Counted from the first letter of the stretch, positions 1 through 44,600 are shown. The stretch: DNA of 44,600 nt from an uncultured Pseudomonadota bacterium (GCA_963770835.1 CAVYRH010000014.1:1-44600), one strand, 5' to 3'. Notes: a model not told the origin generated them from the sequence alone. Numbers and translations: made by a program.

Positions 1-160
1 CTCGTCGATTTGCTCTTCTGCAAAATGCATTAAAAACCTCATAGAGACAAACCGTGGGAACGATCAGCCGTTTCTGGTCCTCTATGGCTGGGGCAAAGAA
101 TCCCGCGTTAGGCCCCCCGGCGAAATATTCCAGCCATGCGGAGGAATCCACCACGTTCAT
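1..160 (-). CDS. vapC: PIN-domain VapC-type toxin, partial at window edge
   Basis: Manual translation from ATG at 160: MNVVDSSAWLEYFAGGPNAGFFAPAIEDQKRLIVPTVCLYEV, a typical PIN N-terminus (VVDSS..LEY, ..YEV). ATGA overlap with the antitoxin stop at 157-160. Not in the ORF track. Confidence 0.85.
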   Translation of the reverse strand, partial: MNVVDSSAWLEYFAGGPNAGFFAPAIEDQKRLIVPTVCLYEVFNAFCRRANRR

Positions 161-366
161 ATGCGGTCTTTCTTATCGCGGGGAACATCCGTGTCCAACC
201 CTTTAAGGGATCCGCGGAGGGAGCGCATTTCCTTGACCGGTATCAATTCCACGCACCCTTCAAACTCGATGACGTCGAATTTTTGCCCGGGTTTGATGTT
301 CAGACCTTTCCGAACATTTTCCGGTATGACCACTTGAAATTTAGGCGAAACGGTTACGGTACTCAT
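157..366 (-). CDS. AbrB/MazE/SpoVT-family antitoxin (VapB)
   Basis: 69 aa, TVTVSPKFQVVIPENVRKGLNIKPGQ swapped-hairpin motif; GGAGG RBS; coupled to the PIN toxin. Confidence 0.9.
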   Translation of the reverse strand: MSTVTVSPKFQVVIPENVRKGLNIKPGQKFDVIEFEGCVELIPVKEMRSLRGSLKGLDTDVPRDKKDRI

Positions 367-501
367 GGCGCCTCCATCGATATGTTTACGGTTTAACGAT
401 AGCGCGAACGATAAAAAAATTCAAGAAGAAGGTAACTTCCAACCTAATCTCCATCAGGACAAAAATGACACACTTGGTTTGATTTAAAGGGGGTGAGATT
501 G

Positions 502-689
502 GGCGCCAATAACAACCAAGCCACGGTGATGACCTATTACTGAGACCGAATTCAAAGGATAATTAAGACCCAAGAATTGCCGACCACGGGGACCCGCTCA
601 AGGCCGTGAGTGATGGTGTGAAGCATTATCAAAGCGCGACCAACACGGCCGATAACGCCAAATCGGCCACCGGTAAGGCAAAGGGCCTG
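502..689 (+). repeat. Direct repeat copy A (188 bp), matching 5773-5960
   Basis: Ungapped manual alignment, 21 mismatches in 188. Includes the last 13 codons and stop of the 2089-5814 gene. Confidence 0.95.
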
Positions 690-739
690 TTTGGGTTTCA
701 ATGAAAAGGGCCGGCTTAAAGAAATGGCTTAGTGATTTC

Positions 740-832
740 CCGCGGCGGGGGCCGGTTCCACGATTGAACCGGCACACCCAAACCGCGAACCTCGGCTCGA
801 GGCCTCGGTTCAGGGGAACCGCCGTGGACAGG
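740..832. other. GC-rich multi-stem structured element ending in ACAGG
   Basis: Stems: CCGCGGCGG(740-748)/CCGCCGTGG(819-827), GCCGGTTC(751-758)/GAACCGGC(766-773), and AACCG/CGGTT enclosing CCTCG/CGAGG. Confidence 0.55.
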
Positions 833-875
833 GAAAACAGAAAAAAGAGGGGCTAACCCGGCGAAGGCAGAAAAG

Positions 876-1862
876 TTAGTTCTTGCCGGCCGTTTTCTTT
901 TTCGGCCTGCTACCCGGGTCGTAGGGCCGCAGTTCCTCCTGGTGGGCCCGGAGGTAGTCCAGCAGGAACCTCCTGCGGGTTTTCTGGTGTTCATCATCGG
1001 TCTTGTTTCCCACGGGCCCCAAAATGGAGGGGTCCGCCTTCTCCACCTTCGCGTAAATCCCCTGCCAGCGTTTCTTGATGGCCCAAACCGTCAACCCCAG
1101 CTCCGAGGCAATGTCCCGGTCGATGCCGCCTAAAATAACCCGTTCCAGGACATCCTGTTCACCCTTGGAAAAACCCAAATGGGGCCGGGAATAAATAAAA
1201 ATCGTGGTACTGAAGCCGGGTTTATTGATTACGTCTTCCCGTACGAGGCTTGCCAGGAAAGGGCGCTTTTCCCGGACCAGGGGCGTGGCACCGGGCTCCG
1301 CGGCGTAATCCCTCGCGATACCGCAGTCGACTTTCACCATGATTTCCTTTTCAGCGGGGCCGTAAACCTCGTGCAGGTAAAGCTTCAGTTGGAAACCGTT
1401 ATATAAAGCCCTGCAACCCTCGAAGATATTCAAGCGTACCGGCATTTCCTGCTCAAAGTTTTCTCCCGGCTCGATCCCGTAATGGAGGATCAATACGTTC
1501 AAACCCTCGCGGGCGTTGTACTGGGCGATGGCCCTGCGGGAGAGCATGGGGCATTGGGAGCCGCCCTTTTTCCAAGACTTCAGGACCCGCTGGGTCAGGA
1601 AGGCGGGAAGGGTGGTTTGGGCCTTCCCGGCGAAATCATCGGACACGTAGGCAAACATGCAGAACCCGACGATGCGCCTGTCCTTGGGCCTGTCCCCGTC
1701 CTCCACGACGGTGGAGAGGGCCGTGCGGTCGGCCAGGATATTCCTCCAAAAGCCCAAAAGTTCGGCACGGGAGGCCGGGGTATTAAAAAGGAAACGGTTC
1801 GGAAGCAAATCGAAGCATCGGGGGAAGTCGGCGGGCTGGATGGGACGGAAGGTAAGGGCCAT
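876..1862 (-). CDS. Transcriptional regulator with C-terminal LuxR/sigma4-like HTH and N-terminal GNAT-like domain
   Basis: C-terminus FSKGEQDVLERVILGGIDRDIASELGLTVWAIKKRWQGIYAKV is LuxR-type HTH. N-terminus FRPIQPADFPRCFDLL...VVED...IVGF resembles a GNAT fold start. Confidence 0.75.
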   Translation of the reverse strand: MALTFRPIQPADFPRCFDLLPNRFLFNTPASRAELLGFWRNILADRTALSTVVEDGDRPKDRRIVGFCMFAYVSDDFAGKAQTTLPAFLTQRVLKSWKKGGSQCPMLSRRAIAQYNAREGLNVLILHYGIEPGENFEQEMPVRLNIFEGCRALYNGFQLKLYLHEVYGPAEKEIMVKVDCGIARDYAAEPGATPLVREKRPFLASLVREDVINKPGFSTTIFIYSRPHLGFSKGEQDVLERVILGGIDRDIASELGLTVWAIKKRWQGIYAKVEKADPSILGPVGNKTDDEHQKTRRRFLLDYLRAHQEELRPYDPGSRPKKKTAGKN

Positions 1863-2002
1863 GGGACTCGCTTGGGGCCTATTGGCCTTGATTTGACTGG
1901 GGAATTATAGCAGGCAAGGGTGGAAAACAAAAAAACTCCGGCGAGGGTCCGACGCCTGAGCGTCCACGGTGAAAGGAAAAGCCTCATTTAAATCCACCGG
2001 TT

Positions 2003-2017
2003 TACACCTGGGGTGTA
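2003..2017. promoter_or_regulatory. Candidate operator palindrome TACACC-N3-GGTGTA
   Basis: Perfect 6-bp inverted repeat in the divergent gap between the regulator and the surface protein gene. Confidence 0.45.
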
Positions 2018-2088
2018 TGGCCTAACCATGGGTTTATTGGCAAAATCCGCCCTAAATCCATTCAACCCAGCCTCCGGAAGGTTTCAAG

Positions 2089-5000
2089 ATGAAACTGAGT
2101 TCAAAGCCATCCCATTTGCCGGCCATGACCTTCTGGGGAGCCTTGGTGCTGCTTCCCCTCCTCTTATTCTCCGCCCTTCTCACCGGCTGTCCCGGTAAGA
2201 ACAGTCCGACCACCCCTTCCAATAACAACGCTCCGGCTCCGACGGATACCCCTCTTCCGGTTACTGGAACGACGACCCCTTCGGTGACAAGCACTCCTAC
2301 TTCAACGGCTTCGGGCAGCCCGACACCGGCCGCAAGTTCAACACCGTCGCAGACGGCGACCCATACGGCGACCGCTTCCTTATCGGCCACTTCCACTTCT
2401 TCCCCTGCTTCCACCGCGACCAATTCTCCGACGGCGACCGTGACATCGACGGCCACCAGCACCGCCACCTCCATCCCAACGGCCACGATCACCAACACGC
2501 CCGCACCCACCGCAGGCCCGGATTCCATCCAGTTCAACGCCAACTACACGGGCCCGGGCCCGGTCGACTCGAACCACCAGGTCGTGGGTTACGTGACCTA
2601 TTCCATCGGCTCCGACACGTTCGATATCCTGCAGGCTTCCAACGCCAACAACCCCAATTTCATCTTCAACCTCGCGGCGGGGAACTGGTATGTCATTGAG
2701 TTTTACGGCGCCGCTGGGCTCTCCTACCAAAGCCAGGTCCACGGCTGTAGCGGCTGCGCCGTGGGATCGGGCCCCCAGGCCCCCGGGTTTAAACCCCACG
2801 TCGGCGACAATTACGCGGTCTATAACCCGCCCTCAGGCTCACCTTGTACCTTCGCGGGCTCAGGGAACATCGCCGTTTCCAGCCCCCTCAACCTCGGCAC
2901 GCTCAATTTTTCCAATGCCTGCACCCTCACGGGCATCGGGGGGTATATCGACTATACGGGAACAGGCGCCGTCAGCCCCGGCAACCAGCTTTATATCGCC
3001 AACTATGCCGGCACCGATACCCAATACACCACGCCGCTCAACATCCGAAACGTTTCGCTCAACGGCTTCCGTTATGACCTGCTGGATTTGGGCCTGAGCG
3101 GGACTTACCTGATCCAGGCCTGGTACGACTCCAACGGCAACGGGGGAAGCGGTCCCACGGCGGGTGAGCCGATCACCCAACTCGGTTCCTTCACGGTCGG
3201 GACGGTCAACGCCTTGAACATCATCCTCAGCAACGCCAATACGGAGCCGGGATCGGTGACACCCACCCCCGCGGCCACCGCGACCTTGACGGTCACCCCC
3301 ACCGCGACCATCACCGGGACCCCCACGATCACCTTCACGCCCAATCCCTCCAACACCGCCACCTCCACCCCGACCATCACGGGGACCTTTATTTGCACGG
3401 TGGTGGAAACCGCCGTCCCGGTGACCATTTCCACCTCGGCCGACAGTTTCGGCACGGCCGCCAATGTCGGGCCGCTCAACGCCTTGTCCGACCTGGTGGT
3501 GGCGGGCCAGACCACCGCCAGCGGCAGCGGCGGCGAATATTTCCAGTTCACCGCGAACTTCACCGGTCCGGTTTCCTTTTACGTGGATTGTTTTGATGAC
3601 GGAAGCGGAACCCACCTTGACGCAATGGTCGTCTATAACTCAAGCCAGGCTTATCTCACGCAAACCAGCGGGGTTTCCGCGGTGCAGGGGTCCCTCTTTT
3701 ACGTGACCTCCGGACAATCCTACTATGCCCTTGTTTTGGCGGAAATTGGATCGGAACCCGGTGGTACCTACAAAGCGCATCTCATCGGGCAACCGGTGCC
3801 CACTTCCACCTACACACCCACGATTACCTCCACGCCCAACCTTTCAAACACACCCACCTCGACCGGAACCTACGTTTGCACGGTGGTGGAGACCTCGACG
3901 CCGGTGGCCATCCCCCCCACGGCCAGCGGTTTCAGCACTGCCGTTTCTCTCGGGGCGCTCAACCTTTCCAGTGACATCGTGGTGTCGGGCCAGATCAACG
4001 AGAATAGCAACTTCATGGAGTATTTCTCTTTCATCCCCAGTTACAGCGGAACGGTGTCCTGTTACGTGGATTGTTACGAAAGCGAGAGTGGAATAAATCA
4101 ATTCACGGCCTATTTTTATAACTCGGGTCAGGTGTATCTCTCGGAGGCATCCGGAGGCTATGGTTCCCCCGTGGAAACGGGCAGCATCAATGTAACTGCC
4201 GGCCAAACCTATTATGGGGAGGCTTTCGCCACGACGGGGGCCGGCAGTTACAAGGTGCATTTAATCGCGAACACGCCGCCGACTCCCACTTTCACCCCCA
4301 CGATCACCGCGACCCCGACATGGACCTCCAGCCCGACCTTCACCCCGACCTACGTCTGCACGGTGGTGGAGGCCTCAGCGCCGGTTACGATAACCCTTTT
4401 AAACAGCAGTGTCGCCCGCGCCTATGATGCCGGGACGCTCAGCGATGGAAACGACCTGGTGGTTTGGGGCCAGAACATCCCCGGCCAGGACGAGTATTTT
4501 AAATTCACCGCGAATTCAAGCGTGACCCTTACCACCTACCTGGATTGTTTTGACAGCGGAAACGGAAGCCACCTGTACCAGGCGGCCTATTACAACGCGA
4601 GCCCGACCCCGACTTTCATCTCTGAGGATCCGGGCGGCACCGGGCCCGTGGAGGGGCCCGGCTATCTCCCCGTGACCGCCGGCCAAACCTATTATGGGGT
4701 CATCCAGGACAGCGCGGGGGCGGGCGCATTCAAGGCGCACGTCATCGCGCCAGCGCCTTCATGGCATCCCGTGGGAAGCTACGGTTTCTCCTCGGGTGCG
4801 GCCACGGATACTTCGCTGGCCGTCTACAACGGCGTTCCTTACGTGGCCTTTATGGATGGATCAAACAACAACGACGCGACGGTGATGAAATACACGGGGG
4901 TCGGAACGACCGGCTGGCAGACCCTGGGGAACGCCGATTTTTCCAGCGCGGCGGTGACTTCGGTTTCCCTGGCTTTTGACGGCAGCGGCAACGCCTACGT

Positions 5001-5814
5001 GGCCTTTCAAAATGTCAGCGACACCAACGCCTATGTGTGGGAATGTTCCGGTTGCGGGGCCAACACGGGGACCTGGACACAATCGGTGTCGACTTCCCAG
5101 TCAGCCTATGCACCTTCCCTTGCCATCGGGGGAGGTAACCTCTATTTGGCTTTCAATGCATTTGACAATAATAAAAATGTCTGGGTGATCGAGAACACCG
5201 GAAGTGGTTGGGCGAATTTGGGGACCGGGACCGATTTAAACACCCAAGATGATCCCGCCAGTGGCGCTCAAATCGGGACGGCCATGGCCGTTAACAGCAG
5301 CGGCTATCCTTTCGTGGGCTTTTTACAAGGTGACGGCTATCCAATTGTGTCGGGTTGGAATGGGTCCGGTTGGGGGTATGTTACGGGCACCGAACCCCCA
5401 CTTACCACACCTTATGGCATCGCATCAATGGCCATTGCCGGCACCAACACCTACCTAGCTTATCAATACGGCTCTTCCGACCTGGCAGTGGCGGCATGCC
5501 TTGGCTGTGGCGTTAACACGGGCAGTTGGTCCGCCACGTTGGGGAACCTGGGGAATGGGCTTAATATTTATGCTTATGCTCCCTCGCTGTCCACGGACAA
5601 CAACGGTAATCCGTATGTGGCTTTTGAGGGCCTCAATGACGATAAAGCCAATGTGTTGGGATACTCAGGGGGGGTGTGGACGTACATGGGAAGCTCGGAC
5701 TTCTCCTCCGGGCCGGCTGGTTTCCCCTCGATGGCCTTCTCAGGGCCGACCCCCTACATTGTTTTTGAGGATGGCGCCAATAACAACCAAGCCACGGTGA
5801 TGACCTATTACTGA
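2089..5814 (+). CDS. Large surface lipoprotein: Thr/Pro linkers, three PPC-like beta-sandwich repeats, C-terminal beta-propeller-like region
   Basis: Lipobox LLTG-C after a hydrophobic stretch; TPT/TAT linkers; three ~160-aa units starting CTVVE (3394, 3877, 4357); C-terminal SLA...PYVAF...W repeats. Start could be ATG 2125. Confidence 0.85.
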   Translation: MKLSSKPSHLPAMTFWGALVLLPLLLFSALLTGCPGKNSPTTPSNNNAPAPTDTPLPVTGTTTPSVTSTPTSTASGSPTPAASSTPSQTATHTATASLSATSTSSPASTATNSPTATVTSTATSTATSIPTATITNTPAPTAGPDSIQFNANYTGPGPVDSNHQVVGYVTYSIGSDTFDILQASNANNPNFIFNLAAGNWYVIEFYGAAGLSYQSQVHGCSGCAVGSGPQAPGFKPHVGDNYAVYNPPSGSPCTFAGSGNIAVSSPLNLGTLNFSNACTLTGIGGYIDYTGTGAVSPGNQLYIANYAGTDTQYTTPLNIRNVSLNGFRYDLLDLGLSGTYLIQAWYDSNGNGGSGPTAGEPITQLGSFTVGTVNALNIILSNANTEPGSVTPTPAATATLTVTPTATITGTPTITFTPNPSNTATSTPTITGTFICTVVETAVPVTISTSADSFGTAANVGPLNALSDLVVAGQTTASGSGGEYFQFTANFTGPVSFYVDCFDDGSGTHLDAMVVYNSSQAYLTQTSGVSAVQGSLFYVTSGQSYYALVLAEIGSEPGGTYKAHLIGQPVPTSTYTPTITSTPNLSNTPTSTGTYVCTVVETSTPVAIPPTASGFSTAVSLGALNLSSDIVVSGQINENSNFMEYFSFIPSYSGTVSCYVDCYESESGINQFTAYFYNSGQVYLSEASGGYGSPVETGSINVTAGQTYYGEAFATTGAGSYKVHLIANTPPTPTFTPTITATPTWTSSPTFTPTYVCTVVEASAPVTITLLNSSVARAYDAGTLSDGNDLVVWGQNIPGQDEYFKFTANSSVTLTTYLDCFDSGNGSHLYQAAYYNASPTPTFISEDPGGTGPVEGPGYLPVTAGQTYYGVIQDSAGAGAFKAHVIAPAPSWHPVGSYGFSSGAATDTSLAVYNGVPYVAFMDGSNNNDATVMKYTGVGTTGWQTLGNADFSSAAVTSVSLAFDGSGNAYVAFQNVSDTNAYVWECSGCGANTGTWTQSVSTSQSAYAPSLAIGGGNLYLAFNAFDNNKNVWVIENTGSGWANLGTGTDLNTQDDPASGAQIGTAMAVNSSGYPFVGFLQGDGYPIVSGWNGSGWGYVTGTEPPLTTPYGIASMAIAGTNTYLAYQYGSSDLAVAACLGCGVNTGSWSATLGNLGNGLNIYAYAPSLSTDNNGNPYVAFEGLNDDKANVLGYSGGVWTYMGSSDFSSGPAGFPSMAFSGPTPYIVFEDGANNNQATVMTYY

Positions 5815-5960
5815 GGCCGAATTCAAAGGATAATTAAGACCCAAGAATTGCCCACCACGGGGATCCGTTAAAGGCTGTTGCGGATGGAGTGAAGGATTAT
5901 CAAAACGCGGTCAACACAGCCAATGAGGCCAAATCCGCCACCGATAAGGCAAAGGGCCTG
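5773..5960 (+). repeat. Direct repeat copy B (188 bp), matching 502-689
   Basis: Same alignment as copy A; spans the stop codon of the surface lipoprotein. Confidence 0.95.
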
Positions 5961-5989
5961 AGATTGGGTTTTAGATGTAAAATGTCCCC

Positions 5990-6159
5990 ATGAAACTCAA
6001 GGTAGTCCTTCTTTCGGCGTTCCTGTGGCAAATTTAGGTGAAGGGAACAAGGAGCAAGCCATCCAGGATTTCAAAATGGCGGTGGAACATACCAAAGATG
6101 ACGCCGACCTTCATGCCGTGGCCAAAATGAGCCTGACCCAAGAACTAAGCAGGAAATAG
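5990..6159 (+). pseudogene. Relic of a secreted TPR-like protein
   Basis: ATG 5990 gives signal-like MKLKVVLLSAFLWQI*. Another frame reads NLGEGNKEQAIQDFKMAVEHTKDDADLHAVAKMSLTQELSRK*, resembling a terminal TPR helix pair. Confidence 0.45.
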
Positions 6160-6205
6160 CCGAACATAAGGGCCAGGCCTGCCACTTTAACAGCGAGCGT
6201 TGTTC

Positions 6206-6270
6206 TTGAAGAGAGGCTCATTCGCCTTTAGAATGGGTGCTGTTAAAAGACCTGTTAAGTGGTCTTTCAA
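6206..6270 (+). promoter_or_regulatory. Sigma70 promoter plus operator palindrome of the Phd-RelE operon
   Basis: TTGAAG(6206)-17 bp-TAGAAT(6229); inverted repeat AAAGACC(6246-6252)/GGTCTTT(6261-6267); RBS AGGAGG at 6281. Confidence 0.7.
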
Positions 6271-6292
6271 TAGCACCTTCAGGAGGCCCGAG

Positions 6293-6562
6293 ATGGACGT
6301 GAAATTTTCCCAGGATGTGGTTCCGGTCACGACCATGAAGATCAACCCCGCCAAAGTCATCCACCAGGTGACGGAAGCCCATCGCCCGGTGCTTCTCACC
6401 AGCAGGGGCAAAGGGGTGGCGGTGATGCAGTCCGTCCAGGATTACGAGAAACAAACCGAAGAAATCGCCTTCATGAGAGCCGTGGTGGAGGGCCTGCAGG
6501 ACGTGGAAAAAGGGCGAACCTTGAGCGTCGCGGAGACAAGGGCGAAATACGGATTGAAATAA
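6293..6562 (+). CDS. Phd/YefM-family antitoxin
   Basis: Start reassigned to ATG 6293 after AGGAGG; HRPVLLTSRGKGVAVMQSVQDYE is the Phd motif. Confidence 0.9.
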   Translation: MDVKFSQDVVPVTTMKINPAKVIHQVTEAHRPVLLTSRGKGVAVMQSVQDYEKQTEEIAFMRAVVEGLQDVEKGRTLSVAETRAKYGLK

Positions 6563-6569
6563 CCCAGCA

Positions 6570-6857
6570 ATGAAAATTGAAATCACCCAATCCGCCTTCA
6601 ATGACTTGGGAAATATCCTCGATTATTACAAGGAGCAGGGCGTCCCGGAAAAAGGGCGCCAACTTGCCGCCGAAATCCTCAAAAAAGTCGAAAGGCTGGC
6701 CGACTTTCCCGATTCGGGCAGAATCGTGCCGGAGTTTGAAATGAGCTTTTTACGTGAGATTCTTTTTCCCCCTTTTCGCATCGTTTATCGCCGTGATCCC
6801 AAAAAGGTTTGGGTTGTTCGCATTTGGCGCAGTGAACAGTTGTTGAGCATGGAATAG
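6570..6857 (+). CDS. RelE/ParE-family toxin
   Basis: MKIEITQSAFNDL...LADFPDSGRIVPE...REILFPPFRIVYR; directly downstream of the antitoxin. Confidence 0.9.
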   Translation: MKIEITQSAFNDLGNILDYYKEQGVPEKGRQLAAEILKKVERLADFPDSGRIVPEFEMSFLREILFPPFRIVYRRDPKKVWVVRIWRSEQLLSME

Positions 6858-6872
6858 GGGGATCAAACCCGA

Positions 6873-6998
6873 ATGAAAAAACCAAAGCGGGAGACGCTTC
6901 ATCTCCTGGCCGTCCCAGGCATGAAGAAATCCCTCCTGAAAGCCAAAAAAGCCCCGCTGAAGTCCTATACCAAGAAGCGGCCCAAGTGAGTTGGCGGA
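6873..6998 (+). pseudogene. C-terminal half of a YefM-type antitoxin (38-aa ORF, 6873-6989) plus the first codons of a YoeB/Txe-type toxin
   Basis: MKKPKRETLHLLAVPGMKKSLLKAKKAPLKSYTKKRPK* resembles the ETLYLLSIPGMRESI motif of YefM C-termini; GTGA overlap starts MSWR. Confidence 0.6.
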
Positions 6999-7128
6999 AC
7001 GCATCGAACCACTGACCCTTTTGTTTTGGCAAAGAGAACTTCGGTTTGAACTTGGTTGAAACCTTCCCCCATTGCCTTTGCCTTTTCCCCTCCTTAAATT
7101 AAGGCCTCTTCATCAAAAGGAAATTTCT

Positions 7129-8178
7129 ATGCCCGATTTCTCAGTATTTGACCTGGTTCCCATCACCCAAGGTTCCACCCCCGAAATTGCCCTTCACCAC
7201 GCCCTCGAACTGGCCCAAAAGGCCGAAGCCTGGGGTTACCAACGCTATTGGGTGGCGGAACACCACAACATGCCCGGCATCGCCAGCGCCGCCACCTCGG
7301 TCATCGTCGGCTACATCGCCGGGGGGACCAAAACCATCCGGGTGGGCTCGGGCGGGGTCATGCTGCCCAACCACTCGCCCTTGGTCATCGCCGAACAGTT
7401 CGGCACGCTGGAAACCCTCTATCCCGGCCGCATCGACCTGGGGCTGGGACGGGCGCCCGGCACCGACCATTCAACCCTCCGGGTCCTGCGGCGAGACCCG
7501 ATGAGTTCGGACCGTTTCCCGCAGGACGTGCTGGAGCTCCAACAGCTCCTGGGCCCGGCCAACCCCGGCTATCCGGTCAAGGCCGTGCCGGGTACGGGCA
7601 CCAACGTGCCCCTCTGGATACTGGGCTCCAGCCTGTTCGGGGCCCAACTGGCCGCCCAATTGGGGCTTCCTTTTTCCTTCGCCGCCCACTTCGCCCCCAA
7701 GCTTTTATTGGAAGCCCTCGCCGTCTACCGCGCCCATTTCCAACCCTCGGACAGGCTGAAAAAGCCCCATGCCATGGCCTGCGTCAACGTGATCGCCGCC
7801 GGGACCGGCGGGGAAGCCCAAAAGCTTTTCAACTCGACCCAGCAAAGCATCACCAATATCCTCCGGGGAAAAAGGGGCCAGCTTCCCGGCCCCATCGACG
7901 ATATCGAAGGCTATTGGACGCCGCAGGAAAAGGTCCAATCCCAGGACTGGCTCGCCCGTTCCTTTGTGGGTTCGGCAAAGACCGTGAAAGCGGGGCTGGA
8001 GGAATTCATCGGGGAAACGAAAGTGGAGGAAGTGATGGTGAATTCGGCCATCTATGACCACCCGGCGCGGTTGAGGTCTTACGAGATATTGAGCGGGGTC
8101 ATGCGGGGATTTGAGGCTTCACGCCCCACGCTTTCGGAAGGAACAAAGGGTCCAACCCATTCCACTTTGGGTGGATAA
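7129..8178 (+). CDS. LLM-class flavin-dependent oxidoreductase (luciferase-like, YhbW type)
   Basis: [51 protein letters not shown] motifs; ATG 7129 after AAGGA. Confidence 0.95.
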
Positions 8179-8205
8179 AAGGCCCGGTTGATTCTTTTAC
8201 AAAAG

Positions 8206-8730
8206 TTATTGTCCTGACACCTTCTCCTTAGACCCTTCCAACATCTTTTCATGCTTGAAGCCCCACTTGCCCATCGAGACATAGACTTCCTTTAAATCGG
8301 CCCCCTCGTCCGTCAGGCGGTATTCCACCTTGGGCGGAACCTCGGGATAAACCTTGCGGTTCACGATTCCGTCCTTTTCCATTTCCCGCAGGGTCAAGGT
8401 GAGCATGCGCTGGGTGACGCCGGGGATCTTGCGCTTCAACTCCCCGAACCGCACCGTTCCGTTCATTCCCAGGTGGAACAACACCAGCATCTTCCACTTG
8501 CCCCCGATGATATCCAGCACCTTCTCCATCATGAGGTCGCCCTTTCCACGGTCGGCGTGTTGCAGGCAGTCCTTGAACTGGGGCAGGGGGCCGGGTCCGG
8601 TTTGGGGCTCGATGAATCTCGCCCCTCGCCCCGGCACACCCAAGGCGTGCCCCTTGGCTTGAGGGCCGGGTGGCAGGGGACCCTTCCCGGATGATTTTGC
8701 GGCCTTAATGCTGACGATTTTCGGTTTCAT
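8206..8730 (-). CDS. HxlR-family winged-HTH regulator
   Basis: LDIIGGKWK...RFGELKRKIPGVTQRMLT...YPEVPPKVEYRLT; N-terminal extension. Confidence 0.92.
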   Translation of the reverse strand: MKPKIVSIKAAKSSGKGPLPPGPQAKGHALGVPGRGARFIEPQTGPGPLPQFKDCLQHADRGKGDLMMEKVLDIIGGKWKMLVLFHLGMNGTVRFGELKRKIPGVTQRMLTLTLREMEKDGIVNRKVYPEVPPKVEYRLTDEGADLKEVYVSMGKWGFKHEKMLEGSKEKVSGQ

Positions 8731-8831
8731 TTTTGTTCCTACCTATCAAATTTGTGTCTACTTTTCTTTAGAACCCCTACGCACTAATTTCAGCCTGTAG
8801 GGATTTTAAATCAAGCGTTAGGGAGGAAGAA

Positions 8832-9185
8832 ATGAATATCGCTCTTTGGGTTCTACAAGCCCTGCTGGCGGGGCTTTTCTTGATGATCGGAAGCATGAAG
8901 GTTTTTAATTATGAAAAGTTCAAGGCGAGCGCGGGGGAACATGCCGTTTCCAGGAATTTGGCGGCCTTTATCGGCACCAGCGAGATCGCCGGGGCTTTGG
9001 GCCTGGTCTTGCCCTGGGGCACCGGGGTGCTTACCGTTTTAACACCGGTCGCGGCCTTCGCCCTGGTCGTCGTCATGACCCTGGCCGTGGGTTACCACGT
9101 CCGCTTAAAAGATCCCCTGACCAAAGCCGCCCCGGCCCTCGTGTTTTTGGTTCTGAGCCTGCTGGTGGGTTTAGGAAGGGTTTGA
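8832..9185 (+). CDS. DoxX-family membrane protein
   Basis: MNIALWVLQALLA...GSMKV...FIGTSEIAGALGLVLP; GGAGG RBS. Confidence 0.9.
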   Translation: MNIALWVLQALLAGLFLMIGSMKVFNYEKFKASAGEHAVSRNLAAFIGTSEIAGALGLVLPWGTGVLTVLTPVAAFALVVVMTLAVGYHVRLKDPLTKAAPALVFLVLSLLVGLGRV

Positions 9186-9196
9186 AATAAGAATTG

Positions 9197-9273
9197 AACC
9201 ACAGAGTACACGGAGTACTCAGAGTAAAGCCAAACCACTGAATAATATTGGTTAAACCCGACTTATCCGTGGT
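9197..9273. repeat. Three tandem 9-mers (CACAGAGTA/CACGGAGTA/CTCAGAGTA) with a downstream complementary arm TCCGTGGT
   Basis: Read directly at 9200-9226 and 9266-9273. Confidence 0.6.
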
Positions 9274-9310
9274 GAAAAGCTTGCGAAATAAAGTTAAAAG
9301 GGAGGTCCCC

Positions 9311-10135
9311 ATGAATACCCGTAAAATTACCGCCCGCACGCGGGGGAACAACCACGGCCCGATCACGCGCATCGTCAGTCCGTCCAACCGGATCGCCGAA
9401 TTGATCAAGCCCTTCGTCTTCCTCGATTACTTCAAGCACGATGGGACGTTTGAGGGCTTCGGCCTGCACCCCCATTCGGGCATCGCCACGCTCACTTATA
9501 TTATTGAGGGCGCGGTGGACTATATCGACACCTCGGGCAAGACCGGGGTGGTGCCGCCCGGCGGCCTGGAGTGGATGAAGGCCGGGGGAGGCGCCTGGCA
9601 TGGCGGCAAAGGCAAGGGAACCGGGCCCCAAAGCGGCTTCCAGTTATGGATTTCGCTTCCGCCCGGCATTGAGGAAGAGGCATCCGAGAGCCTCTATGCC
9701 TCGCCCGGGGAAGTGAAGGGCCACGGCACCGTTAAAGTTTTGCTGGGATCCCACGGCGAAGCCAAGAGCCCCTTCGAGACGCCGGCTTCGATGAATTATT
9801 ACCAGGTGAGCCTGAAGGACGGCGAAAGCTGGCATTACGAGCCGCCCAAGGGGCACAAGGTGGCCTGGGTCTACCCCTACAAGGGCTCGCTGAAGGCGGG
9901 GGAAATCATCCCGAACGGGGAGCTGGCGGTGTTCGAGCCGTCCGAAGCCGCCGTCGAACTTGAGGCGGTGGGCAACACGGCTTTCATGTTCGGCTCCGCG
10001 GTACCGCATGATTACCCGTTGGTGTTGGGCCGTTATTCGGTGCACACCAACGCCCAATCGCTGGAGGATAGCGAGAACCGCATCCGCCAGATCGAAAGAA
10101 AGTTGATCGAGGAAGGTGCCCTTATCCCCGATTGA
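9311..10135 (+). CDS. Pirin-family protein
   Basis: PFVFLD, GFGLHPHSGIATLTY, EWMKAGGGAWH, GFQLW; ATG 9311 after GGAGG. Confidence 0.93.
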   Translation: MNTRKITARTRGNNHGPITRIVSPSNRIAELIKPFVFLDYFKHDGTFEGFGLHPHSGIATLTYIIEGAVDYIDTSGKTGVVPPGGLEWMKAGGGAWHGGKGKGTGPQSGFQLWISLPPGIEEEASESLYASPGEVKGHGTVKVLLGSHGEAKSPFETPASMNYYQVSLKDGESWHYEPPKGHKVAWVYPYKGSLKAGEIIPNGELAVFEPSEAAVELEAVGNTAFMFGSAVPHDYPLVLGRYSVHTNAQSLEDSENRIRQIERKLIEEGALIPD

Positions 10136-10260
10136 TCATCGGGCCGAGCCCGATTTGAGAGATAAGGGTGACCCTGTTCCCTGCGATTCCAGGCCGATGG
10201 CCTGGAGTTATTTTCGTGGAACAGGGTACCCTTATCCCCGATTGATCATCGAGCCGGGCC
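10115..10260 (+). repeat. 36-bp direct repeat (10115-10150 / 10225-10260) around a long hairpin
   Basis: GGTRCCCTTATCCCCGATTGATCATCGRGCCGRGCC twice, 3 mismatches. Inverted arms 10161-10180/10218-10236; inner TCCAGGCC/GGCCTGGA. Confidence 0.9.
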
Positions 10261-10261
10261 A

Positions 10262-10321
10262 TCTACCTACGCTAAAGCTTCCCCCTACACTAAAGTTTTG
10301 GGGGACAGGCCGGTCGACAGG
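10262..10321. repeat. Nested REP-like elements of the CCTACGCTAAAGCTT...ACAGG type
   Basis: Outer CCTACGCTAAAGCTT...CGGTCGACAGG interrupted by inner CCCCCTACACTAAAGTTTTGGGGGACAGG. Confidence 0.7.
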
Positions 10322-10503
10322 CCCTTCAACGGTTTAGAGGTTTAAGAAAAAACCCCATGAAATCACGGCGTTTTGTTTTGAACCCTTTGTCCTAAAAGCT
10401 TTCTACTGATGGAGCGTTTTGGGAAGCGTAGTATCATGGCTTGTCGTTAAGCCACAATGCCGAAGGCCGGTCCGGATAAAACTATTTGTATAAAGGAAAA
10501 CTT

Positions 10504-11451
10504 ATGCCCGAAACCGAATTAAAACCCAGCAAGGTCGGAGCCGTTCTCATCGGGTTGGTTGAAATCTGTATTTTCCTCTTCTGCGGCCTCATGGGGGTTC
10601 TCATCCTGGTACTTCCCAAAATCACGCCGACCCTCCCGGAGCAAGGAAATTCTTTAGCCGCCGCTGGCGCGATTTATTTAGGCGCCGGGGCGTTTTTCCT
10701 GGTATTCGCCATCGGGACAATGATGGGGAAGCGCTGGGCCCGGACCCTGATGCTGATCCTCTCCTGGTTCTGGCTGGCCAGCGGGATCCTCGGCATGGGC
10801 TACATGGTTTACTTGTTTCCCGCTTTTGATAAGTCACTTGAGGCCACCGGGCAGGCCAACCCCGGAATGGTCATGGTGGTGAAAGCCATCATGGGTGCGG
10901 TCTTTTTTTTCATTTTCTTGCTCCTCCCCGGGATGTTCATTCTTTTTTACGGCCGCAAGAAGGCCAGGCAAAACTTCGAAGCCTGGGACCCGCAGGAATC
11001 CTGGACCGACAAGTGCCCCGCCCCGGTTTTGGCCGTCAGCCTTTGCGCGGGATTGGGGGCGGTTTGTATTTTTCCCTTCATGGCTTTCTGCCGTTTCGTG
11101 GCCCCTTTTTTCGGAACCATCCTGGACGGCTGGGCGGGCGCATCGGTCTGCACCATCGTGGCCCTGGCTCTTCTTTACGTCGCCTGGGGCGCCTACCAAT
11201 TGAAGATGGAGGCTTGGTGGACCCAATTGGGGGTATTTTTATTTTGGGGAATCAGCGCGGTCTGGACCTTTTCCCAGCACACCCTTATCGAATTCGACGA
11301 GAAAATGGGATTTCCGGCGGCTACCCTTGCGAGGGCCAAAGAAATGGATGTGTTCAACAACACCCAATTCTTCGCGATTTATACCGGAATTATTTTCGCG
11401 GTTTACATCGGGTACCTTCTTTTCATCCGGAAGTATTTCAAGAAAGCCTAA
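10504..11451 (+). CDS. Polytopic membrane protein of unknown function
   Basis: About 8 hydrophobic segments in two similar halves; ATG 10504 after AAGGA. Confidence 0.8.
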   Translation: MPETELKPSKVGAVLIGLVEICIFLFCGLMGVLILVLPKITPTLPEQGNSLAAAGAIYLGAGAFFLVFAIGTMMGKRWARTLMLILSWFWLASGILGMGYMVYLFPAFDKSLEATGQANPGMVMVVKAIMGAVFFFIFLLLPGMFILFYGRKKARQNFEAWDPQESWTDKCPAPVLAVSLCAGLGAVCIFPFMAFCRFVAPFFGTILDGWAGASVCTIVALALLYVAWGAYQLKMEAWWTQLGVFLFWGISAVWTFSQHTLIEFDEKMGFPAATLARAKEMDVFNNTQFFAIYTGIIFAVYIGYLLFIRKYFKKA

Positions 11452-11575
11452 GGACCCCCTATCGCCGGGGGAAATATTTGAAGTGAAAATCCCAATCCTT
11501 CAACCTGTTTATCCGCTTTGAGCCGTTGCACGGATAAAGGGCCTGGCCCCTTTGTATCCTGTTTTTCTTGGATGG

Positions 11576-12388
11576 TTATTTCTTGATGGAGTTCAAGAAC
11601 GCCGCAACTTTGAGCAATTCTTCCCCCGTGATTTCATGCCCCATCGGCAATTCCTCCAGGACCGGTTTATAACCCGCCCGTTTCAGGGCCTGGACTGTCC
11701 GCTGATTGAGGTCTTCCTGGACGACGTTGTCGCTATACCCGTGGAACATGAGGATCGGCGTTTTCAGGGGGGCGGTGGGATGTTCCAAGGTTTGGGCGGG
11801 ATCCCAAATGTAACCGCTCAAGGAAACGATGGCCCGGATATTTCCCTTGTAATTTAATCCCGCTTCCAAGGCCATGACCGCCCCTTGGGAAAAACCCACC
11901 AGGATGATCGGCCTGGGCTTGCGCTTGGCCCCATCCACGGTCGGATCTTTTGAGAAACGGTCCATAAGGTCGAAAAGGTAATCCCGGCTCTTGATGGTAT
12001 CTTCCCGATCCCCCCGGTAGGCGTACCAGGCATATCCAAGGGGGTTCAAGCTCCGCGGAATAAGGTGGTCCGCCAATCGACGGACCAGGTTACGCCCGCC
12101 ATGGCCTAGGGGGTCCCATGGAATAAGGGCGTCGGGCACTACAAAACGGGAGGGCGGCAGGTGTAAAGCGTCACATTTAGACCTAAAGCTATCCGCCTTG
12201 CCCCCCAATCCATGGAGTAAAAAGATGACGGGAGCGTCTGGGGGAAGCCCGGGCGGCTCCATCACCCAACAATGGTGGGCTTGAACGATGACCTCACAAC
12301 CCACCATCCCGGCAAATGATTTTGGGGGCGAAGAAAAAACAAATAGGAGGAAGATCCAAGGACTGTACCGGAAAATACGGAAGATCAT
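11576..12388 (-). CDS. Alpha/beta hydrolase (phospholipase/carboxylesterase family)
   Basis: LLHGLG, GFSQG nucleophile elbow, HGYSDNVV, MGHEI; N-terminal signal-like segment. Confidence 0.9.
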   Translation of the reverse strand: MIFRIFRYSPWIFLLFVFSSPPKSFAGMVGCEVIVQAHHCWVMEPPGLPPDAPVIFLLHGLGGKADSFRSKCDALHLPPSRFVVPDALIPWDPLGHGGRNLVRRLADHLIPRSLNPLGYAWYAYRGDREDTIKSRDYLFDLMDRFSKDPTVDGAKRKPRPIILVGFSQGAVMALEAGLNYKGNIRAIVSLSGYIWDPAQTLEHPTAPLKTPILMFHGYSDNVVQEDLNQRTVQALKRAGYKPVLEELPMGHEITGEELLKVAAFLNSIKK

Positions 12389-12432
12389 TCACATCTCCAA
12401 CGAAAGATAAATAGGCCCCCATTTTATGCTTT

Positions 12433-12501
12433 AGGGAAACAAAAGGGGCCAGGCCAACTTTAACCTTTTAATGTGTTGAACGGTCCGGCCCTTTGGGTTC
12501 C
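12433..12501. repeat. REPIN-like inverted doublet of the GGAAACAAAGGGCCnGGCC motif
   Basis: AGGGAAACAAAAGGGGCCAGGCC...GGTCCGGCCCTTTGGGTTCC; related copies at 6162-6190, 8139-8162, 11532-11559, 22368-22392, 24733-24795. Confidence 0.6.
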
Positions 12502-13163
12502 GCGCCCCCGGCGGAAATCTTGTCCGAAGGCCAAACATGAACCCCGTGAAGGCCCGCCTGGGCTGTGCGCACCATGGCTTTGGCGATGGTCCGGGCCGCA
12601 ATGGGTTTGTATTTCTTGAGGGGCCCCGCGAATAAAAAAGAAAGCCGGGTCAGAGACCACTCCATCATCTTCTCCATCGGCCTTCTTTCCTTGCGGTCAC
12701 TTTCCCCGGTGATGAAGGAAGGCTGGAAGATATGCAGGGCCTCGAAAGGGACCTCCCCGACGGCTTTTTCCATTTCCCCCTTCAGGCGGGTGTAGGGAAT
12801 GGACGAATTCGGGTTCGCCCCCAGGGAGGAAACCACCAGGAATTGCCTGGCCTTGTTTTTGTGGGCGGCCTGGGCCAGCCGGACCACGTAGTCGAAGTCG
12901 ATTTTCCGGTAGGCTTCCGGGGTGGGGGATTTCTTCCGGGTCGTGCCCAGGGCGCAGAAAACGTCGTCCACCTGGACGCTTTTCAAGGCGTGTTTGAGGT
13001 GGTCGAAATCCAGGACCAACTCGGTGAGCTTGGGATGCTGGAGGCCCAGGGGGGACCGCACCAGGACCGTGACATGGGAATATCCCGGATCTTCGAGCAG
13101 TTCCTTGAGGCAGAAACCCCCGACCAGGCCGCTGGCACCCGCCAATAACGCCGTTCGCTTCAT
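12468..13163 (-). CDS. NAD(P)-binding oxidoreductase (YraR/CC3-TIP30-like atypical SDR)
   Basis: GASGLVG, DDVFCALGTT, VSSLGA, YTRLKGEME. Confidence 0.9.
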   Translation of the reverse strand: MKRTALLAGASGLVGGFCLKELLEDPGYSHVTVLVRSPLGLQHPKLTELVLDFDHLKHALKSVQVDDVFCALGTTRKKSPTPEAYRKIDFDYVVRLAQAAHKNKARQFLVVSSLGANPNSSIPYTRLKGEMEKAVGEVPFEALHIFQPSFITGESDRKERRPMEKMMEWSLTRLSFLFAGPLKKYKPIAARTIAKAMVRTAQAGLHGVHVWPSDKISAGGAEPKGPDRSTH

Positions 13164-13317
13164 GGATCGCCTTTCGATTCGTTTTTAACCGCGGAGCAAT
13201 AGGAGGGTGAAATCAAAGAGGGGCAAAGGGTAAAGGTTGATGTAAAAGAGGACGGTTTAGCCATTAAGCCGTAAAAAAATAGGCAGCCTTTGTTCCTCAA
13301 CACCCAATCGTTTGGGC

Positions 13318-13512
13318 TTAGTTCTTCTTATCCTGCTTTGGCCGCCGGTTCGCGGGTAGGGAGGCGGCGCCCTTGTTCTTCAGGTAATCCCCATATTTCG
13401 GGCCGACACGCTGAGTGGCGGGGGTATTCGAGGTCCATTCACCTGAAACCGCCGCGCCGCATGGAAGCGCCAGGAAGGCCGCGGCCAATGCGAAAAGTAC
13501 CATTCGTTTCAT
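13318..13512 (-). CDS. Small secreted protein (64 aa)
   Basis: AGGAG RBS; signal peptide MKRMVLFALAAAFLALPCGA; basic tail. Confidence 0.6.
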   Translation of the reverse strand: MKRMVLFALAAAFLALPCGAAVSGEWTSNTPATQRVGPKYGDYLKNKGAASLPANRRPKQDKKN

Positions 13513-13565
13513 GAAACGCTCCTGTCTTTTTTTGGCGAGTCAAAGGGATTTTCCAAGGCCCCTCC

Positions 13566-14369
13566 TCAAGGTGGACTGATGGTGAGATGGTAGGGAATGG
13601 GGGCCACCCCGCTGTACGAAGTGACCATTAAATAATAACTGTCCCCCGGGTTCAACGACGGGGAGGTCACCGAGATCCCCGGTTGCGTGGCGCCGGGATC
13701 GTAGACATAGGTGCAGGTCGAATCGAAAATGACGAGGTCCAATAAATTGCTGTCGGTGCCGGTTGAGTAGCAATCCACCGTGAACGTGTAGACCCCCGTC
13801 GATCCGGCCGTGAAAAGGTAATAGTCCAAATCCCCGTTGTAGGCGCCGGCCCCGGCCGGGTTCAGGGAACCCGAAATGACCAGGGGCGTTCCCGAAGTGA
13901 CGGTGCCGACGTTCTCGGCGGTCGCGCAGGAATCGTTGGTCCCCGTGGGCCCTCCTAGGGTGACGGGCTCCATCTCGGTGTAGGAGGCCGCCCCGGTGGG
14001 GGTGGGGTTGCAGACCGTGGCTGGGGTGGGCGTGCCGGTGGGGGTATCAGTGGCCGTGTCAGTGGGACTATTCGTCGGGGTTGGTGTCGGGGTATTGGAC
14101 GGCGTTGAAGTCGGGGTGGGGGTGCAGGTGGAACTGGGCGTGGAAGTCGGCGTGAAACTGACGGTCGAGGACGACGTTGGGGTGTTGGTGCAGGTAGCGG
14201 TAGGAGTGCGGGTCGGGCTGGAGGACGTGGTGGGCGTCGGGCTGTTCGTGTGGGTGGGAGTGGCGGTGTTGAGGCTGACGGGGTTTACGGGTATGGAAAT
14301 GTTTCTTGAGCAGGCAGCCGCATAGACGACCAACACCGCGAGTAATAGAAGAAAAAGGCCTGGTTTCAT
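13566..14369 (-). CDS. Lipoprotein with Thr/Pro linker and one PPC-like domain
   Basis: Lipobox-like YAAA-C; long TPT linker; EMEP...NDSCATA...DLDYYLFT...VDCY, similar to the repeats in 2089-5814. Confidence 0.82.
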   Translation of the reverse strand: MKPGLFLLLLAVLVVYAAACSRNISIPVNPVSLNTATPTHTNSPTPTTSSSPTRTPTATCTNTPTSSSTVSFTPTSTPSSTCTPTPTSTPSNTPTPTPTNSPTDTATDTPTGTPTPATVCNPTPTGAASYTEMEPVTLGGPTGTNDSCATAENVGTVTSGTPLVISGSLNPAGAGAYNGDLDYYLFTAGSTGVYTFTVDCYSTGTDSNLLDLVIFDSTCTYVYDPGATQPGISVTSPSLNPGDSYYLMVTSYSGVAPIPYHLTISPP

Positions 14370-14481
14370 CCGAGTCCCGAAATCGATTTAATTGAAAGGC
14401 AAATCAACGGCTGGAACCAATTTTACCACCACTTTTATAAAAACTAACAGGATGTTAGCGACTTAGTTTTGGAAGAAGTTA

Positions 14482-14589
14482 CCTGTCATTGCGGGGTCCG
14501 CCCCTAACAGCGCTCACAGGGAAGAGCCCCTGTGTACCCACAAAGTCGCACTGCCAATCGGGGCGCTTTGGACCAGGCTTACGGGCAGG
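14482..14589. other. Long irregular hairpin element with CCTGTC...GGCAGG termini
   Basis: Nested complementary arms CCTG/CAGG, GGTCC/GGACC, GCCCC/GGGGC, CACAGGG/CCCTGTG. Confidence 0.5.
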
Positions 14590-15021
14590 TTAAGACGCGA
14601 ATAATTTCTCGATGGTATGGATCAGCATTGGAAACTGGGCCATATCGAGGGGTTTGACCAGGTAACCCTCCGCATTCATTTCATGGGCGCGCCGGTTGTT
14701 CCACTCGCTCCAGGCCGTGGAAACCAAAACCACGGGGATGCGCCTTATCCGGAAGTCCCCTTTGACAGCCTCAAGGACTTCCCACCCGCTGATTCTTGGC
14801 AAGTTCAAATCCATCAGGATCAGGTCCGGATTGGGGGTCGAGGCGTAAACCCCCTCGTGCCGGAGGTAGCTCAGGGCTTCCTCACCGTCATAAGCGATGC
14901 CCAGGTAGACCCGGTGTTTGCAGCGGTTGAGGGCCTCCTGGATTAAAAAGACGTCGTTGGGGTTGTCCTCAACCAGGAGAATTTTTACGGCTTTGTTCTG
15001 AGTCGGCAGGGGAGTGGGCAT
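14590..15021 (-). CDS. Single-domain response regulator (Rcp1-like)
   Basis: ILLVEDNPND, PDLILMDLNLP, YLVKP; AGGAGG RBS. Confidence 0.93.
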   Translation of the reverse strand: MPTPLPTQNKAVKILLVEDNPNDVFLIQEALNRCKHRVYLGIAYDGEEALSYLRHEGVYASTPNPDLILMDLNLPRISGWEVLEAVKGDFRIRRIPVVLVSTAWSEWNNRRAHEMNAEGYLVKPLDMAQFPMLIHTIEKLFAS

Positions 15022-15494
15022 TTTGTCCTCCTTCCTATTAAAGGTTCTGGTTTTAAAAAGAAATGAACCTCGTTTATATGCTCCTACCGCTTTTTTGGGT
15101 TTTCAATGGTGGGGTCTTAAAAAAGTCCTAATTATTTTTTGGCGTGAAATCCACCTAAAAAACAAGGCGGCGGGGGTGGTTCTGCCCACCCCTTCCTATT
15201 TCAATGACGGCCAAATCCGAAAATCGGATATTTTTACGACAGTGTTAACCGGACCGTCGTGAATCATTTTATTTTTCTTTCCACGCCAAAATAAATTTTA
15301 TACACTTAGGAAACTTTCCGTCGTTTAACCAGCAGTTTGGAAACCCAACCACTTTCTCCTTCCATTTCCTCCGTGGTTGTTCTGTTTTAATTTTTGGGCA
15401 GCCGTCTAAAAAACCAAGCCGGAGAAAACAAGGGCCCGCCAGGGGGCGGATTGTTTTCTTCAATTCACCCATTGAACGAAATAAAAGGACCGCC

Positions 15495-18400
15495 ATGAAA
15501 AACGTTTCCGGAAAAATCAGCGTGAAAGTCTCCACATTAAAGGCCCTGGGCAGGGGTCTTTTGCTTTTCACCGCCCTTGCGGCGGGACGGTCCTGGGCCA
15601 TTCCGATCAACCCCGTGACTTCGGCCAATACCTTCCAAAGCGCGGTTTCCACCATCAACGGGCTCGGGATCGCCAATAGCTTGACCTTTGAGTCCGGTTT
15701 GATCGACCTGAATACCCTGACGACCCCTCCCCTTGGCACCTTGAACTACAACACGATTTTCGTCAGCACGCTGGGCACGGTCCCGGTGACCCTGACCAAC
15801 CTGGGCATCGGCGACGCGGTCAGCTTTAACTCCACGGCCCAAGTCCAAATATCCGGCAACTACAACTTCACCATCCTGGGCGGCGGGAACCTGGGGTTGA
15901 ACTCCGGCAACAACGGCATTTCGGGCAACAGCGCCTCGCTCACGGCCGGGTCAATCCTGGTGGATCCGGGCGCGGGCCTCTATGTGGCGGGCGGCGCGGG
16001 ACAAGCGGTCACGGGCTACGGAAGCCTGGTGGGCAACGGCGGCAACGGCGGCAACGCGAGCCTGTCGGTCTCGGGCCCGGTTTCGGTGGACGGCTTCTCC
16101 ATGGCCGTCAGCGGCGGCATCGGCGGCAATTCCTACGGTGCCAACGGCGGCAATGGCGGGAACGCCACGGCCACCCTGGGTTCGAGCCTGGGCGTATCCG
16201 ATTCCAATTTCGGCGTTTACGGCGGTGAAGCCGGTTACAACGGTGACGACGGCCCGGGCCTGGGCGGCAACGGCGGCAACGCCACCTTGTCGGTGGCCGG
16301 CGCGGTTGCGGCAACTGTCTCCTCGGACATTTACGTTTATGGCGGGGTCGGGGAGTACGGTTACGGCGCCCACGGCCAGACCGAGGGGAACGGCGGAAGC
16401 GCGGCGGCATCCTTGGGCGGTACCCTGGCCCTGGCCGGCTCCAATATGTTCGTCGAAGGCGCAACGGGCGCGTCCGACGACATCGGCAACGGCGCCAACG
16501 GCGGCGCGGGCGGCAACAGCGGCCTGTCGGTTTCGGGCGCGGTTTCGGTGGGTGCGGGCGAATTGTATGTTTCGGGCGGTGAAGGCGGCGATTCCTACGG
16601 TGCAAACGCCGGCAACGGCGGAAGCGCCTCCGCGAATTTCGGCTCCAACTTGACCCTGGCCTCCGCAACCCTCGGCGTGGCGGGCGCGGAAGGCGGCTAC
16701 AACGACGAAGAAGACCCGGGCGTTTCCGGCAATGGCGGCAACGCCACGCTGTCGGTGGCGGGTGCGGTTTCCGTGACCGCCAGCGCGGTAACCGTGGCGG
16801 GCGGCGGAGGGGATTACGGCTACGCGAGCCGGGGCGTGACCCAGGGGGCGGGCGGGAATGCCCAGGCCTCCATGACGGGCCTGAACATGGGCGGTACCTC
16901 CAACCTGGAGATCTACGGCGGCGAAGGGGCATCGGATTACGGCTATACGGGCGGAGTGGGGGGCGCGGGTGGAAACGCCGGTTTGTCCGTTTCGCAGGGG
17001 GTTTCCCTGACCGGCAGTTACGTGTACGTTTCCGGCGGGGAGGGCGGGTATGCCTATTCCGCCAACGGCCTCAATGGCGGGGACGGCATGGTGAGCATCG
17101 GATCGAACTTAAGTTTGGCCTCAGCCTCGTCCCTTGACCTCTACGGCGGTGAGGGCGGCTATAACGACGACGCGGGCAACGGCGTGGGCGGCAACGGCGG
17201 CAACGCCACGCTGTCGGTGGCCGGCGCGGTTTCCATTGATGACAGCGCCGTCACTGTCCTGGCGGGCGATGGGGATGAGGGATACGGGGACCACGGCCAG
17301 ACCGAAGGCGCCGGCGGCAACGGCTTTGCCAGCCTGGGCAGTTTGAGCCTGGTGGACCATTCCATCCTGGAAGTGGCCGGCTCGACCGGGGCTTATGACT
17401 ACGAGTACAACGGCGCCAATGCCGGAAGCGGCGGCAACGGAACCCTGGATATTTCCGGGGCGGTTTCGATGGATACCAGCGACCTGGGCGTTTACGGCGG
17501 CGACGGCGCCTATGCCTATTCGGGCAACGGCGGCAACGGCGGCAACGCGAACTTGAACATCGGGTCCAATCTCACCCTGAACAGCGCCGCCGGCACGGTG
17601 TTGGGCGGGTACGGCTATTACAACGACGACGAAGGCCCGGGCGTTTCCGGCAACGGCGGCAACGCCGGCCTGTCGGTTTCGGGCGCGGTTTCGATGAACG
17701 CCGGCACCCTCCTGGTCGAGGCCGGTTACGCGGATTACGGTTACGGGGCCGGCGGCACGACCGAGGGGTCGGGCGGGAGCGCCTCGGCCAGCATCGGGGG
17801 GGATTTGACCATGGTCACCTCCACTTTTGACACCCTGGGTGAATACGGCGCCTATGACGAACGGTACGGCGGCGCCAGCGGCGGCAACGGCGGCAACGCC
17901 AGCCTGTCGGTGGCGGGCGCGGCTTCGGTGAGCGCCGGCACGCTGGAGGTGGAGGCCGGCGCCGGTGGATATTCCTATTCGGCCAACGGCGGCAACGGCG
18001 GCAGCGCCTCGATGAGCGTCGGGTCCGGTTTGACCCTGAACGGCACCAACTCCTATGTGCTGGGCGGCGACGCCTCCTATAACGACGACGAAGGCCTCGG
18101 CGTGGGCGGAAGCGGCGGCAACGCCGGCTTGTCCGTGGGCGGCGCGGTCTCGATGGGCACCAGCACCCTCGAGGTCGAGGCCGGCTACGGGTATGAGGGC
18201 TACGGGGGCTCCGGCATGAGCGAGGGGGCCGGCGGAAGCGCCACGGCCAGCGTGGGCAGTTTGACGGCGGGCAATTCCACTTTTGAGGTCTTAGGCAATT
18301 ACGGCGGGTATGACTACGCGTACAACGGCGCCAATGCCGGAAGCGGCGGCAACGCCAGTTTGTCGGTGAATGGCGCGGCTTCGGTGAGCCACACCACCTT

Positions 18401-21400
18401 TGAGGTGGAAGGCGGCGCGGGCGCCTATGCCTATAGCGGCAACGGCGGCAACGGCGGCAACGCGACGATGAACGTCGGGTCCGGCTTGAACCTGCTGGGC
18501 GGCACCGCCGCCACGGTGGAAGGCAACGCGGGTTCCTACAACTACTACGGTTACGGCCCCGGCGTGGGCGGCAGGGGCGGCAACGGAACGCTTTCGGTCG
18601 GGGGCGCGGTCACCATGGCCTTGAGCGACCTGACGGTCGAGGGCGGCGACGCCAGCTACGGATACGGGACCTCCACAATGACTGCGGGGGTGGGCGGCAA
18701 CGCCATCGCCACCATGGGAAGCCTGGCCATGACCCAGACCTCCAACCTTTTAGTGGAAGCCGGTGAAGGCGGCTCGGATGACGGCTATAACGGCGGGAAG
18801 TCCAGCCAGGCCGGCACCGCGGTCTTGGAGGTTTCGGGCGGCGTGGCCGTCAGCTCAAGCGCGATCACCGTGGAAGGCCAAACGGGCGGGTATGCCTACA
18901 GCAACGCGGGCAGCGCGGGCGGGGACGCGAGCTTTTTAACCGGCTCTGGGCTGTCCCTGACCAAGGCCGCGGCTTCTTCTTCCTCCGATCTTATAGTGGA
19001 GGGCGGCGAAGGCGGTTATGTCAACAAGGACCAATCGGGCCTGGGCGGCCGGGGCGGCAACGCCGACTTGTCGGTGGCGGGCGCGGTTTCCATGGACTCC
19101 AGCTACGCCACGGTCGAAGGCGGCGAGGGCGATTACGGCTATGGGTCCGCCGGGCAGGCCGAAACATCGGGCGGGAACGCCACGGCTTTAATGTCCAGTT
19201 TGACCATGACCGGCATTGCCGGGGGACAGTCCGATTTGTCGGTGGAAGGCAACATGGGAACGGGCGATTCCCAGGACGGTGGGGCCAGCGGCGGTGCCGG
19301 CGGCAAGGCCTTGCTTTCGGTCTCGGGCGCGGTTTCCCAGGATGACGGCTATGTTTACCTGCTCGGCGGCGCGGGTGGCTATTCCGACGGCGGCAACGGG
19401 GGCAACGGCGGGGACGCCACTATGACCGTGGGCTCCAATTTGACCTTGACCGGGGTTTCGGGCGCTTCCACGGTCTACATGGACGGCGGCAACGGCTCTT
19501 ATAACGACGACCAAGGCGTGGGCCTGGGCGGAAGCGGCGGCAACGCCAGCTTGTCCGTGGGCGGCGCGGTTTCCCTGACGGGTACCAGCGCGATCCAGAT
19601 TTTCGGCGGCGACGGCAGTTACGGTTACGGCGTCGCGGGCATGACTGAGGGTTCCGGGGGTAATGCCACGGCCACCATGGAGAGCCTGAGCCTGTCGAAC
19701 CATTCCAAAATTTTCGTCGGCGGTGACGGCGGGTCTTATGACGCCAGGAACGGCGGGGCCAATGGCGGGGCGGGCGGCAGCGGCACCCTGTCGGTTTCCG
19801 GGCCGGTCTCGGCCGATATCAGCTTCATCGACGTCTATGGCGGGACCGGGGGTTATTCCACCGGGCTTGCGGCCGGCAAGGGCGGCGATGCCACGGTGAA
19901 TATAGGCTCCAACCTGACGCTGACGGACTTAAGCATCGTCGATCTCTCCGGGGCCAGCGGCGGGTATGACGACAATACGGGCGGCGGCCTCTCCGCCAAG
20001 GGCGGCAACGCCAACCTGTCGGTTTCGGGCGCGGTCTCCATGGATTCCAGCGTCGTGAACGTCGCGGCGGGTTCGGCCTCTTACGGTTATGGTGCGGCGG
20101 GAGTGACCCAGGCCTCTGGCGGAAACGCCACGGCTTCCATGTCCAGCTTGACCATGACCGGGGTGGCGAGCGGCCCGAGCACCCTCTACCTTTTTGCCGG
20201 CGCGGGCGCGGAAGATGACCTCCACGGAACCGGCGGCAATGCCGGGAACGTCGAGTTGACCGTTAACGGCGCGGCCAGCGTGAGCAACAGTTCCTTGATC
20301 GAGCTTGTCGGGTCCACGGGCGGGACGGGCGCGGTTACGGGCATGGGAAGCCAGGTCTCGGCCTCCTTTGGTTCCCTGAACCTGGCGGATGCGGGTTCCA
20401 CCTTGAACGCGCAAAGCGTGAGCCAGGGCGGAAGCGTCTCCGTTGCCATCGGCACTCTCATGGGCGACGGGGCGGTTACCTTGAACGGTGCGGCCCAGAG
20501 CGGGCTTTATGTCTCGGCCGGCGATTTCACCGGACTTCTCAAGGGCAATGAAACCCTCGACAAGACCGGGACCGGAACCCTTATCCTTACCGGCTCCAAC
20601 ACCTATACGGGCGGCACCAGCATCCTGGGCGGCTCGCTGGCGGTGAGCGTGGGCAACGCGCTGGGCACGGGCAAAGTGGCGGTCGAGGGCGGGACGCTGG
20701 AAACCGACAACGGCCCCTTGACCATCGCGGTGGCGGGCAACTATAGCCAGGGGGCCTCGGGCAACCTGCAGATTGGCCTGGCCCGCGCCACCAGCCATGA
20801 CCTTTTGAGCGTGGCGGGCAACGCCGACCTAGGCGGCACCCTGACCGTGGCTTCCTCGGGCACGACCTTCCGGCCGGCCCTGGGTTCGGAATACCAGGCC
20901 GTGACCGTGGCGGGCGCCCTTTCGGGCAGCTTCGGCAGCCTGCATAGCGGCTTCCTGGGACTGCAATTCGAGCCCATTTACCAGGCCAACGACGTGCTGG
21001 TGGAAACCGAGGCCTTTTCGTTTGAGGCCGAGGGCACGAACGCCAACGGCAAGGCCTTGGGCGCGGTGCTGGACGGACTGGTTTCCTCGGGCAACGGGCC
21101 GGTTTCGGCGCTTTTGCAAATCCAGAACTCGTCCAACGTCAACCAGACGATGAACCAGGTGGCCCCGACGGCGCTCACCTCCGCTTTTGAGATGGGCTTC
21201 CTCAATTCGCAGGCCACGGCCCAATTGCTGGACGCGAGGCTTTCGGCCCTCTTTGAGGGCGGCCTTGGCGGGTCCTCCGCCTCGGCGTGGAACCGCAACG
21301 GCGGCAACCTGATGTTCGCGGGCAACATGTCCGCGGATGACGAGGAACAGATCGCCCAAAACGCCAAGGCCCGGGACCAGGGCGCCAACGGCAGCTGGGA

Positions 21401-22205
21401 CGGGTTCCTGACCGGCATTGGCAACTTCGGCGCGCTCACGGGCGACGCCAACACGGCCGGCTACAACTATTCGACCGGCGGGGTGATGGGCGGCGCGGAC
21501 CAGAAGATCGACCATGGCCTGAGCTGGGGCCTGATGGCGGGCTATGTCCAGTCGGTCATGACCGCTTCCGCCGGCTCGGTGACCCTCTCGGGCGCCCAAG
21601 TGGGCGTCTATGGCGGTACCAAGTCGGGGAACCTGGACCTGGGCGCGGTCCTTGCGGGCAGCCTGAACAGCTACAACACCAGCCGGGAAGTCATGGGCCA
21701 GACGGCCACCGGCAATACCCAGGGCATGGGCTTGAGCGGCCAGCTTTCCCTGGGCTACGACCTGGCGGCGGGCGGCTTGAAGTTGCAGCCCTTCGCCGAC
21801 GGCCAGTATTCCAGCGTGGGCATGAACGCCTTCACCGAATCCGGATCGTCCCTGGACAACAAGGTGGCGGCGCAGAGCCAGGACAGCCTTTCCAGCGACC
21901 TGGGCCTGAGGGCCCGTACGAGCCTGGAGATGGGCGGGGGATTCGCGCTGACGCCGAACGTGAGCGCGGCCTGGCAACACCTGTACCAGGGCAGCATGCC
22001 TGCCCTGGACAGCGCCTTTACGGCGGGCGGCGGCTCCTTCTCCGTGGATGGGCCGGCAACGGGCACGGACGGCTTCGTGCTTGGCGCGGGGGTGAACGCG
22101 AAGGTCGCCAAGGGGTTCAACCTCTTTGCCCAGTACCAGGGCACAGTGGGGATGACGAACTTCACTTCGCAGGAAGTGGATGGGGGTGTGAACGTCGGCT
22201 TCTAA
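15495..22205 (+). CDS. Type V autotransporter adhesin with Gly-rich repetitive passenger
   Basis: Signal peptide ending RSWA; GGNGGNA repeats; passenger-associated repeat LDKTGTGTLILTGSNTYTGGTSILGG; C-terminal beta-barrel ending GVNVGF. Confidence 0.92.
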   Translation: MKNVSGKISVKVSTLKALGRGLLLFTALAAGRSWAIPINPVTSANTFQSAVSTINGLGIANSLTFESGLIDLNTLTTPPLGTLNYNTIFVSTLGTVPVTLTNLGIGDAVSFNSTAQVQISGNYNFTILGGGNLGLNSGNNGISGNSASLTAGSILVDPGAGLYVAGGAGQAVTGYGSLVGNGGNGGNASLSVSGPVSVDGFSMAVSGGIGGNSYGANGGNGGNATATLGSSLGVSDSNFGVYGGEAGYNGDDGPGLGGNGGNATLSVAGAVAATVSSDIYVYGGVGEYGYGAHGQTEGNGGSAAASLGGTLALAGSNMFVEGATGASDDIGNGANGGAGGNSGLSVSGAVSVGAGELYVSGGEGGDSYGANAGNGGSASANFGSNLTLASATLGVAGAEGGYNDEEDPGVSGNGGNATLSVAGAVSVTASAVTVAGGGGDYGYASRGVTQGAGGNAQASMTGLNMGGTSNLEIYGGEGASDYGYTGGVGGAGGNAGLSVSQGVSLTGSYVYVSGGEGGYAYSANGLNGGDGMVSIGSNLSLASASSLDLYGGEGGYNDDAGNGVGGNGGNATLSVAGAVSIDDSAVTVLAGDGDEGYGDHGQTEGAGGNGFASLGSLSLVDHSILEVAGSTGAYDYEYNGANAGSGGNGTLDISGAVSMDTSDLGVYGGDGAYAYSGNGGNGGNANLNIGSNLTLNSAAGTVLGGYGYYNDDEGPGVSGNGGNAGLSVSGAVSMNAGTLLVEAGYADYGYGAGGTTEGSGGSASASIGGDLTMVTSTFDTLGEYGAYDERYGGASGGNGGNASLSVAGAASVSAGTLEVEAGAGGYSYSANGGNGGSASMSVGSGLTLNGTNSYVLGGDASYNDDEGLGVGGSGGNAGLSVGGAVSMGTSTLEVEAGYGYEGYGGSGMSEGAGGSATASVGSLTAGNSTFEVLGNYGGYDYAYNGANAGSGGNASLSVNGAASVSHTTFEVEGGAGAYAYSGNGGNGGNATMNVGSGLNLLGGTAATVEGNAGSYNYYGYGPGVGGRGGNGTLSVGGAVTMALSDLTVEGGDASYGYGTSTMTAGVGGNAIATMGSLAMTQTSNLLVEAGEGGSDDGYNGGKSSQAGTAVLEVSGGVAVSSSAITVEGQTGGYAYSNAGSAGGDASFLTGSGLSLTKAAASSSSDLIVEGGEGGYVNKDQSGLGGRGGNADLSVAGAVSMDSSYATVEGGEGDYGYGSAGQAETSGGNATALMSSLTMTGIAGGQSDLSVEGNMGTGDSQDGGASGGAGGKALLSVSGAVSQDDGYVYLLGGAGGYSDGGNGGNGGDATMTVGSNLTLTGVSGASTVYMDGGNGSYNDDQGVGLGGSGGNASLSVGGAVSLTGTSAIQIFGGDGSYGYGVAGMTEGSGGNATATMESLSLSNHSKIFVGGDGGSYDARNGGANGGAGGSGTLSVSGPVSADISFIDVYGGTGGYSTGLAAGKGGDATVNIGSNLTLTDLSIVDLSGASGGYDDNTGGGLSAKGGNANLSVSGAVSMDSSVVNVAAGSASYGYGAAGVTQASGGNATASMSSLTMTGVASGPSTLYLFAGAGAEDDLHGTGGNAGNVELTVNGAASVSNSSLIELVGSTGGTGAVTGMGSQVSASFGSLNLADAGSTLNAQSVSQGGSVSVAIGTLMGDGAVTLNGAAQSGLYVSAGDFTGLLKGNETLDKTGTGTLILTGSNTYTGGTSILGGSLAVSVGNALGTGKVAVEGGTLETDNGPLTIAVAGNYSQGASGNLQIGLARATSHDLLSVAGNADLGGTLTVASSGTTFRPALGSEYQAVTVAGALSGSFGSLHSGFLGLQFEPIYQANDVLVETEAFSFEAEGTNANGKALGAVLDGLVSSGNGPVSALLQIQNSSNVNQTMNQVAPTALTSAFEMGFLNSQATAQLLDARLSALFEGGLGGSSASAWNRNGGNLMFAGNMSADDEEQIAQNAKARDQGANGSWDGFLTGIGNFGALTGDANTAGYNYSTGGVMGGADQKIDHGLSWGLMAGYVQSVMTASAGSVTLSGAQVGVYGGTKSGNLDLGAVLAGSLNSYNTSREVMGQTATGNTQGMGLSGQLSLGYDLAAGGLKLQPFADGQYSSVGMNAFTESGSSLDNKVAAQSQDSLSSDLGLRARTSLEMGGGFALTPNVSAAWQHLYQGSMPALDSAFTAGGGSFSVDGPATGTDGFVLGAGVNAKVAKGFNLFAQYQGTVGMTNFTSQEVDGGVNVGF

Positions 22206-22227
22206 GAGGCGGCTGAAGATTTAAACG

Positions 22228-22261
22228 AAGGGGCCCGGCTTAAGCCGGGCCCCTTTTTTTT
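22228..22261 (+). terminator. Rho-independent terminator
   Basis: Perfect stem AAGGGGCCCGGCTT/AAGCCGGGCCCCTT followed by a T run. Confidence 0.9.
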
Positions 22262-22429
22262 GCGCGGCGGCACTTGAATGTGGCCCGGCCTTAGGACTTT
22301 TTTTTCAATAAAAACCACTGTTTTTGTTGAGCCGCGGCCAAACCACAAGGCAAGTGCCAGCTCCAAAGAAAAAGGGGCCTGCCCCTTTGTTCAACTTGAA
22401 AGCGGGATGGGCCGGGAATTGAACCGGCG

Positions 22430-24532
22430 CTAGGACCGGCCGCGCAGGAGCGCTTCGACCTCACCCGCCGTAAGGGGAGGGCTCAAAAGATAACCTTGAA
22501 TGATGATCCCCCGGTGTTTCCGGAAGAATTCCAGTTGGGCCCCGTTTTCCACGCCTTCCACCACGACTTCCAGCCCCAGTTTCTGGGCCAAAACGATGAT
22601 GGCGGTCACGATGGCCTCCTCCTTGGCCCCTTTGCCCAGGTCCGAAACGAAGGATTTGTCGATCTTCAGGCTATGGAGGGGGAAATTCTTCAGGTACCCC
22701 AAGGAGGAATAGGCGATCCCGAAATCATCGAGGGCGATGCGGACCTTCACGACTTCCGTCATTTCCCTTAAAACCGCCAAGGTAAAGGCCGGATTGCGCA
22801 TGGCGATGCTTTCGGTGAGCTCGAACTCCAGGTATTGGGGGTCCAAGCCCACCTCCTTGAGGATCTTGTCGACGAGAAAGGGAAGGGTGTGTTTGAGGAA
22901 TTGGACGCCGGAAAGGTTGACCGACACGCGCACCGGCCTCAGGCCCTTGTCTTGCCAGCCCTTGGCCTGGGCGCAGGCCTTCTGGATAACCCACTGGCCC
23001 AGGGGAATGATCAGTCCCGTTTCCTCCGCCAGGGGTATGAAATCCGACGGCGCAATGGGCCCCTGCGTGGGATGGTTCCATCTCAAGAGCGCCTCCAGGC
23101 CCACCACCCGTCCGGTGTCCAGGTCCACCTGGGGCTGGTAGCACAGGTCGAATTCCCCGTTGTCCATGGCCTTGAAAAGGCTGTTTTCCATCTCCAGCCG
23201 GTCGATGCTGCTGACGTTCATTGAATCGTGGTAGGCCTGGAAATTATTCCGGCCGGTTTCCTTGGCGCGGTACATGGCCATGTCCGCCCGTTGGACCAGC
23301 TTTTCCGAGTCGGAGGCGTCGTCCGGGTAAAAGCTGATGCCGATGCTGGCCGAGATGTGCAGCTCATGGCGTTGGAGCTGGAAAGGCTTGGACAGGGACT
23401 CCAAGATCTTGCGGGCGGTATGCGCCGCTTCCTCCGCCCCCGCCATGTCGGCCAGGAGGATGGTGAACTCGTCCCCGCCGATGCGGGCGGCCGTGACCGC
23501 CGGGCCCAGGAGGCCTTTGAGCCGCAGGGCCACGGCCCTCATGAGCTCGTCCCCGACGGAATGGCCCAGGGTGTCGTTGATCATCTTGAAGCGGTCCAGG
23601 TCCAGGAACATCAGCCCCACCCGGCCGCCCGTGCGGGCGGCCTGGCGAAGGGTCGTTTGGAGCCGGTCGTAGAAAAGGAACCGGTTGGGCAGCCCCGTTA
23701 CCGGGTCCAGGTAGGCGCCCTGGAAGAGGCTCTCCTCCTCCTTTTTGCGTTGGGTGACATCCCGCAGGCTGATGACGCGGGCCGGCGTACCCTCAAACAG
23801 GCAGGGCTTGATGCTGAATTCCAGGTTGAGCCCGCCGCCGTCTTTCCGGCGGCCAAAGACCGTCATCGGCGCGTCCGAACCCCTTTCGAGCTGGGACTGG
23901 AAGTAGGAAAGGTATTCCGGATCGCAAAATAAGGACAGGGGGCTGCCGATGGTTTCCCCCGGCCCGTAGTCCAGGGTCTTTTCGAAGGCCGAGTTGGCGG
24001 CCAGGATGATGCCGCCGCGAAAAACGGCCACCCCGTCGAGGGTCATTTCCATGAGGGCCTTGAAGCCCTCCTGGCTCTGGTCCAACACCCGGTTGTCGTG
24101 GTTGCGGACCTGCTGGCGCTGGACCGCGAAACGGATGGCCTGCCATATCTGGCCGCCGTCCGCCTGCCCCTTGACCAGGTAATCCTGGGCCCCGCCTTGG
24201 AGGGTCTCAGAGCTGCCCTCGGCCTCGGTCCGGCCCGAAAGGACCACGATGGAGGTGCGGGGCGCCGCCAGCGCGATTTCCCGCAGGGTTTCCAGGCCAT
24301 TCCCGTCGGGGAGGTTCAAGTCCAACAGGATCACGTCGATGCCGCCCTTGGCGAGGCGGTCCTTGGCTTCCCGGCAATTTTTCGCGCAGATGATGTCCCA
24401 GGAGGGTGTCCGTAGGCCGCGGGAAGTGAAATAGGGGCTCACGGATTCGAGTAGTTCGGCCTTCAACAGCAGGGCGTCGCCCGGGTTGTCTTCAACGTGG
24501 AGAATGCTGACCTTTTCATGAGTGAGAACCAT
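22430..24532 (-). CDS. REC-PAS-GGDEF-EAL c-di-GMP cyclase/phosphodiesterase
   Basis: HVEDNPGD and LLDLNLPDG receiver; PAS ending RDVTQRK; ARIGGDEF; LEALLRW; IALDDFGIAYSSL; VVEGVE. Confidence 0.95.
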   Translation of the reverse strand: MVLTHEKVSILHVEDNPGDALLLKAELLESVSPYFTSRGLRTPSWDIICAKNCREAKDRLAKGGIDVILLDLNLPDGNGLETLREIALAAPRTSIVVLSGRTEAEGSSETLQGGAQDYLVKGQADGGQIWQAIRFAVQRQQVRNHDNRVLDQSQEGFKALMEMTLDGVAVFRGGIILAANSAFEKTLDYGPGETIGSPLSLFCDPEYLSYFQSQLERGSDAPMTVFGRRKDGGGLNLEFSIKPCLFEGTPARVISLRDVTQRKKEEESLFQGAYLDPVTGLPNRFLFYDRLQTTLRQAARTGGRVGLMFLDLDRFKMINDTLGHSVGDELMRAVALRLKGLLGPAVTAARIGGDEFTILLADMAGAEEAAHTARKILESLSKPFQLQRHELHISASIGISFYPDDASDSEKLVQRADMAMYRAKETGRNNFQAYHDSMNVSSIDRLEMENSLFKAMDNGEFDLCYQPQVDLDTGRVVGLEALLRWNHPTQGPIAPSDFIPLAEETGLIIPLGQWVIQKACAQAKGWQDKGLRPVRVSVNLSGVQFLKHTLPFLVDKILKEVGLDPQYLEFELTESIAMRNPAFTLAVLREMTEVVKVRIALDDFGIAYSSLGYLKNFPLHSLKIDKSFVSDLGKGAKEEAIVTAIIVLAQKLGLEVVVEGVENGAQLEFFRKHRGIIIQGYLLSPPLTAGEVEALLRGRS

Positions 24533-24732
24533 TTTTGCTCCTTGGGATCAAAAGGCGGGGTCCCACGGGCAGGTGGTAAATGAAGGGGTTTAAGGTTTTT
24601 GTGTATACCTATTATATTTAGGATTTCATCCTGTCAATCCGGGGGACCTACGTTTTTAGGTGAGTTTTTCCTTGTTTTTGAAATATATCTGGTGGTTAGG
24701 AGGGAAGGAGGCCGGGTGTTCCACTTTCGCTA

Positions 24733-24795
24733 AGGGAAACAAAGGGCCTGGCCCATTTTGTTTTTTAATGGAGGTTGGCCCGCCTCTTTGTTCCT
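24733..24795. repeat. REPIN-like inverted doublet, same family as 12433-12501
   Basis: AGGGAAACAAAGGGCCTGGCCC...GGCCCGCCTCTTTGTTCCT. Confidence 0.6.
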
Positions 24796-24816
24796 CATCC
24801 AGGATAAAATGCGCCC

Positions 24817-25242
24817 ATGAATCGCGAAATATTCACCCCGCCCGGCGGCCCGCCCCAGTCCGGCCCCAGCCGGGAAATCTACGCCCTCATGGGCGAGGAA
24901 AATATCTTCAAGATGCTGTCGGACTTCTACAAGGAACTGGAAAAGTCCGGTATCCGGCGCCTCTTCCCCCCGGACATGGAAGAAGCCTCGAAAAAATCGG
25001 CCAAGTTCTTCGTGCAGGTCCTGGGCGGCCCGCCCCTTTACGTGATCGACCACGGCCCGCCGCGCATGCGGGGGAGGCACCTGCCCTTTGAGATCGACGA
25101 GGCGGCGCGCCAGGTTTGGCTGGGCTGTTTCGCAAAGGTGCTGGAGGGGGCGGAGGCGAAATACAACTTCCCGGCGGAACATATGCAGGGCTTCAAGGAC
25201 TTCCTAAAGGATTTTTCCGCCTGGATGGTCAACAAGGGCTGA
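24817..25242 (+). CDS. Truncated (2/2) globin, group II-like
   Basis: IYALMGEENI, DFY, LGGPPLY..HGPPRMRGRHLPFEI, VWLGCF. Confidence 0.9.
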   Translation: MNREIFTPPGGPPQSGPSREIYALMGEENIFKMLSDFYKELEKSGIRRLFPPDMEEASKKSAKFFVQVLGGPPLYVIDHGPPRMRGRHLPFEIDEAARQVWLGCFAKVLEGAEAKYNFPAEHMQGFKDFLKDFSAWMVNKG

Positions 25243-25243
25243 A
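25190..25243 (+). repeat. Direct repeat copy 1: 3' end of the globin gene (54 bp)
   Basis: Matches 26550-26604 with 3 substitutions and one 1-nt indel. Confidence 0.92.
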
Positions 25244-25332
25244 TAGAACACAGGAAAAGAGCCAGGCCCCGAAGCAGGGCGAAGAATAAGGGTGGCTTCG
25301 GGGCAGGCTCCTGAAACAGGGTTTCGAACGGC

Positions 25333-26313
25333 TCAGGGCCCGAAGACCCAGCAGGAATTATTGGCCATGATGTACATCTTGCCGTTCTGGCCCAAGCAAA
25401 GGTAATCAAAGGGAGGCAAGGCATGGGGCGCCGTATTGCCCCATTGGCAAAGGTAGGTCCCGTTCACGTTGAACTCCGATACCCGCTGGTTGGTGAAATC
25501 CGCCACATAGACGATTCCGTTTAAATCCACGCAAACACCGCAGGAGAGAATCCCGCACTGGCCGGGGCCGATTCCGGGTGTCCCAATCTGGCACTCGAAG
25601 GTTCCCGTGTTGGTGTATTTATAAACACAGGAGTTGTTGTAGTCCGGCGTGTAAACATTGCCCCAATGGTCACAGGCGATGCCATCCGGATTGCTGTTGT
25701 TGTTGCTCCAGGTTCCGTTGGTGGACCAGCTGGTGATATAGTTGCCGTTGTCGTCGAACTTCTGGATATCCTGGTTTCCGGCGTCACAGGTGTAGATGTT
25801 GTTGGAAAGGTCGCAGGCGATGCCGCGGGGGGAGCTGAACTGGGAAGGGCCGGATCCATAGGTCCCCCAGGACTTGATGAAGCTGCCCGTATCCGTGAAT
25901 TTCTGCATATTCTTATTCCCGTCATCGATGGTGAAGACGTTGTCGTTGGAGTCGATGCAAACGCCCTGGATTTCGCTGAATTGGCTGTTCCCGCTTCCGG
26001 GGGTGCCCCATTGGAGGATGAAGTTACCGGAGCTGTCGAATTTTTGAACCCGGTAATTCATCCTGTCGGGGACGTACAAGTCGCCGTGGGAGTCCATTTG
26101 GATGCCGTAAACCGAATTGAACTGCATGGGCCCGCTGCCTTCCGAACCCCATTGAGTGATATAAGCCAGGATTTGGCCCGAGGTGGCGATGGGGGCGGTG
26201 TTGGAAGCGGAGGCGGATTGAGGTGCGGCGGGATACATAAAAGATTTGGAACAACCGGTAAGAAAAAGACTGCCAGCCAAAATGAGGTAAACCCAACCCG
26301 TTCCTTTATTCAT
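25333..26313 (-). CDS. NHL-repeat beta-propeller lipoprotein
   Basis: Start reassigned to ATG 26313 after GGAGG; lipobox FLTG-C; repeated WG..GSG..QF..P.GI..D...N.Y..D..N.R.QKF. Confidence 0.92.
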   Translation of the reverse strand: MNKGTGWVYLILAGSLFLTGCSKSFMYPAAPQSASASNTAPIATSGQILAYITQWGSEGSGPMQFNSVYGIQMDSHGDLYVPDRMNYRVQKFDSSGNFILQWGTPGSGNSQFSEIQGVCIDSNDNVFTIDDGNKNMQKFTDTGSFIKSWGTYGSGPSQFSSPRGIACDLSNNIYTCDAGNQDIQKFDDNGNYITSWSTNGTWSNNNSNPDGIACDHWGNVYTPDYNNSCVYKYTNTGTFECQIGTPGIGPGQCGILSCGVCVDLNGIVYVADFTNQRVSEFNVNGTYLCQWGNTAPHALPPFDYLCLGQNGKMYIMANNSCWVFGP

Positions 26314-26549
26314 ATAAGCCTCCGAATAGTACTTCTTTAAAATTTGATAATTAACTGAATATGAAAGACTTTTATTCTTAATGCACAGACCGTGCCATGC
26401 CGGATTATTTGGAAATTCCGTGTTTTCGGGTTCGGGGCGGCCTGGAAGAGAAGTCAAAACTTTGCCTTTGTTTTGGGGTTCGAACACCTTGATGTTGTTG
26501 TCCGCCACATCGACGGTATCTGGTGTTCGCCCTAAAGGGCCTTTGCCGA

Positions 26550-26604
26550 GCTTCAAGGACTTCCTACAGGAACTTTTCCGCCTGGATGGTCAACAAGGCC
26601 TGAA
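26550..26604 (+). repeat. Direct repeat copy 2: displaced, frameshifted copy of the globin 3' end
   Basis: GCTTCAAGGACTTCCTACAGGAACTTTTCCGCCTGGATGGTCAACAAGGCCTGAA. Confidence 0.92.
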
Positions 26605-26750
26605 CGGAACAAATGGGGGATTTCAAACGAATTTCAGATCCCGGGCAAAAGGGAACGGTGGTTCGGCCCCTTTTGCCGCTTATCACCTACCCTAAAATTT
26701 TCCACTTTAGATATCCTTCATTAAGACCGACAATCCACTCAGGACACCCC

Positions 26751-27707
26751 ATGGCCTTCGACCCCATTAACCCCAAAGCCTCTCTCGAGGCCCGCAAGCT
26801 CCTGCAATTCCTCTATTCCATTTCCGGCAAGAAGACCCTCTCCGGCCAGCACAATTACCCTGGCTTCCATTCCGGTTATTCGGAGCGCGCTCAGGAGATT
26901 AGCGGACATGCCCCGGCCCTATGGGGGCAGGATTTCGGGTTCACCGGGGGGGCGGAGGACAAGGACGCCATCTCCAACCGGGAGGCCAATATGGAGGAGG
27001 CCATCCAGCGTCATAAGGAGGGGTCCATCATCACGCTCATGTGGCACGCGGTGCGGCCCATGGACGAGGAACCCAATGGGTGGAAGGAAAGCGTGCAGAA
27101 CAAGCTCACCGACGCCGAGTGGAGGGAATTGGCCACGCCCGGGACACCGCTCCACAACCGCTGGCTCAACCAGTTGAAGGTGGTGGCGGGCCACCTGACG
27201 AAGCTGCGCGACGCCCGCGTGCCCGTCCTTTGGAGGCCCTACCACGAGGGGAACGGAAACTGGTTTTGGTGGGGTGGCCGGCCCGGCCCCCGCGGGACCC
27301 AGGCGCTTTACCGCCTCATGTTCCAGATTTTCACCGGCCTCTATGGCTTGAACAACCTGCTGTGGGTTTGGGACGCCAACAAAGTGAATGACGAGGGGAA
27401 CGCGGGCCCCTACCGGGACTATTACCCCGGGCACGCCACCGTGGACATCCTCGCCACCGATATCTACCACGCGGACTACCGGGACAGCCAGTACACGGAG
27501 CTCGTAAAGTTGGCGGAGGGGAGGCCTGTCGCCTTGGGCGAGATAGGGCCTGTCCCCGATCCCGCGATATTCCAGCGCCAGCCGGGTTGGGCCTGGTTCA
27601 TGATCTGGCCCGATTACCTGGACAAGGAAAACACCCACGAGGGCATCCGCGCGCTTTACCAGGACCCCCGGGTCCTTTCCCGCGAAGGACTCCCGAAAAT
27701 CCTTTGA
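26751..27707 (+). CDS. Glycoside hydrolase family 26 (beta-mannanase-like), no signal peptide
   Basis: TLSGQH, WRPYHEGNGNWFWWG, NNLLWVW, YYPG..VDI, ALGEIG; ATG 26751 after AGGA. Confidence 0.93.
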   Translation: MAFDPINPKASLEARKLLQFLYSISGKKTLSGQHNYPGFHSGYSERAQEISGHAPALWGQDFGFTGGAEDKDAISNREANMEEAIQRHKEGSIITLMWHAVRPMDEEPNGWKESVQNKLTDAEWRELATPGTPLHNRWLNQLKVVAGHLTKLRDARVPVLWRPYHEGNGNWFWWGGRPGPRGTQALYRLMFQIFTGLYGLNNLLWVWDANKVNDEGNAGPYRDYYPGHATVDILATDIYHADYRDSQYTELVKLAEGRPVALGEIGPVPDPAIFQRQPGWAWFMIWPDYLDKENTHEGIRALYQDPRVLSREGLPKIL

Positions 27708-27920
27708 AAGACGTTTCCATAAAAGCCGATGCCAGTGGCGGCCAGTTATCCATTCATTGAAAATAAGGAAACTGGCCATGTGCAAATTTCCTAATGTTTT
27801 TTTCAAGGTAAATTTGCCGAAGGATTGGCTATAAAATAAGGTTGCGCGTTCCAACCAATCTTTGGACGCGGATATAAATGCCGCCGAATTTGAGGATCGA
27901 AACTTTTCGATCGGGAAATA

Positions 27921-29579
27921 ATGAAAAAATTATCCGCCGCCCTCATCCTTTGCTTCTTCGCCATCCCCCTTTGGGCCGACAACTTCGACATGGCGGCCTA
28001 CCTTAAAAGCCTCAACCGCTACTACTTTTGCTTTTCCACAGTCGGCATCAAGAGTTTCCAGGCCCAGGCCTCGGTTTCCATTTCGGGCCAGCTTCCGAAG
28101 GGAATGGCCGGCGGCTGGCAGGGGTTCGACTGGCAGAACACCCATCCCCAGTTCGATTTTTCCTACGTCGGGTCGGGCGTCATGCCCATCATGACCTTTT
28201 CCTCCAACGGCGGCGATCCCTCGGCAACGCCCGAACGCATGCGCAAGCTCAGCAATATGGCCAATTCGATGCTGAAGCTTTGGGGGCTTTTCGTGGCCAC
28301 GCCCCTGTTCGATCCGCCGTCCTCCAAAACCAGCTACCAAATCGCCCAAAACAAGGGAGCGGCCTTCACGATCATCCAAAAAGGACCGAAAAGTTCCATG
28401 TCGGTGGATTACGACAGCCAGTCCTTAGCCAAGCGAATCACCTTTGAGGGGGTGCCGAACATCAAGGAGATCGACCTTCAGTTTTTCCCCACCTCCCAGG
28501 GGGCTCTTCCGGAACGCGTGGGGATGCAGATGAACGTGGGTCAGACCGGCATTCCGGTGGCGATGGATTTGGTCATCCAATACCAGTCGGTCCAGGGGTT
28601 CCAACTTCCGTCCCAAATCATCCTTTACCAACGCAGTCCCGGCCAGCTCTTCCAGGCCACCTTCACCCTGGCCAATTATGAGATCCAACGGGCCGACCAG
28701 CAGGCCCCCAGCCAGGACAACGGGGACACCCAGGTCGTTTCGACCACCTCCGAGAACCCGGGGGCCAAGCATTTTTTCTGGCGGGTGAAATCGCCCACGG
28801 CGACGGTTTACTTATTGGGTTCCATCCACGTGCGTCCCCATACGCCCCTTCAATTGCCGCAGGTGGTGGAGCAGGGGTTCGAGGCCTCGAATTACGTGGG
28901 TTTCGAGTTCGACCTGTCCAAACAGGAGGAAGTGGAAAGAGATTACCCCAATTATGTCGAGGACCATTTTTCCTATCCCCCGGGCGACGACCTCACCAAG
29001 CATTTGACCCTGGGCCAATGGAAGCTCCTCGAGATGATCGCCGCGAAAGTGAAGGTCCCGGAGGCCCAGATCCGGAAGTTGAAACCCTATATGGTGGACG
29101 ATTATTTGGGCCGAATAGGACAGATCAAGGGCCGCGAGGATTTGAAGAAAAACGGGATCGACATGATCTTCCTGCGCAAGGCCCAAAAGGCCAACAAGCC
29201 CGTCTTCGGCATGGAATATTGGTACGAGCCCTTCAAGGTCCTGGATAGTTTGCCCGAACCGGAACAAGTCTATTATCTTTTCGGCTCCTCAGCGGCCTCG
29301 AATAACCAAATCCGTTTTTTCGACGAAATCTTCGCCGATTGGAAAACTGGGAATACGGTGGACCTGGAATCCCTCACTTACAACGGGCTATCACTGGATG
29401 ATAAAGCCATCATGGATAAGATTGTCCTCCAGAGAAACCAGTATTGGATTCCGCAGATGGACCGCATCCTCCAGGGGACCGGCACTTATTTCATCGTGGT
29501 GGGAAGCGCCCATTTGGTCGGGCCCAACGGCCTGCCGAGCCTGCTCACTCAAAAGGGTTATACGGTGGAGCAATTGTAG
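27921..29579 (+). CDS. Secreted protein with unknown N-terminal domain and C-terminal TraB/GumN domain
   Basis: Signal peptide; FFWRV...VYLLGSIH, GID, GME, QRN..W, FIVVGSAHLVG..GL. Confidence 0.88.
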   Translation: MKKLSAALILCFFAIPLWADNFDMAAYLKSLNRYYFCFSTVGIKSFQAQASVSISGQLPKGMAGGWQGFDWQNTHPQFDFSYVGSGVMPIMTFSSNGGDPSATPERMRKLSNMANSMLKLWGLFVATPLFDPPSSKTSYQIAQNKGAAFTIIQKGPKSSMSVDYDSQSLAKRITFEGVPNIKEIDLQFFPTSQGALPERVGMQMNVGQTGIPVAMDLVIQYQSVQGFQLPSQIILYQRSPGQLFQATFTLANYEIQRADQQAPSQDNGDTQVVSTTSENPGAKHFFWRVKSPTATVYLLGSIHVRPHTPLQLPQVVEQGFEASNYVGFEFDLSKQEEVERDYPNYVEDHFSYPPGDDLTKHLTLGQWKLLEMIAAKVKVPEAQIRKLKPYMVDDYLGRIGQIKGREDLKKNGIDMIFLRKAQKANKPVFGMEYWYEPFKVLDSLPEPEQVYYLFGSSAASNNQIRFFDEIFADWKTGNTVDLESLTYNGLSLDDKAIMDKIVLQRNQYWIPQMDRILQGTGTYFIVVGSAHLVGPNGLPSLLTQKGYTVEQL

Positions 29580-29766
29580 TGGATGGAAAAGATGGCTTCT
29601 TTTTCGGGGCAGGCGAATGGGCCGCCCTTTCTTGCTTGTCCCCGTTTTTACCCAAAGTTCACGCATTCATTTGGATTTGCCCCATCTTTTTCGCCCCCGC
29701 TCCCTATCTATTTGGCCCCATTAAGAAGACCCTAGTGCCTTATCCAAGACAAGGAAAGAAGGCCCC

Positions 29767-30738
29767 ATGAAAGCCATCGTCTACACCGAATACGGATCAC
29801 CGGATGTTCTTCAACTGAAAGAGATCGAGAAGCCCATTCCGAAGGACGATCAGGTGCTGGTCAAAATCAAAGCGGCTTCCGTGAACGCTTTAGACTGGCA
29901 TTTTCTGAGGGCCGATCCCTTCGTGATGCGATTCTTTTCAGGGCTTTTAAAACCTAAAAAAACCATCCTCGGGGCGGACATCGCGGGAACGGTTGATTCG
30001 GTTGGAAGCAAGGTCCAACGGCTCAAACCCGGCGATGAGGTCTTCGGGAACCTGTTCTCTTCGGGTTTGGGTGGTTTCGCCGAGTACGCCTGCGGGCGTG
30101 AGGAAACGTTGGCGCTGAAACCAACTGCCCTCCCGTTTGAGGAAGCGGCGGCCGTGCCGGTGGCGGCCGTGACCGCCCTACAGGCCCTTCGCGACCATGG
30201 ACACATCCAGCGGGGGCAAAAGGTTTTGATCAACGGCGCGGCGGGCGGCGTGGGGACCTTCGCGGTGCAGATCGCCAAAGCCTTCGGGGCCGAGGTGACC
30301 GCCGTTTGCAGCCCGAGGAGTTTGGACATGGTGCGCTCGATCGGGGCGGACCATGTGATTGATTACACCAAGGAAGATTTCACCAAAAACGGGCAATCCT
30401 ATGACCTGATCCTCGCGGCCAACGGATACCACCCGATCTTGGATTACAAGCGCGCCTTAAGCCCCAGGGGAACTTATGTCATGTCCGGAGGTTCGGGGGC
30501 CCAAGCGGCCCAAGCCATGTTCTTGGGGCCGTGGATATCGATGACGGGAAATAAAAAGATGGCCAACATGATGGCGAAATCAAACCAAAAAGACCTGATT
30601 TTCCTGAAGGAAATGTTGGAGGACGGAAAGATCAAACCCGTCATCGACCGGCGTTATCCCTTAAGCGAGGTCGCGCAGGCCATCCGGTATCTTGAGGAAG
30701 GCCATGCCCGGGGAAAAGTGGTCATCACGGTTGAGTAA
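29767..30738 (+). CDS. MDR-family NAD(P)-dependent oxidoreductase (quinone oxidoreductase-like)
   Basis: MKAIVYTEYGSPDVL, GADIAG, INGAAGGVG, GHARGKVVI. Confidence 0.95.
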   Translation: MKAIVYTEYGSPDVLQLKEIEKPIPKDDQVLVKIKAASVNALDWHFLRADPFVMRFFSGLLKPKKTILGADIAGTVDSVGSKVQRLKPGDEVFGNLFSSGLGGFAEYACGREETLALKPTALPFEEAAAVPVAAVTALQALRDHGHIQRGQKVLINGAAGGVGTFAVQIAKAFGAEVTAVCSPRSLDMVRSIGADHVIDYTKEDFTKNGQSYDLILAANGYHPILDYKRALSPRGTYVMSGGSGAQAAQAMFLGPWISMTGNKKMANMMAKSNQKDLIFLKEMLEDGKIKPVIDRRYPLSEVAQAIRYLEEGHARGKVVITVE

Positions 30739-30770
30739 TGTGGAAGGGGCCGGCGTTTTTTCTAAGCGGG

Positions 30771-31133
30771 CTATCCCTTGACCGGTTGGACTGATTTCAC
30801 ACCGTCTTGGGTGCCTTCGGTGGGGAGCCCCGCCTCAAACCAGGCCTGGACGCCGCCGGGATAGTTTTCCACCGTGAATCCGTGGATCCGCATAGCATGG
30901 GCCGCGCTGGCGCCGTCCCAGCGGCTTAAGTGGTCTCCGTAGGTAATGAAGAATTTTTTCTTCCCGTGCTTCTTCTCGATTTCCTGGATGAAGCTGCTGT
31001 AATCCAGGGTCAAGGGGAGGCTCTGGGAGCCTTGGATGTGAAGCTTTTGGAAGTCCTGCTCGGGGAGGACATTTAGCAGCACCACGCCCTCCTCCTTCAT
31101 TTTCTCAAGTACTTCTTCTTTGGTGAGTGACAT
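30771..31133 (-). CDS. Rhodanese-like protein lacking the catalytic Cys
   Basis: LLNVL...HIQGS...ITYG...YPGGVQAW. Confidence 0.85.
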   Translation of the reverse strand: MSLTKEEVLEKMKEEGVVLLNVLPEQDFQKLHIQGSQSLPLTLDYSSFIQEIEKKHGKKKFFITYGDHLSRWDGASAAHAMRIHGFTVENYPGGVQAWFEAGLPTEGTQDGVKSVQPVKG

Positions 31134-31136
31134 TTT

Positions 31137-31514
31137 TCATTTCTCCTTGCGTCTAAGTGGGGCCTGCGCCGGCTCCGTGGCGTCCTGTTCCGTACGGCTG
31201 GTGGGCCAGCCCGCTTCGGACCAATCCTTGAGCCCGCCGGGATAGTTGTCCGCGTGAAAGCCTTGGACCATCAACAGCTTCGCCGCGTTCATCCCCAAGG
31301 TGCCGTTTTTATCCGCGCCATAGGTGATGAGGTAAGTTTGTTTGCCAAATCTCCTCGCCGCAGCGGTCTCGAAGGCGCGGACGTTAGGGCCCAGGGCCAG
31401 GCTTTGGGAGTCCTTGATGTGAAGCCTGTCGAAATCCTCCAGCGGCAACACGTTCACCAGGACGACGGCGGGGTCTTTCATTTTTTCGAGAACTTCTTCT
31501 TTCGTGAGGGGCAT
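31137..31514 (-). CDS. Rhodanese-like protein lacking the catalytic Cys (tandem paralogue)
   Basis: MPLTKEEVLEKMK aligns with the neighbour's start; HIKDS, ITYG, YPGGLKDW. Alternative start 31562. Confidence 0.85.
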   Translation of the reverse strand: MPLTKEEVLEKMKDPAVVLVNVLPLEDFDRLHIKDSQSLALGPNVRAFETAAARRFGKQTYLITYGADKNGTLGMNAAKLLMVQGFHADNYPGGLKDWSEAGWPTSRTEQDATEPAQAPLRRKEK

Positions 31515-31571
31515 AGGGTGCTTCTTTCCGGGCGGCTGTTTCTTTTTCCCTGCCTCTACCATAGGCCTTTT

Positions 31572-31598
31572 TAACTTTAATTGTTTGGTTTAAAGTTA
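31572..31598. promoter_or_regulatory. Candidate operator TAACTTTAA-N9-TTAAAGTTA
   Basis: Perfect 9-bp inverted repeat in the divergent gap upstream of the rhodanese pair. Confidence 0.4.
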
Positions 31599-31758
31599 GT
31601 TTAATTGAGGAATCTTGGGCATCCGATGCTTTTTCGTGCTTTCATGGGTCGGGGATATCCCCCTTCGGTTGCCGGCCAAACCTTTATGACGAAACAATCC
31701 CAGTTGAATTAAGCCTTGTAGAATATTGGCCTAATCCCATTTCCTACAGGAGCCTTCG

Positions 31759-32256
31759 ATGCCCGAAATCAAAAAAGCCTATGTCACCATCATGGTGGCC
31801 GACCTGGACAAGGCGGTGGATTTCTATACCCATGTCCTGGGGATGTACGAAGACCTGCGTTTCGGGGATAACTGGGCCGAGATGGTCATCCAAGGCATCA
31901 CCATCGGACTGCATCCCCAAAGAAAGGGGGTTCAGTCTGATGCCGCGGCCTTAATGGGTTGGGGCGCCCTGGCGGATCATCAACAAGACCGGTCCAATTC
32001 GGGTGCCGTCCCAAGTTCCGGCGCCTTGGCCGGGCACAACCAAAGCACGCCCCCCGGCGTGAGGGCCGGGGGACAGGTGCCCCCATCGCACCACATCCAA
32101 CTGTCCATCGGGTTCGAGGTGGCGGATATTCGCACCACCGCCAAAGAGATGGAAGCCAAGGGTGTGAAGTTCCACTTTCAAGAGAACGAGGTAAATATAC
32201 TGGCCTTCTTCAAGGATCCGGACGACACTCCCCTCTACCTCACACAAGTTCGTTAA
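31759..32256 (+). CDS. VOC/glyoxalase-family protein with an in-frame insertion
   Basis: VTIMVADLDKAVDFYTHVLG, IGLH, SIGFEVAD, FFKDPD; about 50 extra aa between GLHP and LSIGF. Confidence 0.88.
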   Translation: MPEIKKAYVTIMVADLDKAVDFYTHVLGMYEDLRFGDNWAEMVIQGITIGLHPQRKGVQSDAAALMGWGALADHQQDRSNSGAVPSSGALAGHNQSTPPGVRAGGQVPPSHHIQLSIGFEVADIRTTAKEMEAKGVKFHFQENEVNILAFFKDPDDTPLYLTQVR

Positions 32257-32266
32257 GGAGGTTTAC

Positions 32267-32461
32267 ATGCCATCCTGCTTGGGATGTGGAAAAGAAATGG
32301 CGGAGGTTTCCCGGAAGGTCATCAAGGGGGAAGGAGCCAAGGGGAGGCCCAATTACAAGGCCACTTACCAATGCACCAACGACGCCTGCAAGGAAAAGGG
32401 CCAAAAGAAAGGCTTCCTTGATGACGGCTTGATGTTCATCCCGCTTCCGGACGGAAGATGA
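32267..32461 (+). CDS. Small zinc-ribbon-like protein (64 aa)
   Basis: AGGAGG RBS; CLGC...YQCTNDAC four-Cys pattern. Confidence 0.7.
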   Translation: MPSCLGCGKEMAEVSRKVIKGEGAKGRPNYKATYQCTNDACKEKGQKKGFLDDGLMFIPLPDGR

Positions 32462-33887
32462 GCGCGGGGGCGGTTCCCAGAAGATATCCAATGACATCCG
32501 CGGCGGAATAAGAAGTCCGGGTTCCCTTGAGAAATAAGGCGATCCGGGGCAGGTCGTCGCCGGAAGTCACCAGGGGTTTTTCCGTATACCCGCCTTTTTG
32601 CTCCTGTTCCAGGCCGACGGCGGCGATTAGGCCGTTGCAAATGCATTTTCTCCCATGGGTCTCCTCCGACTTGCCGTCCTTTTGAAGGAAGGTTTCCACC
32701 GGTTCACTGCCGCAACGGTAGCCTATCGAGCCGTCTTCCCGCTTATAGGTTGTCCGCAATAACCCCAGGTCGCAAATGCGGGGACGGGCGGCGTAATCCT
32801 CCGGCTCCGACAGCGTTCCTTCCAACCGGGCCACCTTGAAGGGAAAACCCGTGGGTGAGGCCACCGGGTCGGTGAAAACCTCCGCCTGCCCATCCAAGGT
32901 TTTTTTAAACGCCTTTTGTTTGACGCTGTCCGTAAAACCGGATTCCTCGCAATAGGCGAAGAGGGTTCCCGCTTGGATTCCGGCGGCGCCCTGCGACAGG
33001 GCTTCCTTCACTTTTTGGGGGTCGCCATAGGACCCGGCCAGCCAGAAAGGCAGGCCCAATTCGCGGAAAACGGTCAAGTCCACTTCGTCCTTGGAGCCGT
33101 AAAGGGGTTCGCCCTTTTCGTTCAATTGAAGGGGGCCCCGGGGCGGAGCGTTGTGCCCGCCGGCGGTCGGCCCCTCGATGACGAATCCGTCCACGCGGCC
33201 AGTGGCTTTCTTGACCAGGTTGACCGCCAATACACTGGAGGAAACGATGGCGAGGAATTTGGGCCGTTTCAAGGGAGCGGGGCTCGGGTTAAGGATGGTC
33301 TTCGGATCAAAGGAGGTGTGGTAATCATCCTCCGACGCAGCTCCCCGCACGTTGAGCTTGAGTGAAACCTCTCCATGCGCGCTGAGCCGGTCGAGGAGCG
33401 CTGGGATGGCCCGGGGAATCCCCGCCCCCATGCAGACATAATCCACCCCGGCCAAAAGGGCCCCATAAAGGGAAGGAAGGGTGGGAAGTTGGATTTTCTC
33501 CAAATAGTTGACCCCCACCAAACCCGCATGACCTTCCTTGGCCAGGTAGATTTCCACGAAGTTGGCCGCGCAGGTGAGTTCCAAAAGCGCCGTGGGCGGG
33601 TTGTAAGAATACATGGGAGCGTTCTTGAAAGGCGTCCCTTTGGGTTTGCCGCCCGGGATGAAATAGCGTTTTAAAATCCTTTGGGCTGCCTCCGGATTTG
33701 GGAAATGCGCCAGCGCCCGCCGCATGTGGCCTTCCGGGTCCCCTAGTTGAAGCCGCCGGGCCAATATGGCGTCGAGGATGGTGCCCGAGACCACGCCTAA
33801 CTGTCCCGCGAGGGAAACGGCCCGGGCCAACTTCCAATTGGAAACGCCGATTCCCATCCCGCCTTGGATAATCACCGGTTCGGGCAT
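32436..33887 (-). CDS. Nitronate monooxygenase / 2-nitropropane dioxygenase-like FMN enzyme
   Basis: PVIIQGGMGIGVS, MGAGIP, EGPTAGGH, GIQAGT; C-terminal Cys cluster. Confidence 0.9.
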   Translation of the reverse strand: MPEPVIIQGGMGIGVSNWKLARAVSLAGQLGVVSGTILDAILARRLQLGDPEGHMRRALAHFPNPEAAQRILKRYFIPGGKPKGTPFKNAPMYSYNPPTALLELTCAANFVEIYLAKEGHAGLVGVNYLEKIQLPTLPSLYGALLAGVDYVCMGAGIPRAIPALLDRLSAHGEVSLKLNVRGAASEDDYHTSFDPKTILNPSPAPLKRPKFLAIVSSSVLAVNLVKKATGRVDGFVIEGPTAGGHNAPPRGPLQLNEKGEPLYGSKDEVDLTVFRELGLPFWLAGSYGDPQKVKEALSQGAAGIQAGTLFAYCEESGFTDSVKQKAFKKTLDGQAEVFTDPVASPTGFPFKVARLEGTLSEPEDYAARPRICDLGLLRTTYKREDGSIGYRCGSEPVETFLQKDGKSEETHGRKCICNGLIAAVGLEQEQKGGYTEKPLVTSGDDLPRIALFLKGTRTSYSAADVIGYLLGTAPALIFRPEAG

Positions 33888-34097
33888 CCGTTACTCCTTC
33901 ATTCTTTTGTGAGACGCCCGCCCGGTTCGTGGAAAGGGCCGGGGAGCGTCCGATGTTTTGAACTTGATCGGAAAGGATAAATGTACCAGCCGGAAGGAGC
34001 GCAGCTTGATTTATTTAATCGAAATAGCCTTTTTTCCACCCGGGGGGTTGATGGCGGGTCTTTGCACCCGCACTAATAATGTCGCAGGTCACCCAGC

Positions 34098-34748
34098 ATG
34101 CCGGTAGTACCCCTTTATAGGACTTCGCCGATGGTTTCTTTCCCCAAAATCCGTTTCCTCACCACTTGGTTTGTCCACCTTTATTGGCGGACGAAAGTTT
34201 ATGGTGAAGAAAACATTCCTTCGGCGGGCCCCTTCGTGGTCGTGGCCAACCACGCGAGCCTCCTGGACCCCTATTTAATCGACTGGGCCAGCAAAAAAAG
34301 GGAACTCTACTTCATGGCGAAGGCGGAACTCTTCCGGAACCCGTTCTTCGGCTGGTTCCTCAGGCAATGCAACGCCTTCCCCGTTAAAAGGGGAGTGATC
34401 GACGAGGAAGCCATTAAAACTTTTCACGACATCCTGGCTTCGGGAAAACCGGTGGGCCTTTTCCCCGAGGGGACCCGGACCGTGGACGGGGAAACCCAGC
34501 CGGGCAAAAAGGGCTCGGGGATGCTGGTTTATAACGCCAAGGTTCCGGTCGTCCCCGCTTATATCGCGGGAACCTTCCAATGCTTCCCCAAGGGCAAGTC
34601 GTGGCCCAGGCCGGGACACACCTCCATCACTTTTGGCCCGGCCCTTTCACTGGATGATCTTTACCGCGAGAAGGCCGAGAAACCCACTTACCGCAAAGTC
34701 GCCGACCGGTTGATGGAAGGCATCGACCGGCTCCGGCCCCAAGGCTAA
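34098..34748 (+). CDS. plsC: 1-acyl-sn-glycerol-3-phosphate acyltransferase
   Basis: NHASLLD, FMAKAELF, FPVKRG, FPEGTR. Start may be ATG 34131. Confidence 0.9.
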   Translation: MPVVPLYRTSPMVSFPKIRFLTTWFVHLYWRTKVYGEENIPSAGPFVVVANHASLLDPYLIDWASKKRELYFMAKAELFRNPFFGWFLRQCNAFPVKRGVIDEEAIKTFHDILASGKPVGLFPEGTRTVDGETQPGKKGSGMLVYNAKVPVVPAYIAGTFQCFPKGKSWPRPGHTSITFGPALSLDDLYREKAEKPTYRKVADRLMEGIDRLRPQG

Positions 34749-34895
34749 AACACCCGTTTGCTCGGGTTTATAACCATTTACTTCGGCGCATCAAAAAGTT
34801 ACCTACAACGAAGAGTCCCTCACACCGTGGCGAATAGCAGGGGGATTTGGTGAGCTAAGTTGAAACGGCCGTTTCCGGTTGATATCCTCAGTGCC

Positions 34896-35531
34896 ATGAA
34901 AGCATCAAAGCCCCTCGATCCTATTGAATTGAAAGGCAAATACGTTCACCTGATCCCATTAAGCCTGGATCACGCCCAAGGATTGGCGGAAGCCGCCAAT
35001 ATTTCGAGAAAAACTTATCGCTACACCATGGTGCCTTCGGACCTGGAGCAGGCCCAAAAATATATTCAAAATGCCCTCGATTTATACCGGAAGGGTTCCG
35101 CGCTGCCCTTTGCGATTACGGAGAAATCCAGCGGAAAAACCGTGGGGTCAACCCGGTTTTTGAACATTGAATTTTGGGAATTCCCGGAAGGGCATGTATT
35201 GTGGAAGCCGGAGAGTGTTCCGCATGTGGTGGAGATCGGCGCAACTTGGCTCGGCGAGCCCTATCAGCGGTCGGGAATCAACACGGACGCCAAACTTTGC
35301 CTGCTGACCCACGCCTTCGAGGAGTGGAAAGTCTTACGCGTGGCGCTTAAGACCGATGCCAGAAACACCCAATCACGCGCCAACATCGAGCGCATCGGCG
35401 CCAAGTTTGACGGGGTGGTGCGTGCCCATATGCCGAGTTTTGACGGCGGCATCCGCGATACGGCTTTTTATTCCATCCTTCGGGAAGAATGGCCGGAATT
35501 GAAAAATCGCCTTCAGTCCAAACTTCGATAG
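34896..35531 (+). CDS. RimJ/RimL-type GNAT acetyltransferase
   Basis: VGSTRF, VEIGATWL, HAFEEW, KTDARNTQSRANIERIGAKFDG. Confidence 0.92.
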   Translation: MKASKPLDPIELKGKYVHLIPLSLDHAQGLAEAANISRKTYRYTMVPSDLEQAQKYIQNALDLYRKGSALPFAITEKSSGKTVGSTRFLNIEFWEFPEGHVLWKPESVPHVVEIGATWLGEPYQRSGINTDAKLCLLTHAFEEWKVLRVALKTDARNTQSRANIERIGAKFDGVVRAHMPSFDGGIRDTAFYSILREEWPELKNRLQSKLR

Positions 35532-35564
35532 GTTTTTGAGGAATGACGGTTAGAAAGGAAAACT

Positions 35565-36395
35565 ATGAAACAGTGTCAGCGAGTTAAATCCTTGAAGATG
35601 GCTCTCCTTTTTTGGTTAACACTCTTGGCGGTTTTGGGGCTTCTGGGCCGACCCTCGGCAGCCGGGGTCCCTGCGGATCAACCGGTGGCCCGGACCGATC
35701 AAAATTCCATGACTGCCCATGCCCAATTGCTGGAGAAGGCCAAGAAGGGCGGCATTGATGTTTATTTCGAGGGCGATTCCATCGCGCGCCGGTGGGGGGC
35801 CACCGATTATCCCGAATTCCTGGCCAACTGGAACGAAACTTTCCACGGCTGGAACGCGGCGGATTTCGGGTGGGGGGCTGACGCCCTGGAAAACATCCTC
35901 TGGCGGTTAGAACACGGGGAACTGGACGGGATAAATCCGAAGGTGGTTGTGCTCCTGGCCGGCACCAACAACATCGGCGATAAAACCGCCACTGGAAGCG
36001 AGGAGGAAAGGGCGGAGGATATCCTCAAGGGGTTCAAGGCCATCCTTCACGTCATCCAGGCCAAGGCTCCCGGGGCTGTGATCATCCTGACCGCGATCTT
36101 TCCACGCAACGACAACATGGCCTATGTTCCCCTGATCTACAAGGTCGACGAAAGATTGCCCCAATTGGCCGACGGGAAGAAGATTCTGTTCCTGAACATC
36201 AACGACAAGCTGGCGGATAAAGACGGAAAGCTGTACGAGGGCCTGATGATGAGTGACCACATCCATCCCGTTCTCAAGGGCTACCAGGTTTGGGCGGAGG
36301 CGTTAAAACCCATCCTCACCCAATTACTCGGCCCCCCGGGGAAAGAAGACCACGCCACGCCCCCCACCGGGGACCCCTCCGCTCACCATCCCTAG
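35565..36395 (+). CDS. Secreted SGNH/GDSL hydrolase (acetylesterase-like)
   Basis: GDSI block I, AGTNN block III, DHIHP block V; signal peptide. Confidence 0.92.
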   Translation: MKQCQRVKSLKMALLFWLTLLAVLGLLGRPSAAGVPADQPVARTDQNSMTAHAQLLEKAKKGGIDVYFEGDSIARRWGATDYPEFLANWNETFHGWNAADFGWGADALENILWRLEHGELDGINPKVVVLLAGTNNIGDKTATGSEEERAEDILKGFKAILHVIQAKAPGAVIILTAIFPRNDNMAYVPLIYKVDERLPQLADGKKILFLNINDKLADKDGKLYEGLMMSDHIHPVLKGYQVWAEALKPILTQLLGPPGKEDHATPPTGDPSAHHP

Positions 36396-36553
36396 GGGAA
36401 AAGTTCTCATGTTACCCCGTGAAAACAAAAGTTAAAAATACTCCCCTGGGGAACAAACTCCATTTACGGTTGCCTATTCAAGGGAAGAATGCCAAGCTTT
36501 TCCGCGGGTTTGCGCAGCGAAATATCCGGCCAACCATTGCGAGGTATTCGGTT

Positions 36554-37993
36554 TTGAAACGATTCGCTTCTATTTCGACGGCCCTCTTCATGATATTTGG
36601 GTCCATCCTTCCAGGTTTTGCGGGGGAGGCCCCGATGACCCCAACACCCACCTTCCCCTCAGATATCGAAAAACTGAAACCTCGCATCGATGCCCTGGTT
36701 GCCCCAACCCTCAAGGCCGGCTGTTTCCCCGGAATGGTCGTGGGAATCCTGGACGGGGGCGAGGTCCGGGTATTCGGGTATGGCAAGACCTCGATGGACA
36801 ACGACCGGGTTCCCGATGGAAATACCGAATATGAAATCGGCTCGATCACCAAGTTGTTCACCGAATTGCTGCTCTTGGATATGGTTCGAAGGGGGGAAAT
36901 GGGGCTAGAGGACCCGGCCCAAAAGTACTTTCCCAAGGGCGTCAAAGCGCCCGCGCTGGGCGGCAAAACCTTCACCCTGCGGCAGTTAGCCAAGCACACC
37001 TCGGGCCTGCCGAGGAATCCCGACAATGAAAACATGATGGAGCCGAACGTTTGGGGCGATTACACCCTTTCCGACCTTTACGGGTACTTGTCCCGTTGCC
37101 CTTTGGAGTCCGAACCGGGGGGAAAATTTCTTTATAGCAACACGGGGTACGGATTATTGGGCGACCTGATAGGCGCCAAGGACGGGCGGAGTTACGAGGC
37201 ATACTTGAAAAAACTTGTTTTGGACCCGGCGGGGATGAAAAACACGGGCGTCCGTTGGAGCGAAGACCAACTCAAGCGTGCTTCCGGGGGCATGGACGGG
37301 GACGATCAACCGGCGGCCCTGTGGAAGTGGAACCAAACCGCCCTCGCGGGTGCCGCGGGGCTTCATTCCACCGCAGGTGATCTTTTGAAATTGGCGCAAG
37401 CGGTGTTGGATCCGGCCAGGTCGCCCTTGTCCCATATCGCTTTCAGCCCCACGGCCGCCCAACTGGATTGGGGCGATTTTGTCCAACACGACGGCGGCAC
37501 CGACGGGTTCGCCTCCTCCTTCACCGTGGACCGGAACCAAAAGAAGGCGGTGGTCCTGCTGGCGGACTGCAATAATTTTATTTTGTTCAAGCTTTCCCAT
37601 AAGATCCAAGCCCTCCTCTTGGAGGGCACCCCGCCCGGGTCCCTCAAGATGTCCAAAACGATAAAGGGTTCACTTTCCCGATTGCGGCCCTATGCTGGGA
37701 AATACCGGGTGACCGCCGTGAATGAGGTTTTGCGGTTAAGAAAAGGCGACGTTTTGAATCTCGCGGTAGAACAGGGGCATTTGGTGGCGAACATGGAGGG
37801 GAATTGCCGTCGCTTCATGATTTGCCTGGAAAGCGGGGATCGATTTTTCGTGAAATCCCTGGATACCCCTGTCGTTTTCGTGAAGGATAAGAAGGGAAGG
37901 GTCCTTCGGGTCCGATCCTCGCGGAGAAAATCCTCCTTTTCTTTTTCGGCTTATAAATTGAACGGGATTGGAAAGAGCGGGAAGCAGGAATAA
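36554..37993 (+). CDS. Serine hydrolase, beta-lactamase/AmpC-like family, with C-terminal extra domain
   Basis: EIGSITK (SxxK), HTSGLP, YSN, HDGGT; probable TTG start at 36554 after GAGG, then a signal peptide. Confidence 0.88.
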   Translation: MKRFASISTALFMIFGSILPGFAGEAPMTPTPTFPSDIEKLKPRIDALVAPTLKAGCFPGMVVGILDGGEVRVFGYGKTSMDNDRVPDGNTEYEIGSITKLFTELLLLDMVRRGEMGLEDPAQKYFPKGVKAPALGGKTFTLRQLAKHTSGLPRNPDNENMMEPNVWGDYTLSDLYGYLSRCPLESEPGGKFLYSNTGYGLLGDLIGAKDGRSYEAYLKKLVLDPAGMKNTGVRWSEDQLKRASGGMDGDDQPAALWKWNQTALAGAAGLHSTAGDLLKLAQAVLDPARSPLSHIAFSPTAAQLDWGDFVQHDGGTDGFASSFTVDRNQKKAVVLLADCNNFILFKLSHKIQALLLEGTPPGSLKMSKTIKGSLSRLRPYAGKYRVTAVNEVLRLRKGDVLNLAVEQGHLVANMEGNCRRFMICLESGDRFFVKSLDTPVVFVKDKKGRVLRVRSSRRKSSFSFSAYKLNGIGKSGKQE

Positions 37994-38069
37994 TAGGCTG
38001 TCCAATGGCAACCGGCCGAAGCCGCGCGAAACTCATGAAAAATTTTAAGATTTTGAGAGGAAAAACCAA

Positions 38070-38348
38070 ATGGGCACCAAGAAAAACAGGGATTCGGGTA
38101 TCAGTTCTTTCGTGGAGGACCTGCTGGAGAGGGAAGGCCTCGTTCTCTTTGAAAAGTGGTTCGAGCGCTTAAAACAGTCGGCCCCTCCCGGTCAAAAGGT
38201 AACGGATTTCGAGGTTCGGGACGAAATGGTCGGGGAAATCGCTTCTTTAGTTACCCAGGATAATTCCTTGATTTTGGGCAAGAAAGACAAGCTTTTGATC
38301 GAGGAAATTTTGAACAAGTTCTTAAAGAAAGCCGACCTTTTGCGGTAG
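38070..38348 (+). CDS. Hypothetical protein (92 aa)
   Basis: GAGGA RBS; helical, charged; no family recognised. Confidence 0.7.
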   Translation: MGTKKNRDSGISSFVEDLLEREGLVLFEKWFERLKQSAPPGQKVTDFEVRDEMVGEIASLVTQDNSLILGKKDKLLIEEILNKFLKKADLLR

Positions 38349-38644
38349 GGAAGAAAACTATTTAGATCTTGTTTTTATTCAGGTAAAGAATGAGGGAATT
38401 TTTTAGGGGGGCGAAACGGCGGATTTCCTTGCGGAAGCCGTCGGGGTTTTGACATTCAACCACAATCAAGTAACCTGGGAATCTTCTTTAGAAAACAAAC
38501 GCAGGTAAAAAACTCTTAAAAATTCAAATTTTTTGACGCTTTTGACATCCTTCCAGCCGATAAATCGTCGAATGCCCCAAATCGAGTGGGCAAAAACACC
38601 TTTCGAGGAAACCCCTTCCGGAAAAAGTCCCGCGGAACCCTCCC

Positions 38645-40648
38645 TTATTTTGAAGGGGTTGAGTTGGGTGTAGGTTCGGGGGTCGGGTTGGTTTGGGGCC
38701 GCGGGTCGAAGTCGGTCGGGATGATATTCGTCACCCCGAGGGTTTGATCCACGGGGGTTACCCCGACGTCCTTCATACCGAACCCGCTCTTTTCCGGAAG
38801 CGTCCCCACAATGGTCTCGGGGATCGTTGCGTAATCGGGCGGGAGGATGGAAACAGCGCCGTTTAAGCGGGCCGGGTCAAAAGCCGCCACCAGGTCGGAA
38901 ACGTCCGGCGTCAGGGCGTCGTCCGGCCCCCAATTGTCCTGCCCCAGGTTCTTCTTGCCGAGTTTGCGGCCTTTCAGTTCGTCCGGGAGCTTGGCCAGCG
39001 GGGTGAGCCCGAAGACCGTATCCACGAACTTGACCACCGAACCATGGTCCCCCGTCTCATGCACCACCGAATGAGCCCTCGCGTAGGGGGAAATGAGCAG
39101 GAAGGGAATCCGGGGTCCATCGCTGATGGCTTCCTTGTCCGGGCCGAAGACGCGTAGGGGTGGCGGAACGTGGTCGTAGAATCCCCCTTCGTCGTCCCAG
39201 GCGATTAGAATGGCGCAGTTGTTCCAATATTGGCTCTTGGCGATGGTGTTGATCACCTCGGCCAGCATGGCCTCGCTGATCTGGGAGTCCGAACCGCCCG
39301 GATGGTCGTCGTCCCCCAGGTACCTTTTCTGGGACGCCGCGTCCGGATTGGCCGGGTTCAAACCTAAGAGATTCCGATAGCCGCCCTTCACGTAATAAAC
39401 GCCCCCGTCGGGGGAAAGGGTTCCCTTGGCGACGGCGGGCATAAAGTCCCGCAGGTCATGGAGGCTACCTGCCATGGCCGGGCTGTGGACGATGTAACCG
39501 AAATATTGCGGGCCGTTATGGTGGGTGACATAGGACATATGGACCCCATCGGCATCGGTCGGGTCCTCACCGCCGGGAATGGGCTCCCCATACCCCTCCT
39601 GGTACCAACCCCAAGAAACGGCCTTGCTCCCCTTTTGGCTTAAATAGGCAACGTCGTCCCCCAAATCCTCAAGGTCGGAGTCCTTCTCCGGGTCTTCGGA
39701 AGTCTGGCTTTGGGCCTCGGTACCGGCCAGGGAAAGGGCGAGGGTCGCGTAGGTCTGGTTGTATTGGACATCATCCTCCTTCTTTTTGGAGAAGTCCTTC
39801 GGGTTCACAGGCATTTTGGGGTTGGACTGGGTGTCCTCGGGCGATCCCCAATAGGGGTCGGAGCTGTTCAGGACCGGTTCGCCCTCGCCTTTTTTCCCGA
39901 AATCCTTTTCCATCCTGTCGGGGTGGAGGACGCCCTCGGTTTGCCCGCTTTGGGCGGCGATGATGGACAGGTTGCCGGGGGTGGAAGGGCCAACCATCAA
40001 TTGGAAAAAGTGGTCAAAAATGACGAACCGGTTGGCGTAGCGCCAGAGGAAGGGGATGGTTTCGCCGTCGAGATGGGCCATGGTGATTTCCCCGAATTGC
40101 TTGGCTTTCAGGGTGGGAAGGGCTTTCGGGTCTTTTTTCAGTTCTTCCGACAGTGCGAACTTGTCCATCAGCGGGTTCCCGTCCGTCACATCCATCTTTT
40201 GGCCCAATATCAAGTGGCCGTGGCCGACGTCGTCGAGGTCGGCGGCGTATTCCTTGGGCCCGATGCGGAAGGGCTGGATTTGCATGGTGGTTCCGTCGGT
40301 GTTTTCGATGTCCTGGGTAAAGCCGGGGGTCTCGCTTTGCGAGTGGGAATAGATACCCTCCACGCCGGGGAAGGTGCCGAAATAGTGGTCAAAGGAGCGG
40401 TTTTCCTGGTAGAGGATGAAAACATATTTAACATTTTGGCGCAGGAGGGAAAGCAGTTGCTTCCGGGTGAGGCGGGGCTCCTTCGACTTAGGGACTTCTA
40501 AAGGGGCGACTTGGTCGTCGCCGGTGGGGGGAAGGCTCTCGACCGAGGATTTGGAAAGCGGTTTGGAAAAGGCTGGGGAAGACAGGCCGACAAATGAGAA
40601 AATTCCCAAGGTGCAGAGGACGCCAAAGGCAGCTCGAAAGAATTTCAT
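38645..40648 (-). CDS. Phosphoesterase / phospholipase C (AcpA-like) family, secreted
   Basis: YQENRSFDHYFGT, GPSTPGN, DDHP, WDDEGGFYDHVPPP, GPRIP..ISPY, DHGS. Confidence 0.93.
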   Translation of the reverse strand: MKFFRAAFGVLCTLGIFSFVGLSSPAFSKPLSKSSVESLPPTGDDQVAPLEVPKSKEPRLTRKQLLSLLRQNVKYVFILYQENRSFDHYFGTFPGVEGIYSHSQSETPGFTQDIENTDGTTMQIQPFRIGPKEYAADLDDVGHGHLILGQKMDVTDGNPLMDKFALSEELKKDPKALPTLKAKQFGEITMAHLDGETIPFLWRYANRFVIFDHFFQLMVGPSTPGNLSIIAAQSGQTEGVLHPDRMEKDFGKKGEGEPVLNSSDPYWGSPEDTQSNPKMPVNPKDFSKKKEDDVQYNQTYATLALSLAGTEAQSQTSEDPEKDSDLEDLGDDVAYLSQKGSKAVSWGWYQEGYGEPIPGGEDPTDADGVHMSYVTHHNGPQYFGYIVHSPAMAGSLHDLRDFMPAVAKGTLSPDGGVYYVKGGYRNLLGLNPANPDAASQKRYLGDDDHPGGSDSQISEAMLAEVINTIAKSQYWNNCAILIAWDDEGGFYDHVPPPLRVFGPDKEAISDGPRIPFLLISPYARAHSVVHETGDHGSVVKFVDTVFGLTPLAKLPDELKGRKLGKKNLGQDNWGPDDALTPDVSDLVAAFDPARLNGAVSILPPDYATIPETIVGTLPEKSGFGMKDVGVTPVDQTLGVTNIIPTDFDPRPQTNPTPEPTPNSTPSK

Positions 40649-40911
40649 TTTTTACTCCAGGAATTTAGAGAAAGTTTGTTACGTGTGTCTAGTCATAATG
40701 GACCGGTTGATATTTCCCTAGGGTTAAATCCCCGTTTCCAGGTCGTTGTCTTTCCATTGCAAAAACGACATCTTAGAAGGTGTTTTGGGAGCCTTAAAGG
40801 GTGATCCCTTTTGGCATGGAGGGACCTGATCGTGAATTATGGGCGGGGAAGAAAAATGGGGGTACTTTAGCAGGACTGGGGGGTGATAAATATTGCCGCT
40901 TTCGGGGCGGC

Positions 40912-41064
40912 AGGCTCGGTGCAGGGGCACCCAATCTTTTTATCGTTTGGACTGGGTACACCCAAATCTCGCACCTCGCCTGGTACCAATTGTCATTCAA
41001 TTGGCATTACCTGACATACCACGCACCTAGTGGGTGCGTGGTGGTAATAGGCTCGGTGCAGGGG
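40912..41064. repeat. 16-bp direct repeat around two palindromes
   Basis: AGGCTCGGTGCAGGGG at 40912-40927 and 41049-41064; inside, CCAATTG-N5-CAATTGG (40986-41004) and ACCACGCACC-N5-GGTGCGTGGT (41018-41042). Confidence 0.85.
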
Positions 41065-41265
41065 TCAGTTGGCCTCGAACCGGCTGATAATCCTCTTGAA
41101 TTCCATCCCTTTGGGCGTGTAATGGCAAAGGGTTTCATTCGGGTTTTTCCCGTTCCTAATCTTCTCCAGCCAGCCATTCTTGATAAAAGCCTCGACGGCG
41201 CTCTTGTCGTCAAAAAGAACGGCAGTTTGGGGCTCGGTTGTGTTCGTCATGGGCCAGTTCCTCAT
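41065..41265 (-). CDS. Small hypothetical ORF, possibly a winged-helix fragment
   Basis: FIKNGWLEK...HYTPKGMEF resembles a wHTH wing; start uncertain; may be a remnant. Confidence 0.4.
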   Translation of the reverse strand: MRNWPMTNTTEPQTAVLFDDKSAVEAFIKNGWLEKIRNGKNPNETLCHYTPKGMEFKRIISRFEAN

Positions 41266-41544
41266 GGAAACTCGACGGTTGGAATCTATGAAGTCTTGTG
41301 ACTCGATTCAAGTAAGCCACAAGGTCGGTTAACCAACTATGTCATGTGTCATAACTTCATTCTATTTATTGTTTTGGTCTTAGCATGGTCCTTGTCGGTT
41401 TAACTAAACCAAGAACACCAATAAGTGATTCCGACTCCGTAAATGGCCCTCCACTTCTAACGATATTTCCCCCGGGAGTATCTATTCACTGATGAAACCC
41501 CTAGGCTAGGTAAAAAACCCACAAAATTCGAGGAGAAGTATTCA

Positions 41545-41871
41545 ATGACCGCACTTCAAAAACTAGAAGTTCAAAATACACTGGATGAAAGCGGAATCCC
41601 GTCGGGCGGGTTTGTGCGCGGTATCGGCATTTCCATTACCTGGCAGGATAGCCCCTTGGGAAGGGGCGCGGAGCGCAAGGAACAAACCGGGGCTTCTTTG
41701 GAAGATGTCCTCGAGGCTTGCCTGAGCCGTTTGAAATATTACCAAGGCACGAAATTCAATTGCCCCGAGAACGTCATGGCCTTAAACGATTTGGAAGGGG
41801 CCCTCAAATGGCTCCGGAAACGGACGGAAGCCCGCGAGAAGAGGCTGGTCGAAGGGACGCATAATATTTAA
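41545..41871 (+). CDS. Tad1/Acb2-family cyclic-nucleotide sponge homologue
   Basis: ITWQDSP...GASLEDVLEACLSRLKYYQGTKFNCPENVMALNDLEGALKWLRKRTEAREKRLVEGTH follows the recalled Tad1 pattern IxFQxG...GV..DLL....RL..FQ..PF...EN..AL...EEAL.W...R...R..R.V.GT; GAGGAG RBS. Confidence 0.8.
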   Translation: MTALQKLEVQNTLDESGIPSGGFVRGIGISITWQDSPLGRGAERKEQTGASLEDVLEACLSRLKYYQGTKFNCPENVMALNDLEGALKWLRKRTEAREKRLVEGTHNI

Positions 41872-41982
41872 AACTCCCAACCGGACCGATGGCGCGTCAG
41901 TATTCCACGCAACAAGATTCCCTCTTAATTTATTTTTCAACGCCGCCCAAATAGAAATCGCTTCGTTGTAACCCCGCCAAGT

Positions 41983-42606
41983 CTAGTTGCCGGTGATTAC
42001 GACCCCGATGATCACCAGCATCACCAACACCACGGCCCATAAGCGCCAGTCGAGGAGCACGCGTCGCCAAAAGGGGGGCCGAACCCCAGTGGTTGCCGGT
42101 TCCGGGGTGGCGGTGGAGTCCGGTTCATTTTGAGGGGTTGCCAGCTGGCCGGGCTCCGCGGTTGATCCCAAGGGAGCGGCCCCTAGATCCGTTTTTTTCA
42201 CCCGCTTTTCCGAGTGGGAAGCGGCCGCTTTTCTCGCCCCTGGAGGCAACCCTTCAAATCCCTGTCGAACCGCCGATTCAACATTGGGAAAAAATTTTAA
42301 GATCGTGCTGAATTGAAGGAGATCGAAAACTTCCAGGACATCGGGGCTCATTCCCGACAGCACCAGATCCCCGTTTTCACCGCGGATGCGCTTGATCTCA
42401 CTGACAAAAAGGCCCCATCCCGCGCTGCTGATGTAGTTGGCGTCTTTTAGGTCCACCACCAACTTGTACTGGTGATCCCTCAAGGCGATCTGGAAATTTT
42501 TATCGAATTCGGAAATCGTGTTGGTGTCCAGCGAGCCTTTGACCGTGATGAGGGTGATGTCCTTGTTCAGGGGTGATTTGGAAAGACTGACAGTGAGGTT
42601 GTCCAT
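41983..42606 (-). CDS. STAS-domain anti-sigma-factor antagonist with C-terminal membrane anchor
   Basis: KGSLDTNT, VVDL...YISSAGWG, GDLVL; Pro/Ala linker; terminal WAVVLVMLVIIGVVI. Confidence 0.88.
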   Translation of the reverse strand: MDNLTVSLSKSPLNKDITLITVKGSLDTNTISEFDKNFQIALRDHQYKLVVDLKDANYISSAGWGLFVSEIKRIRGENGDLVLSGMSPDVLEVFDLLQFSTILKFFPNVESAVRQGFEGLPPGARKAAASHSEKRVKKTDLGAAPLGSTAEPGQLATPQNEPDSTATPEPATTGVRPPFWRRVLLDWRLWAVVLVMLVIIGVVITGN

Positions 42607-42682
42607 AATTTACTTCTCCTTAAATTGAATGTTAGGGGTTTGTTTTATTTAGGCGGCCCGCCCCATGGCCGACGACCGGTGT

Positions 42683-43648
42683 TTAGAAAGCGGGGTCCTT
42701 TCCGTGTTCTGCCAGCCACCCTAAAAGCTGGCGGATACTTCCGGTCGCCAGCGCGATGCTGGTATCCGCGGCTCCGTAATAAAGATTAATCGTGTCCCCG
42801 TCCGCGCCGATGGTTTGACCGCAGGGAAACGCAACGTTGGAAACATCGCCTTCGCGTTCATAAGGGGCCTCGGGGCTGAAGATCCACTCATCGCCCCGAA
42901 GAAGACATTGTTCCGGATTGTCCAGGGCGAGGAGGGCGGTGCCCAGGCGGTAAATACATCCCGAGGCCGTTTGCCGGACGCCGTGGTAAAGCATGAGCCA
43001 TCCCCGGGGCGTCTCGATCAAGGGCCCGGTGAGCCCGACCTTATTGGCGTCCCACCAAGCGCCCTGGCGCGCCGGCAGGACCAACTTGTGATTTCCCCAG
43101 TTCTGGAGGTCGGGCGAATAGGAAATCCAAATATGGGCGCCCCGGTCGTTGATGGGGCGGTGGATGAGCGCGTAACTGCCGTTGATGCGCCGGGGGAGCA
43201 GGGCCGCGTCCTTGTCATCGGGCTGCATGACCATGCCATAGCGCTTGAAGGTGCAAAAATCCCCGGTCTCCGCCAGGGCCACCCCCGGCCCCCCCTTGCT
43301 GTAGGCGGTATAGGCCACCATGTACATACCGGTTTCCTCCAGGAAGGTGATTCGAGGGTCCTCGATGCCCCAGAGTTCCTCCGGGTAATTCTTCGGATCG
43401 GGTAGGAGGGTGGGGTTTTCGTCGATGACCCATCCGTCAAACCCGTTTTTCGAGCGCGCCGCGCAGAGGTGTGAAAGTCCCCGGCGGTCCTCGACCCGGC
43501 AGAGCAACAACGTGGTGCCGTCCTTGAGCCGCGTGGCGCCGGGGTTGAAAACTGAATGGATCGGATAGGGCCAGTCGGCCGCCGTCAAAACCGGGTTTTT
43601 CCCGTGCCGTTTAAACAAAACCTCATAACCTATTTTGGATGTCGTCAC
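42683..43648 (-). CDS. Glycoside hydrolase family 130 (mannoside phosphorylase/glycosidase)
   Basis: VFNPGA, GIEDPRIT, DDKDAAL, WLMLYHG, YYGAAD; GTG start at 43648 overlaps the upstream stop (GTGA). Confidence 0.92.
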   Translation of the reverse strand: MTTSKIGYEVLFKRHGKNPVLTAADWPYPIHSVFNPGATRLKDGTTLLLCRVEDRRGLSHLCAARSKNGFDGWVIDENPTLLPDPKNYPEELWGIEDPRITFLEETGMYMVAYTAYSKGGPGVALAETGDFCTFKRYGMVMQPDDKDAALLPRRINGSYALIHRPINDRGAHIWISYSPDLQNWGNHKLVLPARQGAWWDANKVGLTGPLIETPRGWLMLYHGVRQTASGCIYRLGTALLALDNPEQCLLRGDEWIFSPEAPYEREGDVSNVAFPCGQTIGADGDTINLYYGAADTSIALATGSIRQLLGWLAEHGKDPAF

Positions 43649-44600
43649 CTTGTCCCCCGTCCGTTTGGTTTCGCACTGCCGCCGTCGGCGGATTGCATTT
43701 CGAAAAGCGCGAGAAGGAAAGAAAGCGTCGATTCGGCGCCCTCGTTCTCGTTCACCCGGTCGGCATGAAGCCCATCGCGGCAACCGCCGGTCGCCACGTT
43801 GTAAAGGGGTTGCCGCAACTGGTTTTCCCCCAGGAACCAATTGAAGGCGCGGCGCGCCTGTTCCACCCATTCGGCCTCGCCTGTCACCCGGTGCGCTTCC
43901 AGGCAGGCCGAAACTACGCCACAGGCCTCCACGGGTTGCTGGTCGAAGGCGGCTTTCAATCCGCCCCGCGCGTAAAACCCGTTGGAACCGATGGGGGCGA
44001 AAACGCCGCCCTCCGACCATTGGGCCGAAACCAGCCAGGAGAGCGATTCCAGGCCGGCCCCGATCATGGTCTTGTCCTCCATCCAGTTTCCCGAGACAAT
44101 CAGCGCTTGGGAAAGCCGCGCGTTTTCATAAGTCGCCTGGTCCTCGAACCAGGGCCAGTCGCCGGTCCGCGTCCGTTGGTAAAGCCCCAGGAGGCGCTCG
44201 GCGATGGTCTTTCGCACCGACTGTACGCCGCGGTCGCCCTCGAAGGCGCGTAAATATTCGTCGATACCCAGGAGCGAGAAAGCCCAGGCGCGGGGGCTGG
44301 AAAAACCCTGGATGGTGGGCAGGGCCGCTTGCAGGAGGTCTTGGCTCAGGCTGGAACGCCCCGGATCCTGGGCCCTTCCCACCACACTCCCCAGCGCCCA
44401 AAGGGCCCGCCCGTGGCTTTCCTCCGAGCCGCAGCCCTCCACCCATTGCCGCGAGTAGGGCAGGAAATTCCGGAACCGTCCCTTTTCGGGGTCGAAAGCG
44501 TGGTTTACGAAGGCCAGGTATCGTGCCGACAGCGCACGCGATTCCCCCGTTGGAACGATGCCCGCGTCCTCAATGAGGGTCATCAGGAGCAGCAATACAT
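43645..44600 (-). CDS. C-terminal six-hairpin-like domain of a GT4-type glycosyltransferase fusion, partial
   Basis: GRFRNF, SEESHGRALWALG, WPWFE...YENARL, FDQQPVEA, WFLGEN, GGCRDGL, NENEGAEST; this family commonly sits next to GH130. Confidence 0.82.
   Translation of the reverse strand, partial: VLLLLMTLIEDAGIVPTGESRALSARYLAFVNHAFDPEKGRFRNFLPYSRQWVEGCGSEESHGRALWALGSVVGRAQDPGRSSLSQDLLQAALPTIQGFSSPRAWAFSLLGIDEYLRAFEGDRGVQSVRKTIAERLLGLYQRTRTGDWPWFEDQATYENARLSQALIVSGNWMEDKTMIGAGLESLSWLVSAQWSEGGVFAPIGSNGFYARGGLKAAFDQQPVEACGVVSACLEAHRVTGEAEWVEQARRAFNWFLGENQLRQPLYNVATGGCRDGLHADRVNENEGAESTLSFLLALFEMQSADGGSAKPNGRGTR

Follow-up and report, generated by a model that had tools for sequence, protein, structure and literature searches.

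A Tad1-family gene among chromosomal genes of an uncultured Pseudomonadota bacterium, and the cyclic nucleotide that its product may sequester

Towards the right end of a contig from an uncultured Pseudomonadota bacterium lies a small gene whose predicted product resembles Tad1, one of the sponge proteins that have been viewed as phage tools. The stretch of DNA analysed here (the window) is the entire contig C14, 44.6 kb long, from a metagenome-assembled genome of 4.58 Mb (completeness 96%, contamination 3.7%), which is why the right flank of the gene extends for only 2.7 kb. The gene occupies 41545..41871 on the plus strand and consists of 108 codons and a stop; the assignment draws on the open reading frame (ORF) itself, on PDB, profile and PHROG searches and on a structural model. 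A Shine-Dalgarno-like GAGGAG, read directly off the sequence, is placed at 41530..41535 (plus strand), 9 nt 5′ of the ATG. A preliminary description of this DNA had reported an intact 108-aa ORF, a good ribosome-binding site and a Tad1 pattern in the translation (RLKYYQGTKFNCPEN..AL..LEGALKWLRKRTEAREKRLVEGT), and all three are present.

The 896 bp upstream of the gene (40649-41544) are AT-richer, with a GC content of 0.47, and hold no convincing gene. They include a motif at 41475..41511 (plus strand), GGAGTATCTATT-N-GAAAC-N-CCTAGGCT, that recurs before other copies of the gene: by alignment, a near-identical string precedes the copy in genome G010 and a looser one precedes the copy on contig G011:C2, both from genera other than that of the window organism. 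The motif is possibly a promoter or operator; no sigma-70 consensus is seen at it, and promoter and terminator scans around the gene gave background levels. A riboswitch or other known RNA upstream of the gene was considered and ruled out, since no Rfam family matched at E<=1 across 40500-42100, the motif included. In composition the window copy is host-like: its GC3 of 0.61 falls within one standard deviation of the value for 903 long host ORFs (0.70 +/- 0.10).

The genes around it are also those of a cell. Pfam places a phosphoesterase (PF04185) at 38645-40648, a STAS protein at 41983-42606 and a GH130 protein at 42683-44020, all on the minus strand, just where the preliminary description had put them; its GT4 call for the last ORF (43645-44598, cut by the contig end) found no such backing, that ORF matching 0 Pfam families. 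Elsewhere on the contig Pfam recognizes a luciferase-like oxidoreductase, HxlR, pirin, a 2236-aa PATR-repeat protein, a REC-PAS-GGDEF-EAL protein, GH26, TraB/GumN, ADH, a GDSL lipase and a beta-lactamase-fold protein. The C14 genes are cellular. No integrase, terminase, portal, capsid or tail module is found in the 29 window ORFs searched with Pfam or the 33 searched with PHROGs, so the earlier statement that the window lacks an integrase and phage structural genes holds. The PHROG matches among the 33 ORFs are to generic domains (REC, GGDEF/EAL, ADH, beta-lactamase fold); the PHROG matched by the beta-lactamase-fold protein bears the label “minor tail protein with lysin activity”. The window has no tRNA genes. 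Two readings of the gene as a bounded element were tried and rejected: a gene cassette marked by a 28-bp 11-6-11 palindrome, sites of which occur genome-wide with none on contigs C14 or C9 (the latter carries a second copy of the gene, described below), and flanking repeats as element ends, for which only short imperfect repeats of the chance kind were seen. Soil metagenome runs from two studies contain contig pieces identical to the locus; one of the two may have supplied the source sample. A single piece of 1138 bases runs from the upstream region through the whole Tad1-like gene into the 3′ end of STAS. There are no RNA runs among the 13 listed runs that hold the locus sequence.

Several kinds of search converge on Tad1. 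In a single-sequence phmmer search of PDB (177,635 sequences), residues 39-107 matched Tad1 chains at E 1.4e-8 to 2.1e-8; only Tad1 chains were significant, and after them came gp184, a phage protein, at E 0.051. When a profile was built from 60 relatives, CmTad1 matched at 3.3e-18 and CbTad1 at about 7e-17. Residues 27-107 align with positions 54-130 of the 131 in phrog_2428, a family of unknown function, at E 2.6e-18, and a phage copy on contig L030 matches the same family at E 6.5e-23. An AlphaFold2 model (pLDDT 90.9) has strands at 8-13, 19-26 and 29-33 followed by long helices at 52-67 and 74-99, and it superposes on Tad1: all 20 Foldseek matches in PDB at E<=0.001 are Tad1 (TM 0.66-0.77), with the next at E 0.27. 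The Pfam family that covers this group, PF24729 (Acb2_Tad1_hairpin), is carried by 29 of the 30 nearest clusters in the ESM Atlas, and a precomputed table places PF24729.3 on 18 of 27 close relatives; a local PF24729.2 model (gathering cut-off 27 bits) matched neither the protein nor seven relatives at E<=10, and nothing across the host genome at E<=1. PADLOC returned no match for the Tad1-like protein; it weakly matched the C9 paralogue to PDC-M10A (E 0.008), a result that was disregarded. The family is sizeable: from 1.84 billion proteins, a threshold of E<=0.001 yields 1478 representatives and one of E<=1e-10 yields 414. Taken as a sequence match, the similarity to Tad1 (1.4e-8 in PDB; the 1478 representatives) lies far beyond chance, and the protein is, judging from sequence and model together, a true homologue of Tad1 type with the predicted Tad1 fold.

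The likeness to characterized proteins has clear bounds. The protein is homologous over residues 30-107 to CbTad1 and CmTad1, which come from prophages of Clostridium botulinum and Clostridioides mangenotii (7UAV/7UAW/8SMD, 8KBB-8KBH), at 24-26% identity over the structural alignment; the solved chains have 123-138 residues and the window protein 108, with a shorter N-terminal part. Two of the five hexamer-interface residues named for CmTad1 in the accessible part of PMC10680739 are identical here (W103=W89, K106=K92). To the founding member, Tad1 of Bacillus phage SBSphiJ7, identity is 53% over the two-helix hairpin (residues 49-106, E 4e-13); that protein differs in its length of 142 aa, in keeping the C-R-E-N...T motif and in its phage genome context. 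The preliminary description had called the gene Tad1/Acb2-like. The Tad1 half of that call is borne out by sequence, profile and predicted fold, while the other half is reduced to a shared superfamily: Acb2 (anti-CBASS 2) has the hairpin label in common with the relatives and Atlas neighbours counted above, but neither the protein (at E<=10) nor the profile (at E<=1) found an Acb2 chain in PDB.

Solved Tad1 structures allow the ligand sites to be examined residue by residue. In CbTad1, F82, N92, R109 and R113 form the pocket for gcADPR and 2′,3′-cGAMP, and R90 and T97 (R88 and T95 in CmTad1) contact the phosphates of cyclic trinucleotides; R90 and T97 also have a part in hexamer formation, and 6% of Tad1 homologues are substituted at the cyclic-trinucleotide site (PMC10680739, accessible part). 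The window protein was mapped onto CbTad1 by an ungapped alignment whose offset was fixed by eight residues named in that part of the same paper, and residues were counted in a 60-sequence family alignment and in the 33-member close clade. All of the codons concerned are on the plus strand. Y66 (41740..41742) corresponds to F82, which stacks on the ligand base, and the position is Tyr or Phe in 56 of 60 relatives. N76 (41770..41772) corresponds to N92 (Asn in 58/60 of the family and 31/33 of the clade), R93 (41821..41823) to R109 (Arg in 60/60 and 32/33) and R97 (41833..41835) to R113 (Arg in 60/60 and 33/33). The aromatic, the asparagine and the two arginines that had been proposed earlier as ligand contacts therefore map to real counterparts, and the four residues of the gcADPR/cyclic-dinucleotide pocket are conserved.

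The second site looks different. P74 (41764..41766) stands in the place of CbTad1 R90 and CmTad1 R88, and the lost arginine is Pro in 33 of 33 clade members; N81 (41785..41787) stands in the place of CbTad1 T97 and CmTad1 T95, a position filled in the clade by Ser (27), Asn (5) or Gly (1). The window protein has thus likely ceased to bind cyclic trinucleotides, as far as its residues can be read. Cys73-Pro74-Glu75 is invariant in the 33-member clade, and W89 is kept in 32 of the 33. Among phage-borne relatives, three of eight keep both the Arg and the Thr (L030, G011:C20 and SBSphiJ7 Tad1), whereas L031, Vibrio phage BX-1 and perhaps more of the eight do not keep the pair; in 43 more distant relatives the Arg is present in 11 and the Thr in 10, so that the clade is not alone in having lost this site. 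The preliminary description had pointed instead to deviations in the WQDSP and QTGA segments. These are real (Ser36 where 57 of 60 relatives have Gly, Thr48 where 41 of 60 have Asn), and Ser36 and Ser51-Leu52 are not sequencing errors, since a metagenome protein that is 92% identical (P0001) has both; the replacement at positions 74 and 81, which that description missed, is the more telling deviation. The pocket itself may also differ, given that Asn76 varies in the clade (His or Tyr in 2/33) and that Ser36 departs from a near-uniform Gly.

The gene is not peculiar to this genome. Its clade occurs in 8 of 31 species genomes of the bacterial family, at 63-74% identity and always with 108 codons, and one further genome of the 31 holds a Tad1-like fragment with a stop; it is found in 0 of 68 genomes from other families of the phylum and, within the genus, in 2 of 4. 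All of the genomes compared are metagenome bins. Another 27 catalogue clusters (61-92% identity) join the genomic copies. Length is nearly fixed: 108 codons in 10/10 genomic copies and in 25/27 catalogue relatives, the other two having 121 and 122 aa. In a quick tree search with 84 relatives, 33/33 clade rows fell on one side of a branch with an SH-aLRT of 99; the stem of the clade measures 0.67 changes per column and its inner branches are short. The clade sits within a radiation that includes phage-borne proteins, its nearest neighbours being unresolved. It is monophyletic and, among the genomes searched, confined to one bacterial family. Pairwise dN/dS among the ten genomic copies ranges from 0.007 to 0.25, mostly 0.04-0.25, for the 39 of 45 pairs that could be computed (the other six were saturated), and for the window copy it is 0.12-0.25 in eight computable pairs, the ninth being saturated; these ratios are rough because dS is near or at saturation. 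The clade is under purifying selection. In viral sequences, an exact-peptide scan of IMG/VR found no relative and a degenerate scan found five loci at 45-57% identity, which makes 57% the best viral relative; with these two pattern sets no clade member was met in IMG/VR.

Where the copies lie is informative. Nine of the ten genomic copies are flanked by cellular genes, some of them housekeeping genes, and none lies among phage genes; around nine of the ten, Pfam and, for ORFs with no Pfam match, PHROGs found no phage or integrase families, and the eight metagenome loci likewise gave no phage or recombinase families. By the same searches, the copy in sister species G001 is accompanied by a beta-lactamase-fold gene, a STAS gene, a gene for a 92-aa protein and RpoD; that in G010 by glyoxalase and pirin; that in G021 by a lipase and a thiamine-binding protein; that in G007 by LigB; that on G011:C2 by a TPR protein, HU and rhodanese; and that in G018 by an NHL protein and an SbmA/BacA transporter. 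Genome G008 has one copy beside DUF1207 (G008:C75) and another beside HU and the 92-aa gene (G008:C148). HU recurs on metagenome contigs L043 and L044 with FabD-like, Der, PlsY and GpsA. Of the eight metagenome contigs, four come from organisms already represented by the bins (99-100% identity), and two, from independent relatives, preserve a context seen there: L037 that of G001 (86% protein identity) and L043 that of G008:C148 (88%). The remaining two add further contexts. The window neighbourhood is partly common to G001: five genes occur at both loci, in rearranged order (the Tad1-like gene at 74% identity, STAS at 60%, the 92-aa gene at 73%, GGDEF/EAL at 77% and glyoxalase at 58%). A syntenic empty site was looked for in G002 and G003 and rejected, the STAS matches there being paralogues that lack common flanks. 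Together these contexts support long-term chromosomal residence of the clade. The preliminary description had offered host adoption as one of two alternatives, and its chromosomal component is upheld by a family-restricted clade in which cellular genes flank nine of ten copies and phage genes surround none; the patchy spread of the clade, over about nine contexts, is as compatible with an accessory gene that moves from time to time as with an adopted one.

Links to mobile DNA are nonetheless present, both in the clade and around it. On its contig C9 the host genome has a second copy, with 72% identity to the window copy. This paralogue closes a same-strand row that starts with a TraG/TraD-type coupling protein and continues with an ORF of 264 aa, an HTH protein and two ORFs of ~100 aa. 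Because this paralogue lies downstream of the coupling protein, the clade is still linked to mobile DNA. Contig C9 (24 kb) has a GC content of 0.49, its copy a GC3 of 0.40, and the contig could be mis-binned. Outside the clade, a 53% relative on G011:C20 has a polyvalent ART-domain protein on one side and head and tail genes on the other and belongs to a prophage of the same bacterial family, and the relative on IMG/VR contig L030 is accompanied by terminase, portal and head genes. INPHARED contains 119 matching phage records, all below 60% identity, and PLSDB six matching records of non-mobilizable Bacillus plasmids. The wider family includes phage-borne members, and the chromosomal clade is one derived branch of it.

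The preliminary description had suggested that a host-adopted sponge might buffer immune or cyclic-dinucleotide signals. Profile searches of the 96%-complete host genome returned no match to TIR_2, ThsB_TIR, TIR, SIR2_2 or SMODS, which leaves the host with no TIR, ThsB, SIR2_2 or CD-NTase match for Thoeris or CBASS; a SAVED search also found nothing, but its control matched nothing either, so that this negative carries no information. Across the family, SMODS occurs in 1 of 8 clade holders (G001) and 1 of 23 non-holders, and TIR_2 in 2 of 8 holders (one under the cut-off) and 7 of 23 non-holders. By these counts over 31 genomes, carriage of the Tad1-like gene does not track signal makers, and most holders offer no support for a role in which the protein buffers Thoeris or CBASS of the host itself. 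Given a host with no detectable maker of Thoeris or CBASS signals, the ligand in vivo is likely to be a signal of incoming or neighbouring elements, or else an endogenous nucleotide not yet tied to this fold.

The reading that we favour, with somewhat better than even confidence, is that of a chromosomal, non-prophage Tad1-family protein predicted to sequester an adenine-containing cyclic nucleotide by means of its Tyr-Asn-Arg-Arg pocket. The ligand held in this conserved pocket would be gcADPR-like or cyclic-dinucleotide-like. The protein would oligomerize as Tad1 does and would work alone, as a small-molecule sponge or receptor. From the low-GC paralogue beside a conjugative coupling protein and the 53% relative in a prophage of the same family, we infer that the clade descends from the anti-defence cargo of a mobile element; the chromosomal copies would then have been kept for some benefit at the level of the host. 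A more specific version is tentative, and we hold it possible but on balance doubtful: that a branch of Tad1 was domesticated in one soil family as a buffer or receptor for a messenger that is no product of Thoeris or CBASS. As part of that account, the cyclic-trinucleotide site would have been given up and the gene would have settled among chromosomal and housekeeping genes.

The main rival holds that the gene is still mobile-element cargo and encodes an ordinary anti-defence sponge working for conjugative elements or phages, with the chromosomal copies being recent drop-offs or small unrecognised integrated elements, kept for the sake of incoming DNA and not of the host. The C9 paralogue, in its low-GC block downstream of a type IV secretion coupling protein, is what such an account would expect, as are the relative in the G011 prophage with its head, tail and polyvalent protein genes, the patchy distribution of the clade, its roughly nine distinct insertion contexts and the many flanking ORFs that belong to no family. 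It fits less well with copies that have cellular genes on both sides within 60-250 bp (glyoxalase and pirin in G010; the NHL protein and SbmA/BacA in G018), with the lack of an integrase or transposase in the examined flanks of 9/10 copies, with a context that is kept across species-level divergence, with the host-like GC3 of the window copy and with the failure to meet the clade in IMG/VR using two pattern sets. We regard this cargo explanation as rather improbable, a little more so than domestication.

A less probable rival, which we consider unlikely, keeps the fold and changes the function: the Tad1 scaffold would serve as a nucleotide-sensing regulator, or as a partner of another protein (the 92-aa or the STAS protein), and not as a sponge. 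A long stem branch followed by a slowly evolving clade could reflect such a change, as could the clade-specific invariants C73-P74-E75 and the near-invariant W89. Gene order offers possible partners, with a same-strand 92-aa gene upstream (adjacent in G008:C148/L044, 1.2 kb away in G001 and 3.2 kb away in the window) and a STAS gene adjoining in G000, G001 and L037. On closer inspection neither partnership was retained: the 92-aa gene is present in 16 of 31 genomes, mostly away from the Tad1-like gene, and STAS is multi-copy, with 4-13 matches per genome and a position relative to the gene that differs between G000 and G001. The 92-aa protein itself has no Pfam or PHROG family and no usable ESM Atlas match. 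No neighbour is common to all contexts, and the pocket residues are the most conserved positions of the protein, which argues for ligand binding as its core function. The other alternative of the preliminary description, that the gene is the last readable ORF of an eroded prophage from which selection has gone, would agree with the AT-richer 896 bp upstream and with the nearly exclusive prophage location of Tad1 homologues in RefSeq (PMC11724313, accessible part), but it is very improbable and already largely refuted, because the gene is intact at 108 codons in every genomic copy and nearly every catalogue relative, is under purifying selection (dN/dS 0.007-0.25 overall, and low for the window copy too), is host-like in composition, lies in 44.6 kb free of phage genes and shares part of its neighbourhood with G001.

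The favoured reading, a chromosomal sponge or receptor with a cyclic-nucleotide pocket, can be set beside what is known of other counter-defence families. According to the accessible part of PMC11724313, Tad1 homologues in RefSeq bacterial genomes lie nearly 100% in prophages, and Apyc1 and NARP are mostly chromosomal. The window gene lacks the prophage location typical of Tad1, as the 44.6-kb contig contains no phage module, and differs in this from CbTad1 and CmTad1, just as Pro74 and Asn81 replace their cyclic-trinucleotide Arg and Thr. Apyc1 and NARP1/2 provide a precedent for a family shared by phage counter-defence and the chromosome; they differ in being enzymes, thought to be bacterial in origin and co-opted by phages (PMC11724313, same part). 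Here it is the wider family that has phage-borne members, and the chromosomal clade is a single, family-restricted branch. The Tad1 tree in the accessible part of PMC12393519 comprises IMG/VR proteins only. We found no description of a chromosomal Tad1 clade in the literature, as far as the accessible parts of these papers go; Table S1 of PMC12393519 and Extended Data Figure 9 of PMC10680739 may list such proteins.

The clade is thus unlike the usual Tad1 in several respects: its copies lie on bacterial chromosomes under purifying selection, in one family among the genomes searched, its hosts mostly have no TIR or CD-NTase genes, and one of the two Tad1 ligand sites has been lost. If it did arise from mobile counter-defence and become a host gene, that would be traffic in an unusual direction. 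The protein is a simple object on which to ask how a sponge benefits a cell and what nucleotide is bound. New immune signals have repeatedly been discovered with sponges as baits (PMC12393519, accessible part), and, if the domestication account is true, this one could be used as a bait to identify a nucleotide messenger. Even if it is plain cargo of conjugative elements, Tad1 would extend beyond phages.

The host genome of the window carries a second copy of the Tad1-like gene on contig C9 (19118-19441, minus strand; 72% identity, GC3 0.40). This paralogue comes last in a row of same-strand genes (positions 10363-14621 of the extracted locus L010) that begins with a TraG/TraD-type coupling protein and includes an HTH_23 protein. 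A conjugative element probably carries this paralogue as cargo, and to our knowledge such elements are not a usual reported home of Tad1 relatives. Elsewhere in the family, a canonical Tad1 relative that keeps the Arg/Thr residues lies in a prophage setting (locus L018, contig C20 of genome G011): the prophage (2792-9724 and 12112-19997) encodes major head, tail and internal virion proteins as well as a 2310-aa polyvalent protein (ART-PolyVal, LPD22), and the relative immediately adjoins the gene for the latter.

In the window itself, the Tad1-like gene follows an 896-bp gene-poor stretch that contains a perfect 10-5-10 dyad (ACCACGCACC ... GGTGCGTGGT; 41018-41042), as well as a 16-nt direct repeat whose two copies (40912-40927 and 41049-41064) match exactly. 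Dyads of 11-6-11 form starting with TGTCCACGA are frequent across the host genome and occur on many contigs (C3, C15, C4, C11 and others): 36 of its 263 near-perfect dyads start with this sequence or a one-letter variant. None of this type was found on C9 or on C14, the contig that forms the window.

Further upstream on the same strand is a gene for a 92-aa protein (38070-38348, plus strand) for which no family was found in Pfam, PHROG or Atlas. It lies 5′ of the Tad1-like gene in three loci: adjoining it in G008:C148/L044 (the latter a metagenome contig), 1.2 kb away in the sister species G001, where it sits immediately 3′ of rpoD, and 3.2 kb away in the window. The 92-aa gene is present in 16 of the 31 family genomes, mostly at sites other than Tad1-like loci.

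Among the other window genes, an ORF of 2236 aa (15495-22205, plus strand) carries a PATR autotransporter repeat; the block that holds it has a GC of 0.66-0.69, markedly higher than the remaining contig (0.49-0.64). The long form of the GH130 ORF (42683-44020, minus strand) matches Pfam only from residue 155 on, so its true start is probably further downstream; it has about 375 nt in common with the last ORF (43645-44598, minus strand), which is cut off by the contig end. The preliminary description had called the last ORF GT4, an assignment that was not confirmed because the ORF has no Pfam family.

In G001, two SMODS (CD-NTase) matches and one TIR_2 match fall inside 4 kb (C102, 5566-9705), likely a defence island; this genome has the chromosomal Tad1-like gene as well.
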